Source: Candidatus Kaftiobacterium secundum
GTDB lineage: Bacteria > Sysuimicrobiota > Sysuimicrobiia > Sysuimicrobiales > Kaftiobacteriaceae
Assembly (NCBI GenBank): GCA_031459765.1
Contig: JAVKHY010000002.1
Location: 257,350-321,349 of the forward strand
Direction: 5' to 3'
Length of the DNA stretch: 64,000 bases
Part shown: in pieces, positions 1-64,000 of the stretch
How the letters are laid out: each line of letters starts with the position of its first letter
How positions within the stretch are numbered: the stretch's first letter is position 1
Program-made: the position numbers and the translations under genes
Notes under the pieces: model-generated
What the model saw: the letters and a program-made list of their open reading frames with translations, nothing else
Databases searched by the model: none
What the model was told of the DNA's origin: nothing

Positions 1-149
1 CCTCAGGCGCGGTGACCACGGGCGGAGGCGTCGACACCTGCAGGATGACTGTACCACGAGGATTGTCCCGGCGGCGGCCCGAAGCCGGGAATGCTTCGAC
101 CGCCGGGGCGTGTCTGGTATAATCTCTTGGTAGACAACTGCATAGGCAT

Positions 150-255
150 GTCTCCGGGGAGCTCGGGAGAGCCGGGCTGAGAGGGCATCCAGATCCGATG
201 CCGACCCTTCGGACCCGATCCAGGTAATGCTGGCGTGGGGAAGTTGCAGCGATCT
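150..255 (+). promoter_or_regulatory. TPP (THI-box) riboswitch upstream of the thiamine operon
   Basis: Contains the conserved CTGAGA motif followed by ACCCTTCGGACCCGATCCAGGTAATGCTGGCGTGGGGAAG, matching the THI-box consensus (ACCYTTTGAACCTGATCTGGATAATGCCAGCGNAGGGAA). It lies directly 5' of the first thi gene, whose RBS AGGAGGGGA is at ~312-320. Confidence 0.6.
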
Positions 256-325
256 CGCCGACCGCCGGCCCGGACTCGGGCCGGCGGTTTCCTTTCCCCG
301 CGACCGACTTCAGGAGGGGAGAGCG

Positions 326-829
326 ATGTCCGCCCGCAGGCTGGTCCTCAGCGCGCTGTTTGCCGCGCTGCCGGTGGTCTTTTCCTTCGTCCCCGGCGCG
401 ATCCCCGTGGCCGGGGCCAAGGTGCTTCCCTGGCAACACATGGTCAACGCCATCGCCGGAGTGCTCGTGGGGCCGTGGTACGCAGCGGTGAGCGCCACCA
501 TCGCCGCGATCCTGCGCAACGCCCTGGGCGTGGGAACCCTGCTCGCCTTCCCCGGCGGGATCCCCGGGGCGCTGGTCGTGGGTTTCGCCTATCGGTACTG
601 GAAGCGTGAGTGGACGGGGCTGCTGGAGCCCCTCGGCACCGGGCCGGTCGGGGCGACGATCGGTGCCCTCCTGGTCGCACCGGCCCTGATGGGCCGGGCC
701 ATCCCGCTGGCGGCGCTGCTGCCGGCATTCCTCGCCAGCTCGATCCCCGGAGCCGTCCTCGGCGTGATCGTCCTGAAGGTCCTGCAGCGGGCCGGCGCGC
801 TCCGCTGGGCCGTTGAGGGAGGACACTAG
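326..829 (+). CDS. thiW: ECF-transporter S component, ThiW-like (thiazole/thiamine-precursor uptake), ~168 aa
   Basis: ATG at 326 with strong RBS. Small polytopic membrane protein (GAIPVAG..., several hydrophobic helices). First gene after the TPP riboswitch, in operon with cytX/thiM/thiE. The ORF-table start at 227 lies inside the riboswitch and is rejected. Confidence 0.5.
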   Translation: MSARRLVLSALFAALPVVFSFVPGAIPVAGAKVLPWQHMVNAIAGVLVGPWYAAVSATIAAILRNALGVGTLLAFPGGIPGALVVGFAYRYWKREWTGLLEPLGTGPVGATIGALLVAPALMGRAIPLAALLPAFLASSIPGAVLGVIVLKVLQRAGALRWAVEGGH

Positions 830-830
830 G

Positions 831-2267
831 GTGGCGGTGCAGACGCGGGCCCGGCCGTGGATTCAGGCCCCGCCGGAGTGGGGGATCGAACCCGTTCCGG
901 CCGTCCACCGCCAACTCGGCCTGCTGGATTACTTCGCGCTGTGGTCGAGCCTCGGCGTGGGCCTGCTCGTCCTGCTGGCCGGGACGCTCCTTGTGCCCGG
1001 GCTGGGATTCCGGGACGCGCTGGCCGCGATCGTCGTCGGCACGCTGGCCGGGAACCTCCTGCTGGCGCTGGCCGGCGTCATCGGCAGCGCCACCGCGGTA
1101 CCCACGATGGTCCTCCTGCGCCCCGCGCTCGGGGTGCGCGGGTCGTACCTGCCGACGGTCCTCAACGTCGTGCAGCTCATCGGCTGGGGATCCTTTGAGG
1201 TCTTCATCATGGCCCGCGCCGCCGACGGGATCAGCAGGGCGCTCTTCGGCCTGGAGAACTTCGTGGGCTGGGCCTTCGTCTTCGCCGCCTTCTGCACGCT
1301 GCTGGCCATCGGCGGCCCGCTGGTGGTGGTCCGGCGCTGGCTGGAGCGGTTTGCGATCTGGCTGGTGTACCTCAGCACCGGCTACCTCACCTGGTACCTG
1401 ATCACCCACGCCGACCTGGCCGCGATCCTGGCCCGGCCGGGCGACGGCAGCCTGTCCTTCTGGCTGGCCGTCGATCTGGTGATCGCGATGCCGGTCTCGT
1501 GGCTGCCGCTGGTCGCGGACTACAACCGGTTCGCCCGCCGTCCGGGGGCGGCATTCGCGGGGACCTATGCCGGCTATCTGGTGGCGAACGTCTGGTTCTA
1601 CGCCCTGGGGGCCCTCTTCGTCCTGGCGCTCCACACCACCGACCTCGTCCCGGCGATCATGAGCCTGACCGGCGGGTGGGCGGCCCTGGTGCTGCTGCTG
1701 GTGGACGAGACCGACAACGCCTTCGCCAACATCTACTCCACGGCGGTCAGCCTGCAGAACATCTTCCCCCGCGCCCGGCAGCGGTGGCTGGCCGTGCTCG
1801 TCGGCGCCCTCTGCTTCCTGCTGGCGATCCGGGTGAACGTCCTGCAGTATGAGAGCTTCCTGTTCCTCATCGGAGCCTTCTTCGTCCCGCTCTTCGGTGT
1901 GCTGGCCGCGGACTTCTTCGTGGTGCGCCGGCAGCGTTACGACATCCCCGCCCTGTACCGGGAGCACGGCCCCTACTGGTACCGGACCGGCATCAACGGG
2001 TGGGCGCTGGCGGCCTGGCTGGCCGGTTTCGTGGTCTACCAGTGGATCGTGCCCACGGAAATTCCCGGCTGGAAGGCGTTGCTCCAGAGCCTCTTCAGTG
2101 CCGTCGGCCTGCCCTTTCCGTTGAGCGCGCGCTATCCGTGGCTCGGGGCGTCGATCCCCGGGTTCCTCCTCGCCGCCGCGCTGTATCTGGTCGCCACACC
2201 TGCCGTGCGGCGCCGTGATCTGGTGCAGGCGGCCGCCGCGGGGCCAGATGCGCCGGATTCCCGATGA
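831..2267 (+). CDS. cytX: NCS1-family permease, probable hydroxymethylpyrimidine transporter CytX
   Basis: ~12-TM protein with NCS1 (cytosine/purine/thiamine permease) features. GTG at 831 preceded by GAGGGAGG; the alternative TTG at 813 overlaps the thiW stop. Sits inside the thiamine operon. Confidence 0.6.
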   Translation: MAVQTRARPWIQAPPEWGIEPVPAVHRQLGLLDYFALWSSLGVGLLVLLAGTLLVPGLGFRDALAAIVVGTLAGNLLLALAGVIGSATAVPTMVLLRPALGVRGSYLPTVLNVVQLIGWGSFEVFIMARAADGISRALFGLENFVGWAFVFAAFCTLLAIGGPLVVVRRWLERFAIWLVYLSTGYLTWYLITHADLAAILARPGDGSLSFWLAVDLVIAMPVSWLPLVADYNRFARRPGAAFAGTYAGYLVANVWFYALGALFVLALHTTDLVPAIMSLTGGWAALVLLLVDETDNAFANIYSTAVSLQNIFPRARQRWLAVLVGALCFLLAIRVNVLQYESFLFLIGAFFVPLFGVLAADFFVVRRQRYDIPALYREHGPYWYRTGINGWALAAWLAGFVVYQWIVPTEIPGWKALLQSLFSAVGLPFPLSARYPWLGASIPGFLLAAALYLVATPAVRRRDLVQAAAAGPDAPDSR

Positions 2268-3130
2268 CCCCCTCCCCGTCGCCCGAAGCGGTGTTCGGTG
2301 GCCGGCTGCTCGATGAGATCCGCCGCCGCCGTCCCATCATCCACCACCTGGCGAACTTCGTGACGATGAACGATGTGGCCGCGGCCACGCGCGCCGTCGG
2401 GGCGATGCCCATCATGGCGATGAGTCCGGCGGAGGTTGAGGAGGTCGCGGGCCGGGCCGACGCGCTGGTCATCAGCCTGGGGACGCCGACCGACGACCGT
2501 CTAAAGGCCATCGACCTGGCCGTCACCGTGGCCCGAAGGCGCGGCATCCCCGTGATCATCGACCCCGTGGGCGCGGGGGCGTCCGGACTGCGCACGGAGC
2601 GGGCGTTGGCCGTGATCCGCGCCATCCCCCGGCCGATCATCCGGGCCAACCCGGCCGAAGCCGCGGCGCTGGTGGGCGAGGCCGCGGACCTCCGGGGGGT
2701 GGAGTCCATCGGTGCGGCCGACCCCGCGGCCCTGGCCCTCAAACTGGTCCGGGAAGGCGGTGTGGCGGTGATCACGGGACGGCGCGACATCATCACCGAC
2801 GGCAGGCGGACGCTGGCCGTCGACAACGGCCATGCCTGGCTGGCCGCCCTGCCGGGCGCGGGCTGCATGGCCACGGCGGTTGTCGGGGCCTTCGCCGCGG
2901 TCGGGAGCGGGGACGCTGTAACCGCGGCCGCCGCGGGGATCGCCTCGTTCGGCCTGGCCGCCGAACAGGCCGCCGGCCGGGCCCGGGGACCGGGGACGCT
3001 CAAGCCCGCCCTTCTCGATGCGCTGTTTGCGATGACGGGGAGGGAACTGGCGGCCGGGATGCGGTGCGTGCCCGTGACCTCACCGGCCGCACCTCCTGCT
3101 CCGCGGAGGACAACCCGTGCGCCGCGTTGA
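2264..3130 (+). CDS. thiM: hydroxyethylthiazole kinase
   Basis: NFVTMNDVAAA... motif and length (288 aa) typical of ThiM. ATG overlaps the cytX stop (ATGA). Confidence 0.85.
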   Translation: MTPSPSPEAVFGGRLLDEIRRRRPIIHHLANFVTMNDVAAATRAVGAMPIMAMSPAEVEEVAGRADALVISLGTPTDDRLKAIDLAVTVARRRGIPVIIDPVGAGASGLRTERALAVIRAIPRPIIRANPAEAAALVGEAADLRGVESIGAADPAALALKLVREGGVAVITGRRDIITDGRRTLAVDNGHAWLAALPGAGCMATAVVGAFAAVGSGDAVTAAAAGIASFGLAAEQAAGRARGPGTLKPALLDALFAMTGRELAAGMRCVPVTSPAAPPAPRRTTRAPR

Positions 3131-3767
3131 CTACAGCGTCTATGTGATCACCGACCGCAGCATCGGGGGCGGCCGCAGCCACGAGGAGATGGTTGCCGCC
3201 GCCATCGCCGGCGGGGCCACGATCGTCCAGGTGCGAGAAAAGCGCCTGCCCACGCGGGCCTTCGTCGAGGCGGTGGCGCGTGCGCGCGCCGTCGCCGTCG
3301 CGGCGGGGATCCCCCTGATCGTCAACGACCGGGTCGATGTGGCGCTGGCGGTCGATGCGGACGGCGTCCACGTCGGTCCCGACGACCTCCCGGTGGCGGT
3401 GGCACGGCGGCTGCTGGGTCGGCACAAGATCGTGGGCGCCTCGGCGGGGACGGTGGAAGAAGCGGTGGCCGCCGAGCGCGACGGCGCCACCTACCTGGGG
3501 GTCGGCAGCGTCTTTGCCACATCGTCGAAACCCGATGCCGGCGCGCCGATCGGCGTCGCCGCGCTGCAGGAGATTGTCCGCGCCGTCCGCATCCCCGTTG
3601 TCGGCATCGGCGGGATCACCGCGGCCAATGCTTCCCGGGTGATCGCCGCCGGCGCATCCGGCGTGGCCGTGATCTCGTCGGTCGTGGGTGCAGACGACAT
3701 CACCGCGGCAACGCGACGGCTCGTGGAGGTGGTCCGTGCGGCCCGACACGCAACTGCGTCTGGCTGA
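3117..3767 (+). CDS. thiE: thiamine-phosphate synthase
   Basis: YVITD...IVQVREK...GADGVHVG...GAS...YLGVGSVFAT...GIGGI motifs of the TMP-synthase TIM barrel. GTG start with RBS GCGGAGGA. Confidence 0.85.
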   Translation: MRRVDYSVYVITDRSIGGGRSHEEMVAAAIAGGATIVQVREKRLPTRAFVEAVARARAVAVAAGIPLIVNDRVDVALAVDADGVHVGPDDLPVAVARRLLGRHKIVGASAGTVEEAVAAERDGATYLGVGSVFATSSKPDAGAPIGVAALQEIVRAVRIPVVGIGGITAANASRVIAAGASGVAVISSVVGADDITAATRRLVEVVRAARHATASG

Positions 3768-4761
3768 ACTGGGGGAAGCAGGAGTGCTGGAGGCGATCCG
3801 GCGCATCGCGACCACCACCGATCCCGACGTCATCGTCGGCGTGGGGGACGATGGGGCGGTGGTGCGCTGTCCTGCCGGCCGCCACTTGGTCGCCACCTGC
3901 GACATCCAGATCGACGGCGTGCACTTCCGACGGGCCACCGCCGCGGCCTTCGACATCGGCTGGAAGGCGATGGCCATCAACCTCAGCGATGTGGCAGCGA
4001 TGGGGGGCATCCCGCGGTTCGCCCTGGTCTCGCTGGCCCTGCCGACGGACTTGGCCCTGGCCTGGGTGGAAGAGCTGTACCACGGGTTGACCGGGATCGG
4101 CGGCCGGCACGGGGTCTCCGTGATCGGCGGAAACCTCTCCCGCACCGCGGGGCCGCTCACTGTGGACGTGACGGTTCTGGGAGAGGTCGAGCCCCACGCC
4201 CTCGTCCGTCGCACCGGGGCGCGGCCCGGGGACGCCGTGCTGGTCACCGGGGATCTGGGGGCCTCCGGAGCGGGACGGCGGCTCGCCGAGCGGGGCCTCC
4301 GCTTTCCCGGCAGCGACCGCCTGATCGCCGCGCACCTGCGGCCCTCCCCCCGGATGGACGAAGGGCGGGTGGCCGCGCTGTCGGGGTGGGCCACGGCGAT
4401 GATCGACCTCTCCGACGGCCTGGCCCTGGACCTGAGCCGACTGTGCGATGCCGGAGGCCTCGGCGTCCGCCTCGACGCCCGGGCCCTCCCCATCGGCGAG
4501 GATGTGCGGCGCGCCGCGGCGCTCCTGGGAATGGAGGCCCTTGAGCTCGCGCTGTTCGGCGGGGAGGACTACGAACTGCTCATCGCCTCGCCGCCGACCC
4601 GCGCCGCGGATCTGGCCCGACGCATCACCGCGCAGACGGGGACGCCGGTGACGGCCATCGGGACCTTCGTGCCCCCGGAGGACGGACGGCAGCTGATCAC
4701 CGCCGACGGGCCGACCCCGATCCTCGCCCGGGGCTGGGACCACTTCGGGGAGGCGCGGTGA
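3736..4761 (+). CDS. thiL: thiamine-monophosphate kinase
   Basis: AIR-synthase-related fold (LAELGEAGVLEAIRR..., VGVGDDGAVV, GGNLSRT). GTG at 3736 follows GGAGGTGG; the ORF-table start at 3688 overlaps thiE extensively. Confidence 0.75.
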   Translation: MRPDTQLRLAELGEAGVLEAIRRIATTTDPDVIVGVGDDGAVVRCPAGRHLVATCDIQIDGVHFRRATAAAFDIGWKAMAINLSDVAAMGGIPRFALVSLALPTDLALAWVEELYHGLTGIGGRHGVSVIGGNLSRTAGPLTVDVTVLGEVEPHALVRRTGARPGDAVLVTGDLGASGAGRRLAERGLRFPGSDRLIAAHLRPSPRMDEGRVAALSGWATAMIDLSDGLALDLSRLCDAGGLGVRLDARALPIGEDVRRAAALLGMEALELALFGGEDYELLIASPPTRAADLARRITAQTGTPVTAIGTFVPPEDGRQLITADGPTPILARGWDHFGEAR

Positions 4762-5609
4762 TGGTCATCCCGAGGGCGCTGACGATCGCCGGCTCGGATT
4801 CCGGGGGCGGCGCGGGCATCCAGGCCGACCTGAAGACCTTCGCCGCCCTGGGTGTCTTCGGGACCAGCGCCATCACGGCGCTGACGGCGCAGAATACCTG
4901 CGCCGTCACGGCGGTCGTGGAACTGGACCCGCAGTTCGTGGCGGCACAGATCGACGCCGTGGCCGGGGACATCGGCGTGGATGCAGCGAAGACCGGGATG
5001 CTGGCCAACGCCGCCATCATCGAGACCGTAGCGCAAAAGGTCCGAGAGCACCGCATCGAGCGCCTGGTGGTCGATCCCGTGATGGTGGCGAAGAGCGGCG
5101 CCTCCCTCCTGCGTCCGGAGGCGGTGGAGGCCCTCCGTCGGCTGCTGCTGCCGCTGGCCCTGGTGGTCACGCCCAATCTCCCCGAGGCCTCGGTTCTGGT
5201 CGGACACCCGATCCGGACCGAGGCGGAGATGGAGGCGGCGGCGCGCCGCATCCTGACGCTGGGACCCCGGACCGTGGTGGTGAAGGGCGGCCACCTGCAG
5301 GGAAGCGCCGAGGCGCTGGACCTGTTCTTCGACGGGCAGCGATTCCGCCGCTTCGTCGCCCCGCGCATCCCGACCACGAACACCCACGGGACCGGATGCG
5401 TGTTCTCGGCGGCGATCGCCGCAGGGCTGGCGCAGGGACTGGCCCCGGCGGAGGCCGTGGCGCGGGCGAAGCGATTTGTGACCCTGGCGATCAAAGGCGG
5501 CCTGCCGCTGGGACGAGGGCACGGCCCGGCCAACCCCATGGCCGGATGGCCGCGAGCCGGTCCCGGACGGCGCCGCGCAAGAAGCGAAAAACCGAAGGAG
5601 GCCGGCTGA
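4758..5609 (+). CDS. thiD: hydroxymethylpyrimidine/phosphomethylpyrimidine kinase
   Basis: ALTIAGSDSGGGAGIQADLKT N-terminus and GTGC ribokinase-family motif. Start overlaps the thiL stop. Confidence 0.85.
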   Translation: MMVIPRALTIAGSDSGGGAGIQADLKTFAALGVFGTSAITALTAQNTCAVTAVVELDPQFVAAQIDAVAGDIGVDAAKTGMLANAAIIETVAQKVREHRIERLVVDPVMVAKSGASLLRPEAVEALRRLLLPLALVVTPNLPEASVLVGHPIRTEAEMEAAARRILTLGPRTVVVKGGHLQGSAEALDLFFDGQRFRRFVAPRIPTTNTHGTGCVFSAAIAAGLAQGLAPAEAVARAKRFVTLAIKGGLPLGRGHGPANPMAGWPRAGPGRRRARSEKPKEAG

Positions 5610-6106
5610 TGAAACCCCGGGAGATTGCCGTCGGCGGGTTGCTCACGGCGCTGGCGCTGCTCATTCCCTTCGCCTTCCGCGGGACGCCGCTGCAGCTGTT
5701 CATTCCCACGTTGCAGTACTCCGCGACCTTCGCCTCCCACGTGCCCTCGATGCTGGCCATGCTGGTCGGTCCCGCGGTGGCGGCGATGGTCGGCGTGGGG
5801 TCGGCCCTGGGATTCACCATCACATTGAATCCGGTTATCGGCGCGCGCGCCTTCACCCATGCCGTCTGGGGCGTGCTGGGGGCGGTGATGATCCGGCGCC
5901 GCGCGTCCTTCTGGCTGGCCCTGCTGGCCGCCCTGCCGGTCCACGCTCTGGGGGAAGGCGCGGTCGTCTGGTGGTTGGGCCCCGGGCTTCAGGCCGGCAC
6001 CCTGGTCGCCGCCGGCACGGTGGCCCACCACACGATCGATTCCATCATCAGCCTGGCCGTCTTTCGGCTGGTCCTGCCGGCCCTGCGCCCGCAGCCGGCA
6101 GAGTGA
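5609..6106 (+). CDS. small polytopic membrane protein, probable second ECF S-component (HMP/thiamine-related)
   Basis: ATG at 5609 with strong RBS GAAGGAGG. ~165 aa with 5-6 hydrophobic helices, last gene of the thi operon. No ECF A/T components in the window. Confidence 0.4.
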   Translation: MKPREIAVGGLLTALALLIPFAFRGTPLQLFIPTLQYSATFASHVPSMLAMLVGPAVAAMVGVGSALGFTITLNPVIGARAFTHAVWGVLGAVMIRRRASFWLALLAALPVHALGEGAVVWWLGPGLQAGTLVAAGTVAHHTIDSIISLAVFRLVLPALRPQPAE

Positions 6107-6125
6107 GCTGGGGGAAGCACCCGCC

Positions 6126-8837
6126 CTACCCGATCAGCTTCCGCACCACGTAGGGCAGGATGCCGCCGTGCCGGTAGTATTCCACCTCGATCGGGAGATC
6201 GAGGCGGGAGAGCACCTGGAAGGTGCGCTCCGCTCCGTCGGCCCGCACCGCGCGCACCGTGAGTTTTTGTCCGGGCCGCAGACCTTCGGCGATCCCCAGG
6301 ATATCGAAGGTCTCGGTGCCGTCCAGGCCGAGGGCCTCCGGTCCCTCGCCGGGCAGGAACTCCAGGGGCAGGATGCCCATCTGCACCAGGTTGGCGCGGT
6401 GAATGCGCTCGAAACTCTGGGCGATCACCGCGCGGACACCCAGCAGCAGCGGCCCCTTGGCCGCCCAGTCGCGTGAGCTGCCCGAGCCGTACTCCCTGCC
6501 GGCGAGCACCAGCAGCGGCGTTCCCTCCGCCCGGTAGTGCATCGCGGCGTCGTAGACCGGCAGCACCTCTCCCGAGGGGAGATGGGTCGTCCACCCGCCC
6601 TCCCGGCCGCCGGCCAGGCGGTTGCGCAGGCGGACGTTGGCGAAGGTTCCGCGGACCAGCACGTCGTGGGCCCCGCGCCGCGCGCCGTAGGTGTTGAAGT
6701 CGGCGGGAGCCACCCCGCGCTCGGTGAGGAAGCGACCGGCCGGCGTGTCTCGGGAGAAGGTTCCGGCCGGAGAGATGTGGTCGGTCGTGACCGAGTCGCC
6801 GAGCCAGACCAGCACGCGCGCCCCGCGGATGTCGGCGGGCTCGCCGGGTGTCGCGGCGACCTGCTCGAGGAACGGCGGACGCTGCACATAGGTGGAGTGG
6901 GGATCCCACCGATACACGGTACTCGTCGGTACCGGCAGCGTCCGCCAGGTCTCGTCGCCCCGGAACACCTCGCGGTACCGTTCCGCAAACAACTCCGCCG
7001 ACACGGCGCTGCGGATCACGGCGCGGATCTCCTCCTTCCGCGGCCACAGGTCGCGCAGGAAGACCGGACGGCCGGCACGATCGGTGCCGAGAGGCTCTCG
7101 GGTCAGATCAATGTTCACCGTTCCGGCCAGGGCGAAGGCCACGACCAGAGGCGGGGAGGCTAGGTAGCTGGCGCGCACCAGCGGATGAATCCGTCCCTCG
7201 AAGTTGCGGTTGCCGCTCAGGACGGCGACGGCCACCAGGTTCTGGGCCTGGATGGCCTCGGCCACAGGCTGCGGCAGCGGCCCGCTGTTTCCGATGCAGG
7301 TGGTGCAGCCGTACCCGACGGTGTAGAAGCCCAGCGCCTCCAGGTAGCGCGTCAGCCCGGCGCGCTGGAGGTAGGCGCTGACCACCGCCGATCCCGGCGC
7401 CAGGCTCGTCTTCACGGCGGGACTCACCGAGAGGCCGCGTTCCACGGCCTTCTTCGCCAGCAGCCCCGCGGCGATCATCACCTCCGGGTTCGAGGTGTTC
7501 GTGCAGGAGGTGATCGCGGCGATCACGACAGAACCGTGCGTGAGTTCCGCGGTGCGATCACCGATGCGCACCTGGGTGGCCGGCGGACGCTCGGCGACGG
7601 CGACGCCAGTGCCGGAGGCGCCGGAGGGACCTTCTGGGGCGGCGATCCGGTCGGCGAAGGCGGCGCGAAAGCTCGGGCCGCTGCCGGCCAGCGGCACGCG
7701 GTCCTGGGGCCGCCGCGGGCCGGCCAGGCTCGGCTCGACCGTGGCCAGGTCCAGTTCGACCACCTGATCGAATACGGGCTCAGGCCCTCCGGCTGTGCGG
7801 AACATCCCCTGGGCGCGGGCGTAGGCTTCCACGAGCCGCACCTGCGGCTCGGGGCGCCCCGTCAGCCGGAGGTAGGCCAGCGTCTCCTCGTCGATGGGGA
7901 AGAGGGCGCTGGTGGCCCCGTACTCCGGGCACATGTTGGCGATCGTCGCCCGGTCCGGCAGCGACAGCGCGCGGAGGCCGGGCCCGAAGAACTCCACAAA
8001 CTTGCCCACCACGCCCACCGAACGCAGCCGTTGTGTGATCGTCAGCACCAGATCGGTGGCGGTCACCCCCTCGGCCAGCTCGCCGACCAGCCGGACGCCG
8101 ACCACCTCGGGGCGGGTGAGGAAGATCGGCTGGCCCAGCAGCACGGCTTCGGCCTCGATGCCGCCGACTCCCCAGCCCAGCACCCCCAGGCCGTTGATCA
8201 TCGTGGTGTGCGAGTCCGTCCCGACGACCGTGTCCGGGAATGCGACGAGGGCACCGTCTGCGGCCCGGGTCCCCACGACCGTGGCCAGGTACTCCAGGTT
8301 CACCTGATGCACGATGCCCGTTCCGGGGGGGACGACGCGCAGGTTGTCGAAGGCGCTCTGCGCCCACCGCAGCAGCATGTAGCGCTCCCGATTCCGCTCG
8401 TATTCCAGGGCCACGTTGCGCTCGAAGGCCAGCGGTGTGCCGTAGACGTCCACCTGGACGGAGTGGTCGATGACCAGGTCGGCGGGGACGACCGGATTCA
8501 CCCGGGCCGGGTCCCCGCCGAGACGCTGTACGGCATCGCGCATCGCCGCCAGATCGACCACCACCGGTACGCCGGTGAAGTCCTGCAGCAACACCCGCGC
8601 GGGCAGGAAGGGAAACTCCCCGTCCAGGGTCCGGCCGGGCTCCCAAGCCGCCAGGCGCGCCGCGTGCCCGGCCGCAAACGCCCCGCTCCCGGCATGGCGC
8701 AGGAGGTTCTCCAGCAGCACCTTCACGGTGAAGGGCAGCCGCTCCAGCCCCACCGCAACCCGCCCCTCCAGGGCGGCGAGCGGGACGTACTCGAGCGTTC
8801 TATCGTCGAGACGAAGCACCTGACGCGTCACGGACAT
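6126..8837 (-). CDS. acnA: aconitate hydratase A
   Basis: 903 aa with full-length aconitase/IRP family features throughout the N-terminus and Fe-S ligand regions. ATG with RBS GGGAGG. Confidence 0.9.
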   Translation of the reverse strand: MSVTRQVLRLDDRTLEYVPLAALEGRVAVGLERLPFTVKVLLENLLRHAGSGAFAAGHAARLAAWEPGRTLDGEFPFLPARVLLQDFTGVPVVVDLAAMRDAVQRLGGDPARVNPVVPADLVIDHSVQVDVYGTPLAFERNVALEYERNRERYMLLRWAQSAFDNLRVVPPGTGIVHQVNLEYLATVVGTRAADGALVAFPDTVVGTDSHTTMINGLGVLGWGVGGIEAEAVLLGQPIFLTRPEVVGVRLVGELAEGVTATDLVLTITQRLRSVGVVGKFVEFFGPGLRALSLPDRATIANMCPEYGATSALFPIDEETLAYLRLTGRPEPQVRLVEAYARAQGMFRTAGGPEPVFDQVVELDLATVEPSLAGPRRPQDRVPLAGSGPSFRAAFADRIAAPEGPSGASGTGVAVAERPPATQVRIGDRTAELTHGSVVIAAITSCTNTSNPEVMIAAGLLAKKAVERGLSVSPAVKTSLAPGSAVVSAYLQRAGLTRYLEALGFYTVGYGCTTCIGNSGPLPQPVAEAIQAQNLVAVAVLSGNRNFEGRIHPLVRASYLASPPLVVAFALAGTVNIDLTREPLGTDRAGRPVFLRDLWPRKEEIRAVIRSAVSAELFAERYREVFRGDETWRTLPVPTSTVYRWDPHSTYVQRPPFLEQVAATPGEPADIRGARVLVWLGDSVTTDHISPAGTFSRDTPAGRFLTERGVAPADFNTYGARRGAHDVLVRGTFANVRLRNRLAGGREGGWTTHLPSGEVLPVYDAAMHYRAEGTPLLVLAGREYGSGSSRDWAAKGPLLLGVRAVIAQSFERIHRANLVQMGILPLEFLPGEGPEALGLDGTETFDILGIAEGLRPGQKLTVRAVRADGAERTFQVLSRLDLPIEVEYYRHGGILPYVVRKLIG

Positions 8838-8934
8838 CCTCCCGGCGGACAGGGATCAACCATCACGAGTATACAACCCGCCGACCGGGACGGTCTGCGG
8901 CCGAGCGGATCGGGACCGGGATCCGCCACCGGCC

Positions 8935-9336
8935 CTACGCGGACCGGTCCAGCGCGGCGTGAATCGCGGCGATGAGGTCCCTGCCGACGCGGTTCTTGGG
9001 AACGACCCCGTCGGCGCCCATGGCCCGGGCCGCCTTCACGTAGTCGTCCCCCAGGTCGCCGGGCAGCAGGGCGATAATGACGAGGTTCGGATTGAGTTTC
9101 TTCGCCGCGAGGCAGCCGGGCAGTCCCGCGGCGCCGAACAGCCACGGGTCGACGACCAGCACGTCCGGCCGGCGCTCGCGGATCAGGCGGATGGTCTCCT
9201 CGATCGTCCCCGCGGTGCCGGCGACTTCAAACCGTTGGTCGCCGACCAGGACCATCCCGATGGCCTCGCGCGCCGCAGCATGCGGGTCGGCGACGAGGAC
9301 CCGATACGGTCGGGGAGATGCCTGCGCAGCGGACAT
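8935..9336 (-). CDS. single-domain response-regulator receiver protein
   Basis: VLVADPH...DVLVVDPWL...K(K) receiver-domain layout. Start (ATG 9336 vs the upstream alternative 9387) uncertain. Confidence 0.55.
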   Translation of the reverse strand: MSAAQASPRPYRVLVADPHAAAREAIGMVLVGDQRFEVAGTAGTIEETIRLIRERRPDVLVVDPWLFGAAGLPGCLAAKKLNPNLVIIALLPGDLGDDYVKAARAMGADGVVPKNRVGRDLIAAIHAALDRSA

Positions 9337-9596
9337 AGCCACAGTCGATATGGCGGGCACCGCGCATCGGCCCCCTGTAGAAGTCACGCCCCTGCGGGAC
9401 GTCTGGACGCCCCACGCCTCCGAGGCGGTGCCCGCGCGCCTTTGCAGGCATGGTAGCAGCGAACCGGCCCGGCCACTATCCGCCCCGCGGCTGATTCCCC
9501 TCGGGCCTGGGCCCTATGGGCACGAGCAAACTGAATGGCTGAGGCCGAAGGCGTCGAAGCGGTTCGGCTCGGCGGGCCGGCCAGGACACCGGCGAA

Positions 9597-10976
9597 CTAC
9601 GCCGGCAGCGGCTCGAAGCGGGCCAGGAAATGCCGCAGGGCGGGGGGTTCGGAGACGATCCGCAACCCACGCACCGTCTCGCGGCGGGCAAAAGTCGCGG
9701 CGGCGGTGGCGGCGACGACGGCCAAATGCGACTGGGTATAGACGCGGCGGGGAACGGCCAGGCGCACCAGTTCCAGGCGCGGGAAGCGCTCCTCCCCGGT
9801 GCGCGGATCCCGGCCGGCCATGACTGCGCCGATCTCGACGCCACGCACCCCGCCGTCTTCGTACAGCGCGCAGGCCAGGGCCTGTCCGGGGTACTGCCGC
9901 CGCGGGAGGTGGGGCAGGAAGCGCAGCGCGTCCAGGAAGACGGCGTGTCCGCCGATCGGCTCGACGATGGGAATCCCGCGCTCCAGCATCTGCCCGCCCA
10001 GCCACCGGACCTGGCCGATGCGCCAGGCCAGATAGTGCTCGTCGGTGACCTCGCGGAGACCCTGCGCCATCGCCTCCAGGTCCCGTCCGGCCAGCCCCCC
10101 ATAGGTGGGGAAGCCTTCGAAGAGAACGCCCCAGGGCGCGGCCTGCTCGTAGAGGGCGGGGTGGCGAAGGGCGAGAAAGCCGCCGATGTTGACCAGCGCG
10201 TCCTTCTTCCCGCTGAAGGTGCATCCGTCGGCCAGGTCACAGATTTCGCGGATGATCGAGGCCACGGACCGCCCGGCATATCCGGGCTCCTGTTCCTTGA
10301 TAAAGAAGGCGTTCTCGGCGATCCGGCAGGCGTCCAGGAAGAACGGCAGCCCGTGGCGGTCGGCCAGATTCCGCACCGCGCGCAGGTTGGCCAGCGAGAC
10401 CGGCTGCCCGCCGCCGCTGTTGCAGGTCACCGTCATGTGGAGGAAGGCCACCTGCTCGCGCCCCACGTCGCCGATCAGGGCCTCGGCCCTGGCGATGTCG
10501 AGGTCGCCTTTGAACGGGAGCCGGGCGGTCGGGTCGTGGATGGCTTCCACCGCCAGGTCGTCGGCGATCCCCCCGCGGTGCTCGATGTGGGCCCGGGTGG
10601 TGTCGAAATGCATGTTGCCGATGACGTGCTGGCCGGGACGCACCAACAGAATGCAGAGGATGTGTTCCGCGCCGCGGCCCTGGTGGGTGGGCAGGACGTG
10701 GGGGAAGCCGAAGAGATCCTCCACGGTCTCGCGCAGACGATAGAAGGAGCGGCTCCCGGCGTAGGCTTCGTCGCCCATCATCAGCGCCGCCCACTGGCGG
10801 TCGCTCATCGCGCCGGTCCCGCTGTCCGTGAGGAGGTCGATGCTGACGTCCTCGGCGCGCAGACGGAACAGGTTCCACCCGGCCTCCGCGAGCAGCCGGG
10901 CGCGCTCTTCCCGGGTCGTCCACCGGATCGGTTCGACGACCTTGATGCGGTAGGGTTCGGCGGGAGGAATCGTCAC
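9597..10976 (-). CDS. tnaA: tryptophanase / tyrosine phenol-lyase family beta-eliminating lyase
   Basis: 459 aa. N-terminal PYRIKVVEPI and overall similarity to PLP-dependent beta-eliminating lyases, with a lysine-containing SGKKD region. Confidence 0.8.
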   Translation of the reverse strand: MTIPPAEPYRIKVVEPIRWTTREERARLLAEAGWNLFRLRAEDVSIDLLTDSGTGAMSDRQWAALMMGDEAYAGSRSFYRLRETVEDLFGFPHVLPTHQGRGAEHILCILLVRPGQHVIGNMHFDTTRAHIEHRGGIADDLAVEAIHDPTARLPFKGDLDIARAEALIGDVGREQVAFLHMTVTCNSGGGQPVSLANLRAVRNLADRHGLPFFLDACRIAENAFFIKEQEPGYAGRSVASIIREICDLADGCTFSGKKDALVNIGGFLALRHPALYEQAAPWGVLFEGFPTYGGLAGRDLEAMAQGLREVTDEHYLAWRIGQVRWLGGQMLERGIPIVEPIGGHAVFLDALRFLPHLPRRQYPGQALACALYEDGGVRGVEIGAVMAGRDPRTGEERFPRLELVRLAVPRRVYTQSHLAVVAATAAATFARRETVRGLRIVSEPPALRHFLARFEPLPA

Positions 10977-11341
10977 CGGCGCGCCGCCATCACCCGCGCT
11001 GTGCGTGTCCCCCAGAAGATGGCCCAGGCGGCCAGGAAGGCCACGAGGCCCGCAAGCCGCGTCACGTTGATGATGGGCTGCACCTTGATCTTGCCGTCGA
11101 CCACCTCGACCAGGGCAATCGGCTCGACGCGCGCCATCCCTCCGCCCCCGCCGCCGCCGGGCACCTGGTCCCCCTCGCCCCTGGCGGGGCCCATGCCCCC
11201 GCCCATCCCGAAGGCATAGCGCATGGAGGCCACGGGGATCACGGTGCGGCCGTCGATGGAGATCGGCTCGCCGAAGACGGCGGAGATGCCCGTCCTGGTC
11301 TGCATCTCCGCAAACCGCTTCTGGAGCTCATCGAGAAACAT
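10973..11341 (-). CDS. ytfJ: YtfJ/GerW-family sporulation protein
   Basis: MFLDELQ...FGEPI..GRTVIPV... conserved core of DUF2085/GerW, with a Gly-rich internal linker. Stop overlaps the tnaA start. Confidence 0.5.
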   Translation of the reverse strand: MFLDELQKRFAEMQTRTGISAVFGEPISIDGRTVIPVASMRYAFGMGGGMGPARGEGDQVPGGGGGGGMARVEPIALVEVVDGKIKVQPIINVTRLAGLVAFLAAWAIFWGTRTARVMAARR

Positions 11342-11634
11342 CGACCTCCCCCTCTCCTCCCCCACCTTCTCCCGCCTGGGCGTCGGCATGGCTGTTCTCC
11401 TCCTGACACCAGGACGTACAGATCGGTCCCCAGGGCTTCCGCCTTCTGCAGATGCCCGTCAGGATCCTCGACACCACAGTGACATCATCTGCACAGATCT
11501 CAACGTCTACCCACTGGGTGCGCGGCCGCGGCGGCCATAGACACACGGGGGATCGCCTGGCGCACCGCCGGATCCTTCGATCGCAACAGCCACCCGGCGG
11601 CTGGATCGGCGGTGCGCATAGGGTGCGTCGGCAG

Positions 11635-15225
<3,591 letters not shown>

Positions 15226-15236
15226 GCGCCCCCCTC

Positions 15237-15896
15237 CTACGCCGCGCCCGTCTCCGCCTCAGGCAGCGGAGCCAGGTGCGTCACCTTGATCCCGTGCTCG
15301 CTCAGGGTCTGCACCAGGTGCAGCGGATACGGCGTGTCCACGCGGACGACCACCTGCCCGATGCCGTCCAGCGGATAGGCGGCCAGGCTGCGGATGTTGA
15401 CGTCGCAGTCGCGGATCGTCCGCACCACCTCTTCCAGGGCGCCGATGCGATCCTGGAGTTCGATGGTCAGGCGGGCGCCGCCCCGGCGCAGCCCCATCAA
15501 GTCGATAAAGGCGTCGAAGATGTCGCTCTCGGTGATCACGCCGATCACGCTCCCGCCCTCCACCACCGGCATCCCGCCGATCTTGTGCCGGCGCATCAGG
15601 ACCGCGGCCTCCTCGACCGTCGTGGAGGGGTCCACCGTGATGACGGTCTTCGTCATCACCTCGGCCACCGGCGCCTTCATCAGGAGGTAGGGGATCTCCC
15701 AGACCGTCAGCGAGGTGGCCGGCGAGGGCGAGGCGCGCATGAGATCGGTCCAGGTGACGATCCCGACCAGCCGGCGCCCTTTGACGATTGGCAGCCGGCG
15801 GATCCGCCGCTCCTTCATCAGCGCCAGCGCGTCATAGATCGAGGTCTTGGGCTCGACGGTGATGGCCGGTGCCGACATCCGGTCGCGCACGAGCAT
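15237..15896 (-). CDS. CBS-pair plus ACT-domain protein (AcuB-like)
   Basis: Two CBS motifs (RIRRLPIV..., HKIGGMPVVE...) followed by a C-terminal ACT-like segment. Confidence 0.65.
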   Translation of the reverse strand: MLVRDRMSAPAITVEPKTSIYDALALMKERRIRRLPIVKGRRLVGIVTWTDLMRASPSPATSLTVWEIPYLLMKAPVAEVMTKTVITVDPSTTVEEAAVLMRRHKIGGMPVVEGGSVIGVITESDIFDAFIDLMGLRRGGARLTIELQDRIGALEEVVRTIRDCDVNIRSLAAYPLDGIGQVVVRVDTPYPLHLVQTLSEHGIKVTHLAPLPEAETGAA

Positions 15897-16003
15897 GGCA
15901 CACCCTCCTCACATCCACCGCTGGCTTCACACTACCCCCGCCCTGCCACGGGAGGCATCGGGCCCAGGCCTTATTTGGCCGTCAGGCCCGGCCTGAGCTG
16001 CCT

Positions 16004-16423
16004 CTAAGCACCGCCGAAAGTCGGCTCCGGGGCTGAGGCCGGGCCCATTCCTCCGGCCAGACGTTCCGCCCGGCCGGCCGGGCGATCGAAGAGGACGATC
16101 TCGTAGGTCAGGGCCGCCGTGGGCCGGAGCATCGCGGCCACCGAGCAGTACTTCTCCTGGGAGAGCCGGACGGCGCGTTCCACCTGCCGGGGGGTCAACC
16201 CTTTCCCCCGCACCTCATAGCGAAGGTGGATTCTGGTGAAAACCTTGGGATGCGTCTCGGCGCGCTCGCCGGTGACGGTGATCGTGAGCCCTTCCAGCGG
16301 CGCGCGCATCTTCTCCAGGATCCCGACCACATCGGCCCCGGTGCACCCGCCCAGGGCGATGAGCAGGGTCTCCATGGGCGTTGGAGCGCTGCCCTCTCCC
16401 CCCGCGTCCGGCCGCGTGTCCAT
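16004..16423 (-). CDS. OsmC/Ohr-family peroxiredoxin-like protein
   Basis: LLIALGGCTG...KYCSV motif pair typical of the OsmC family. Start approximate. Confidence 0.6.
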   Translation of the reverse strand: MDTRPDAGGEGSAPTPMETLLIALGGCTGADVVGILEKMRAPLEGLTITVTGERAETHPKVFTRIHLRYEVRGKGLTPRQVERAVRLSQEKYCSVAAMLRPTAALTYEIVLFDRPAGRAERLAGGMGPASAPEPTFGGA

Positions 16424-16513
16424 CGGCACGACGGCCGGCGTCGGGCTGCACCCCTCGAATCGCCGCCGACCGATCCAGCTGGTCGTGACGGACCACGCAC
16501 TCACGGCGAGGCG

Positions 16514-17185
16514 TCAGGCCGCCACCGCCACTCCGGCGTCGCGCAGGATCGCCTCGGTGTGACTCGTCCCGATGACGTCCGCGCCGGCCTGGAGCAGGGC
16601 CAGGGCATCGGCGTAGGTCTTGATCCCCCCCGCGGCCTTGATCTTCATTCCCCGGGGCAGGATGCGGCGCAGCAGGGCCACGTCGGCGGCGGTGGCGCCC
16701 CTGGGCGCGAACCCCGTGCTGGTCTTCACGTAGGCCGCGCCGGCCCGGGCGGCGAGCCGGCAGGCCAGGCGCTTCTCCGCATCCGTGAGGTAGGCGGTCT
16801 CGATGATGGCCTTCACCGGTCGGCCCTCCGCCGCCTCAACCACGCTGCGGAGGTCGAAGAAAACTGTCCCCGTCTGCCGCCCGCGCAGAGCCCCGATGTC
16901 GATGACCACGTCGATCTCGTCGGCGCCGTGGGCCACGGCCTGCCGCGTCTCCGCCACCTTGGTGGCCGTCGTGCTCCCTCCGTGGGGGAACCCGACCACG
17001 GCGACGGTCTTGATCCCGGTCCCGAAGAGCTGCCGGGCCGCCTCCGCCACGTGGCAGGGTTTCACGACCAGCGCGCGGACCTTCCACCGCGTGGCCACCT
17101 GCACCCCTGCCTCCAGGTCCTGCCTCGTGGCCTGCGGGGCCAGCACCGCATGTTCAAGACGGGCGGCCAGCTCGCTGGCATCCAT
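16514..17185 (-). CDS. deoC: deoxyribose-phosphate aldolase
   Basis: IDHTLL-like N-terminus, active-site lysine region KTSTGF, ~224 aa. The ORF-table extension upstream of the ATG at 17185 is rejected. Confidence 0.8.
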   Translation of the reverse strand: MDASELAARLEHAVLAPQATRQDLEAGVQVATRWKVRALVVKPCHVAEAARQLFGTGIKTVAVVGFPHGGSTTATKVAETRQAVAHGADEIDVVIDIGALRGRQTGTVFFDLRSVVEAAEGRPVKAIIETAYLTDAEKRLACRLAARAGAAYVKTSTGFAPRGATAADVALLRRILPRGMKIKAAGGIKTYADALALLQAGADVIGTSHTEAILRDAGVAVAA

Positions 17186-17190
17186 GCCGA

Positions 17191-17889
17191 TCACCTCGCT
17201 GGCGGCCAGGGCGCGGCCAGGGTCACGTCGCGGTCGTCGTATTCGAAGGTCAGGCGGTTCTCCACGGCGACGACGCCGTCGAGGGCGGCGACCCACCGGC
17301 CGGCGAGTTCGCGCTCCGACCGGCGTTCCACCGTCCCCTCCAGCGTGACGACCCCGTCGCGCACCGCGACCGTAATCCTGTGGACATCCAGCCACAGGTC
17401 GTGCAGAAGCGCCTCGCGCACCGCCCGGGCCAGTTCCTCATCGTCCCGGGTGAGGGCGCGCAGGACGTCGGCGCGGCTGACAATGCCGACGAGCCGGCCG
17501 TCGCGGATCACCGGCACCCGGTTGATCCTGCGGCGCACCATGAGGGCGGCCACTTCGCGGAGCGGCGTTGCTTCCCCGACGGTGACGACAGGAGCGGTCA
17601 TGACGTCCTGTGCCCTCACCCCTTCGGCCTTGCGCACCGCCTCGGCCGCGCGCCCGAGGGGAAGCAACCCGCGCCGGGGACGGCCGCCCTCGGATTCGGG
17701 GGGTGTCTCCTTGTACAGGAGGTCGGCCTCGGTGACGATGCCGACCAGTTCCCCGGTCAAGGTCACCACGGGCAGGCCGCTGACCCGGTGGGTGAGCATC
17801 AGGCCGGCCACCTCTTTGACCGGCGTCTCCGGGCGGACGGTGATCACCTGGCGTGTCATGACGTCGCGCGCGCACAGTCGCCCGATCAT
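17191..17889 (-). CDS. CBS-pair plus BON-domain protein
   Basis: Two CBS motifs, then a C-terminal VAVRDGVVTLEGTV...VAALDGVVAVENRL segment resembling a BON domain. Confidence 0.6.
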   Translation of the reverse strand: MIGRLCARDVMTRQVITVRPETPVKEVAGLMLTHRVSGLPVVTLTGELVGIVTEADLLYKETPPESEGGRPRRGLLPLGRAAEAVRKAEGVRAQDVMTAPVVTVGEATPLREVAALMVRRRINRVPVIRDGRLVGIVSRADVLRALTRDDEELARAVREALLHDLWLDVHRITVAVRDGVVTLEGTVERRSERELAGRWVAALDGVVAVENRLTFEYDDRDVTLAAPWPPAR

Positions 17890-18359
17890 GCGGCGTGCAC
17901 CTCCGTCGTCCTCAGTTCCTCCAGCGCGGCGAGGGGGACGATCAACACCGGCGTGCGGGCGTGGCGGAGGACCTCCTCGGCCACACTGCCCTCAAGCGCC
18001 CGGCGCAGCCCCGTGCGCCCGTGTGTGGCCATGACGATCAGCGCGGCCCGCTCCTGCCCGGCACGGTCGAGGATCGCCTCCGGCACCGACCAGCTTTCCG
18101 CCACCTCGCAACGCACGCGGCCGGCCGGCAGGCCGGCCCGGTCGGCCTGGAACCGCATCTCGGCTTTCAGGTTGGCCACGTATTGATCCACCGGCATCCC
18201 GGTCTCGCGATGGACCTCCAGGTAGTCCTCCGGCGAGTAGACGTGCAGGGCCACGATCTCGGCGTCCGGGCCGCCCAGACGTCGGGCGACCGCGAACAGC
18301 CCGGCCGCCTGCGAAGAGAGATCCGTGGCGACGAGAATGGGCCGTCCACCCTCTCCCAT
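17886..18359 (-). CDS. universal stress protein (UspA family)
   Basis: ILVATDLS...ALHV...LIVMATHGRTGL..GSVAEEVLRHARTPVLIV signature. ATG at 18359. Confidence 0.7.
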   Translation of the reverse strand: MGEGGRPILVATDLSSQAAGLFAVARRLGGPDAEIVALHVYSPEDYLEVHRETGMPVDQYVANLKAEMRFQADRAGLPAGRVRCEVAESWSVPEAILDRAGQERAALIVMATHGRTGLRRALEGSVAEEVLRHARTPVLIVPLAALEELRTTEVHAA

Positions 18360-18921
18360 ACCGGTCACGCTCCCGGTGGCGCGCTCTTGCCCAGTGCCCA
18401 GCATACGCCCCCTCCCGGGAGGGGCCCATCGGGCGCGGGCCGGATTGGCCGGTCCGTTTTGGGACTGAACCGGAAATCGGCCCGGGCCGGCGAATCCACT
18501 GCGTGGCATGGGGAGGGCCCGGCAGCGGCGATGTCCCTGAAGAAGACGGTCGGCCTGAGTACTACCGGGTTCCGGTCGGAACACCTGCCGCGGCGGGCAG
18601 ATAAACTGCGGACAGACACGAAGGAGGAGCGCTTGCTTTCTCCAGCTTTTCACCGTCTTCCACCGCGCCGCCGGTTTCTACCGCCTGTTGGTATCCTCCG
18701 GGATTACTCCCGGAGTAATCGCGAGGCTCTCGAAGTCCACGTGCGCGGTATTTGAATCGGCTACTTTGCTGTTAGGCTTGCGCTCCTCCTGCTCCTTACC
18801 CTACGCGCCTTGGCCCTTCCGGTCAATCCTGAACATCTGTTCACGCCGAAAGCCGGACGCCCCCCTGCCTTGTGTTGTGGCAACCGGGGCCAGGGGACGG
18901 TACACTGGGAAGGAGGGTGCC

Positions 18922-19470
18922 GTGGACCTGCCCCGATTGCTGAAGCGTTATCCGCGCCCCGCCGAGCTCCGCGACGGCACGACCGTCATCCTGCGGCCTC
19001 TCGTGGCCGCGGACGAACCGGCGCTGGTGGACCTCTTCAGGGGGATCCCTGCGGACGAGGTCGTCAATCTCCGGGACAACGTGGCCGAACCCGCCGTGAT
19101 CCGGGCCTGGTGCCGCCACATCAACTACGAACGGGTCCTGCCCATCGTGGCCGAGGCCAACGGCGTCATCGTCGCCGATGCCACCCTCCACCGCCGCCGG
19201 GTGGGGCTCCTGCGCGACGTCGGACGGCTGCGCGGCTACGTGCACCCCCGCTACCGCCGGCGGGGCCTGGGCGCCGTCCTCCTGCACGAACTCCTCGAGG
19301 TCGGCCGGCTGCTCGGGCTGGCCCAGGTGGTTGTCGAACTGGTTGAGGACCAGCACGTGCTGGTGCAGATGTTCCGGCGCTACGGGTTCCGCATCGACGG
19401 GCACCTCCCCGTCTACCACATGGTCATCCTCGTCCGCGATATCGCCCCGGCCCAGCGGGCCACGGCGTGA
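18922..19470 (+). CDS. GNAT-family N-acetyltransferase
   Basis: RRRGLGAVLLHEL acetyl-CoA binding motif. GTG with RBS AGGAGGG; the upstream low-complexity extension is rejected. Confidence 0.6.
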   Translation: MDLPRLLKRYPRPAELRDGTTVILRPLVAADEPALVDLFRGIPADEVVNLRDNVAEPAVIRAWCRHINYERVLPIVAEANGVIVADATLHRRRVGLLRDVGRLRGYVHPRYRRRGLGAVLLHELLEVGRLLGLAQVVVELVEDQHVLVQMFRRYGFRIDGHLPVYHMVILVRDIAPAQRATA

Positions 19471-19483
19471 CGGAGGCCAGGTC

Positions 19484-19942
19484 GTGACGGCCCAGGTCGC
19501 TCCCCGGCGCATCCTCGTCCCCACCGACTTCTCCCCCGGGGCGGAAGGCGCGCTGGCCTGGGCCCAGGCGCTGGGATCGGCCTTCGGCGCCGAGGTGGTG
19601 CTGTTGCACGTGCTGGACCTCAGCATCGCCGCGCTGGCGGGGTTTCCCAGCAGCCTGGCCATGGTCCCCGCGGCGGGCGAGCTGCTCGACCGCATTCGGG
19701 GGGAGACCGCCCGGGAGATGGCCAACCTCGCCGCCCGCCTGCCCGGCGCCCGTTCCATCATCCGGGAGGGGACCCCGCGCACGGTGATCCTCGAGGTGGC
19801 CGGCGAAATCCAGGCCGACCTCATCGTGATGGGCACCCACGGACGCACGGGCCTGACCCATCTGTTCTTCGGCAGTGTCGCCGAGCACGTCGTCCGGCAC
19901 AGCCGCATCCCCGTCCTCATCGTCCGGCAGCGCAGCGATTGA
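19484..19942 (+). CDS. universal stress protein (UspA family)
   Basis: RILVPTDFS...LLHV...LIVMGTHGRTGL..GSVAEHVVRHSRIPVLIV. Confidence 0.75.
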   Translation: MTAQVAPRRILVPTDFSPGAEGALAWAQALGSAFGAEVVLLHVLDLSIAALAGFPSSLAMVPAAGELLDRIRGETAREMANLAARLPGARSIIREGTPRTVILEVAGEIQADLIVMGTHGRTGLTHLFFGSVAEHVVRHSRIPVLIVRQRSD

Positions 19943-19961
19943 CGCGGCGGCCGCGATCCGC

Positions 19962-20135
19962 TAGGCTCTGTCCCGAAGGGGAGTAGCCGCGGGCGTCTAT
20001 CCCGCTGGTCGGGCCGTCAGCACGATCACGAAGGTGATCCGGCCCGTCCACCCATGTCCTGCGGGGGCGAGACCTTCGCCTGACCGTCCATCACGGCGAG
20101 GGCCTCGCCCCTTTTGTGTCGGCGACCCTCCCCCA
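19962..20135 (+). promoter_or_regulatory. probable yybP-ykoY (Mn2+) riboswitch leader of terC
   Basis: GGGGAGTAGCC near the 5' end, and TTGTGTC plus GAGACC in the 3' half, match conserved yybP-ykoY elements. Lies immediately 5' of a TerC-family gene, a classic regulon member. Confidence 0.5.
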
Positions 20136-20152
20136 GGAGGTTGACGCACTCC

Positions 20153-21142
20153 ATGTCGTCGATCGGCACCCCCCTGTTGTGGGCCGCGTTCCTCCTCTTC
20201 GTCGCGGCGATGCTCGCCCTCGACCTCGGCGTCTTCCACCGGCGGGCCCATACTATCCGTCCCCGCGAAGCGCTGGGCTGGAGCATCTTCTGGATCGTCC
20301 TGGCCCTGGTGTTCGCCGTCGGGATGTGGCGCTGGTTCGGCCCGCAGCGCGGGCTCGAGTTCCTGACCGGCTACCTGATCGAGAAGGCCCTCAGCGTGGA
20401 CAACATCTTCGTCTTCCTCGTCATCTTCTCGTACTTCGGGGTGCCCACCGCCTACCAGCACCGCGTCCTGTTCTGGGGCATCGTCGGCGCCGTCGTCTTC
20501 CGCCTGGCCTTCATCCTGGCCGGGGCGGCCCTGCTCGCCGCCTTCCACTGGATCATCTATGTCTTCGGAGGCCTGCTCATCGTCACCGGCCTGCGCATGC
20601 TGCGCAGCGGCGAGGAGGTCCATCCTGAGCGCAACCGTCTGGTGGGGCTCGCCCGGCGGCTTCTGCCTGTGGTCCCGCGCTATCACGGCGCGGCGTTCTT
20701 CGTGCGCGAAGGCGGGCGCCGGGCGGCGACGCCGCTGATGATCGCCCTGCTCACCGTGGAGGCGACCGACATCGTGTTCGCCGTGGACTCCATCCCCGCC
20801 ATCTTCGCCATCACCACGGACCCGTTCATCGTCTTCACCTCCAACCTCTTCGCCATCCTGGGGTTGCGCGCGCTGTACTTCCTGCTGGCCGGCCTGCTGC
20901 ACCGCTTCCACTACCTCAAGGTGGGGCTCAGCCTGGTCCTGGTCTTCGTGGGACTGAAGATGCTGATCAGCCCCGTCCTGAGGATCCCGATCGTGCTCTC
21001 CCTGGGCGTGGTGGCGTTGCTGATCGGGGTCTCCGTGGCGGCGTCGCTGCTGCGCAGGCCGCCGCTCCCGGGCCCGGTGCCCGTGGGGGAACCCTCTGCG
21101 GCGCCCTCGTCATCCTGGACGCCGCAGGACCCCGTCGGGTAG
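20153..21142 (+). CDS. terC: TerC-family membrane protein (Alx/MntP-like putative Mn exporter)
   Basis: Multi-TM protein with a duplicated ...DNIFVF.../...DSIPAIFAIT... TerC signature. ATG with RBS CAGGAGG. Confidence 0.8.
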   Translation: MSSIGTPLLWAAFLLFVAAMLALDLGVFHRRAHTIRPREALGWSIFWIVLALVFAVGMWRWFGPQRGLEFLTGYLIEKALSVDNIFVFLVIFSYFGVPTAYQHRVLFWGIVGAVVFRLAFILAGAALLAAFHWIIYVFGGLLIVTGLRMLRSGEEVHPERNRLVGLARRLLPVVPRYHGAAFFVREGGRRAATPLMIALLTVEATDIVFAVDSIPAIFAITTDPFIVFTSNLFAILGLRALYFLLAGLLHRFHYLKVGLSLVLVFVGLKMLISPVLRIPIVLSLGVVALLIGVSVAASLLRRPPLPGPVPVGEPSAAPSSSWTPQDPVG

Positions 21143-21186
21143 CATCGAAGGTGGCTCGACAACAGAGCGAGACCGCCGGGGGAGCC

Positions 21187-22455
21187 ATGGCCCACGCCAA
21201 GATCGCCGTGACGCGGGAGAATCCCTGGGAGATGGCGCTGCGGCAATTCAACCGCGCTGCAGACCACCTCCCCCTCAAGCGCGGCATCCGCGACTTCCTC
21301 GTCTATCCCCACCGCGAACTCACCGTCAACTTCCCGGTGAAGATGGACGACGGCTCGGTGCGCATCTTCACCGGCTACCGCGTCCACCACAGCACGGTGC
21401 TGGGCCCCACCAAGGGCGGCCTCCGGTACGCCCCCCAGGTGGACCTGGACGAGGTCCGGGCCCTGGCCATGTGGATGACCTGGAAGTGCGCGCTCATGCA
21501 CCTCCCCTACGGCGGCGCCAAGGGCGGCGTCGCCGTGGACCCGACGGCGCTCTCCCCGGCCGAGCTGGAGCGCCTGACCCGGCGCTTCGCCACCGAGATC
21601 AGCGTGGTCATGGGTCCCCAGAGCGACATCCCTGCCCCCGACGTAGGCACCAACGAGCAGATCATGGCCTGGGTCATGGACACCTACAGCATGCACCGCG
21701 GCCACTCCGTGCCCGCCGTCGTGACCGGCAAACCGGTCAGCATCGGCGGCTCGGCGGGGCGGCGTGAGGCTACCGGTCGGGGCGTGATGATCGTCGCGCG
21801 GGAAGCGGCACGGCGGTGGGAGCGACCCTTCGCCGGCGCCTCCGTGGTCGTGCAGGGCTTCGGCAACGTCGGTTCGGTAGCCGCCACGTTGCTCCACGAT
21901 CAGGGCTGCCGGATCGTCGCCCTGAGCGACATCCACGGCGGCGTCTACAACCCCCGGGGCCTCGACCCGCGGCGGGTGCTGGCCCACGTCCGGGACACCG
22001 GACGCATCGCCGGCTTCCCGGAGGGGGAAGCCGTCACGAACCAGGAACTCCTGGAGCTACCCTGCGACATCCTCGTCCCCGCGGCCATCGAGGGCCAGAT
22101 CACCCGCGCCAACGCCTCGCGGATCCAGGCGAAGATCGTCGTCGAAGGCGCCAACGGTCCCACCACCCCCGACGCCGACGACATCCTCACCGACCGCGGC
22201 GTCCTCGTCGTCCCCGACATCCTGGCCAACGCCGGCGGGGTGATCGTCTCCTACTTCGAGTGGGTCCAGGACCTCAGCTCGCTGTTCTGGAGCGAGGAGG
22301 AGATCACCGCGCGCCTGGAACCCATCATGATCAACGCCTTCGACCGCGTCGTCCGCACCGCGCAGGAGCATGAGGTCGATCTGCGCACCGGCGCGATGAT
22401 CTGCGCCGTGCGCCGTGTCGCCGACGCGCTGATGACGAGGGGCATCTACCCCTGA
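21187..22455 (+). CDS. gdhA: glutamate dehydrogenase (Glu/Leu/Phe/Val dehydrogenase family)
   Basis: GGAKGG catalytic-lysine motif, GFGNVG Rossmann, ~422 aa. Confidence 0.85.
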   Translation: MAHAKIAVTRENPWEMALRQFNRAADHLPLKRGIRDFLVYPHRELTVNFPVKMDDGSVRIFTGYRVHHSTVLGPTKGGLRYAPQVDLDEVRALAMWMTWKCALMHLPYGGAKGGVAVDPTALSPAELERLTRRFATEISVVMGPQSDIPAPDVGTNEQIMAWVMDTYSMHRGHSVPAVVTGKPVSIGGSAGRREATGRGVMIVAREAARRWERPFAGASVVVQGFGNVGSVAATLLHDQGCRIVALSDIHGGVYNPRGLDPRRVLAHVRDTGRIAGFPEGEAVTNQELLELPCDILVPAAIEGQITRANASRIQAKIVVEGANGPTTPDADDILTDRGVLVVPDILANAGGVIVSYFEWVQDLSSLFWSEEEITARLEPIMINAFDRVVRTAQEHEVDLRTGAMICAVRRVADALMTRGIYP

Positions 22456-22458
22456 CGG

Positions 22459-22689
22459 TCACTCCCTCGCGGCCCGGATCTTCGTCCCGCGGAATGGCCC
22501 CCCGAACAGCGGGGCGAACAGGCAGACATCGAAGAGACCGGCCAGCAGGGGGACGACCCCGACGACGGTCACCACGATCCCCGCGGTGCCCCTGAGCCCC
22601 AGCAGCCCCCAGCCCATCAGCGCCAGACCCGCGACGATGCGGACCAGGCGACCGGCGGCCGAGGCCATGAACCTGACGAACGGATTCAT
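22459..22689 (-). CDS. small membrane protein, DUF2892/YgaP-like
   Basis: 76 aa, two hydrophobic helices, GWG...G pattern. Confidence 0.4.
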   Translation of the reverse strand: MNPFVRFMASAAGRLVRIVAGLALMGWGLLGLRGTAGIVVTVVGVVPLLAGLFDVCLFAPLFGGPFRGTKIRAARE

Positions 22690-22762
22690 CTTCTCCTCCC
22701 CCCTTCAAACCTGCTGCTCATCCTCATGATGGGACAGGGAGGAGTCCCTGTCGGTGACAAGG

Positions 22763-23461
22763 TCACCGAGCCGCACGCGCCTCCAGCCCCGCGGCGTCCA
22801 GCACCCGGATCTCCCTCCGGCCGACCCGCAGCAACCCGGCGCGGGCGAACTCTTCCAGCAGGCGGCTGACAACCTCGCGGGAGCTGCCCAGCTCCGAAGC
22901 GATCTGCTGATGGGTCATGCGCACCGGGTTCTGCAGGCGCGCCTGCGCCAGCAGCAGGGCGGCCAGGCGGCTGTCCAGGCGGCGGAAGACCGCCTCGTCC
23001 AGGGTCTCCATCACGCGGGCCAACCGCTGCAGGAGCATCTCGAAGACGAAATCCTGCCACAGATCAACATGGCGGACCCAGCGCCGGAAGGTCTCGGCGG
23101 GAATGAACAGGGCCTCGGCGTCCTGCTCGACCGTGGCCACGGCAGGGAACGCCCTCCGGTTCAGGATGGCGCCGGCCGTGAGCACGCAGGACTGGCCCGT
23201 CCCGAACCGGTAGAGGGTAATCTCCCGGCCGCCCGACCCGATGGCGTAGACGCGGACCACACCCGAGAGGAGCAGCGCGATTCCTTCCACCCGGTCGCCT
23301 TCGACGAAGATATCGCGGCCCGCCCGGAGGCGGACAAGGGAGGCGGCCTCGCGGATCTCCTCGGCCAGCCGGGGGTCGGCGCGCCGCAGGAGGGGCAGCG
23401 ACTGGAGGACCCGGTCGTAGCTCTGCTCGTCAAGCATCGGCGCGTCTATCGTTCCATCCAT
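22763..23461 (-). CDS. Crp/Fnr-family transcription regulator (no N-terminal Cys cluster; DNR/NnrR-like)
   Basis: cNMP-binding-like beta-roll plus C-terminal HTH (HQQIASELGSSREVVSRLL). No FNR-type Cys cluster. ATG at 23461. Confidence 0.7.
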   Translation of the reverse strand: MDGTIDAPMLDEQSYDRVLQSLPLLRRADPRLAEEIREAASLVRLRAGRDIFVEGDRVEGIALLLSGVVRVYAIGSGGREITLYRFGTGQSCVLTAGAILNRRAFPAVATVEQDAEALFIPAETFRRWVRHVDLWQDFVFEMLLQRLARVMETLDEAVFRRLDSRLAALLLAQARLQNPVRMTHQQIASELGSSREVVSRLLEEFARAGLLRVGRREIRVLDAAGLEARAAR

Positions 23462-23585
23462 GGGGACCGCTTCCCTGGAGGCGGCCGGGGTCCGACCCAC
23501 CCCAGGCGGGAGGGGCCGGAAGACGGCCGAAGAGGAGAAGGCGGCGCGGGCGTCGGATAGCGTCACGTCCTCACGGAGGTGCGGC

Positions 23586-24008
23586 ATGGAGATCGCGTGC
23601 ATCCTCTACGCCACCGACGGATCGTCCCACGCGCGAAAAGCGCTGGACTGGGTGGTGGACATCGCCCGGCGTCGGCGGGCCCGGGTGATCGTGGTCACGG
23701 CCTATGAGCCGATTCCGCGGGAGCTGGGGTCGCCATACCTGGAGGAGTTGATGGCCCGTCGCCCGGCGGAAGCCCGGGCCACCGCGGCGGAGGCCGAGGC
23801 CGTGCTGCGCCGCGAAGGGATTGACCATGAGCTGGAAGTGCTGGAGGGACCCGCCGCCGACGCCATCCTGAGGGTGGCACGCACCCGCCGCTGCGACCTC
23901 ATCGTCATGGGCTCCCGGGGACTGGGACGGCTGGAGGTCGCCCTGCTGGGCTCGGTGAGCCAGCGTGTCGTGCAGGAAGCCCCCTGCCCCGTCCTGATCG
24001 TGCGCTGA
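23586..24008 (+). CDS. universal stress protein (UspA family)
   Basis: ILYATDGS...VVTA...LIVMGSRGLGRLE..GSVSQRVVQEAPCPVLIV. Confidence 0.75.
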   Translation: MEIACILYATDGSSHARKALDWVVDIARRRRARVIVVTAYEPIPRELGSPYLEELMARRPAEARATAAEAEAVLRREGIDHELEVLEGPAADAILRVARTRRCDLIVMGSRGLGRLEVALLGSVSQRVVQEAPCPVLIVR

Positions 24009-24024
24009 CCTCAGACGCGGCGGG

Positions 24025-24408
24025 TTACTCTATGCCGACATGGATCGGGATTTGGGCGGCGAACGCCCGCCCTCCGACGACCCCCCGGATCTGCAGTTGC
24101 CACACCCCGTCCATGGAGAAGGTGTGCGAGGCCTCGTACCGCCCCGCCCCCGCCGGGTGCAGGACGATGCGCTCCGCGCCGTGGGACATCTCCGGCATCG
24201 CGAGGCGTGCCTCGCTGATCCGCACGGCCACGGGGCGGCCGGCGCGATCCCGACAGCGCACCACAAGCGTGACCGGACGCAGCGCCGCGACCGCCCTCGG
24301 CACCGTGGATACCTCCACCGTGATGTCGTCGGAGGCCGCGGCCTGCGGGCGGCCGCCGCACCCGGCGGCCAGGACCGCGATCGCGGCGAGCACGACGAGG
24401 CGGCTCAT
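24025..24408 (-). CDS. YtkA/FixH-like lipoprotein, last gene of the nos operon (possible Cu-handling substitute for NosL)
   Basis: Lipobox LAAGC, ~105-aa periplasmic beta-rich domain with a Met/His patch (LAMPEMSHG). 4-nt overlap with nosY. Confidence 0.4.
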   Translation of the reverse strand: MSRLVVLAAIAVLAAGCGGRPQAAASDDITVEVSTVPRAVAALRPVTLVVRCRDRAGRPVAVRISEARLAMPEMSHGAERIVLHPAGAGRYEASHTFSMDGVWQLQIRGVVGGRAFAAQIPIHVGIE

Positions 24409-25229
24409 CCCTCCACCGCCGCGAGAAACCGGGCCCGTCCGGCCAGGTAGGCGACTGCCGTCCACAGGATCAGGACCAGGACGAGCGCGGCCGCGAGCCC
24501 CGCCGACCCGAGACGGTCCACGGCGTAGAGACCCACGGGACCGGTGAGGTCTGCGCTGCCGGTGATTCCGACGATGGCGGCCAGCCGGTAGGCGCCGACC
24601 GGGTTCAGGGACCCCAGGATGAGGAGCGCCGGCGCCGGCAGACGCAGCACCATCGCCGTCCCCAGCAGGCCGAGATCGCTGAGGACCACCAGCCCCAGCC
24701 ACGCGCCCAGCGCCGCTCCGAGCGCGCGGCTCCGCGACGGGGAGGCGGCCGAGATCAAGAAGCCCGTGGCCAGCATGGCCAGCGCCAGCAGGACGGACAG
24801 CGCCACCAGCCAGAGGAAGGCCGGGATTCGCTCCGTCCCGGCGCGGAGGGCGAGGAGCAGGCCGGCCGCGCCGAATCCCACGACGACCGCCGCCGTCATG
24901 CCCCAGGCCACGCCGCAGAACTTCCCGGAGAAGACGATCCGGCGGTCCACAGGCTGACTGAGGACCAGGGTCAGCGACCCGCTCTCACGCTCGCCGGCGA
25001 TCCACACCGCCCCGACCGTGAGCCCGATCAGCGGAATGAAGAGCATGCCCAGGTGGATCAGCGTGGCGGCGGCGCGACCGAAGGCCGAAACGCCCAGGAC
25101 GTCCACGGCGGCCAGGGCGACCAAGGCGGAAGCCAGGACGAGCAGGCCGAAGGCACCGGCCGCCGCCAGGAACCACCGGTCGCGCAGCACGGCGCGCGCC
25201 TCCCAGCGGGCAACCGCTGGCAGGCTCAT
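24405..25229 (-). CDS. nosY: ABC-2-type permease NosY
   Basis: 6-TM ABC-2 permease directly downstream of nosF/nosD, translationally coupled. Confidence 0.7.
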   Translation of the reverse strand: MSLPAVARWEARAVLRDRWFLAAAGAFGLLVLASALVALAAVDVLGVSAFGRAAATLIHLGMLFIPLIGLTVGAVWIAGERESGSLTLVLSQPVDRRIVFSGKFCGVAWGMTAAVVVGFGAAGLLLALRAGTERIPAFLWLVALSVLLALAMLATGFLISAASPSRSRALGAALGAWLGLVVLSDLGLLGTAMVLRLPAPALLILGSLNPVGAYRLAAIVGITGSADLTGPVGLYAVDRLGSAGLAAALVLVLILWTAVAYLAGRARFLAAVEG

Positions 25230-26071
25230 CGGGTCGCCTCCCGCAGCACGTCGAGGAGCGCCGGCTCGTGGATGTCCACGGGACGACGGCCGAGGGCCTC
25301 GAGCACGGCGCCCAACGCGCCGTCGCGCACCCGCAGGTGGTGTGTCCCGTTACTGCCGGACACGACGATGACGCCGTCCGGTAGCACCGGCAACGGCCCG
25401 GAGGTCGTGAGCTCCAGCCAGCGGGCCGACCGCACCGTCTCCATCGCCGCGTCCGCGCGGACCGCGCCCTCCTCCAGCAGCACGACGCGGTCGACGAGCG
25501 ACTGGAGGCCGTTCAGGTGATGCGTGGCCACCAGCACGGTGCGCCCCTCGGCCTGCGCCTCTTCGAGCCACGCTCGGAGCAGTCCCTCCCCGCCGGCATC
25601 CAGATGGCTGGCCGGCTCGTCCATCAAGATCACGGGGGGATCCCCGACCCGGGCCACGGCCAGCGCCAGTCGTCGTCCCATCCCCCCGGACAGGTGCCCC
25701 ACGGGCGTGGCCGCCTCCCGATCGAGGCCGACCCTGGCCAGCACCGGCAGCGGATCGGCCGGAAGGCCCCTGATTTCCTGGACGTAGGCGACGACCTCGC
25801 CCGTCGTGAGATGGGGCGGGAACGCCGGCGTCTGCGGGACATAGCCCACCAGCGCCCGGGCCCGCAGCCCCTCGGCGCGGGCGTCGTGTCCGCCGATGGC
25901 GACCGCGCCCTCGTAAGGGATGAGGGCCAGCAACGCGCGCAGCAGCGTGGTCTTGCCGGCCCCGTTCGGGCCGACCAGGGCCACCCGCTGTCCGGCCGGA
26001 ACGGTCAGGGTCACAAACCGCAGCGCCTCGCGTTCGCCGAATCGCACCGTCAGGTCACGGACCGTGATCAT
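25226..26071 (-). CDS. nosF: ABC ATPase NosF
   Basis: Walker A GPNGAGKTT, signature LSGGMGRR, Walker B ILMDEP. Coupled to nosD and nosY. Confidence 0.8.
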   Translation of the reverse strand: MITVRDLTVRFGEREALRFVTLTVPAGQRVALVGPNGAGKTTLLRALLALIPYEGAVAIGGHDARAEGLRARALVGYVPQTPAFPPHLTTGEVVAYVQEIRGLPADPLPVLARVGLDREAATPVGHLSGGMGRRLALAVARVGDPPVILMDEPASHLDAGGEGLLRAWLEEAQAEGRTVLVATHHLNGLQSLVDRVVLLEEGAVRADAAMETVRSARWLELTTSGPLPVLPDGVIVVSGSNGTHHLRVRDGALGAVLEALGRRPVDIHEPALLDVLREATR

Positions 26072-27432
26072 GCCGCCGACCTCCGGGAAGCCGTCGACCC
26101 CCGGAAAGATGAGCGCGCCGCGCCCATCGCCGCCAGGCCGGCGGCGGTCAGGGCCAGCGAGACGAGGGCAAAGGGCAGGCTGGCTCCGGCGCCGCGGAAG
26201 GCCCGGGGGACGTCGGGACGCATGAGGGGGGAGGGGTCCTCGAGCAGGACCTCCGGGGCGAAGATCGGCAGCGCCCGCGCGGCGAAGTCCACGGCCGCCG
26301 CGGCAATGCTCCCGCGCAGCCAGGCCAGTTCCGGAATGCGGTCGCCCAGCGCTTCGAACCACTGGCGGGCCCGGTAGGGGGTGTCGCCGACGCCGTCACC
26401 CCGGAGGTCCAGTCCGGCGTAATCGCTCCAGTAGTTCCCGCGCCCGCCCCGGCTCCAGCGGTGCGCGCCGGACCGGCCGCCGTCGATCCGCACCTGGAGG
26501 ACGTTCCCGTCCAGAACGTTGCCCGCGACGACGTTCCCTCCGGCGCTGCCCAGCACCTGCAGCCCGATCTCGTTGCCAGCGATGACGTTGTCGATGATCT
26601 CGCTCCGCGCGGTGAGCAGGCGGGGCGTGCCGTCGATGTACAGACCGACGTGGTTGCCGGCCAGCAGGTTGGACCGGATCAGCACGTCGTCAGACTCCTT
26701 GAGGGCCAGACCGACGCCCGTGCTCCCCCGGTGGCGCAGGAAACGGTTCCCTTCCACCCGCACGCCGGTGCTGTACATGATGTAGGCCCCGACGGCGTTG
26801 TCCTCAAAGTGGCCGTCCAGCAGCCGCGCCGCGTCCGCGTACATCAGGTGCACGCCGTAGCGGGAGCGCCGGATGTCGGCGGCGTACAGCGTGGTGCCCC
26901 GGGCAAACCACAGCAACAGGTCGCGCACCCGCTCCAGGCGCAGCTCCGACAGCGTCACCCCGTGGCTGTACCAGAGCCGGATGCCGTCGCCGCGGCGGCT
27001 GAGGGGAAGGTCGTACCCGCGCACCGCCACTCGCCGGATCACGGCTCCGTGCGCCTGCTTCAGATTCACCCCGAAGAGCACCTCCTCCAGGGCGAGGTCT
27101 TCCAGCACGACGCCCGGGGCGCCGACGAAGATCCCGGCATCCTCGGTGTTGAGGTCGCGGCCGCTGCGGCGCAGGGTCAGCCGGCTGAGGACCACATCCG
27201 GCGCTTCGATCCGGACGATCGTGCCCCGCCCCCCGCCGTCGATCACCGCGCCGGGTGCCCCGACGATCCGCAGCGGCTTGCGGATGACCACCGGCCCCGC
27301 GGCCACGCCGGCGACCACGATCTCGCTCCCGGGCGGCGCCCGATCGATGCGGGCCTGCAGCGCATCGGCGGCGGCGGCCGGAGGGGAGCTGGTCAGGACG
27401 CCCAGGATGGCCAGGAGCAGGAGGGGCCTCAT
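26068..27432 (-). CDS. nosD: periplasmic copper-binding maturation protein NosD (right-handed beta-helix repeats)
   Basis: Signal peptide, then repeated NxxxGxxI/V parallel beta-helix repeats and C-terminal TM. Canonical position between nosZ/nosB and nosFY. Confidence 0.8.
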   Translation of the reverse strand: MRPLLLLAILGVLTSSPPAAAADALQARIDRAPPGSEIVVAGVAAGPVVIRKPLRIVGAPGAVIDGGGRGTIVRIEAPDVVLSRLTLRRSGRDLNTEDAGIFVGAPGVVLEDLALEEVLFGVNLKQAHGAVIRRVAVRGYDLPLSRRGDGIRLWYSHGVTLSELRLERVRDLLLWFARGTTLYAADIRRSRYGVHLMYADAARLLDGHFEDNAVGAYIMYSTGVRVEGNRFLRHRGSTGVGLALKESDDVLIRSNLLAGNHVGLYIDGTPRLLTARSEIIDNVIAGNEIGLQVLGSAGGNVVAGNVLDGNVLQVRIDGGRSGAHRWSRGGRGNYWSDYAGLDLRGDGVGDTPYRARQWFEALGDRIPELAWLRGSIAAAAVDFAARALPIFAPEVLLEDPSPLMRPDVPRAFRGAGASLPFALVSLALTAAGLAAMGAARSSFRGSTASRRSAA

Positions 27433-28019
27433 CTCCGTCGCCACCGGACCAGGTTGTACAGGGCCAGCAGGGCCGTCGCCGCCGCACAGAGGAAGCCCCA
27501 GCTGAACATCGCGTAGGTGGAGAACTGCATCACCGTCCCCCTGCCGACAATCGCCGGCATGAAGGGGTCCACCCGAATGGGCGCGGCGGGATCGAGGGAG
27601 TGGCCGAAGGTCCACAACCAGTAGGCCAGATCGCCGACCACGCCCAGGGGAAAGACCACCGCCGGCGCCTGGAGCAGCGGGCCGAGCCGGCCCAGGAACG
27701 GCGAGGCGCCCACGGCCAGCACCCCGCCGAGGACGATCGGGACGGCCAGGCGGCGCTCCAGCGGCGCGGCCACCTCGAGAGGCTTCATCCCGATGTAGTG
27801 GTTGAGAATGCTGATCTCCGACGATTCGCCGGTCACTCGGGTCAGGTAGACTGAGGCGCGCAGGCCGCCCGGATACTGGGGGGCATACAGGGTGATCCGC
27901 CAGTAGGGGAGGATCAGCGACAGGCCCAGCAGCGCCGCCGCCACCCAGGAGCGGAGGTGAAGGCCCGTGGGGCGGCGGGCCTGCGCCAGTTCGCTCCGAA
28001 CGACGGCGAGTGTCACCAC
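27429..28019 (-). CDS. nosB: NosB-like transmembrane protein (clade-II nos hallmark)
   Basis: ~196 aa with 4-5 TM helices, immediately downstream of nosZ and overlapping nosD by 4 nt. Confidence 0.45.
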   Translation of the reverse strand: MVTLAVVRSELAQARRPTGLHLRSWVAAALLGLSLILPYWRITLYAPQYPGGLRASVYLTRVTGESSEISILNHYIGMKPLEVAAPLERRLAVPIVLGGVLAVGASPFLGRLGPLLQAPAVVFPLGVVGDLAYWLWTFGHSLDPAAPIRVDPFMPAIVGRGTVMQFSTYAMFSWGFLCAAATALLALYNLVRWRRR

Positions 28020-28080
28020 AGTTCGCGTCCTCCCGCCGAAGAAGATTCTGGACAGGGGGCCGGACTCCGGCCCCCTGCCG

Positions 28081-30057
28081 TCACGGCGCCACTTCCAGGT
28101 ACCCGGCCATCTCCAGGTGCAGCGCCGAGCAGAACTCGGTGCAGTAGAAGGGGAACACCCCGGGCTTATCCGCGACGAACTTCACCGTTTCGAACTTCCC
28201 GGGCTCCAGGCTCAGGTTGATGTTGTAGCGGTCGATGGCGAAGCCGTGGATCGCGTCCTTGGCCCGCTCGATGTTCGTGATGTGCAGAATCACGGTGTCC
28301 CCGCGCCTGACCTGGATGCGGTCCGGCGTGAAGTGGCTGCGCATCGCGGTCATCCAGACCTCGACGGTGGTGCCCTTACGCACGATGCGCTCCTTCCCGG
28401 CGCCTGTCGTGTTGGGGTCCACCTTCATGGTCAGAGGGTTGGTGCCGACCTCGGGGTAGACCGCCCAGGACTTCACCCTGTCCAGAGGGATGATCTGCGC
28501 CAGGTGCGGTTCGGCCAGCCCCACCGGGGTGTCGCTGAGGAGCACCATCTTCTCCCCGCTGATGTCGATGAGCTGGAGGTTCTGCGGGAACAGCGGGCCG
28601 ACGTTGCTGTACCGGTCCACCGACCACTTGTTCAGGGCTACCAGGTACCTGCCGCCCGGCTTCGCCGTATCCCCGGTCACCGCGGCCAGGTGCCCGATGT
28701 TGTAGTGCACGGGCAGCTTGTCCACGAGCTTCCAGGCCTCCCCGCCCTTCTTGTAGGGGGCGCCCAGCGTCCACTTGGCCACCGCGCTGTCCAGGAACAG
28801 GCTGGTGTAGGCGTTGCCCTTGTCATCGAACTGGGTGTGCAGCGGCCCCAGGCCGATCTTCACCTGCGCCTCGACGACCCGGTCGAAGGCCAGGATCGGC
28901 ACCCCGTAGGGGTCGGTCCCGCTGAAGGCCTTGTCCTTGATCGCCTGCTGGATCTTGCGGTGACTGTAGATGGTGACGTTGGGATCGAGCTTGCCGCCGA
29001 CGACGATGTAGTCTCCCCGCGGGGCGATGTCGTTCCCGTGCGGGCTCTTCGGCTCCGGCGCAAAATAGAGGACCCCGTTGGCCACCGCGTCCTTCAGGGA
29101 GAGGACCTTCATCCCGTTGACCACGGTCCCCCGGCCCTGGGCGATGAGCTGGGCGGCCTTCTTGTAGTGGATGATGTGCAGGTAGTCCATGTCCCGGGCC
29201 GAGGCCCCGATCTCCACCGGGGGCTGCTTGGCCAGGGTGCCGCCGATGGCGCGCTCCGTGTTGAAGGAGTTCATGTACACCCAGCCGTCGCTCTCGAACT
29301 TGCCGAAGTCGGCCAGGTCCTGCCAGTAGGGCGGGAGCTCGATCTGGAAGGACTGGGCCGGGTCGATGCGCCCCCGGGCGCGGTCGAACTTCCAGAAGGT
29401 GGCCAGGCCGCGGTAGTGCTGGTTGTAGTTCTCCTGGGTCAGCGGCACGTAGCGGAACGGGAAGGGGGCCGCGTACTGTGTGGCCTCCAGGACGTACTCG
29501 GTGTTGGGGCTGACCACCGCCCCGTGGTTGCTGGCGGCGTTGGGGTTGCGCACGATCTGCTTGGTGGAGAAGTCCCGCAGATCGATCACCGCCATCCGGG
29601 CGTTGGCCTTATCGTTGATGAACAGGAACTGGCCGTCGTACTCGGCGTTGGTCTCGCTGATCGCCGGGTGGTGCGTGTCCCCCCAGCTCAGGGCGTCGCG
29701 GAGCTCCGCCTGCTCGCGGAGGATCTCCGCCGTTTCCTTGCTGAAACCGTAGCCCTGCCAGGATTCGGGGCTGAAGACGCCGATCACGCGCAGGAGGCGC
29801 ATCGACGGCAACCCGAAGACCAGCACCTGCCCGGACTGCCCGCCGGAACTGAACATGAGGTAGTCGTCGTACTTGCCCGGCGGCACATAGGTCTGGACCG
29901 CGGCGCGGACCTGGTCGGGGGTCAGCCCCTTGGCCTTGATCAGTTGCTCCAGGCTCGGCGCCGTCGTGGCCGTGGACACCGTGAACCGCCCCCCCGCGGC
30001 CGCCAGGACCAGCAGGACCAGTGCCGCTCCTCCTGCCACCAGCCATCGTCTCCTCAT
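28081..30057 (-). CDS. nosZ: nitrous-oxide reductase NosZ
   Basis: 658 aa. C-terminal CuA motif FYCTEFCSALHLEMAG (Cx3Cx3Hx2M). Seven-bladed propeller region with the conserved His clusters expected for the CuZ site. N-terminal signal MRRRWLVAGGAALVLLVLAAA. RBS GGGGAGG. Confidence 0.9.
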   Translation of the reverse strand: MRRRWLVAGGAALVLLVLAAAGGRFTVSTATTAPSLEQLIKAKGLTPDQVRAAVQTYVPPGKYDDYLMFSSGGQSGQVLVFGLPSMRLLRVIGVFSPESWQGYGFSKETAEILREQAELRDALSWGDTHHPAISETNAEYDGQFLFINDKANARMAVIDLRDFSTKQIVRNPNAASNHGAVVSPNTEYVLEATQYAAPFPFRYVPLTQENYNQHYRGLATFWKFDRARGRIDPAQSFQIELPPYWQDLADFGKFESDGWVYMNSFNTERAIGGTLAKQPPVEIGASARDMDYLHIIHYKKAAQLIAQGRGTVVNGMKVLSLKDAVANGVLYFAPEPKSPHGNDIAPRGDYIVVGGKLDPNVTIYSHRKIQQAIKDKAFSGTDPYGVPILAFDRVVEAQVKIGLGPLHTQFDDKGNAYTSLFLDSAVAKWTLGAPYKKGGEAWKLVDKLPVHYNIGHLAAVTGDTAKPGGRYLVALNKWSVDRYSNVGPLFPQNLQLIDISGEKMVLLSDTPVGLAEPHLAQIIPLDRVKSWAVYPEVGTNPLTMKVDPNTTGAGKERIVRKGTTVEVWMTAMRSHFTPDRIQVRRGDTVILHITNIERAKDAIHGFAIDRYNINLSLEPGKFETVKFVADKPGVFPFYCTEFCSALHLEMAGYLEVAP

Positions 30058-30083
30058 GGTGACCTCCCCTCTCGAGATGCCGG

Positions 30084-30482
30084 TTACTTTACGACCAGCT
30101 GGATGTGCATGCCCGCTTCCTTATGGCCGGCCACCTTGCAGAAGATGGTGTACGTGCCGGGTTTGAGATCCACGGTGAGCGTGGTGGACTGTCCGGGGCG
30201 CAGCGCCTCGGTGCCCTTGTCCAGCCCCTCGATCAGGAAGTCGTGCTCCACGGTGCCCACGTTCTCGATCCGGAAGGTGACGGGGCCGGCGGAGACCTCC
30301 GTGGGCTGCATCTCGTACTTGAACTCGCTCATCTTCACCGTGACGGTCTGACCGGCCGCCGTGGGCGCGGCCGGGGGCTGCGCGGCCGGCGGGGTCGGCT
30401 GCTGGGCCGGCTGCTTTCCTCCGCAGGCCGCCGCCAGCAGGGCGACCATCACCATCAGGATCACCGCACCATACCTCACCAT
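30084..30482 (-). CDS. lipoprotein type-1 (blue) cupredoxin, likely electron donor to NosZ
   Basis: Lipobox LAAAC, Pro/Ala linker, cupredoxin fold with His...Cys-x4-His-x4-Met (EHDF...CKVAGHKEAGM). Immediately upstream of nosZ. Confidence 0.7.
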   Translation of the reverse strand: MVRYGAVILMVMVALLAAACGGKQPAQQPTPPAAQPPAAPTAAGQTVTVKMSEFKYEMQPTEVSAGPVTFRIENVGTVEHDFLIEGLDKGTEALRPGQSTTLTVDLKPGTYTIFCKVAGHKEAGMHIQLVVK

Positions 30483-30519
30483 TCCTCACCTCCGTGTTCT
30501 GTGCCGTTCCTGCGTGCCG

Positions 30520-30957
30520 CTACCCCGCCGCGCGCGCCTGAGGCGCCCGCCTGCCGCGGCCGTTCTCCGGCAGCTGCGCGGCCAGCTCCGCGACCGTCAC
30601 CGCCAGTTCCCGTTCCACCGCGGCCTCGGCGCGCGCCAGGGTCGCCCGCACGGGGCACGGCTGCTGGCACGGGCAGTCCCCCCACAGCGCACACAGGTTG
30701 AGGGCCAGCGGGCCCTCGGCCGCCTCCAGCACGGCGCGCAGGGTCAGGCCGGCCGCAGGCCGGGCCAGTTCCACTCCGCCCCGGATCCCCCGGAACGTGC
30801 GCAGGATGCCGGCCCGGCCCAGACCCTGGACGACCTTGGCCATGTAGGCCGGCGGGATCCCCTGACGCCGCGCGATCTCCGACGAGCGGGCCCGCCCGTG
30901 GCGGGCAAGGTCCAGCACGGTGCGGAAGGCGTAGTGGGCGTTGCGGCTGAGTCGCAT
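30520..30957 (-). CDS. Rrf2-family transcription regulator with cluster-ligating Cys triad (NsrR/IscR-like)
   Basis: N-terminal wHTH (YAFRTVLDLARHG), Cys residues in CALWGDCPCQQPC. First gene of the nos operon. Confidence 0.75.
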   Translation of the reverse strand: MRLSRNAHYAFRTVLDLARHGRARSSEIARRQGIPPAYMAKVVQGLGRAGILRTFRGIRGGVELARPAAGLTLRAVLEAAEGPLALNLCALWGDCPCQQPCPVRATLARAEAAVERELAVTVAELAAQLPENGRGRRAPQARAAG

Positions 30958-30967
30958 GGAGAAATTG

Positions 30968-30988
30968 GACAAAGTCTCTATCTTTGTC
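30968..30988 (-). promoter_or_regulatory. perfect 7-bp inverted repeat GACAAAG-N7-CTTTGTC in an AT-rich patch ~15 bp upstream of the rrf2 start; candidate Rrf2 operator
   Basis: Read directly from sequence. Locally low GC within a 70% GC genome. Confidence 0.35.
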
Positions 30989-31088
30989 GGATTGAGCCTA
31001 CAGGAGGCGCGGCCGGGCGGGTATCAGGCGGGCGTCCGAATTGCATCGGGCCTGCGCCCGATAGAACCGATCAGAGCGGGAGGAGGCT

Positions 31089-31502
31089 TCAAAGGGATTG
31101 CAGGCGGCAAAGACGGCGGGGACCGGGATCAGACCGCCGGAGGCCACCCGTAGCGCCGACGAATCCCTCGACGGAAACGAGCCGTTTGGCCACCGGATCG
31201 ACGGCCAGGAACAGGCTCTCCAGGGCCACGGCTCCCAGCAGCGGCGGGCCAGCCGGAGCTACGAAGCAGGGCGTCGTGACCTCCTGACCGTCCAACGCCA
31301 GTCGCACCTCGGCCACCGGCCAGATCTCCCGCCGCCCCCCGGCGATGACAACGGGATGGCGGCGGTGCGGCGCGAGCCCGAGGGCGCTGGCGAGATCCTG
31401 AGGCACCACGAGCAAAGTGGCTCCCGTGTCCACCAGGAGTTCGACCTCCTGGCTGGACCCGGTGGGCCCCGTCAGCCGCCCGCGCACGCGAAAGAGACCC
31501 AT
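31089..31502 (-). CDS. retropepsin-like (clan AA) aspartic protease domain protein
   Basis: LLVDTGA catalytic motif and size ~137 aa. Confidence 0.5.
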   Translation of the reverse strand: MGLFRVRGRLTGPTGSSQEVELLVDTGATLLVVPQDLASALGLAPHRRHPVVIAGGRREIWPVAEVRLALDGQEVTTPCFVAPAGPPLLGAVALESLFLAVDPVAKRLVSVEGFVGATGGLRRSDPGPRRLCRLQSL

Positions 31503-31541
31503 CGCAATCTATCCTACCACGAAGGGTGCGCGGGACGCGGG

Positions 31542-32441
31542 CTATCGCCGCGGGACGCGGACGAGGAGCACCGGGCGGGTGCTGTGCCCGACGATGCGCG
31601 CCGCGACGCTGCCGGCCCACATCGCGTCCACCCCGGAGCGGCCGTGGGTCGCCATCACAATGAGATCCACCGCCCGCCGCGCCGCGACATCCAGCAGGGT
31701 CCCGACGGGCTCGCCCCGCTCGACGAGGACCTGGCTCCTCGCCCCGACCGCCTTCGCCGCCGCTGTGGACTGCAGGTAGTCCACGGCATCGGCGGCCTCC
31801 GAGTCGAGCAGGGCGGCGGCCGCGGTGGGCATGAGCCGGGTGGAGGCGGCCCGTTCGCCGGAGATGGTCTGCACCGTCGGCACCACCATCACCAGGAGGA
31901 GCTCCGCATCGCAGGCCCGCCCGATCTCGACCGCCGCAGGGAGGGCGGCCTCGGCCGTGGGGCTGCCGTCCAGGGGCACCATGATCCGCCGGCAGGCAAA
32001 GGGTTGCTCCCGCCCGGCCGGCGTGGGCCGCACCAGGAGGATCGGGATCTGGCCGCGTCGCAGCACCTGTTCGGCGACGCGGCCGAACAACAGGCCGCGC
32101 AGCCCGCCGCGGCCGTGCGTGCACAGCACCACCAGGTCGGCGGCCTCCTCGGCGCCGCCGCTCACGATGCTGGCGGCCACGTCGTCCGTGGAGGCATCGA
32201 GGTGCGTGCGGACGGCGACGCCGCCTGCGCGCAGCCAGGAGGCCACCTCCGCGAGGTACGCGGCGGCCTCGGCTTCGGCGGTGAGGTGCCGCTGACCGTG
32301 GATCGTCACGGGCGCGCCCCGCTCCACGGCATGGAACAGGGTGATCTCCGCCCCCAGATGCCGGGCCAGGGCGAGGGTGGCGGGGAGGGCCGCTTCTGCC
32401 AGAGGGGAACCGTCCAGGGGCACCAGCAGGCGCCGGAACAT
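31542..32441 (-). CDS. tandem universal stress protein (two UspA domains)
   Basis: Two repeats each with ...LVPLDGS...HGR(G/S)G...G(R/S)VA..V....PVLLVR. Confidence 0.75.
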   Translation of the reverse strand: MFRRLLVPLDGSPLAEAALPATLALARHLGAEITLFHAVERGAPVTIHGQRHLTAEAEAAAYLAEVASWLRAGGVAVRTHLDASTDDVAASIVSGGAEEAADLVVLCTHGRGGLRGLLFGRVAEQVLRRGQIPILLVRPTPAGREQPFACRRIMVPLDGSPTAEAALPAAVEIGRACDAELLLVMVVPTVQTISGERAASTRLMPTAAAALLDSEAADAVDYLQSTAAAKAVGARSQVLVERGEPVGTLLDVAARRAVDLIVMATHGRSGVDAMWAGSVAARIVGHSTRPVLLVRVPRR

Positions 32442-32442
32442 C

Positions 32443-33726
32443 CTATCCTCCCACCGCCAGCCGTACCAGGAGGAAGATGTTGAGGGCGATGATCACCGTC
32501 GTGGCAAAGACGGCCGCCGTCGTCGTGATACGCCGGTTGACCAGCGGCCCCATGATCTCCTTCCGGCTGGTGAACAGGACCAGGGGGACGAGGGCGAAGG
32601 GCAGCCCGAAGCTCAACACCACCTGACTGATCACCAGGGTGCGCGTCGGGTCCAGCCCCAGGCCGATCACGATCAGCGCGGGCAGCATGGTCACCAGCCG
32701 GCGGATCCAGATCGGAATCTGGCGGTGCAGAAACCCCTGCATGATCACCTGTCCCGACATCGTGCCCACCGTGGAGGAGGAAAGACCCGAAGCCAGCAGC
32801 GAGACGGCAAAGACCGTGCTGGACAGGGGGCCCAGCAGCGGCTGGAGCGTCCGGTGCGCTTCCTCGATGCTGGCCACGTGAACCAGCCCGGTGCGGTGAA
32901 AGGTGGACGCCGCCATGATCAGCATCGCGGCGTTCACCAGGCCGGCCAGCCCCATGGCGATCACCACGTCGAGCACCTCGTAGCGGAACAGGCGCGCCGC
33001 CTGCTCTGGATCCCGGGGAATGATGCGTCGCTGGGTCAGCGCGGAGTGGAGGAAGACCACATGGGGCATGACGGTGGCGCCGAGGATCCCGGTGGCCAGC
33101 AGGACGCTCTCCGTGCCGGCAAAACGTGGGACCACCGCGGAGAGGGCCACGGCCCGCCAGTCGGGCCGGTCCAGGATCGTTTCGATGACGTACGAGGCGG
33201 CGATGATCCCGACGAAGCCCGTGATGACCGCCTCCACCGGCCGGTAGCCGTACCGTTCCAGGGCCAGGATGACCATCGTCACCACGCCGGTGAGCAGTGC
33301 GGCCAGGAACAGCGGCAGGTGGAAGAGCAGGTACAGCCCCAGCGCCGCCCCCAGGAATTCCGCCAGGTCGGTGGCCATGGCGACCAGCTCACTGATCACC
33401 CACATCCCCCAGACGACGGGCGGGGAGAATTGTTCCCGGCACATCTCCGCGAGGTTGCGGCCGGTGGCAATGCCCAGTTTGGCGGAGAGGGCCTGCACCA
33501 GCATCGCCGTGAGGTTGCTGGCGGCGATCACCCACAGGAGCATGTAGCCGAACTCCGCGCCGCCCTGGATGTTCGTGGCGAAGTTGCCCGGATCGATGTA
33601 GGCGACACAGGCGACGAAGGCCGGTCCCAGGAAGGGGAGGATCCGGGCCAGGCCGCGCCGGCCGCGGCCTTCCAGCACCGCCCGGGCGGCTTCCACCGTC
33701 GCAGCGGGATCCAGACGATCCTTCAT
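32443..33726 (-). CDS. mntH: NRAMP-family divalent metal (Mn2+/Fe2+) transporter
   Basis: DPGNFATNIQGGA NRAMP signature, 11-12 TM helices. Confidence 0.85.
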   Translation of the reverse strand: MKDRLDPAATVEAARAVLEGRGRRGLARILPFLGPAFVACVAYIDPGNFATNIQGGAEFGYMLLWVIAASNLTAMLVQALSAKLGIATGRNLAEMCREQFSPPVVWGMWVISELVAMATDLAEFLGAALGLYLLFHLPLFLAALLTGVVTMVILALERYGYRPVEAVITGFVGIIAASYVIETILDRPDWRAVALSAVVPRFAGTESVLLATGILGATVMPHVVFLHSALTQRRIIPRDPEQAARLFRYEVLDVVIAMGLAGLVNAAMLIMAASTFHRTGLVHVASIEEAHRTLQPLLGPLSSTVFAVSLLASGLSSSTVGTMSGQVIMQGFLHRQIPIWIRRLVTMLPALIVIGLGLDPTRTLVISQVVLSFGLPFALVPLVLFTSRKEIMGPLVNRRITTTAAVFATTVIIALNIFLLVRLAVGG

Positions 33727-33753
33727 CCCGGAAGGCTCGGGATACCGGAGGGA

Positions 33754-34392
33754 TCAGGCGATCCTGGCCTGCTCGCCGGACGCCGGCGCGCGCAGCTCGA
33801 AGGTACAGCGCGGGTCGCCCCGGAGGATCCACTCCGTCTGACCGATCTCGGCACCGGTCATCCGCTCCAGGACGCCCCGGGCCAGGCAGCACAGATCGCG
33901 GAACTCCATCGCCACCGCGGCCAGGGGGCAGGTGTACAGGGAGAACTGATAGCCCGCCTCCGTCTGCTCCACCGCGGTGGATTCGGCGTCCGGGAAGAAA
34001 ATCCGCCGCGCCGCCTCCAGCCGCGCACCCGGGTCGGGCAGGCGGCGGATCTCCGGATGTCGCGCGGCCAGATGCTCGCCCATCTCGTCGAAAACCTCCT
34101 CGATGCGCGACCGATCCCCCATGGCCGCGAACAGCGCCCGCAGGAAGGCGGCATAGGTCTGGGGCGCGGCGAGTTCCGCCCTCGGGGTGAGACGGTAGAG
34201 CAGCGGCGGTCGTCCGGTGCGCTGCCGGATGAACTGCGCCGTGACCAGTCCGTCACGGGCCAGGACGCTGAGGTGCTGGCGCAGCGTCGAGCGCGACAGG
34301 CCCGTCTGCCGGCGCAGCTCGCTCAGGGTGATCCCCCCGCTGCCCCTGATCAGCCTGAGGATGCGCGTTCGCGTGGGATGCATCTCGGCCAT
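33754..34392 (-). CDS. winged-helix (ArsR-like) transcription regulator with C-terminal sensor domain
   Basis: N-terminal TRTRILRLIRGSGGITLSELRRQTGLSRSTLRQHLSVLARDGLV HTH. Upstream of and co-directional with mntH. Confidence 0.55.
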   Translation of the reverse strand: MAEMHPTRTRILRLIRGSGGITLSELRRQTGLSRSTLRQHLSVLARDGLVTAQFIRQRTGRPPLLYRLTPRAELAAPQTYAAFLRALFAAMGDRSRIEEVFDEMGEHLAARHPEIRRLPDPGARLEAARRIFFPDAESTAVEQTEAGYQFSLYTCPLAAVAMEFRDLCCLARGVLERMTGAEIGQTEWILRGDPRCTFELRAPASGEQARIA

Positions 34393-34508
34393 GGTCGCCT
34401 CCCGCCGGCTTTCGGTGGCCTTTACCGTCAAATCTACCGTACCGCGGTCGGAGGGACCCCGGTATCGGGCCGCTGCCCTATTTCGCCGTCTTCGGGTATA
34501 GTAACGGC

Positions 34509-35090
34509 GTGTCGATCCGCCGCCTCCGGCCCTGGCCGGTCACCGTCCTGCTCCTGACCGCTGCGGCGATTACTTTCGGGCTCTGGACGCGCAGCCCCCA
34601 GGCTCCGCGGGGTCCCGGCCCCGGCCCCGGTCCTGCGCCGGCCGTCCCGGCCCCCGCCGCCCGCCCGGCGCCGGAGTTCCGCCTGCGGGGATTCGACAAC
34701 CGGCTGATCGCCCTCTCCGACTACCGCGGGAAGATCGTGGTGCTGAACTTCTGGGCCTCGTGGTGCGCGCCGTGCCGGCAGGAGATGCCCAATCTCGAAC
34801 GCGTCTGGCGGGAGTTCCGCGCCCGGGGCGTGGTGGTGCTGGGCGTGGACGTGCTGGACGACCCCGACGAGGCCAGGGCGTTTGTGGAAGCGTTGCGGAT
34901 CACCTACCCCAACGTCTACGATCCCGAGCAGACCCGGATGACCGCCTACCGCGTCACCGGGCTGCCCACGACGATCTTCATCGACCGACGCGGGCGCATC
35001 CGCGGCCGGTTCGTCGGCGGCTACCTCGGCCCGGAGGGCCACGCCGCGCTTCGACGCCAGGTGCTCGAGTTGCTCTCCGAACCTCCCTAA
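34509..35090 (+). CDS. TlpA/ResA-like periplasmic thiol-disulfide oxidoreductase
   Basis: N-terminal TM, Pro-rich linker, thioredoxin fold with FWASWCAPC active site. Confidence 0.75.
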   Translation: MSIRRLRPWPVTVLLLTAAAITFGLWTRSPQAPRGPGPGPGPAPAVPAPAARPAPEFRLRGFDNRLIALSDYRGKIVVLNFWASWCAPCRQEMPNLERVWREFRARGVVVLGVDVLDDPDEARAFVEALRITYPNVYDPEQTRMTAYRVTGLPTTIFIDRRGRIRGRFVGGYLGPEGHAALRRQVLELLSEPP

Positions 35091-35137
35091 CCTCCGCGGG
35101 GCGAGACCCTGGAGCCCGATCGGGCGTCATCGTCCGC

Positions 35138-35536
35138 CTAGTTCACCGGCTTCAGCTGTGTCGTCGTGATACAGGTACGGTCCTTAGGAAAGGTGCTGAT
35201 GGTGTCCGTGCCCCGCAGAGACCCGAAGGCGAAGGTCACCACGTAGGTCTTGTTGGCGGGCAGCCACCACTCGATGAATCCGTCGGCCCCGGTGCGCGCG
35301 AGCCCGGCGCGGTTCACGGTGCCGTCGGTGGAGCGGAGCCAGAATCGGAGGGTGGTGTTCTTCAACTCGGCCTGGCAGGAGCCCTTGACGTGATAGGTGC
35401 AGGGATGTGTCGTCGTGATGTATGGGGCGACGGCCACATAGAATTCCTGCCCGGCCGTGGCCGGGACGGCGGGAAGAACGGTCACCAGCAGCAGACTCAG
35501 CGCTGCGGTCAACGCCAGACGGGTCATCGAAGGCAC
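35138..35536 (-). CDS. secreted hypothetical protein with Cys pair (HPCTYHVKGSC)
   Basis: Signal peptide plus ~105-aa beta-rich domain. No recognisable family. Co-directional, immediately downstream of hypE. Confidence 0.35.
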   Translation of the reverse strand: MPSMTRLALTAALSLLLVTVLPAVPATAGQEFYVAVAPYITTTHPCTYHVKGSCQAELKNTTLRFWLRSTDGTVNRAGLARTGADGFIEWWLPANKTYVVTFAFGSLRGTDTISTFPKDRTCITTTQLKPVN

Positions 35537-35706
35537 CTCCTCGGTGCGGCGACTTTGAGATGAATGCTACCCGCTGCCGCCGACGCCGCGCATCGGGCGG
35601 CGGCCCGAATCGGTCTCGGGAAACTGCCGGATGCTTCGGCGGCCGGGGATCCCCCTGCCCCGTCCTGCCGGGCACCGGGGACCGGCGGCGGAGACCCCGC
35701 CGACCC

Positions 35707-37851
<2,145 letters not shown>

Positions 37852-37855
<4 letters not shown>

Positions 37856-38130
37856 TGCCTTCCCGGCCCCTCCGGTCCTGGCTCCCGGACCTCCAGCTCC
37901 CGCAGCCCCTCGATTTCGGTGAGATATTCGAAGACCCGGGCCGCTTCGCGTTCGTCCACGACGGAGAGGGCCACGCCCACATGGACGATCACATAGTCGC
38001 CCACCCTCGCCTCCGGCACGAAGGCCAGGCTGACCTCTTTGACGATGCCGCCGAAATCCACCCGCCCGCGCCGCGTGAGCTCGCCGTCGTCGGCGATGGT
38101 GAGGATCCGGCCGGGGATGGCCAGGCACAT
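37852..38130 (-). CDS. hypC: [NiFe]-hydrogenase maturation chaperone HypC
   Basis: N-terminal MCLAIP motif, ~92 aa. Confidence 0.85.
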
Positions 38131-38135
38131 CGCCG

Positions 38136-40418
38136 CTACCCCCCCTCTCCCGCGGCCAGCGCCTGCCCGACGGCCAGTCCGCCGTCATTGGGCGGGACGC
38201 GCCGCGGGCAGAACACCGCGAAGCCGGCACGCCGCAGCTCCGCGGCCGCGGAGCGGACCAGCCGGGCGTTCTGAAAGCACCCGCCGCTGAGGACCACTTG
38301 CGATTCGTCCACCATCCGGGCAGCCAGGACGATCATCCGGGCCAGGGTGTTGTGGAACCGGGCGGCGATGGTCGACCGCGGCGTTCCGCAGCGGAGGTCG
38401 GCGAGAATTTCCTCAATCATCGGCCCCCAGTCCAGGACGGCCGGCGCCCCCAGGGGCGTCTGCACCGCGAAGGGGTAGATCCCGTCGTCGTCGCACCCGT
38501 ACGCGGCGTCCTCCACGGCGGCCGCCGCCTGCCCTTCGTAGCCGGCGCGCTGGCGCAGGTCGAGCAGCGAGGCCACAGCGTCGAAGAGCCGCCCGGCGCT
38601 GCTGGTCCGCGGCGTGTTGAGCCCGCCCCGTGATCCAGCCCCGCGCAGCAGCGCGGAGAAGATCCGTCGCTCGGCGGCGGAGCAGGCGCGGACCGGCGCC
38701 AGGTCGTCGCGGCCCCACACCCCGTCTCCGTATAGCTCATAGAGCATGCCGAGCGCCGCCCGCCGCGGTTCCCGGACCGCCGCCTCGCCGCCGGGGAGGC
38801 CGAAGGTCCGCAGGTGCGCCGTCCGCTCGCATCCGCGGCCGGTCAGGCGCAGAAACTCGCCGCCCCAGACCGTTCCGTCCGGCCCGTAGCCCGTCCCATC
38901 CCAGGCCACGCCGAAGACCGGCGGCCGCAGGCGGTGCTCGGCCATCACCGCCAGAAGATGCGCCTGATGATGCTGGACCGCATGCCGGGGCAGCCCGGAG
39001 GCCTCGGCGACCTGCGTAGAGGCGTAGTCGGGATGCAGGTCGCACACGACCTTTGTCGGGCGGAGGTCATAGAGGGTGGTCAGCGCCTCGAGCGTCCCAC
39101 GGTGGACCTGGCGGGAGCGGGCGCTGTCCAGGTCGCCCACATGCTGGCTCAGGATGATCTCGCCGCCGCGCGCCACGGCCACGGAGTTCTTCAGGTGCCC
39201 GCCGACGGCCACGAGCGGGGAGAGTTCGACTTCGATGGACAGGGACAGGGGGGCGTATCCCCGGGCGGCGCGCAGGACGACGGGCTCGCCGTCCATCACC
39301 CGCACCACGGAGTCGTCCACCGGCCGGGCGATGGGCCGGTCGTGGATGAGGAAGAGGTCGGCCACGCCGGCCAGGCGTGCGCACGCTTCGCCGTTGTCGG
39401 TGCAGATCGGTTCGTCGGAGAGGTTGCCGCTGGTGGCCACCACCGGAGTCTGCAGCTCCGCCATCAGGAGCACGTGCAGCGGCGTGTAGGGCAGCATGAT
39501 GCCCAGCGTGGCCCGGCCGGGCGCCACGGAAGGCGCAAGATCGTTGTCCGCCTCCGGCCGCCGACCCAGCAGCACGATCGGCGCCGCGGCCGAGGTGAGG
39601 AGGGCCTCCTCCGGCGGCGAGACGACGGCGTGGCGGACGGCCAGCTCGAGCGAGGGGTACATCAGGGCGAACGGTTTCTCCTCGCGTCCCTTGCGGGTCC
39701 GCAACCGCCGGACGGCATCCTCATTGCCTGCGTCCACGAGCAGCTGGAAGCCCCCGAGCCCCTTGAGCGCGACAATGAGGCCGTCCCGCACGGCCCGGGC
39801 GGCGATGTGAAGAGCCTGGTCGCCTTCGGCCAGGACGGCTCCGCCGGGGTCCCACAGCTCGAGGTGCGGACCGCAGGCCGGGCAGGCGATGGGCTCGGCG
39901 TGGAAGCGGCGGTTGCCGGGATCGTCATATTCCGCCCGGCACCGGGCGCACATCACGAAGGCCGCCATCGTGGTGCGCGCGCGGTCGTAGGGCAACGCCG
40001 TGATGATGGAGTATCGCGGCCCGCAGCGGGTGCAGTTGATAAAGGGGTAGCGGTAGCGGCGGTCGGCGGGGTCGCGGAGTTCGCGCAGACAGTCGGGACA
40101 GACGGCCAGATCCACGGGGACTACGACCGTCGGGGCGCCGTCGCGCTCGCTCGGGGCGATGACGAAGACGCCGTCCCCCACCGCCGGGACGACGGTGCGA
40201 TCGATCTCCAGGATGCGCGCGTGAGGCGGCGCCTCGCGTATCAGACGCTCGACGAACGCCTCCACAGACTCCGGCTGCCCCTCGACCTCGATGCGTACGC
40301 CGGCCGGACCGTTCCGCACCCATCCGGACAGGCCCAACTCGGTGGCCAGCCGATAGACAAAGGGGCGGAAGCCCACCCCCTGCACGGCCCCGCGGACGTC
40401 GAGCGCCAGCCGGGTCAT
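38136..40418 (-). CDS. hypF: carbamoyltransferase HypF
   Basis: Acylphosphatase domain (VQGVGFRPF), two Zn-finger CxxC...CxxC pairs, YrdC and Kae1-like carbamoyltransferase domains; 760 aa. Confidence 0.9.
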
Positions 40419-40678
40419 GCTTCCGCAACCTCCACCTCGACGCTGTCCGGCCCCACGTCGTAGGCGAAGAGCGCCCGGTCCTCGCGGCGGCGGAGGCGGT
40501 AGGTCTCACCCGAGCGCTCACAAGCGTACCGCATCCGAGATTAGCCTACTCTCGGGACGGCAAGCCCTTCATCAGGCCTCCGCCCGATTCGGCACCCCGT
40601 AGCGCCTACATTGGACGTACGGCTCGCTCGTGGGCGATGATCGCGGCCGTCATGCCGGCTCTCTCGGCGCGTCCACCT

Positions 40679-42040
40679 TCACACCGGCTCCTGTTGCACC
40701 GCAGCGGCCCGCCGGGCCCGCACCGTGGCCCAGGCCAGGCGGGCGACTAGGCGCGGGTCGACGGCCCGGAGGAAGATGCTGCGGTACGGCGCGCTGCCGG
40801 AGAACATGTCCCAGAGGACGCCGCTGAGCCGCGGGTCGCGGTCGCGGCCGGTTTGTTCCGCCGCCGTGGTATGGAGGACCGCTCCGCGGAGAAGGCGGAC
40901 GGTCTTCAGCAGCCCGGCGAGGAGGAACATCACCCGGCCGAAGCGGTTGTCCCAGGCGATGGAGCGGTAGACGGGTCCGAAGTGTCGGCGGAACGCCCGG
41001 GCCGAGATCCCATGGAACACCGCCGTCTGCGCGGCGGCCCGTGCGGTGCGGTAGGCGGCGCCGATGCCGTCCTTGTACAGCCTGGTCACACCGCAGTCCC
41101 CTACGAGGACGACCCGGTCGGCGAAGGGCCGGGCGGCCTCCCGCACGTTGATGTTGGGCCGGCAGTGGCAGACGCCTTCGTGGGACGTCCCGGGCGGCAG
41201 CCACCGGGTCACGGCCGGATGGGCGAAGAAGACCCGGATCAGCAGGTGGTCGATGTTGCGGCCGAGCAGGCAGACGGTCACGAAGTCGCCCTTGGGGATG
41301 ATGGCCGCAAACTCCAACCGGGGAATATCGAGGAGAAAGATGTGCATCGCGGCGCCGAAGATGCGCGTCACCGTTTCGAACCCGAGCCGGATCTCCGTGA
41401 TGTAGGCGCGGCTGGTTTCCGCCGGCCGGTGTCGCAGGCCGAGACCCGCGAAGAGCGGCTCGGAGGCCACGTTGACGCCGGTGGCGACGACGATGAGATC
41501 GTAGACCGTCGACGCTCCCCGCACCTGCAGCGACGGCCGTCCCCCCTGCCACCGGGCACCGGTGACGCGGGCGGGGATGACGCGGGCCCCCAGGCGCTGC
41601 GCCTCGGAGAGCAGGAAGCCGTCCAGCCCGCCCCAGCGCAGCACGCTCAGATCGCGCGGCCCGCCCCCGCGGTGGAGGGTCGCAATCCGTGCCTCACGCC
41701 GCGGGGTGCGGATTCTCACCGACCCCTCGTCGGTGTTCAGGACGTAGGCCGCGATGCCGCGCTGCACGACCGTGGCCGGGAGGTCGATCCCTTCCGCCGC
41801 CAAGCCTTGCACCAGCGCCTCGGAGACCACGCCCCCGCACATGTTGCACCCGCGAGGACCGGTCGCCGCGAAGTCTCTGGGTTCGTAGATGTCGACGGCC
41901 AGCCGGAGATTCTGCTGCTCGGCGAAACGGAGGAGGAAATACGCAGACAACGATCCGGCGGGGCCGCCCCCGATAACGGCGACGCGGCTCCCGTCCTGCA
42001 GGCGCATCGGCCCCCGGGCCGGAGGGGCTCTGGCGATCAT
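40679..42040 (-). CDS. FAD-dependent oxidoreductase (geranylgeranyl-reductase-like flavoprotein) with CNMCGG motif
   Basis: Rossmann VAVIGGGPAGS near the N-terminus; GDxG-like VLVGDCGV region. ATG at 42040 has RBS GGGGAGGA. Last gene of the cupredoxin/NrfCD block. Confidence 0.6.
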   Translation of the reverse strand: MIARAPPARGPMRLQDGSRVAVIGGGPAGSLSAYFLLRFAEQQNLRLAVDIYEPRDFAATGPRGCNMCGGVVSEALVQGLAAEGIDLPATVVQRGIAAYVLNTDEGSVRIRTPRREARIATLHRGGGPRDLSVLRWGGLDGFLLSEAQRLGARVIPARVTGARWQGGRPSLQVRGASTVYDLIVVATGVNVASEPLFAGLGLRHRPAETSRAYITEIRLGFETVTRIFGAAMHIFLLDIPRLEFAAIIPKGDFVTVCLLGRNIDHLLIRVFFAHPAVTRWLPPGTSHEGVCHCRPNINVREAARPFADRVVLVGDCGVTRLYKDGIGAAYRTARAAAQTAVFHGISARAFRRHFGPVYRSIAWDNRFGRVMFLLAGLLKTVRLLRGAVLHTTAAEQTGRDRDPRLSGVLWDMFSGSAPYRSIFLRAVDPRLVARLAWATVRARRAAAVQQEPV

Positions 42041-42131
42041 CCCCGGTCCTCCCCTGGGCGATTTCTCAGGCTCTTCTCGACCAGCTCGAAGGGCCCTGCC
42101 ATCGCGCCGCAGGGGCGCCCCGTTCCCCCTG

Positions 42132-42665
42132 CTACGACGCCCGGCGAATGCCCATGAGCAATGCGACCAGGTAGGCGTACGTCGTCCAGATTCCGCCGAG
42201 CAGCACAGCAACGACCAGAATCTGGACAGGGGGATAGGGACTGATGAACCCCGGTTGCGGGCTCATCCCGCGAAGCACATCCAGTCCGGGGCGTCGCTGC
42301 GGATCCCGCACTCTGGGCGAGAGGAGCTGGAGGCCGGCCTGGAGGGTCGCGCTCTCGCCGGCGACCGCCCGCACCTCGGTGTAGCGCGGCGGGTCGTTCA
42401 GCGTGACGGACGCCGTCCCGGCGGCGTCCGCCTCCACCTCTGCCAGCTCCAGCCATCCGAAGGCCGTCCGGGCCAGGAACGTCACCGCCGTCCCGCCGGC
42501 GGGCGCTCCCGCGTCGTCCTGCACGGTAGCCACGACGCGCGTCGAGCCGTCGGCGCGGACCTCCTTGAGCAGTGAGATCCTGGCCGGCTCCGCCCCGTCC
42601 GCGGCGGAGGCGCCGCCCGCGACGAGCAACAGGCCCAGGACCGCGAGGCTACGGAACAGGCGCAT
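42132..42665 (-). CDS. exported protein with C-terminal membrane anchor, unknown function
   Basis: Signal peptide, Ala/Gly-rich ~120-aa domain, terminal TM (ILVVAVLLGGIWTTYAYLVALLMGI). Overlaps the 3' end of the nrfD-like gene by 17 nt. Confidence 0.35.
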   Translation of the reverse strand: MRLFRSLAVLGLLLVAGGASAADGAEPARISLLKEVRADGSTRVVATVQDDAGAPAGGTAVTFLARTAFGWLELAEVEADAAGTASVTLNDPPRYTEVRAVAGESATLQAGLQLLSPRVRDPQRRPGLDVLRGMSPQPGFISPYPPVQILVVAVLLGGIWTTYAYLVALLMGIRRAS

Positions 42666-44217
42666 GCGCCACCTCTCCGGCACTGGCCTCAGTCCCCCGC
42701 TCTTCCCGCGTCTCCCAGATCGAGACGATCGGGAACAGTTTGCTGAACAGGATGTAAATGAGTGCAAAGCCCGCCAGGGCCGCCGCCGTGATCGACCACT
42801 CCACCCACGTCGGCCGGTAGACCGCCCAGCCCACTGGAGCACGCCGGATCGGTAAGAACGGATACTGAAGGGTGGGCACGATGATGACGAAGCGCTTCAG
42901 CCAGGCTCCGACGTTGACCAGGAGCGAGGCCACGACCGCGGCCGCGATCGGGCGCGCTCGGAAAAACGGCAGCAGCGCGACAAAGAGCCAGATGCCAGCG
43001 GCGGTCAACACCCACGGCAGCAGCGCACGCAGGGCGGCGACGTCGCCCAGGGCCGCGGCGGGCGACCCCGAGGACGAGACGAAGACGCGCAGGCCGAGGG
43101 TGGCGGCCAGCGCGGCCAGCGCCGGTCTGGGCTGAAGCAGGGGGGCGCTCTGCAGGCGCGGCACCCAGGAGATCGTCGGCAGTGTGAGGAGCAGCACGGG
43201 GACCAGCAGTCCGCCGATCTGTGTAAACCAGAAGATGCGCGCATAGGGCCCGCTGACCACCGCGCTCAGGTAGCCGCGCTCGTGTGTCGCCAGTTTGTAC
43301 AGCGGCGTCCAGTACTCGTTGAAGGTGAAGTAGGCGTAGATCAGGCCCAGCGCGATAAGAAGATAGCCCATCCGCTTGAAGTGGCGCACCGTAATGTAGT
43401 CCTCCAGATGGTACGCCCACCGGAAGGCGGCCATCGCGGTGATCACGGCGGCTGCGCCGCTGAACAAGGCCCCCGAGACGAAGTACGGCCCGAAGATCGT
43501 ACTGTTCCATCCCGCGCGCAGCGTCATCGCCATGATCCAGGACACCACCGTGTGCACCGAGATCGCCACGGGGATGATCAGCACCGCCAGCACGCCGATG
43601 ATCGTTTCCAACTGGTGCTTCTGCCCGGGCGTCCCGCGCCACCCTAGGGCCAGGATCGTGTACAATCGCCGCCGCCACGCCGGCCCCCGCGCATAGTGCT
43701 CCCGCAGCAGCGCGATGTCCGGGATCATGGGCACGTACAGGAACAGCGTGCTGCCGGTCAGGTACGTCGTGATCGACATGATGTCCCACAGGATGGGCGA
43801 CTGCAGCCGGCCGTGCAGGAGGAGATTCAGGATGCGGTCCGGCCGCCCCATGTCCACGAAGGGCATCAGCGCTCCCATCAGCAGCGAGGCGAAGGTAATC
43901 GCCTCGGCCATCCGCGTGATCGGCCGCCGCCACTCCGCCCCGGTGAGGCGCAGGATGGCGGACATCAGCGCACCGACGTGGCTGACGCCGATGAAAAAGA
44001 CGAAGTTGGTGATGTAGACGCCCCACATGAAATTGTCGCGCAGCCCGGTCACGCCCAGCCCGTAACGCAGCTGCACGCCGTAGGCGATGAGCCCCCAGAG
44101 GATGATGGCCACGAGCCCGCCGACCAGCGCGTAGTAGCGCGGGCCGGTCGCCTGCAGCGAGTCGAGCAGGCGCTGCTCGCGAGGTGCGAACGCCTGACGG
44201 CGGCGCCCGTCGATCAC
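42649..44217 (-). CDS. NrfD/PsrC-family polytopic membrane subunit (quinol-interacting), ~12 TM
   Basis: 522 aa with ~12 hydrophobic helices typical of NrfD/PsrC/ActC-type quinol oxidoreductase subunits. GTG start overlaps the stop of the FeS gene (GTGA). Confidence 0.7.
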   Translation of the reverse strand: MIDGRRRQAFAPREQRLLDSLQATGPRYYALVGGLVAIILWGLIAYGVQLRYGLGVTGLRDNFMWGVYITNFVFFIGVSHVGALMSAILRLTGAEWRRPITRMAEAITFASLLMGALMPFVDMGRPDRILNLLLHGRLQSPILWDIMSITTYLTGSTLFLYVPMIPDIALLREHYARGPAWRRRLYTILALGWRGTPGQKHQLETIIGVLAVLIIPVAISVHTVVSWIMAMTLRAGWNSTIFGPYFVSGALFSGAAAVITAMAAFRWAYHLEDYITVRHFKRMGYLLIALGLIYAYFTFNEYWTPLYKLATHERGYLSAVVSGPYARIFWFTQIGGLLVPVLLLTLPTISWVPRLQSAPLLQPRPALAALAATLGLRVFVSSSGSPAAALGDVAALRALLPWVLTAAGIWLFVALLPFFRARPIAAAVVASLLVNVGAWLKRFVIIVPTLQYPFLPIRRAPVGWAVYRPTWVEWSITAAALAGFALIYILFSKLFPIVSIWETREERGTEASAGEVAHAPVP

Positions 44218-45146
44218 GGGTGGACCCCCCTGGTCGCCGGCTGCGGCTCATCCGGCGGCGCCGGATAGACCCGCTTGCGCGGCGGCAGGTAGTATACGCG
44301 CGGCTCGGTGCCCAGCTCTTCCAGGAACCGATAACCGGCGTTCTGGCGGATCAGCTCGGAAAACCGCACCGTCTCCCCCTGGGAGTTGGTTACGGCATCC
44401 TCCTCCTGGTCGCCGAAGTAGATGGCGCCCATCGGACAGGCCGCCACACAGGCCGGCAGCCTTCCCTCTTTGACGAGCCCCGGACAGAAGATGCACTTCT
44501 CGGTGGTGCCCTTGCGGTGGCGTTGGTTCCATTCGTCGGAGTACGGGAGGCTCTGCTGCGCCTCGGTCTCGGGCGGCTGGACCCAGTTGAAACTCCGTGC
44601 CCCGTACGGACAGGCGGCGATGCAGAAGCGGCAGCCGATGCAGCGCGAGGTGTCCTGCATCACGATCCCGTCCTCGCGCTTCCAGGCCGCGCTGACCGGA
44701 CAGACCTTGACGCACGGCGCGTTGTCGCACTGCATGCAGGGCCGGGGAAACCAGTACGGGGCGGCGACCTCATTGTCCCGCAGCTCGTAGACGCGGATCC
44801 ACTCCTGCCCGGCGGGGGTGAAGTGCATCCCCTGGCAGGCACGGGTGCACTCCCGGCACCCGTCGCACCTGGCGAGGTCGATAACCATCACCCACCGCCG
44901 CCCCGGGATGCCCGGCCCCGTGGGCTGCGGGGGCGATGCGGCGTAGGCCACCGCTGCCGCCCCGGCCCCGCCGGTCAGACCGTTCAGCTCGACCAGCGTG
45001 CGGTCCACCGTGGGCGCGGCGACGAGCGCGGGCACCGGCGACCTTCGGCCAAGGGGCAGGCGGCGGAGGAAGCGGCCGCCGCCCAGCGGGACGAGGGTCG
45101 CGGCGCCCGCCGCCAGCGTCCGCAGGAAGGTCCGCCGGGTGAGCAT
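44214..45146 (-). CDS. TAT-exported 4Fe-4S cluster protein, NrfC/PsrB/ActB-like
   Basis: Twin-arginine signal MLTRRTFLRTLAAGAATLVP. Four ferredoxin-type Cys motifs (CDGCRECTRAC, CMQCDNAPC, CIGCRFCIAACP, CIFCPG...CVAACP). No CxxCH. Confidence 0.75.
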   Translation of the reverse strand: MLTRRTFLRTLAAGAATLVPLGGGRFLRRLPLGRRSPVPALVAAPTVDRTLVELNGLTGGAGAAAVAYAASPPQPTGPGIPGRRWVMVIDLARCDGCRECTRACQGMHFTPAGQEWIRVYELRDNEVAAPYWFPRPCMQCDNAPCVKVCPVSAAWKREDGIVMQDTSRCIGCRFCIAACPYGARSFNWVQPPETEAQQSLPYSDEWNQRHRKGTTEKCIFCPGLVKEGRLPACVAACPMGAIYFGDQEEDAVTNSQGETVRFSELIRQNAGYRFLEELGTEPRVYYLPPRKRVYPAPPDEPQPATRGVHP

Positions 45147-45150
45147 GGGC

Positions 45151-45600
45151 TCACCGGCCGGGCAGGACGACGAACTGCCCGATCTGATCGGGATGATCCC
45201 GGGCGCATCCGGCCAGAGTGCACGCATAGTGGTAGATGCCGGGCCGGGCGGCCACAAACCGCAGCGTAACGGTCTCCCCCGGCGCGATGGTCGGAACGGC
45301 GACGTTCAACGCCCCCAGACCGAAGCCGTGGGAATCCTCCTCGTCGGTGTTGGTGACCCGCAGGATGACGGTGTCGCCGGCGTTGACGACAATCACATCG
45401 GGTATCCAGTGGTGGACTTTCCGCTCGCCCGCCTCGAAGGAGTGCAGGTAGAGGCCGACCTGCCGGACCTCGGGCGTGACCGGCGCCGTGGCCGAGACCG
45501 GAGGCACGTAAATCTGGAAGACGACATACGCGCCCCCGATGGCCAGCAGCGCGGCGAGCAGGACCGCCCCGAAGATCGTCCATCCGCCGCTATTCATCAC
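45151..45600 (-). CDS. membrane-anchored CuA-like cupredoxin (paralog A; axial Gln variant)
   Basis: N-terminal TM, cupredoxin strands (IPDVIVVNAGDTVILRVTN), upstream His (SHGF), then C-x4-C-x3-H-x2-Q (CTLAGCARDHPDQ). Confidence 0.5.
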   Translation of the reverse strand: MMNSGGWTIFGAVLLAALLAIGGAYVVFQIYVPPVSATAPVTPEVRQVGLYLHSFEAGERKVHHWIPDVIVVNAGDTVILRVTNTDEEDSHGFGLGALNVAVPTIAPGETVTLRFVAARPGIYHYACTLAGCARDHPDQIGQFVVLPGR

Positions 45601-46073
45601 TTCACCACGACCACGCCCTTCATGCCCTGCTCGTAGTGGCCTTCCACCATGCAGCCCATCTCAAAGGTGCCGGTGCGCCTGGGGGTGAACGTCAGCTCGG
45701 CCGACCGGCCGGGGCCGACCTCCACCTCGAAGATCTCCTCCCCTTCGACGGCAATGCCGCCACCTTCCACCTCGACCTCAACCCCCTTGAAGTACGAGTG
45801 CTCCTCCGCCCAGGCGTGCATCTCGCTCTCGTCCATCTTGCCCGCGGGCGTGTCGTAAACCATGAACTCGTGCTTGACCTTGCCCTTGTTGAGGAGCGTA
45901 ATCTGCGTCTTGGTCCCGGCCTGCAGCGTGACCCTGGCGGGAGTGAAGCTCATCTCGCGCAGGGTGATGGTCAGCTTCTGCGCCTTCGCCGCGCCCAGCG
46001 CGCTGCCCACCGGCAGCGTCGCCAGAAGCACGGTCACCGCCAGGAGACCCGTCCACCACCGCATCGTCCTCAC
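45597..46073 (-). CDS. secreted type-1 cupredoxin (paralog of the gene at 30084-30482)
   Basis: Signal peptide, His (KHEF), then C-x4-H-x4-M (CMVEGHYEQGM). C-terminal region aligns with the nosZ-adjacent cupredoxin (TFEMGCMVEGHYEQGMKGVVVVK vs TIFCKVAGHKEAGMHIQLVVK). Confidence 0.65.
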   Translation of the reverse strand: MRTMRWWTGLLAVTVLLATLPVGSALGAAKAQKLTITLREMSFTPARVTLQAGTKTQITLLNKGKVKHEFMVYDTPAGKMDESEMHAWAEEHSYFKGVEVEVEGGGIAVEGEEIFEVEVGPGRSAELTFTPRRTGTFEMGCMVEGHYEQGMKGVVVVK

Positions 46074-46225
46074 CTCCGCTCGTCGTCACACCACCCCCAG
46101 GGTACGATCCGGGCGGACGCCGCGACAACGCACCGGCGGGTAGTCTTGGCGGGGCCGCACCTACCCGTCCGGGTAGGCGGAGACGGGCGGGCAGAACGTT
46201 GGCCAGCTCCAAAGACGCGCCGCGG

Positions 46226-46867
46226 TCAGCCGGGATCCTCCGGCAGCAACCCCCGGCGCGCCGCGTAGGCGATGACCTCGGCGCGGCTGCGGAGGTGGAG
46301 CTTGTCCAGGATGTTCTTCATGTGGAACTTGACGGTGTTCTCCGAAATGTGCAGGGCCGCGGCCACCTCGCGGTTGCTGGCCCCCCGGCTCACGGCCTGC
46401 AGCACCTCGCGCTCCCGGTCGGTCAGCGCCTCCGGAGGTGGCGCCTGCGGCTGCTGTCCGGCGAACTCCTCGAGGATCCGCGCGGCGAGGGTGCGGGTGA
46501 TCGGCGCCTCCCCGCGCTCCACCCCGCTCAACAGGTCGAAGAACTCCCCGGCCCGGAGGTTCTTGAGCAGGTAGCCCTGTGCTCCGCTCTTGATCGCTTC
46601 GAACACCATCCGGTCTTCATCGGAAACGGTGAGCATGACGATCTTGATTTGCGGGGCCTGGGCCTTGATCAGCCGCGTTGCCTCGAGGCCGCTCATGCGT
46701 GGCATGGCGATGTCCATGAGCACGACATCCGGGCGCAGGCGCAGCGCCGCCTCCACCGCCTGCAGGCCGTCGCCGGCCTCGCCCACGACCTCCACTCCCC
46801 GCGTGGCCAGCAGGCTGCGCACCCCGTCGCGGAAGAGGGCGTGATCGTCAACCAGCAGCACGCGCAC
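46226..46867 (-). CDS. NarL/FixJ-family response regulator (REC + LuxR HTH)
   Basis: MRVLLVDDH...DVVLMDIAMP receiver and C-terminal LTDREREVL...NISENTVKFH LuxR-type HTH. Confidence 0.85.
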   Translation of the reverse strand: MRVLLVDDHALFRDGVRSLLATRGVEVVGEAGDGLQAVEAALRLRPDVVLMDIAMPRMSGLEATRLIKAQAPQIKIVMLTVSDEDRMVFEAIKSGAQGYLLKNLRAGEFFDLLSGVERGEAPITRTLAARILEEFAGQQPQAPPPEALTDREREVLQAVSRGASNREVAAALHISENTVKFHMKNILDKLHLRSRAEVIAYAARRGLLPEDPG

Positions 46868-48626
46868 GCCGGCCCTCCTCCATTCCCGGGAGCACCACCT
46901 CGACGACGGTGCCTCCGCCAGCTCGGACGCCGACGGTCATCGTGCCGCCGATGGCTTCCGCCCGCTCCCGCATCGTCTGCAAGCCGAACCCTGCGGTCGG
47001 GGGCGCGGCCTTCCCGCCAATCCCCACGCCGTCGTCTTCCACGGCGACCACAATCGCCCCGCCCCGCGCCGCCAGCCGGACCACCGCGTGGCGCGCTGCG
47101 GCGTGCTTGCGGACGTTGGTCAACGCCTCCTGGACGATGCGAATGAGGTGGACTTCCGTCGTGGGCGGGAATTCGACCTCGTCGATCTCGACGACGAGCC
47201 GGGTGTCGACGCCGCTGAGCTCGGTGAACCGCCGGGTGTAATCGGCCAGGACCGGAATCAGGCGGCGATCCGGCCCCGTGGTGGTGCGCAGGCTCAGGAT
47301 GGCTTCCCGCAGGTCGGCGTAGACCGAGCGCGCAGCCAGCTCCAGCTCCTCCAGGTGGGCCAGGGCCTCCGGGATCTGGCCCTGGCTCACCAGCGCATGG
47401 ACCGCCTGCACCTTGGTGTTTACGTAGCCCAGCACCTGCCCGACGCTGTCGTGCATCTCCCGGGCAATACGCTCCCGTTCCTCCACCATGGCCACGGATC
47501 GCAGGCGCTCCTGCAGACGGGCGTTCTCCTCCAGGGAGCGGAGCAGCCGGAGGCGCATCGTCTCGAAGCTCTGGCCGAGCGCGCCGAGCTCGTCCCCCCG
47601 ACGCACCTCGATGCGCTGCGCCAGATCGCCTGCGGCGATACGCTCCGCCCCCCGCTGCAGGAGCCGCAGCGGGGCCACCACCGCTCCGGTGTCGAGCCAG
47701 GCGAAGAGCAGGGCCACGGCGAGCACGACGACCTCAAAGAGGAGGACGCGGTCGCGCAGACGCCAGAGCGGGCCAAAGGTTTCGGCCTCACTCTGTCCGA
47801 TCCCAAGCCCCCACGGCGCCGACGCCAGGGGCGCAAAGGCCATGAGGTGAAGGGGACTGCGGCCCTTCGGCTCACGCCGCTCCTCGCTCGCCCCCACCAG
47901 CGGCCGGCCCTCGGCGATCAAGCGGGCAAAAAAGTCGGGATGCTCGTTCCGGGAGAACACCTCATCAGGGTCGGTCCCGGCAAGTACGATGCCGTCCGGG
48001 CCCACGAGGACGGCATGGCCGGTTTCCCCGATGGGCAATCCCCTGATAAACGTGAACAGCGCCGGTGTGGTGAGGTCGATCGCCCCGAGCAATGCTCCGG
48101 CGATCCACTGCGGACCGTCGAAGACTGGCACGGCGAAGAAGACCACAGGCCTGCCGTCGGCCCGCCGGATGAGGCTGCTCGCCTGCGGCCGGCCCGAAGT
48201 CAGCACCTGCTGCAGCAGGGGGGAGCGCGCCAGAGGCTCGAACAGGACCGCCTCCTCCGGTTCGGCGACCCGGATCTTCGATCCTCGATCGAGGTAGGCG
48301 ATCCCCCCGGAGAACAGCGGCATCTGCAGGTAGGAGACCGCCAGCTCGCGCCGGAGGGCCCGGAAGTCGGACCGCGCCAGGTGCGGGCTGAGGCGCGCGC
48401 TCAACCCGTTCAGGGACCGCCAGCCCTGGGCCAGTTCCTGATCGATGTGTTCGGCGGTGGTGCGCGCCATGACCAGGCGTTCGGCCAGCACCCGGTCGGT
48501 CGCGGCCCGCACCATCGCCAGACCCATCACCCCCAGCGGGGCGGTGGCGACGAGCACCCCCAGCGCCACGAGGAGCATGATGCGGTTGCGCAATCCCACC
48601 GCGACCACCACCCTCGCAGACATCAT
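46848..48626 (-). CDS. sensor histidine kinase (periplasmic Cache-like domain, HAMP, HisKA_3, HATPase)
   Basis: Two TM segments flanking a ~270-aa periplasmic domain. HAMP (IAAGDLAQRIEV), HisKA_3 H-box (REMHDSVGQ), and a C-terminal HATPase region with the conserved catalytic Asn and Gly-rich motifs. 20-nt overlap with the response regulator. Confidence 0.8.
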   Translation of the reverse strand: MMSARVVVAVGLRNRIMLLVALGVLVATAPLGVMGLAMVRAATDRVLAERLVMARTTAEHIDQELAQGWRSLNGLSARLSPHLARSDFRALRRELAVSYLQMPLFSGGIAYLDRGSKIRVAEPEEAVLFEPLARSPLLQQVLTSGRPQASSLIRRADGRPVVFFAVPVFDGPQWIAGALLGAIDLTTPALFTFIRGLPIGETGHAVLVGPDGIVLAGTDPDEVFSRNEHPDFFARLIAEGRPLVGASEERREPKGRSPLHLMAFAPLASAPWGLGIGQSEAETFGPLWRLRDRVLLFEVVVLAVALLFAWLDTGAVVAPLRLLQRGAERIAAGDLAQRIEVRRGDELGALGQSFETMRLRLLRSLEENARLQERLRSVAMVEERERIAREMHDSVGQVLGYVNTKVQAVHALVSQGQIPEALAHLEELELAARSVYADLREAILSLRTTTGPDRRLIPVLADYTRRFTELSGVDTRLVVEIDEVEFPPTTEVHLIRIVQEALTNVRKHAAARHAVVRLAARGGAIVVAVEDDGVGIGGKAAPPTAGFGLQTMRERAEAIGGTMTVGVRAGGGTVVEVVLPGMEEGRRARAAG

Positions 48627-49076
48627 CTAGCGCGGCGGCGCGTCGAGGACGACCAGGTGCCCGATCATTCGCTCATGGTCCGGCGAGCAGGACCCGGCGG
48701 CCGGGTCGTAGGGCAGATAGCACCGGTATTCGAAGATCCCCGCGCGGTCCGCGCGGAAGGTCACCTCATCCACGTCCCCGCCGGCCAGGACCTTCGTGCG
48801 GACGTTGAGGCCCCTGAACTCGATGGCGTGGCTGAACAGAGACTGGTTCATCACGCGCAGGCGGACCGTGTCGCCCCGGCGCACGACGAGCATCTGGGGA
48901 TCATAGAGGTGGCTGGTGGCCGGGCCGCCGATGCCCCCCTGCCCGGTGATGAGCATCGCCAGGTCGATGGTCGGGGCGCCGGAGGGGCGCCGTTCCGCCG
49001 GGCGAAGCGCGAACAGACCGACCGCGATCGCCGCCGCCGACACCATCGTCGCCGTCCACGCGACCATCTTGCTCAT
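48627..49076 (-). CDS. membrane-anchored CuA-like cupredoxin (paralog B)
   Basis: N-terminal TM; upstream His (SHAIEF); C-x10-C-x3-H-x2-M (CYLPYDPAAGSCSPDHERM), i.e. the CuA ligand set with an expanded Cys-Cys loop. Abuts the histidine kinase start with zero gap. Confidence 0.5.
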   Translation of the reverse strand: MSKMVAWTATMVSAAAIAVGLFALRPAERRPSGAPTIDLAMLITGQGGIGGPATSHLYDPQMLVVRRGDTVRLRVMNQSLFSHAIEFRGLNVRTKVLAGGDVDEVTFRADRAGIFEYRCYLPYDPAAGSCSPDHERMIGHLVVLDAPPR

Positions 49077-49080
49077 CCCG

Positions 49081-49518
49081 TCACTCCGTGACGAGGAGAT
49101 AGCCGCGCATCAGATCGTGATCGGGCGTGCAGTCGCCCGTGGCGGGGTTGTGGGGCAGTGCGCACCGGAAGAGAAACACCCCCGTCCGGTCGGCGACGAA
49201 ACGCAGAGACCGGCTGCTGCCCGGCCTGAGTTTCCCGGTCCTGAGGTTGTACCCCGTCAGTTCGAAGTCGTGGTTGTACCTGTCGGGGTTGCCGACGGCG
49301 AGATCGACGGTGTCCCCGCGGCGCACGACGAGCATCGTCGGGTACCAGCGGTGGGCGGCCACCCCCTGCCCCGAGAAGGTGGCGACAACCATGGACAGGG
49401 TCAGCGTGGCGGGGGGCCGGGGGCCGACCGCCTCGGGCGGACCCTGTCCCCGTCCGGCCAGGGCCGCCACACTGACGACCAGCGCCAGGACGCTCAGGAC
49501 GAGGGCGATCCGCTCCAT
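49081..49518 (-). CDS. membrane-anchored CuA-like cupredoxin (paralog C)
   Basis: Collinear with paralog B (MLVVRRGDTVxL...FRxDRxG(I/V)F(E/L)(Y/F)RC.LP..PA.G.C.PDH..M). First gene of the block. Confidence 0.5.
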   Translation of the reverse strand: MERIALVLSVLALVVSVAALAGRGQGPPEAVGPRPPATLTLSMVVATFSGQGVAAHRWYPTMLVVRRGDTVDLAVGNPDRYNHDFELTGYNLRTGKLRPGSSRSLRFVADRTGVFLFRCALPHNPATGDCTPDHDLMRGYLLVTE

Positions 49519-49768
49519 GGACGCCGCCTCCCCTTGTAGGAATTACTCTACGCGCGCTCTGCGCGCATCGACTATAGGGTGTGGAACGGATTCGACGCCC
49601 GGCCGGAGCCCGAGGACAAGATGCCGCCGCAGCCCGATAGCCCCCGGATCATCCGGACCATAGGCTGGCAGTGGACCAAGGAAACGCAGCGTTCAGAGTG
49701 AACACGCTGTGTACAGGGTGAACACCGCGGGCGAGACGACCGCCCGGACCCAAAGGAGGGGAGCACAA

Positions 49769-50356
49769 ATGGCGAAGGTAGAGTCGGCGCTGGTCGAGGT
49801 CTACAGCGACCCGCCCTTCGCACGGACCCTGTTCAGCACCACCCGGTTCGCCTGGCTGTGGGCGGCCGTCCGGATCTGGCTCGGCTGGCAGTGGATCGAG
49901 GCCGCCCGGCACAAGGTCGGGGTGGAGGCCTGGACGGGCACCGGCATGGCCCTGAAGGGATTCTGGGAGCGGGCGATCCAGGTGCCGCCGCCTCCGGCAC
50001 GGCCGCCGATCGCCTTCGACTGGTACCGCACCTTCATCCAGTACCTGCTGGACACGCAGTCCTACACCTGGTTCGCCAAGCTGGTGGCCTACGGGGAGCT
50101 GGCCGTCGGCATCGCCCTCATCGTCGGCGCCTTCGTGGGCATCGCCGCCTTCTTCGGCGCCTTCATGAACTGGAACTTCATGATGGCGGGAACGGCCAGC
50201 ACCAACCCGCTGCTCTTCACGGCCGCGATGCTGCTGATCCTGTCCTGGAAGGTCGCGGGGCACTACGGGCTCGACCGGGTGCTCCTGCCGCTCCTGGGCA
50301 CGCCCTGGAGGCCGGGGAAGGCGTTCATCGGTCGCACCGCTTCCGCCGCATCCTAG
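49769..50356 (+). CDS. DoxX-family membrane protein (TQO small-subunit DoxD-like)
   Basis: ATG with strong RBS AAAGGAGGGGA. ~195 aa, 4 hydrophobic helices, DoxX-like WLWAAVRIWLGWQWIEA N-terminus. Divergent from the cupredoxin block. Confidence 0.45.
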   Translation: MAKVESALVEVYSDPPFARTLFSTTRFAWLWAAVRIWLGWQWIEAARHKVGVEAWTGTGMALKGFWERAIQVPPPPARPPIAFDWYRTFIQYLLDTQSYTWFAKLVAYGELAVGIALIVGAFVGIAAFFGAFMNWNFMMAGTASTNPLLFTAAMLLILSWKVAGHYGLDRVLLPLLGTPWRPGKAFIGRTASAAS

Positions 50357-50511
50357 CGGAGCGGTCGATCACCGGGAGGGACCCCGGGGGGGCGGGGTCC
50401 CTTTCCTCTTTCTTGAGGCAGGAATGGGGCCGGCCTGTGGAATAGTGTAAGACCTTCGACGGGTATGAACTGACCGGTGATTCCACCATCGTCTGTGGGT
50501 GAGGTTCAGAG

Positions 50512-50676
50512 ATGGTCCTGTTCGTGCTGGTGAACTGCCTGATCGTCCTCCCCCTGACCTGGATGTCGCTGCGCTGGCTGGGCGTTCCGGACCGGCACGA
50601 ACTGGTCGCCGGGATCTTCCTGACGATCGTGTACGCCCTGTTTGCCTCGACGCTGTTCGGCATCTTTTCAGGGTAG
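50512..50676 (+). CDS. possible small hydrophobic protein (54 aa), not in the ORF table
   Basis: ATG preceded by GGTGAGGT. Two predicted TM helices. Followed by an unusual AT-rich stretch. Speculative. Confidence 0.2.
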   Translation: MVLFVLVNCLIVLPLTWMSLRWLGVPDRHELVAGIFLTIVYALFASTLFGIFSG

Positions 50677-50842
50677 GAAAAAATAAATTAACGGCGACAA
50701 GCCTGCCTGCCATTCCCTTTCCTCCCCAGCGCGGCCCGCCTCCGGGCGCGCGACGGGATTGACCTCGCCCGTCCGCGGAGGAACACTAGAGGGTGGAGCG
50801 GAAGGCGCTGTCCGGTTGGGTGCAGACCGGAGGTGACGGACG

Positions 50843-51193
50843 ATGGTGTGGGCAAACGTGGTCAATGCCCTGCTCGGACTCTGGTTCGTCGTGGCGCCGT
50901 TCGCGCTCGGCTTCCAGAATCGCCCCGGCCCGATGTGGGCCAGTATCATCGGCGGGGCGGTGCTGTTCATCCTGGCGGGCTGGGCGGCGCTGGACAAGCG
51001 GATGCGCCTCCAGGCCTGGGTGCAGTATGTAAACGGTCTGGTAGGCATCTGGTTCATCATCTTTACCTATGTCTTCGCGGACGTCGCCGGGGTCGCCCAT
51101 GCGCGCTGGACCACCGTGCTCGGTGGCCTCATCGCGCTGGTGCTCGCGGCCTGGCTGGCGTTCGGCGCCCTTCCGAAGGAGGCCAAGGCCTGA
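50843..51193 (+). CDS. small 4-TM membrane protein (SPW-repeat-like)
   Basis: ATG with RBS GGAGGTGA. 116 aa with a duplicated W..V(V/A)PF/W..F motif. Confidence 0.4.
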   Translation: MVWANVVNALLGLWFVVAPFALGFQNRPGPMWASIIGGAVLFILAGWAALDKRMRLQAWVQYVNGLVGIWFIIFTYVFADVAGVAHARWTTVLGGLIALVLAAWLAFGALPKEAKA

Positions 51194-51336
51194 CCGGAAG
51201 ACCGGGCGCCTTCCGCTCCCCGTTTACAGGATCCCGTCGTCCGCACGAAAAGTCCTGACCATCGGCCGGAAGACCGACAGGGAGCCGGCGGGACCCTGCT
51301 GAATCCGTCTACATCCACCAACCTCGACGTCCGGCG

Positions 51337-52875
51337 TTGATGTCAAGCGCATCGCGGCCTGCAGGGTCCGCTCCCCCGCTCCTGCTGCTGAAGGAGATCA
51401 CCAAACAGTTTCCGGGGGTGGTGGCCAACGACCGCGTGACGGTTGACGTCCAGGCGGGCGAAGTGCACGCGCTGTTGGGCGAGAACGGCGCCGGCAAGAC
51501 CACGCTGGTCAAGGTGCTGTACGGAATCCACCAGCCCGACGCCGGCGAGATCCTCCTGCGCGGCCGGCCGGTACGGATCCGGGCCCCCCGCGACGCCCTG
51601 CGCCTGGGCATCGGCATGGTTCCCCAGCACTTCCTCCTGGTCCGCCGGCACACGGTGGCGGAGAACGTGTGCCTGGGGCTGGAGGGGACTCCGGCCCTGT
51701 TCCCGGCCCGTCAGGTGGAACGGCGCATCAGGGAACTGGGCGACCGGTACGGTCTGGTCGTGGATCCCCGCGCCCCGGTCTGGAGCCTCTCCATCAGCGA
51801 GCAGCAGCGGGTGGAGATCCTCAAGGCGCTGATGCGCGGCGCGGAGATTCTCGTCCTGGACGAGCCAACGAGCGTGCTCACCCCGCAGGAGGCGCAGGGC
51901 CTCTTCGCCGTGATGCGCCGGATGACGGAGGAAGGCCACGCCGTGATCTTCATCACCCACAAGCTGGACGAGGTCCTGGCCGTGGCCGACCGCATCACCG
52001 TGCTGCGCAAGGGCCGGGTGGTGGAGACGCTGGCCGCCGGGAGCGCCGACAAGCGCCTGCTGGCGCGGATGATGGTCGGGCGCGATGTGGAGTTCCGGCT
52101 CACCCGGGCCCCGGCCGCGCCCCGGGGCGAGGGCCTCCGGCTCGAGGAGGTCTGGGCGCTGAACGACCGCGGCCTGCCGGCACTGCGGGGCGCGTCCTTC
52201 ACCGTGCAGCGGGGGGAGATCGTCGGGGTGGCGGGCGTGGCCGGGAACGGCCAGCGGGAACTGGTCGAGGTGATCACCGGGCTGCGCCGGATCCTGCGGG
52301 GCCGGGTATGGGTGCTGGGGCGGGACGTCACCAACGGCGACGCCCGGATGGTCCTGGAGACCGGGGCGGCCCACATTCCGGAAGAACGGATGCGGGCGGG
52401 GATCGTGGGCGCGATGTCGGTGGCCGAGAACCTGGTGCTGCGCCGCTACCGCGAGGCACCCTTTTCCCGCGGCCCGCTGCTCAACCCTCAGGCCATCCAC
52501 GGCTTCGCCCTGCGCATGATGAGCGCCTACGGCATCGCCGCGCCGTCCCCGCGCGCCCCGGCGCGGACCCTCTCCGGCGGCAATGTCCAGCGGCTGATCC
52601 TGGCGCGGGAACTGTCCGGAGAGCCGGGCCTTGTGATCGCCGCCCACCCCACCTCGGGGCTGGACATCAGCGCCACGGAGCAGATCCACACGCTGCTGCT
52701 CCGCCGGCGCGAGGAGGGCGCCGGGATCCTCCTGGTCTCGGAGGACCTGGACGAGATCCTTACCCTCTCCGACCGCATTGTGGTCATGTTCGGCGGCCAG
52801 GTCGTGGCCGTCGTGCCCGCCGCCGAGGCCGACCGGGAACGGATCGGACTGATGATGACGGGACAGCGGCCGTGA
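51337..52875 (+). CDS. ABC transporter ATP-binding protein with duplicated NBD (nucleoside/BMP-type)
   Basis: Two Walker A motifs (GENGAGKTT; GVAGNGQRE), LSGG signatures, ~512 aa. Confidence 0.85.
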   Translation: MMSSASRPAGSAPPLLLLKEITKQFPGVVANDRVTVDVQAGEVHALLGENGAGKTTLVKVLYGIHQPDAGEILLRGRPVRIRAPRDALRLGIGMVPQHFLLVRRHTVAENVCLGLEGTPALFPARQVERRIRELGDRYGLVVDPRAPVWSLSISEQQRVEILKALMRGAEILVLDEPTSVLTPQEAQGLFAVMRRMTEEGHAVIFITHKLDEVLAVADRITVLRKGRVVETLAAGSADKRLLARMMVGRDVEFRLTRAPAAPRGEGLRLEEVWALNDRGLPALRGASFTVQRGEIVGVAGVAGNGQRELVEVITGLRRILRGRVWVLGRDVTNGDARMVLETGAAHIPEERMRAGIVGAMSVAENLVLRRYREAPFSRGPLLNPQAIHGFALRMMSAYGIAAPSPRAPARTLSGGNVQRLILARELSGEPGLVIAAHPTSGLDISATEQIHTLLLRRREEGAGILLVSEDLDEILTLSDRIVVMFGGQVVAVVPAAEADRERIGLMMTGQRP

Positions 52876-54011
52876 GAGTCGGGCCCGTGGTCGTCGAGCG
52901 TCGGGACGCCCCCTCCTGGAGCTGGACGTTGGCGATCTCCGCCCTGGCCGTGGGGATGGCCCTGACCCTGGCCGGCGCCATCTTCTGGAGTTACGGCGTC
53001 CCGCCGCTGCGGGCCTACGGCGTCATCGTCCGGGGCACCCTGTTCAATGCGCGCGCCGCGCCGGAGATCGTGCGCAACGCCATCCCTCTGCTGCTGGCCG
53101 GGGTGGGGCTGGTGCTGGCCTTTCGCGCGCTGTTCTGGAACATCGGCGCGGAGGGCCAGATCCTCCTGGGGGCCACGGCCGCCACCTGGGTGGCGCTCTT
53201 CTCCCCGGTCCCCGACGCCTGGAAGCTCCCGGCGATGTTCGCCGCCGGCTTCGTCGGCGGCGCGCTGTGGGGGCTGATCCCCGCGCTCCTCAAGCTGCGC
53301 TTCGCGGTGAACGAGGTCATCTCCACGCTGATGATGAACTACATCGCCCTGTACCTGGTGTCGTGGCTGGTGCACGGTCCGTGGAAGGGCCCGGAGATGC
53401 GGGGCTTCGCCTTCACCAACGCCTTCCCCGCCGCGGCCCGGATCCCGACGATCGCCGACACGCGCGTCCACTGGCCCACGCTGATGCTGGGGCTCCTGCT
53501 GGCTGCGGCGGTGGCGTACCTGCTGGCCCGGACGCGGGCCGGCTTCGAGATCCGGATGCAGGGGGAGAACCCCGAGGCGGCCCGCTACGCCGGGGTCGAC
53601 CCGCTGCGGACCACGATGCTGGTGATGGTGATCGCCGGAGGGGCGGCGGGCCTGGCCGGCGTGGGGGAGGTGGGCGGCATCCATCACCGACTGCTCGACC
53701 CCACCCAGATCTCCCTGGGATTCGGCTACGCGGCGATCATTGTCGCCTGGCTGGCCCGCGGGAGCCCCCTGGCGGCAATCGGGACGGCCGCATTCCTGGG
53801 CCTGATTTTCGCCAGCGGCGACGTGATGCGCGTGGCGCTGCAGATGCCGGCCCGCGTCACCGACGTCTTCAACGGACTGATCCTGTTCTGCCTCATCGGC
53901 AGCGAGCGCGCCCTCTCCTGGCGGCTGCGCTGGGCCCCCGGGGGGGCCCGGCAGCCCGCGGCCGCCCCGCCCGAGACCGTCGCCTCCGAGGCGCCGGGGA
54001 GTGATCGCTGA
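52872..54011 (+). CDS. ABC transporter permease (BMP/nucleoside uptake system)
   Basis: GTG overlapping the ATPase stop (GTGA). ~10 TM branched-chain/ribose-type permease fold. The long frame-0 ORF 51669-54011 is real only from 52872 onward. Confidence 0.7.
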   Translation: MRVGPVVVERRDAPSWSWTLAISALAVGMALTLAGAIFWSYGVPPLRAYGVIVRGTLFNARAAPEIVRNAIPLLLAGVGLVLAFRALFWNIGAEGQILLGATAATWVALFSPVPDAWKLPAMFAAGFVGGALWGLIPALLKLRFAVNEVISTLMMNYIALYLVSWLVHGPWKGPEMRGFAFTNAFPAAARIPTIADTRVHWPTLMLGLLLAAAVAYLLARTRAGFEIRMQGENPEAARYAGVDPLRTTMLVMVIAGGAAGLAGVGEVGGIHHRLLDPTQISLGFGYAAIIVAWLARGSPLAAIGTAAFLGLIFASGDVMRVALQMPARVTDVFNGLILFCLIGSERALSWRLRWAPGGARQPAAAPPETVASEAPGSDR

Positions 54012-54874
54012 TGGCCGGCGAGTGGATCCTCAACACGATCGTGCGCGGGATCGCCCTGGGCACGCCCCTGCTCTGGGCGGCGCTGGGGGAGGTCTACGCG
54101 GAACGCTCCGGGGTGGTCAACCTCGGGGTCGAAGGGATGATGGTCCTCGGCGCCTTCGCCGCCTTCGCCCTGGCCCAGGCCAGCGGGCTTCCCTACCTGG
54201 GTCTGCTGCTCGCCGCAGGCGTGGGGGCGCTGGCCGCCCTGCTGCACGCCTTCGTCGTGATCACCCTTCGGGCCAACCAGTACGTCTCCGGTCTAGCCCT
54301 GACGATGCTCGGCCTGGGCCTCTCCGCCCTGCTGGGACGGCGCTGGGAGGGGCTGCCGCTGCTGAACACGCTGCCGGAGATTTCCCCGCTCACCTACGGC
54401 GGCCTGCTGCTGGCCGGGATGCTGTGGCTCGTCCTGTATCACACGCGCTGGGGCATCATCCTCCGCTCCACGGGGGAGTCGCCGGCCGCCGTGGACACCA
54501 TGGGGTTGAACGTCTTCTTGGTGCGCTACTTGGCCGTCGTCTTCGGCGGCGCCCTGGCCGGCGTGGGCGGAGGCCTGCTCTCCGTGGCCTACCGGCCGTC
54601 GTGGACGGAGGGGATGACCGTGGGGTTGGGCTGGATCGCCATCGCCATCACGATCTTCGCCTCCTGGGATCCGCTGCGGGCCGCGACCGGCGCCTTCCTG
54701 TTCGGGGCGCTGTTCCACCTCTCGTTTCGCCTCCAGACCTGGGTGGCTCCGGAACCGCTGCAGATGATGCCCTTCGCCGTCACCATCCTGGTGCTGGCTG
54801 TGGTCACCCGGCGGGGCGGCGCCCAGGGCGTCCCGGAGGCGCTGGGGATCCCCTACACGCGCGGAGAATCTTGA
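54011..54874 (+). CDS. ABC transporter permease (second subunit)
   Basis: Polytopic permease, translationally coupled to the preceding gene. Confidence 0.8.
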   Translation: MAGEWILNTIVRGIALGTPLLWAALGEVYAERSGVVNLGVEGMMVLGAFAAFALAQASGLPYLGLLLAAGVGALAALLHAFVVITLRANQYVSGLALTMLGLGLSALLGRRWEGLPLLNTLPEISPLTYGGLLLAGMLWLVLYHTRWGIILRSTGESPAAVDTMGLNVFLVRYLAVVFGGALAGVGGGLLSVAYRPSWTEGMTVGLGWIAIAITIFASWDPLRAATGAFLFGALFHLSFRLQTWVAPEPLQMMPFAVTILVLAVVTRRGGAQGVPEALGIPYTRGES

Positions 54875-54935
54875 AGAAGGAGGTGCAGAGGCGGGCGAGG
54901 TAGGATAGTGCAGCGTCGGACGGGGGAGGGAAACG

Positions 54936-56084
54936 ATGCGAGTGCTCAGAGCGTTGCTCGTCGTGGTGGTGATCCTCACCTTCGCCGCATCCGGGGGGGC
55001 TCAGGCGAAGCTGAAGGTGGGCTTCATCTACGTCGGACCGATCGGCGACTACGGCTGGACGCACGCCCACGACCAGGGCCGGAAGATCGCCGAAAAACAG
55101 CTGCCCATCGAAACGCTCTACGTCGAATCGGTGCCTGAGGCGCAGGTCGAGCCCTTCATCGACAAGCTGATCCAGCAGGGCGCCCGGGTCGTGCTGACGA
55201 CCAGCTTCGGCTTCATGGACGGCACCCTGGCCATGGCCAAGCGCTACCCCAACATCATCTTCGGCCACGCCAGCGGGTTCAAGCGCAACCACAATATGTT
55301 CACCTACATGGCCGACTTCTACCAGGTCTACTACCTGAACGGGCTGATGGCCGGCGCGCTGACCCGAAGCGGCAAGGTAGGGTACGTGGGGGCCTTCCCC
55401 ATCCCCGAGGTCAAACGGCACATGGGCGCCTTCGCCCTGGGCGTGCGGGCCGTCAATCCCCGGGCCACCGTGCATGTCCGCTGGCTGTTCTCCTGGTTCG
55501 ACCCGGCGAAGGCCAAGGAGGCCACCGAGGCGCTGATCGCCGAGGGCGTCGACGTCTTCGCCTTCACGGAAGACTCGCCCACCGTGGTGCAGGTCGCCAG
55601 CAAGCGCAACCTTCCCAGCTTCGGCCACTACTCGCCGATGCAACGCTTCGCCCCGCGCCACGTCGTCTCGGGACAGCTGGTGCACTGGGAGCGCATCTAC
55701 ATCGACTTCCTCTCCAAGGTGCTGGCCGGCAGATACACCGCGGAGAACCTGCAGAACGTCGACTACTGGTGGCTGCTGGCGGAGAAGGCGGTGGAACTCG
55801 GCGGCGACTTCGGCGTGCCCGTCAACCCCGTCTGGATCCCGAAACTGCAGGCGGTGAAGGTGCAGACCCGGGAGTTCGGCCAGATCTCCGTCTACGACCT
55901 GGTGAACCGCCGCCTGGCGCAGATGTCGAGGACGCCGGTGGCCTTCGACCCCTTCACCGGACCGATCCGGGACCGCAAGGGGCGCCTGGTGGTCCCGGCG
56001 GGGAAGACGATGACCGTCGCGGAACTGACCACGATGGAATGGGCCGCGCCGGGTATCGTCGGTCCCTGGCCCAAGGAACCGTAA
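54936..56084 (+). CDS. BMP-family (PnrA/Med-like) ABC substrate-binding lipoprotein
   Basis: Signal peptide; KVGFIYVGPIGDYGW...VVLTTSFGF...AFPIPEV hallmarks of basic-membrane-protein SBPs. RBS GGGGGAGGG. Confidence 0.8.
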   Translation: MRVLRALLVVVVILTFAASGGAQAKLKVGFIYVGPIGDYGWTHAHDQGRKIAEKQLPIETLYVESVPEAQVEPFIDKLIQQGARVVLTTSFGFMDGTLAMAKRYPNIIFGHASGFKRNHNMFTYMADFYQVYYLNGLMAGALTRSGKVGYVGAFPIPEVKRHMGAFALGVRAVNPRATVHVRWLFSWFDPAKAKEATEALIAEGVDVFAFTEDSPTVVQVASKRNLPSFGHYSPMQRFAPRHVVSGQLVHWERIYIDFLSKVLAGRYTAENLQNVDYWWLLAEKAVELGGDFGVPVNPVWIPKLQAVKVQTREFGQISVYDLVNRRLAQMSRTPVAFDPFTGPIRDRKGRLVVPAGKTMTVAELTTMEWAAPGIVGPWPKEP

Positions 56085-56150
56085 AGTTCGCGCACCCGTA
56101 ACGGAGGCACGGCGGGATTCCCGGTGGGGAGGCCCGCCGTGCCTGCCCCC

Positions 56151-56774
56151 ATGGCAGACGTCTCTGGCATCATCCTGGCCGGGGGACGGAGCCGCCGCCT
56201 GGGCCGGGACAAGCGCGACGTCATCGTGGGCGGCGTGGCGCTGCTGGATCGGGCCGTAGCCCTGTGCGCGCCGCTCGTCGACGGGCTCCTGATCGTGGCC
56301 CGCGAGGCCGGTCCGCCCCGCCGCGGCGTCCCCGTCGTCGCCGACGAGATATCCGATCGCGGGCCGATGGCCGGCGTGCTGACCGGCCTGCGCCGCAGCC
56401 GGCACCCCAGGATGCTGGTCATCCCGGTGGACATGCCGCTGCTGACGGCGGAGTTTCTGCGCTTTCTGATCCGGATCGCCCCCGAGGCCGAGATCACCGT
56501 CCCCAGGTGGGAGCGGGGGATCGAACCGCTCGTCGCGGTCTACACGCGGTCCTGTCTCGGCCCGCTCGCCGACGCCCTGGCCCGCGGCGCGACCGCCCTG
56601 CACGCCTTCATCCAGTCCGCGGGCCGCTCCGTGCGGTTCGTGGACGCCTCGGAGATCGCACCCTTCGGCCGGCCGGAACGGCTGTTCTTCAACATCAACA
56701 CGGCGGAGGAGGTCGCCGCGGCGGAGGCGATGCTGGCGGAGGAGATCAGGCCTTCGCGATCTGCACCGCCGTGA
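56151..56774 (+). CDS. mobA: molybdenum-cofactor guanylyltransferase
   Basis: N-terminal GIILAGGRSRRLG..DK motif, ~207 aa. Confidence 0.75.
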   Translation: MADVSGIILAGGRSRRLGRDKRDVIVGGVALLDRAVALCAPLVDGLLIVAREAGPPRRGVPVVADEISDRGPMAGVLTGLRRSRHPRMLVIPVDMPLLTAEFLRFLIRIAPEAEITVPRWERGIEPLVAVYTRSCLGPLADALARGATALHAFIQSAGRSVRFVDASEIAPFGRPERLFFNINTAEEVAAAEAMLAEEIRPSRSAPP

Positions 56775-59409
56775 CTTTGTACTCCGGGGTGGCGGTCTGG
56801 GGATCGCGGTGCGGGCCGGTGACGCGGTTCAGGAAGATCTCCGCCGTGTGAAAGGTGGCGAAGACCACACCCGGTCCGACGGCCGTGGTCAGGCGTACGG
56901 GGAGGACGGCGGCGCCGTAGCGGCTGCGGACCGCGGCCCGCTCGCCGTCCCGCAGCCCCAGCGCCCGGGCGTCCTCCGGGTGGAGATCCAGCACGTCGGA
57001 GGGACGCAGCTCGCTGTTGGCCGTACGGGCGGTCATCGTGCCGGCGTTGAATTGATAGAGATTCCGGCCGGTGATCAGCACAAAGGGGAACTCCGCGCTC
57101 GGCGCTTCGGGGGTCGGCCGGTACGCGATGCGGCGCAGCGTCGCCCGCGCCCCGATCGGGAAACCCCGGCCGTGGAGCAGGGGCGTGCCGGGATGGTCCT
57201 CCGAAGGGCACGGCCACTGCAACCCGCCCTGCTCCAGCCGGGCAAAGGAGATGCCGGCGCCGGCGGGCCAGACCCTGCGGATCTCATTCCAGATCTCCTC
57301 GGCGGACCGAAAGGCAAAGTGCTCCCCCTTCCCCATCGCCGCGGCCACGGCGCAGAGGATCTGCCAGTCGGGCCGGGACTGGCCGACCGGCGGCAGCGCC
57401 TGCCGGATCCGCTGCACGCGCCGTTCCGAGTTCATGAACGTGCCGTCCTTCTCGAACGACGAGGCGCAGGGGAAGAAGACCGTGCCGTACCGGCGGGCCG
57501 TCTCCTGGAGGAAAAGGTCCTGGACGATGACCAGGTCCATCGCGGCGAAGGCCTGCTCCGTCGTCCCGGCGTCGGGATTGGTGAGGAGGACGTCCCAGCC
57601 GATGACCCACAGCGCCCGGAACGCGCCGGCCCGGGCGGCGTCCAGCATCTGCATCGCGTTCAGGCCTCCGGCCGCGGGGATCGGCGCCCCCCAGACCTGC
57701 TCGAACAGCGCCCGGCCGTCCGCGACCGGCACGAACCCGGTCAGGTTGTCCGGCTCGCAGCCCATATGGGCCGCGCCCTGCACGTTGTTCTGCCCCCGCA
57801 GCGGATTGATCCCCGTGCCGGGCCGGCCGACGTTGCCGGTGAGCAGGGCCAGATTCGCCAGGCACATCACACCCTCCGTGCCCTGCGTGTGCTCGGTGAC
57901 GCCCAGCCCGTGAAACATGAGCGACGGCTTCTCGGTCGCATACAGGCGCGCGGCGTCCCGGATGGACCGCGCCTCGACGCCGCACAGGTCCGCCACCCGC
58001 TCCGGCGCGTAGGTCCGGATGAACTCCCGGTAGGCCTCCACGCCGTCGGCCCGCAGCGCCAGGAAGGCCTCGTCGGCCAGCCCCTCTTCCAGGACGGCGG
58101 CGGCCATGGCGTTGAGCAGCGGCACGTTCGTGCCCGGCCGCAGCTGCAGGTGGTAATCGGCGTAGTCGGCCAGCTCGATCCGGCGCGGGTCGATCACGAT
58201 CAGCCGGGCGCCGCGCAACACGGCCTGCTTGATGCGCGCGCCCACGATGGGGTGGTTCTCGGTGGCGTTGGTCCCGCAGAGCAGGATCGTTCGGGCGCGC
58301 TCAATGTCGTCGAAGGAGGAGGTGGCCGCCCCCGTGCCCAGCATCGCCCGGAGGGCCGCGGCGCTGGGCGCGTGGCAGACGCGGGCGCAGCAGTCCACGT
58401 TGTTGGTCTGCAGCACGACCCGCGCGAACTTCTGGGCCAGGTAGTTCTCCTCGTTGGTGGCGCGCGCCGACCCCAGCACCCCGACGCTTGGCGGGCCGTG
58501 CTGCGCCGCGATCTCCCGCAGCCGCCGGGCGGCAAAGGAGATCGCCTCATCCCACGAGGTCTCGCGCCAGCGCGCACCCTCTCGAATCAGCGGTGTGGTG
58601 ATCCGGTCCGGCGCGTGCACGAAGGTGAAGGCATAGCGCCCTTTCACGCACAGATGCCCCTTGTTCACCGGCGCCTCCAGGACGGGTTTCACCTGGACGA
58701 GACGGCCATTCCGCGTGCCGGCGAGCAGCTCGCAGCCCACACCGCAATAGGGGCAGGTCGTCCGGGTCCACGTCGTCGGCGCGCCCTCGGCCAGCACCGA
58801 CCGGTCCTCAAGGGCCCCGGTCGGACAGGTATCGACGCAGGCCCCGCAGCTCACGCAGGTGCTGTCGGCGAAGGCGCCGCCGGAGTCGGGGACGATCTTA
58901 CTGCGGTCTCCACGCTCCCACACCTGCCAGACGAACTGCCCCTGCACCTCCTCGCAGATCCGCACACAGCGGTAGCACGAAATACACTGCGCCATGTCCA
59001 CCCGGAGATACGGGTGTGACTCGTCCACCTCAGGGGCCACAGACCCGGGCAGCTCGTCCGTGAGCCCGTAGGCTCGCAGGTAGCGATGGAACTCCTTGTC
59101 CGGATCCCGCAGGACGGCGTCCCGAGGGTACCGGCGGGCCAGCATCCGCAGGAGGCTGCGGCGCAGCGACTCCACTTCCGGCGCGTGGCTCTCGATCACC
59201 ATGCCGTCGGCGAGCGGCGTGGTGCAGGCCGTCGGGGGGCGCGGGAAGCCGTCGATCTTCACCGCGCAGAGCCGGCACCCCCCGTAGGGCGCGAGCCGGG
59301 GATCAAAACACACCTGCGGAACGTGGACGCCGATGGACTCCAGCGCAGCCAGCACGGTCAGACCGTCCCGGAACTCGCAGGTCCGACCGTTTACCGTGAC
59401 CCGAACCAC
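56746..59409 (-). CDS. fdsA: NAD-dependent formate dehydrogenase alpha subunit (FdsA type: 2Fe-2S, 4Fe-4S and Mo-bisPGD domains)
   Basis: N-terminal plant-ferredoxin-like 2Fe-2S (VTVNGRT...CRLC), ferredoxin CxxCxxC motifs, CPYCGVGC molybdopterin-domain cluster. GTG start with AAAGGA RBS. Confidence 0.85.
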   Translation of the reverse strand: MVRVTVNGRTCEFRDGLTVLAALESIGVHVPQVCFDPRLAPYGGCRLCAVKIDGFPRPPTACTTPLADGMVIESHAPEVESLRRSLLRMLARRYPRDAVLRDPDKEFHRYLRAYGLTDELPGSVAPEVDESHPYLRVDMAQCISCYRCVRICEEVQGQFVWQVWERGDRSKIVPDSGGAFADSTCVSCGACVDTCPTGALEDRSVLAEGAPTTWTRTTCPYCGVGCELLAGTRNGRLVQVKPVLEAPVNKGHLCVKGRYAFTFVHAPDRITTPLIREGARWRETSWDEAISFAARRLREIAAQHGPPSVGVLGSARATNEENYLAQKFARVVLQTNNVDCCARVCHAPSAAALRAMLGTGAATSSFDDIERARTILLCGTNATENHPIVGARIKQAVLRGARLIVIDPRRIELADYADYHLQLRPGTNVPLLNAMAAAVLEEGLADEAFLALRADGVEAYREFIRTYAPERVADLCGVEARSIRDAARLYATEKPSLMFHGLGVTEHTQGTEGVMCLANLALLTGNVGRPGTGINPLRGQNNVQGAAHMGCEPDNLTGFVPVADGRALFEQVWGAPIPAAGGLNAMQMLDAARAGAFRALWVIGWDVLLTNPDAGTTEQAFAAMDLVIVQDLFLQETARRYGTVFFPCASSFEKDGTFMNSERRVQRIRQALPPVGQSRPDWQILCAVAAAMGKGEHFAFRSAEEIWNEIRRVWPAGAGISFARLEQGGLQWPCPSEDHPGTPLLHGRGFPIGARATLRRIAYRPTPEAPSAEFPFVLITGRNLYQFNAGTMTARTANSELRPSDVLDLHPEDARALGLRDGERAAVRSRYGAAVLPVRLTTAVGPGVVFATFHTAEIFLNRVTGPHRDPQTATPEYKVTAVQIAKA

Positions 59410-60860
59410 GAGGCCACATCCTTTCCGTAGTAGCGCACGATGCTCTCGACGAACTCCCCCAGCCCGATTCCGTGGCCGCACAGGCTGGTCTGGCGCAGCG
59501 CCGGGACGATCGCCTCGAACTCGGCACGCGCCGCCGCCGGCAGGCGGCCCTGCATCCCCTCTGCCAGCATGCGCTCCACCGCGGCGGAGCCCACCCGGCA
59601 GGGCGTGCACTTGCCGCAGGACTCAAAGGCCGCGAAGCGGAAGACGTGGTGGACGAGCTCCAGGATCGAGGTGTGGCCGTCGAAGGCCACCACGCCCCCG
59701 TGCCCCACGGCCGCGCCGGCCGCCCGCAGTTCCTCGAAGCCGAAGGGCGTGTCGAACTGCTCCGGCGGGAGCACCCCGGCCAGCGGGCCGCCGATGATGA
59801 CGCCGCGGACCGGCCCGGTCGTCAACCCGCCCCCCAGTTCCTCGACGATGTGGCGCACCGAGACCCCGAACTCGATTTCGTACAGTCCCGGCCGCCGGAA
59901 CAGGGAGTTGAGCGAGACGACCTTCGTGCCGCGGCTGCGCGAGAATCCCAGGCGCCGATAGGCCTCGGGGCCGTGGCGGACGATCCAGGGGATGCTGGCC
60001 AGCGTCTCCACGTTGTTGACGAGCGTGGGACGGCCAAAGAGACCGGAGGTGGCGGGATAGGGCGGACGCGTGCGGACTTCCGGCCGTTTCCCCTCGATCG
60101 CGTTCAGCAGGGCCGTCTCTTCCCCGCAGACGTAGCTCCCCTGGCCGAGGACGAGCTCCACCTCGAAGGAGAACGGCGAGCCCAGAATCCGGTCCCCGAG
60201 CAGCCCGGCGCGCCGCGCCTCGTCGAGCGCCCTGACGAGAACTTCGCGGGCCTGAGGATATTCCTTGCGCAGGTAGATGTAGCCCCGACGCGCGCCGGTG
60301 GCGTGCCCGGCGATGGTCATCGCTTCGATCAGGCAGAAGGGATCCTCCTCGAGGATGAACCGGTCGATATAGGCGCCCGGATCGCCCTCATCGGCGTTGG
60401 CCACGACGTACTTGACGGACCCGGGCTCCGCCGCGACGGCACGCCACTTCCTTCCCGTCGGAAAGCCGGCGCCGCCGCGGCCGCGCAGGTCCGCGCGTTC
60501 CACCGCCTGCACCACCTCCACGGGAGGCTGTCGCAGCGCCGCCTCCAGCGCGGCGTAGCCGCCCCCGGCGGTGTAGGAGGCCAGCGTCGTCGCCCCGCCC
60601 TCGACGAGGCGCTCCAGGACAATCGTCTGCGGGGCCCGGGCTTCGATCCGCGGCCGCAGGCTGTCCTCGTTCGCGGCGGGGGCCAGGTAGCACTTGCCCA
60701 GGCAATAGACCCGTGCGATCCCGGAGGTGGCCGCGGCCCACCGGGCGGCATTGAGGTGCCGGGCCACGAAACAGGCCGTGCCCTGGCAGGCCCGACCGTC
60801 GAGCGAGAGGTCTCGCAGGTGATAGAAGGACTCGACGGGCCGGCGGGCGCCGCGGCTCAC
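59391..60860 (-). CDS. fdsB: formate dehydrogenase beta subunit (NuoF-like, FMN/NAD-binding) with fused NuoE-like 2Fe-2S N-terminus
   Basis: GRGGAGFPTG FMN site, 4Fe-4S CGKCTPCR motif. N-terminal CQGTAC...CLGKC thioredoxin-like 2Fe-2S region. GTG overlaps the stop of the upstream gene (GTGA). Confidence 0.8.
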   Translation of the reverse strand: MSRGARRPVESFYHLRDLSLDGRACQGTACFVARHLNAARWAAATSGIARVYCLGKCYLAPAANEDSLRPRIEARAPQTIVLERLVEGGATTLASYTAGGGYAALEAALRQPPVEVVQAVERADLRGRGGAGFPTGRKWRAVAAEPGSVKYVVANADEGDPGAYIDRFILEEDPFCLIEAMTIAGHATGARRGYIYLRKEYPQAREVLVRALDEARRAGLLGDRILGSPFSFEVELVLGQGSYVCGEETALLNAIEGKRPEVRTRPPYPATSGLFGRPTLVNNVETLASIPWIVRHGPEAYRRLGFSRSRGTKVVSLNSLFRRPGLYEIEFGVSVRHIVEELGGGLTTGPVRGVIIGGPLAGVLPPEQFDTPFGFEELRAAGAAVGHGGVVAFDGHTSILELVHHVFRFAAFESCGKCTPCRVGSAAVERMLAEGMQGRLPAAARAEFEAIVPALRQTSLCGHGIGLGEFVESIVRYYGKDVASWFGSR

Positions 60861-61438
60861 GCGATCTCCTCGTGGTAGTAGGTGTCCCCGGCGCAGGCCC
60901 GGCACAGGATCCGACCGTTTACGACGACTTCACGCCCGTTGATGACCTCCTCTTCGCACCCCGCGCATGTCACCCGTGCGCTGGCCCGGCCGAGGAGGTC
61001 GTCCAGCGCGACCGTGAGGGCCACCGGTCGTACCGTGAGTAACTCCTCCACCGGCAGGCGCTGGTAGGCGTCCAGTTGAGCGTGCCAGCCGCTGCGCGCC
61101 CCCGGCGACACCTCCAGGGCCCGCTGGCGGATCTGCGGGCGCGGGGCGGCGCGCACCGCCCGCCGGGTGCGCAGATCGACCACCGTCGCCGCCACCCGGC
61201 CGAGGTCTACCAGGCGCATCGTCCGATGGCCGAGGGTGCAGCCGGTCGCCGCCGCGATCCCGTCCGCGAAGCAGCCGTCGGTCTCCACGAAGACATACAG
61301 GCGCCGGCGCGGCGGCGGCAGTGACACCCCCAGCGCCTCTGCCGCGGCCAGCCCGATCCGCGCGCCGAGCACCTGACGGGGGCAGAGGTGCCGATGTTGG
61401 GAGGCCGACCGAGCGAGGATCTCCTGTAACAGTGCCAT
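60857..61438 (-). CDS. FmdE-family protein (FwdE-like, putative FDH accessory/Zn-ribbon)
   Basis: HLCPRQVLGARIG motif (FmdE HxCPGxxLGxRxG) and C-terminal CAGC...CRAC zinc ribbon. 193 aa; the long ORF-table extension to 62194 is rejected. Confidence 0.7.
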   Translation of the reverse strand: MALLQEILARSASQHRHLCPRQVLGARIGLAAAEALGVSLPPPRRRLYVFVETDGCFADGIAAATGCTLGHRTMRLVDLGRVAATVVDLRTRRAVRAAPRPQIRQRALEVSPGARSGWHAQLDAYQRLPVEELLTVRPVALTVALDDLLGRASARVTCAGCEEEVINGREVVVNGRILCRACAGDTYYHEEIA

Positions 61439-61538
61439 GGTGCTCACCCCGTATTGCGGACTTTCCTCTCGACGGCACGGCCTCCTCTCCCGGGCTGCCA
61501 GGGGACGGCCCCGGACTGCTACAATGGCTGGTGCAGCT

Positions 61539-62099
61539 ATGCGCATTCTGGCCTGTGCCGATCTCCACGGGCGAGCGGAGCGGATCGCCCGCGTCCGGAG
61601 CCTCGTGGCGCAGCATTCGCCTGCGGTGGTCCTCCTGCCGGGGGATCTGACCCATGCCGGTTTCGGCAAGGAGGCCCTGGCCCTGTTGCACGATCTCCCC
61701 GTCCCGGTTCTGGCGGTGCCGGGCAACATGGATGCGCCCTTCGCCGCAGGCGAGATCCGGCGGGCCGGCGGACTGGCCGGCGCGGAGCCGATCACGATCG
61801 GAGGCGTCACCTTCGGCGGGCCGTCGGTGAACGGCGCGGTAGACGTGCTGGTGGTGCACGAGCCTCCCCGGGGCACGCTCGACCTCGTGCCCACCGGCCG
61901 GCACATCGGCTCGGCGCAGGTGCTGGAAATGATGACGCGCCTGCGCCCGCGGGTGCTGACCTGCGGGCATGTGCACGAGTCGCCCGGGATCGTGCGGGTT
62001 GGTCCCACCCTCGTCGTCAACTGCACGATGGGCGATGGGAAGACGCAGGGGGCGCTGATCGAGATCACCGCGGAGGAGGTCGGCGCGCGGCTGCTCTGA
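61539..62099 (+). CDS. calcineurin-like metallophosphoesterase (YfcE-like)
   Basis: MRILACADLHG, GDLTH, GNMD, VLVVHEPP, GHVHE motifs. Confidence 0.65.
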   Translation: MRILACADLHGRAERIARVRSLVAQHSPAVVLLPGDLTHAGFGKEALALLHDLPVPVLAVPGNMDAPFAAGEIRRAGGLAGAEPITIGGVTFGGPSVNGAVDVLVVHEPPRGTLDLVPTGRHIGSAQVLEMMTRLRPRVLTCGHVHESPGIVRVGPTLVVNCTMGDGKTQGALIEITAEEVGARLL

Positions 62100-62782
62100 T
62101 GGAGCCCTGGCCGGCCACGTCGGAGGAACTGGAAGAGGTGCAGCGGGAGCTGGCCGCGCTCGCGCCGCCGCCCTGGCGGCCTCCGGAAGACCACTGGTCA
62201 GCGGCGGGATGCTTCGTCTGCTTCGTCCGCGGCACCCGCGGCCCGGGGTCGGCAGGCGATCGCGGCTGGGCGGCGGCGGCCCTGGTGCGGGGCGACGAGG
62301 TCGTCGTGGGGCCCGTCATCCGGCAGCTGGCGGGATATGCCTACATTCCGGGACTGCTGGCGTTACGCCAGGGGCCCCTGCTGGAAGCGGCGGTGCGCGC
62401 CCTCCCCGGGCGGCCCGACGTCCTCCTCGTCGACGCCACCGGCCGCGACCATCCCCGCCGGGCCGGCCTGGCCCTGCACCTGGGAGCGCGCCTGGACCTG
62501 CCGTCGGTGGGGGTGACACACCGGCCGCTGCTGGCCGACGGCCCCCCGCCCGCCGACGACGACGGAGCGACAACTCCGCTGTGCATCGGCGACGAAGTCG
62601 TGGCCTCCTGGGTGCGCCCGCGGCGCGGCCTCCGCCCCCTCGTCGCCCACGCCGCGTGGCGCACCAGCGCCGAGGTCGCCGCCGCCGTCGTCCTCGCGCT
62701 GGGGCGCGGGCGAAGAACCCCCGAGCCTCTGCGCGCGGCCCGGCGGGCGGCGCGCGCCGCACGCGCGCATGACGAGCGCTGA
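62099..62782 (+). CDS. nfi: endonuclease V
   Basis: YIPGLLALRQGP motif and overall deoxyinosine 3'-endonuclease layout. ATG overlaps the upstream stop. Confidence 0.65.
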   Translation: MEPWPATSEELEEVQRELAALAPPPWRPPEDHWSAAGCFVCFVRGTRGPGSAGDRGWAAAALVRGDEVVVGPVIRQLAGYAYIPGLLALRQGPLLEAAVRALPGRPDVLLVDATGRDHPRRAGLALHLGARLDLPSVGVTHRPLLADGPPPADDDGATTPLCIGDEVVASWVRPRRGLRPLVAHAAWRTSAEVAAAVVLALGRGRRTPEPLRAARRAARAARAHDER

Positions 62783-62818
62783 CCGGCCGGGCCGCCCGCC
62801 GGCGGCCGTCGGCGGGGT

Positions 62819-63229
62819 TCAGACCGCGCCCAGGATCTGCGCCGCCTTCTTCACGTCACGCGGGCCGACCCACAGGATCGCGCCGTAGTACCCGCTCACG
62901 GCAACGGCGTCCGTGGCGACGACGTTGATCTTTGCCTGCGCCAGTTTGTTGTAGTGGTCCACCAGCGCGCCGGTGCGGTCGTCGCCGGTGAGCAGGAATG
63001 CCTTCTTCGGGCCCACCAGCTTCCACTTCGCCTTCCGCGCGGCGGCCCGCAGCGCCGCCGCATCCGACGGCACCAGGTTCAACTGCGCCCGTCGGCCGCT
63101 GGGGAAGGCGTGAAAGGCCAGCAGGTTGACGCCGGCATCCTTGAGGTGGCCGAGGACCCGGGCACCTTCGCCGGGCCGGTCCGCGGTCATGACATAGTAA
63201 TAGTCAACCAGACGGATCGTGTCTGGCAT
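62819..63229 (-). CDS. tandem ACT-like small-molecule-binding domain protein
   Basis: Two ~65-aa repeats resembling ACT folds. Low-confidence family call. Confidence 0.3.
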   Translation of the reverse strand: MPDTIRLVDYYYVMTADRPGEGARVLGHLKDAGVNLLAFHAFPSGRRAQLNLVPSDAAALRAAARKAKWKLVGPKKAFLLTGDDRTGALVDHYNKLAQAKINVVATDAVAVSGYYGAILWVGPRDVKKAAQILGAV

Positions 63230-63299
63230 CTGGCATCCCCCCCGATGCGCACTGTTCCGTGCGGCCCGCCCGGTCTCCTTGATCCGCCGGCGCCGACCC

Positions 63300-64000
63300 C
63301 TACCGCAGCGCGGCGGATCCCCCCGCCAGCACCGCCGCGACCAGCGCCGAGGCGAGGATGGAAATCAGCCACCCGGCGGGGATGATCCAGACCATCCGGC
63401 GGTCAATCCCGGCGAGTCCTTTGGACAGGCCGACCCCGATGACCGCGCCGACGATCGACTGGGATGTCGAGACCGGGACGCCGACCTGGGTGAACAGATG
63501 GGCGGTGATGGCGGTGGCGGCCGAGGCCACCAGCGCGCTGTAGGGCCCCAGCGGGGTGATCTGCTTGCCGACGAGCATGATCACCCGGTGGCTGAAGGTC
63601 AGCGCCCCCGCCGCGATGGCCGCCCCGCCCAGCGCCGCCCCCACCCCGGGGCCGACCACCCCGACGGCGACAAAGGGGGCCATGGCGTTGCCCACGTTGT
63701 TTGCGCCCAGGGCGTAGGAAGCATAACAGCCCACGACCACTCCCGCGGCGCGCACGACCCCGGGGTAGAAGATGATTGTGCCGAACCTCCTGGCCCCCGT
63801 CCTGGCCAGCAGGCGGTAGAGGAGGTTGGCGATCACGGCGGCGGCCAGCGGGGCCGTGACGATGGCCACGCTAAGTTTGGCCAGGGCGGCCGTCTGGATC
63901 CCCCTCCCCGCCGCCAGCCCCTGGGCCGCGAGTGCTCCAACGATGGCGTGCGAGGTCGAGATGGGCAGGCCGAAGGCGGTGAGGATGTTGACGGTCAGGC
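63300..64000 (-). CDS. pitA: PiT-family inorganic phosphate transporter (N-terminus beyond window end)
   Basis: GANNVGNAMAPFV and duplicated GxPxSTSxxIVGA motifs. The reading frame continues upstream through position 64000 (LTVNILTAFGLPISTSHAIVG...), so the gene is truncated by the window. Confidence 0.8.
   Translation of the reverse strand, partial: LTVNILTAFGLPISTSHAIVGALAAQGLAAGRGIQTAALAKLSVAIVTAPLAAAVIANLLYRLLARTGARRFGTIIFYPGVVRAAGVVVGCYASYALGANNVGNAMAPFVAVGVVGPGVGAALGGAAIAAGALTFSHRVIMLVGKQITPLGPYSALVASAATAITAHLFTQVGVPVSTSQSIVGAVIGVGLSKGLAGIDRRMVWIIPAGWLISILASALVAAVLAGGSAALR

What the first reader, a model, noticed from the sequence alone, without database searches (positions are those of the whole stretch)
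48627..49518. Tandem paralogous membrane-anchored cupredoxins with a CuA-type ligand set but an expanded Cys-Cys loop (H...C-x10-C-x3-H-x2-M)
Both proteins (149 and 145 aa) have one N-terminal TM helix, a cupredoxin beta-sandwich, and ligands H(~80)...C-x10-C-x3-H-x2-M. The C-terminal Cx3Hx2M matches CuA sites of COX subunit II and of NosZ itself (in-window FYCTEFCSALHLEM). The His-to-first-Cys spacing (~37) also matches CuA. Canonical CuA has Cx3C, so the 10-residue insertion, conserved as PYDPAAGS/PHNPATGD, implies an unusual binuclear site or a mononuclear site with a spare Cys. They are the first genes of the operon and directly abut the histidine kinase gene.
Basis: seen in the sequence. 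Interest (0 to 1): 0.75.

Follow-up and report, generated by a model that had tools for sequence, protein, structure and literature searches.

The report
Paired CuA-like copper proteins, stretched loop
Two adjacent small membrane-anchored copper-protein genes are stand-alone relatives of the two-copper "CuA" electron-entry domain of nitrous-oxide reductase, with seven extra residues between the two copper-bridging cysteines. They belong to an undescribed, conserved gene set that looks like a haem-free, copper-wired version of the respiratory "alternative complex III".

Summary
ORFs 49081..49518 (A, 145 aa) and 48627..49076 (B, 149 aa), both on the minus strand, are 42% identical paralogues. 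Each has an N-terminal helix, a confidently modelled cupredoxin domain and H83-x35-C119-x10-C130-x3-H134-x2-M137.

New here: they are homologues of the CuA domain of the NosZ in this window. A is 40% identical over 87 aa, with one 7-residue gap exactly between the two Cys, and all five CuA ligands align. The motif is kept in 120/120 database homologues and in every complete orthologue in the related loci, all from uncultured Armatimonadota/CSP1-3 bacteria.

The A-B pair is always adjacent. It usually heads a module: A, B, a type-1 cupredoxin, a third CuA-like paralogue (C-x4-C-x3-H-x2-Q), an ActB-like Fe-S protein, an ActC-like quinol subunit and an Ig-like anchor. The module has no haem-c motif and often lies next to aa3 oxidase, NirK-like or NosZ genes.

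Best reading (inferred, about 0.55): A and B are binuclear CuA-type electron carriers in a haem-free ACIII-like chain. NosZ lies 18.5 kb away in a separate unit. The adjacent kinase/regulator most likely controls the module through a conserved palindrome. No metal data exist, and I found no paper describing this.

The parts
49081..49518 (-). Protein A (145 aa): N-terminal membrane helix, Pro/Ala-rich linker, and a cupredoxin domain with H83...C119-x10-C130-x3-H134-x2-M137.
   Evidence: ORF and sequence. Homology to the NosZ CuA domain: 40% identity over 87 aa, E 1e-13, ligands aligned. AF2 pLDDT 94.3. 19/19 orthologues keep the motif.
48627..49076 (-). Protein B (149 aa): paralogue of A (42% identity) with the same architecture and ligand set. 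Its start lies 4 nt after A's stop.
   Evidence: Pfam Cupredoxin_1 32.5 bits, above the cutoff of 27. AF2 pLDDT 90.9. 120/120 homologues keep the motif.
46848..48626 (-). Sensor histidine kinase (dCache_1-HAMP-HisKA_3-HATPase_c). Its ATG directly abuts B's stop codon.
   Evidence: Pfam and sequence. Orthologues at 50-60% identity lie next to the cupredoxin genes in most related loci.
46226..46867 (-). NarL/LuxR-type response regulator. It overlaps the kinase gene by 20 nt.
   Evidence: Pfam Response_reg + GerE. Orthologues at 72-82% identity are found in related loci.
46162..46175 (.). Palindrome TACCCGTCCGGGTA (NarL-like 7-2-7 inverted repeat) in the 152-nt gap between the regulator gene and the type-1 cupredoxin gene. 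Probable operator.
   Evidence: Single hit in the window against 0.02 expected by chance. One hit in each of nine fetched loci, which reduce to seven distinct ones because L001/L002 and L012/L013 are duplicate pairs. Each hit lies just upstream of the first gene of the cupredoxin/NrfCD operon (with 22).
45597..46073 (-). Secreted type-1 cupredoxin (158 aa; H...C-x4-H-x4-M, signal peptide). Candidate soluble carrier.
   Evidence: Pfam Cupredoxin_1 52 bits and Copper-bind 30.6 bits. Conserved directly after B, or after the regulator, in related loci.
45151..45600 (-). Protein C (149 aa): third membrane-anchored CuA-like paralogue with H...C-x4-C-x3-H-x2-Q.
   Evidence: 37% identical to the NosZ CuA domain, E 3e-15. 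Best NCBIfam match is the clade II NosZ C-terminus, 54.7 bits. 9/9 orthologues keep C-x4-C-x3-H-x2-Q.
44214..45146 (-). TAT-exported four-cluster Fe-S protein (NrfC/PsrB/ActB-C-terminal type). Its likely start, MLTRRTFLR, lies 4 nt after C's stop.
   Evidence: Pfam Fer4_11 and TAT_signal. PDB hits are ArrB, PsrB and the ActB C-terminal domain, E 1e-21 to 1e-33.
42649..44217 (-). NrfD-family integral membrane subunit, ActC-like (522 aa). Presumed quinol site and proton channel.
   Evidence: Pfam NrfD. The only PDB matches are the four ActC subunits of alternative complex III, E 1e-56 to 3e-58.
42132..42665 (-). Small subunit with a signal peptide, an Ig-like (Big_1/CarboxypepD_reg-like) domain and a C-terminal membrane helix. 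It overlaps the NrfD-like gene by 17 nt.
   Evidence: Weak Pfam Big_1 match. Conserved as the gene after NrfD in L001, L003, L008, L009, L011 and L015.
28081..30057 (-). Clade II NosZ (658 aa) with canonical CuA (FYCTEFCSALHLEM). It serves as the reference homologue and is a candidate electron acceptor. It lies in a separate unit with Rrf2, NosD, NosF, NosY and a YtkA-like gene.

Best explanation
A and B are stand-alone, membrane-anchored CuA-type cupredoxins that face the periplasm (the outer side of the membrane). They derive from the same stock as the CuA domain of nitrous-oxide reductase and cytochrome oxidase subunit II. A conserved 7-residue hairpin (P-[YH]-[DN]-P-A-x-G) has been inserted between the two bridging cysteines.

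I propose that each binds a binuclear, CuA-like copper centre through H83, C119, C130, H134 and M137. I also propose that the co-inherited A-B pair works as a fixed electron relay.

Together with the third CuA-like paralogue C and a secreted type-1 cupredoxin, they would replace the c-type cytochromes ActA and ActE of alternative complex III. Quinol would be oxidised at the ActC-like subunit. Electrons would pass through the four Fe-S clusters of the ActB-like protein and along the copper centres. They would then reach the CuA sites of aa3 oxidase and NosZ, and NirK.

The neighbouring dCache kinase and NarL-type regulator would control the module through a conserved palindrome.

Shown: the gene structure, fold, homology, ligand conservation, synteny and absence of haem-c motifs. 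Inferred: copper nuclearity, complex formation, direction of electron flow and regulation.
For: Homology to CuA:
- A aligns to the NosZ CuA domain of this window at 40% identity over 87 aa (E 1e-13). B aligns at 33% (E 2e-9) and C at 37% (E 3e-15). The only sizeable gap falls between the two Cys, and H, C, C, H and M all align. The type-1 cupredoxin in the same cluster shows no such similarity (E 0.3).
- The best NCBIfam match of A and C is the last ~85 positions of the clade II NosZ model.

Structure:
- Models have pLDDT 91-94, including the loop (blocks 121-140 score 93-96). Residues 124 and 129 form a beta-bridge, so the insertion is a hairpin whose base brings C130 back towards C119. H134-136 form a helical turn.

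Ligand conservation:
- H56, H83, C119, C130, D133 and H134 are invariant across A, B and C types.
- Among 149 further representatives returned by a profile search of 1.84 billion cluster representatives, two-Cys members always have C-x3-H-x2-(M/Q/I/L/V), with Cys-Cys spacings of 3, 4, 9-13, 15 or 16. One-Cys members instead have type-1 loops such as C-x4-H-x4-M. No member has the C-x3-H-x2-M spacing with only one Cys.

Context:
- A and B are adjacent in all 12 distinct related loci, and their trees are congruent.
- Eight of those loci place A-B beside a NrfC/NrfD pair (L001, L008, L009, L010, L011, L012, L015 in full; L005 is cut off after gene C). The genes are tightly spaced or overlapping.
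- The NrfD-like protein matches only ActC in the PDB (E about 1e-57). ActA is likewise held by one N-terminal helix (PMC5928083).
- No CxxCH motif occurs in any cluster protein. The adjacent aa3-type COX2 in L003 has CuA but no haem c, so it needs an external periplasmic donor.
- A-B sit next to COX (L003/9/11/14), a NirK-like oxidase (L014), and a Nxr-like enzyme plus NosZ (L016).
- The nos cluster in this window carries no electron-donor genes of its own.
- Related tandem-CuA proteins include one fused to a cytochrome c domain.
Against: - No natural or engineered CuA site with ten residues between the cysteines is known to me. The coordinates of the models could not be inspected here, so the Cys-Cys distance is unknown.
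- The top fold hit is nitrosocyanin, a mononuclear red copper protein. B's best profile hits are nitrosocyanin and type-1 domains of NirK.
- C130-x3-H134-x2-M137 on its own resembles a type-1 loop.
- A and B do not reach Pfam's COX2 threshold.
- Of the three charged quinol-site residues of R. marinus ActC, only D169 is kept. H139 becomes D and D253 becomes I.
- The module lacks the ActB1 domain, ActA, ActE and, in this window, ActF.
- In this window A and B are co-transcribed with the kinase/regulator, not with the NrfCD genes. L007, L014 and L016 have A-B without an adjacent NrfCD.
- Archaeal homologues carry Met-rich linkers typical of Cu(I) handling. The type-1 cupredoxin's best NCBIfam hit is the copper-resistance protein CopI.
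Confidence: 0.55

Rival explanations
1. A and B are mononuclear copper proteins (type-1, green or red) that use only one of the two cysteines. The other cysteine is spare, redox-active, or forms a disulfide that staples the long loop. The likely ligand sets are H83, C130, H134, M137, or H83, C119, H134, M137. Their role as electron carriers would be unchanged.
For: - C130-x3-H134-x2-M137 lies within the range of type-1 ligand loops.
- The closest folds and B's best profile matches are nitrosocyanin and the type-1 domains of NirK.
- The stretch C-x-[LIV]-P after C119 resembles the type-1 loop C-S-V-P-G-H of single-Cys relatives.
- PmoD shows that two conserved cysteines in a cupredoxin can form an intramolecular disulfide in vitro (PMC6189053).
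Against: - Both Cys, both His and the axial residue always occur together. No relative keeps C-x3-H-x2-M with a single Cys, and one-Cys relatives use a different loop (C-x4-H-x4-M).
- C119 sits at the canonical Cys position and C130 aligns with the second CuA Cys of NosZ.
- Spacings of 3 and 4 residues occur in the same profile family, grading into canonical CuA. Some of those members pass Pfam's COX2 cutoff.
Confidence: 0.2
2. A and B are copper-trafficking proteins. They would act as chaperones or Cu(I) buffers that metallate the CuA and CuZ sites of the neighbouring oxidase, NirK and NosZ, or they would protect against copper. This is analogous to the membrane-anchored cupredoxin chaperone CupA of Streptococcus pneumoniae, to PCuAC, or to CopI.
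For: - Nitrosopumilus homologues join the same C-x10-C domain to a linker that is 20-25% Met, a hallmark of Cu(I)-binding proteins.
- The adjacent type-1 cupredoxin's best NCBIfam hit is CopI.
- A-B lie next to genes for several copper enzymes.
Against: - There is no sequence similarity to CupA in the PDB searches.
- The ligand set is that of a buried redox centre, including the N-terminal His on a beta-strand. It is not a CxMxM or Met-rich Cu(I) site.
- Tight coupling to a TAT-exported Fe-S protein and an ActC-like quinol subunit has no place in a chaperone pathway.
- The CSP1-3 proteins have Pro/Ala-rich linkers, not Met-rich ones.
- The kinase is a dCache/NarL-type system, not a CusS/CopS type.
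Confidence: 0.12
3. A and B are accessory sensors of the abutting histidine kinase. Their copper centre would report the periplasmic redox state, O2, NO/N2O or copper, and modulate kinase activity through membrane-helix contacts.
For: - B's stop abuts the kinase start, and the A-B-HK-RR order recurs in L005, L006 and L012/13.
- A kinase/regulator pair of this type accompanies the pair in most loci.
- L012 has two A-B pairs, one next to HK-RR and one next to NrfCD.
Against: - In seven other loci A-B are separated from HK-RR and instead head, or in L015 follow, the NrfCD operon.
- HK-adjacent pairs do not form a clade of their own. The two L012 pairs are each other's close relatives, so gene order follows lineage rather than function.
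- The kinase has its own periplasmic dCache sensor domain.
- The conserved palindrome places the regulator upstream of the cupredoxin/NrfCD operon as an ordinary transcriptional controller.
- L016, L014 and L007 have A-B with no such kinase nearby.
Confidence: 0.08

Closest known systems
CuA domain of nitrous-oxide reductase (NosZ) and of cytochrome c oxidase subunit II
   Same: - Cupredoxin fold, superposing at 1.3-1.7 A on N2OR CuA domains.
- The same five side-chain ligands in the same order: His on the strand, Cys, Cys, His, Met.
- Identical C-x3-H-x2-M tail and the following M-x-G-[YH]-L-x-V strand.
- 33-40% identity to the NosZ CuA domain in this window.
- Like COX2, an N-terminal membrane anchor.
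   Different: - Ten residues, not three, between the cysteines. The insertion is a conserved P-[YH]-[DN]-P-A-x-G hairpin.
- H-x35-C instead of H-x34-C.
- An invariant Asp before the second His.
- Stand-alone proteins of about 145 aa that are not attached to a catalytic subunit.
- Below Pfam's COX2 threshold.
- Occur as a co-inherited tandem pair, with a third paralogue (C-x4-C, Gln instead of Met).
Alternative complex III (ActABCDEF), the quinol:cytochrome c/auracyanin oxidoreductase
   Same: - An ActC-like NrfD subunit. ActC chains are its only PDB matches (E about 1e-57), and most proton-channel residues are kept.
- A TAT-exported four-cluster Fe-S partner like the ActB C-terminal domain.
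- Periplasmic redox subunits held by single N-terminal helices, as ActA is.
- Gene clusters adjacent to an aa3-type oxidase.
- In Chloroflexi, ACIII reduces a blue copper protein (PMC5928083; PMC10873879, abstract listed).
   Different: - No ActA or ActE (no CxxCH motif anywhere).
- No molybdopterin-like ActB1 domain.
- No ActD, and no ActF in this window.
- Three CuA-like cupredoxins and one type-1 cupredoxin in place of six haems.
- Two of the three charged quinol-site residues are changed.
Nitrosocyanin (red copper protein of Nitrosomonas europaea)
   Same: - H83 aligns with its Glu60 ligand and C119 with its Cys95.
   Different: - Nitrosocyanin is soluble, has a single Cys and a short C-x2-H-x4-H loop, and binds one copper.
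- A and B score 24-32 bits against a family cutoff of 143.
PmoD/AmoD of methane and ammonia oxidisers
   Same: A small membrane-anchored cupredoxin with two conserved cysteines. It forms a CuA-type centre outside the classical enzymes and is encoded beside copper enzymes (PMC6189053).
   Different: - PmoD lacks the Hx34Cx3Cx3Hx2M ligands.
- It builds its CuA across a homodimer from Cys41, Met49 and His51 near the N-terminus.
- It is anchored by a C-terminal helix.
- A and B keep all canonical ligands within one domain.
- No sequence relationship was seen here.
Streptococcus pneumoniae CupA copper chaperone
   Different: - Different ligand motif (Cys plus C-x-M-x-M, from my own knowledge).
- Cu(I) trafficking to a P-type ATPase rather than redox function.
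- No detectable sequence similarity.
- A different gene neighbourhood.

Membership tests
CuA-type cupredoxin domain (COX subunit II / NosZ C-terminal domain) | Cupredoxin beta-sandwich that superposes on known CuA domains. | tested here: met
   [not shown]
CuA-type cupredoxin domain (COX subunit II / NosZ C-terminal domain) | Ligands His...Cys...Cys...His...Met in this order, at homologous positions. | tested here: met
   Residue-by-residue alignment with the NosZ of this window. The ligands are invariant in 120 homologues and in all complete orthologues.
CuA-type cupredoxin domain (COX subunit II / NosZ C-terminal domain) | Canonical spacing Hx34Cx3Cx3Hx2M. | tested here: not met
   The spacing is Hx35Cx10Cx3Hx2M. 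Only the C-x3-H-x2-M tail is canonical (motif from PMC6189053).
CuA-type cupredoxin domain (COX subunit II / NosZ C-terminal domain) | Score above the curated family cutoff (Pfam PF00116 COX2; NCBIfam NosZ/CoxB models). | tested here: not met
   No COX2 hit for A or B at E <= 0.1. TIGR04246 scores 34 and 20 bits against a whole-enzyme cutoff of 625.
CuA-type cupredoxin domain (COX subunit II / NosZ C-terminal domain) | Binds two copper ions as a mixed-valence Cu(1.5)-Cu(1.5) centre bridged by both thiolates. | not testable with these tools
   This needs metal analysis, UV-vis/EPR or a structure. Model coordinates could not be read out here.
Type-1 blue copper proteins (plastocyanin/azurin family, PF00127) | A single Cys ligand followed by a short C-x(2-4)-H-x(2-4)-M loop, with a score above the family cutoff. 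| tested here: not met
   There are two invariant Cys. The Cys at the canonical position (C119) is 14 residues from the His. PF00127 scores 15.4 bits against a cutoff of 21.2 for B and gives no hit for A. C130-x3-H-x2-M alone would fit, so a type-1-like site is not chemically excluded.
Pfam Cupredoxin_1 (PF13473) | Score at or above the gathering threshold (27 bits). | tested here: inconclusive
   B scores 32.5 bits (met). A scores 20.3 bits (not met). C scores 30.9 bits.
Nitrosocyanin (TIGR03096) | Cys-His-His-Glu ligand set and the family cutoff. | tested here: not met
   32.3 and 24.4 bits against a cutoff of 142.85. The Glu60 position is His. The alignment ends just after the Cys, so the loop that would carry the two His ligands has no counterpart.
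Alternative complex III (for the surrounding module) | ActC-type NrfD subunit plus a four-cluster Fe-S subunit. | tested here: met
   ActC chains 6btm_C, 6lod_C, 8k9e_C and 6f0k_C are the only PDB matches (E 1e-56 to 3e-58). The ActB C-terminal domain matches at E 1e-16 to 1e-23.
Alternative complex III (for the surrounding module) | Multihaem ActA and monohaem ActE cytochromes c. | tested here: not met
   No CxxCH motif in any protein of the cluster, in this window or in L003.
Alternative complex III (for the surrounding module) | ActB with an N-terminal molybdopterin-like domain, and a second NrfD-like subunit ActF. | tested here: not met
   The Fe-S protein is only about 310-347 aa, against 933-1039 aa for ActB. 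There is one NrfD-like gene in this window. A second NrfC/NrfD pair occurs only in L008.
Alternative complex III (for the surrounding module) | Conserved quinol-site residues His139, Asp169 and Asp253 (R. marinus ActC numbering). | tested here: inconclusive
   D169 is kept (D145). H139 becomes D122 and D253 becomes I228. Channel residues H97, S103, R114, R119, E122, T125, S245 and H247 are kept.
CupA-type Cu(I) chaperone (S. pneumoniae) | Sequence relationship and the Cys...C-x-M-x-M ligand motif. | tested here: not met
   [not shown]

The most novel reading that the evidence does not exclude
A, B and C are natural CuA-type binuclear centres with stretched Cys-Cys loops. Strung together on single membrane helices, they form a copper 'wire' that replaces the six c-type haems of alternative complex III. 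This would give a haem-c-free, possibly proton-pumping quinol oxidoreductase that feeds aa3 oxidase, NirK and NosZ through a blue copper protein. In effect it would be an all-copper/iron-sulfur periplasmic respiratory chain in bacteria. The same stretched-loop domain in cultured ammonia-oxidising archaea would be part of their copper-based electron transport.
Probability: 0.3. Interest if true: 0.85.

Novelty: new variant of a known kind. Interest (0 to 1): 0.7.

Why it matters
CuA is known in nature from only a few contexts: haem-copper oxidases, N2O reductase, some NO reductases and PmoD. Almost all have the invariant C-x3-C spacing. A conserved natural family with 4 to 16 residues between the bridging cysteines would do two things. 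It would test how much the Cu2S2 core tolerates, a question so far approached mainly by protein engineering. It would also add stand-alone CuA proteins to the list of electron carriers.

At the system level, the gene set suggests how a widespread soil and hot-spring phylum (CSP1-3/Sysuimicrobiota) connects its quinol pool to oxygen, nitrite and N2O reduction without c-type cytochromes in this module. That bears on who consumes N2O in deep soils.

The domain also occurs in cultured Nitrosopumilus strains, so the chemistry can be tested directly.

Tried and rejected
- Same operon as NosZ: rejected. NosZ is 18.5 kb away, behind hyp genes, ArsR/Nramp/Usp genes and its own Rrf2 regulator.
- A distinct 'sensor-type' subclade of kinase-adjacent A-B pairs: rejected. 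Neighbour-joining trees follow lineage, not gene order.
- Sigma-70 promoter and intrinsic terminator scan of 40500..50000: uninformative. It found 0 promoters, and the terminator-like hits lie inside genes.
- Shared operator between the region upstream of A and the regulator/T1 gap: only a trivial 9-mer is shared. The conserved palindrome is absent upstream of A in this window.
- Foldseek against AFDB50: the library was not available.
- Literature: 'cupredoxin + NrfD + NrfC + quinol' gave 0 papers, and 'Nitrosopumilus + cupredoxin + methionine-rich' gave 0. Searches on CuA-like/two-cysteine cupredoxins and on ACIII + cupredoxin found nothing describing this family or module. The two CSP1-3 genome papers and the NrfD-family review do not mention it.
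- Names attached to 20 clusters of wider-family members: only generic labels such as plastocyanin, COX subunit 2, cupredoxin domain-containing or hypothetical.
- Reading Cys-Cys distances from the AF2 models: not possible, because coordinates are not exposed.
- A fused A-linker-B model to test for a heterodimer: not attempted.
Full report
**What is there.** On the minus strand, ORF A (49081..49518, 145 aa) and ORF B (48627..49076, 149 aa) are separated by 4 nt. Each has a plausible Shine-Dalgarno sequence. They are 42% identical (E 4e-32). Both contain C-x10-C-x3-H-x2-M, at 49108..49164 and 48666..48722. By coincidence both share one numbering: H56, H83, C119, C130, D133, H134, M137. B's TAG is directly followed by the ATG of a histidine kinase with dCache_1, HAMP, HisKA_3 and HATPase_c domains (46848..48626). 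That gene overlaps a NarL-type response regulator (46226..46867). I call the proteins A, B and C in this report. My notebook calls them CupA, CupB and CupC, but they are unrelated to the Streptococcus chaperone named CupA.

**Homology to CuA.** This is the decisive new result. A tblastn of the window's proteins against related loci showed by accident that the C-terminal domain of the window's own NosZ hits these proteins. Direct comparison gave the following:
- A against NosZ: 40% identity over 87 aa, E 1e-13.
- B against NosZ: 33% identity, E 2e-9.
- A third paralogue C (45151..45600): 37% identity, E 3e-15.

In the A alignment the only sizeable gap is 7 residues long and lies exactly between the two cysteines. 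H83, C119, C130, H134 and M137 align one-to-one with the NosZ CuA ligands, and so does the following M-x-G-Y-L-x-V strand. The type-1 cupredoxin of the same cluster shows no such similarity (E 0.3). In NCBIfam, the best match of A and C is the last ~85 positions of the clade II NosZ model. B's best match is nitrosocyanin, with NosZ second. None reaches a family cutoff. The canonical CuA motif is Hx34Cx3Cx3Hx2M (PMC6189053). Here it is Hx35Cx10Cx3Hx2M.

**Conservation.** A search of 5.8 billion clustered proteins found 162 relatives of B, and the best 120 were listed. All 120 keep C-x10-C-x3-H-x2-X (M in 117), and 119 have exactly two Cys. The named ones are all from uncultured Armatimonadota or unclassified 'bacterium' MAGs, and one is 100% identical to B. 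Across A, B and C types the invariant residues are H56, P60, G68, D69, N77, H83, G100, G113, C119, C130, D133, H134, G139 and V143.

A profile search of 1.84 billion representatives returned 3879 proteins at E <= 0.001. I examined 149 of the best 150 (the remaining one was already in the first set):
- Members with two Cys always have C-x3-H-x2-(M/Q/I/L/V). Their Cys-Cys spacings are 3 (canonical), 4, 9, 10 (the commonest, 42 proteins), 11, 12, 13, 15 or 16.
- Members with one Cys have ordinary type-1 loops such as C-S-V-P-G-H-K-E-A-G-M.
- No protein has the CuA-type tail with only one Cys.

Some canonical-spacing members pass Pfam's COX2 cutoff. They occur as two or three CuA domains per chain, and one is fused to a cytochrome c domain. 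The bare regular expression also matched an unrelated FmdE-like ORF at 61217..61273. The pattern alone therefore proves nothing. What counts is its conservation inside a CuA-homologous cupredoxin.

**Gene neighbourhood.** Seventeen related loci were fetched, about 12 of them distinct. All come from CSP1-3/Armatimonadota-type MAGs. A and B are adjacent, in that order, in every one. Neighbour-joining trees of A and of B are congruent, so the pair is inherited as a unit.

The commonest arrangement is A, B, type-1 cupredoxin, C, NrfC-like, NrfD-like, Ig-like anchor. It occurs in L001, L008, L003/4/9 and L011. In L015 the same genes are present but A-B follow the module. In L010 and L012b A-B are followed directly by a second type of NrfC/NrfD pair.

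In this window, and in L005 and L006, the kinase and regulator genes sit between B and the type-1 cupredoxin gene (L006 ends within the kinase gene). In L012a they sit between the first A-B pair and a second A-B pair. Downstream in the window lie:
- the type-1 cupredoxin (45597..46073);
- C (45151..45600, H...C-x4-C-x3-H-x2-Q, kept in 9/9 orthologues);
- a TAT-exported four-cluster Fe-S protein (44214..45146);
- a 522-aa NrfD-family protein (42649..44217);
- an Ig-like protein with a C-terminal helix (42132..42665).

These genes overlap or lie 4 nt apart.

The NrfD-like protein matches only the ActC subunits of alternative complex III in the PDB (E 1e-56 to 3e-58). The Fe-S protein matches ArrB, PsrB and the C-terminal domain of ActB. 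No cluster protein has a CxxCH haem-c motif.

Other neighbours of the A-B pair:
- In L003/4/9 an aa3-type oxidase operon directly precedes A, and the gene spacing suggests the same for L011. In L014 a COX1/COX2 pair lies upstream on the opposite strand. The L003 COX2 has CuA (CAELCGLGHHLM) but no haem c, so it needs an external periplasmic donor.
- In L014 a NirK-like multicopper protein lies nearby.
- In L016 A-B follow a Nxr/pNar-type molybdoenzyme and precede Rrf2-NosZ-NosL.

The window's own nos cluster (Rrf2, NosZ, NosD, NosF, NosY, YtkA-like; about 24000..31000) carries no electron-donor genes. It is a separate unit 18.5 kb from A and B.

**Regulation.** A palindrome, TACCCGTCCGGGTA (46162..46175), lies in the 152-nt gap between the regulator gene and the type-1 cupredoxin gene. 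It is the only match in the window, against 0.02 expected by chance. The same TACCY-N4-RGGTA element occurs exactly once in nine of the fetched loci: L001, L002, L005, L008, L010, L011, L012, L013 and L015. These reduce to seven distinct loci because L001/L002 and L012/L013 are duplicates. In each it lies just upstream of the first gene of the cupredoxin/NrfCD operon, whichever gene that is. From my own knowledge it resembles a NarL-type 7-2-7 site. This makes the kinase/regulator an ordinary controller of the module. Together with the tree result and the kinase's own dCache domain, it argues against A and B being kinase co-sensors.

**Most likely mechanism.** Homology, fold, conserved ligands, synteny and the lack of haem c are shown. 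The rest is inferred. I propose that A, B and C each carry a CuA-like binuclear centre and are tethered by single helices beside the ActB/ActC-like pair, as the pentahaem ActA is in ACIII (PMC5928083). Quinol oxidised at the ActC-like subunit would send electrons through the Fe-S clusters, along the copper centres and on to the secreted type-1 cupredoxin. From there they would reach the CuA sites of the oxidase and NosZ, and NirK. The hairpin inserted in the ligand loop is invariant in length within the CSP1-3 proteins and rich in Pro and Gly. It could be a docking surface or could tune the site. The nearly invariant Asp/Asn at position +5 after C119 occupies the place of the type-1 His ligand and might supply the weak axial oxygen ligand. 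That last point is speculation.

**Cautions.**
- No CuA with this spacing has been characterised, and I could not read the Cys-Cys distance from the models.
- Nitrosocyanin and the type-1 domains of NirK are equally good or better fold and profile matches for B.
- Only one of the three charged quinol-site residues of ActC is kept: D169 is retained, H139 becomes D and D253 becomes I. Most proton-channel residues are retained.
- The module lacks ActA, ActE, ActD, the ActB1 domain and, in this window, ActF. It works like ACIII at most and is not a member.
- Copper trafficking remains a real rival. Homologues in Nitrosopumilus, including the genome-sequenced strain Ca. Nitrosopumilus sp. SW and Ca. 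N. sediminis, join the same C-x10-C-x3-H-x2-M domain (114 of 118 homologues) to a linker that is 20-25% methionine. The type-1 cupredoxin's best NCBIfam hit is CopI. The fold also resembles the S. pneumoniae CupA chaperone.

**Novelty.** I found no description of this family or of a cupredoxin-linked ActBC-type module. I checked the searchable literature, the two CSP1-3 genome papers and the NrfD-family review. Database names are generic. I rate it a new variant of a known kind: a CuA-type cupredoxin with a stretched ligand loop, set in an ACIII-like module wired with copper instead of haem. Interest is 0.7. The finding is real, conserved, widespread and testable in cultured archaea, but the key chemical claim (two coppers) and the respiratory role are still inferences.

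Noticed in passing
window 46162..46175: Palindrome TACCCGTCCGGGTA lies between the NarL-type regulator gene and the type-1 cupredoxin gene. It is the only match in the window (0.02 expected). One copy occurs in each of nine fetched loci (seven distinct), always just upstream of the cupredoxin/NrfCD operon. It is a probable operator of the neighbouring response regulator.
   Followed up: yes
window 45151..45600 (-): A third membrane-anchored CuA-like paralogue (149 aa) has H...C-x4-C-x3-H-x2-Q: one extra residue between the cysteines and Gln in place of the axial Met. It is 37% identical to the NosZ CuA domain, and the motif is kept in 9/9 orthologues.
   Followed up: partly
window 42649..44217 (-): The NrfD-family protein's only PDB relatives are ActC subunits of alternative complex III. 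Of the ActC quinol-site residues H139/D169/D253, only the Asp169 equivalent is kept (H becomes D122, D becomes I228). The proton-channel residues are mostly conserved.
   Followed up: partly
window 61217..61273 (-), within ORF 60857..62194: The same C-x10-C-x3-H-x2-M spacing (CFADGIAAATGCTLGHRTM) occurs by coincidence in a protein that looks FmdE-like by eye and is not a cupredoxin. It shows that the bare motif is not specific.
   Followed up: yes
window about 24000..31000 (-): The nos cluster (Rrf2 regulator 30520..30972, clade II NosZ 28081..30057, NosD, ABC ATPase, ABC-2 permease, YtkA/FixH-like protein) contains no nosR, nosGH or cytochrome genes for electron supply.
   Followed up: partly
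L018 8001..8837 (Ca. Nitrosopumilus sp. SW, CP035425.1); proteins P0137, P0348, P0352: Ammonia-oxidising archaea, including genome-sequenced strains, encode a membrane-anchored protein with a linker that is 20-25% methionine and a C-terminal domain carrying the same C-x10-C-x3-H-x2-M motif (114 of 118 homologues). It is annotated only as hypothetical or cupredoxin domain-containing.
   Followed up: partly
proteins P0146, P0197, P0140, P0160, P0203 (profile search hits): Metagenomic proteins carry two or three canonical CuA motifs (for example CTVYCGPGHYEM) in tandem cupredoxin domains. Some pass Pfam's COX2 cutoff. One is fused to a cytochrome c domain and one to a CarboxypepD_reg Ig-like domain.
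   Followed up: partly
L016 1302..14509: In Ca. Fervidifonticultor secundus the A-B pair lies directly after a type II DMSO-reductase-family enzyme (1231-aa molybdopterin subunit, Fe-S subunit, EB_dh haem-b subunit). It lies before radical-SAM, Rrf2, NosZ and NosL genes, with no NrfCD nearby.
   Followed up: partly
window 45597..46073 (-): The secreted type-1 cupredoxin has a Met/His/Glu-containing insertion. Its best NCBIfam match is the copper-resistance protein CopI (64 bits, far below the cutoff of 280).
   Followed up: no
window 31542..34431 (-) and L014 13550..16468: An ArsR-type regulator, an Nramp transporter and a tandem-Usp protein form a conserved trio near the cupredoxin genes, both in this window and in L014.
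   Followed up: no
window 49519..49708: The region upstream of A has lower G+C (64%). It contains a TATAGT element about 55 nt before the ATG and a GCGCGCAGAGCGCGC palindrome. It lacks the TACCY-N4-RGGTA element.
   Followed up: no
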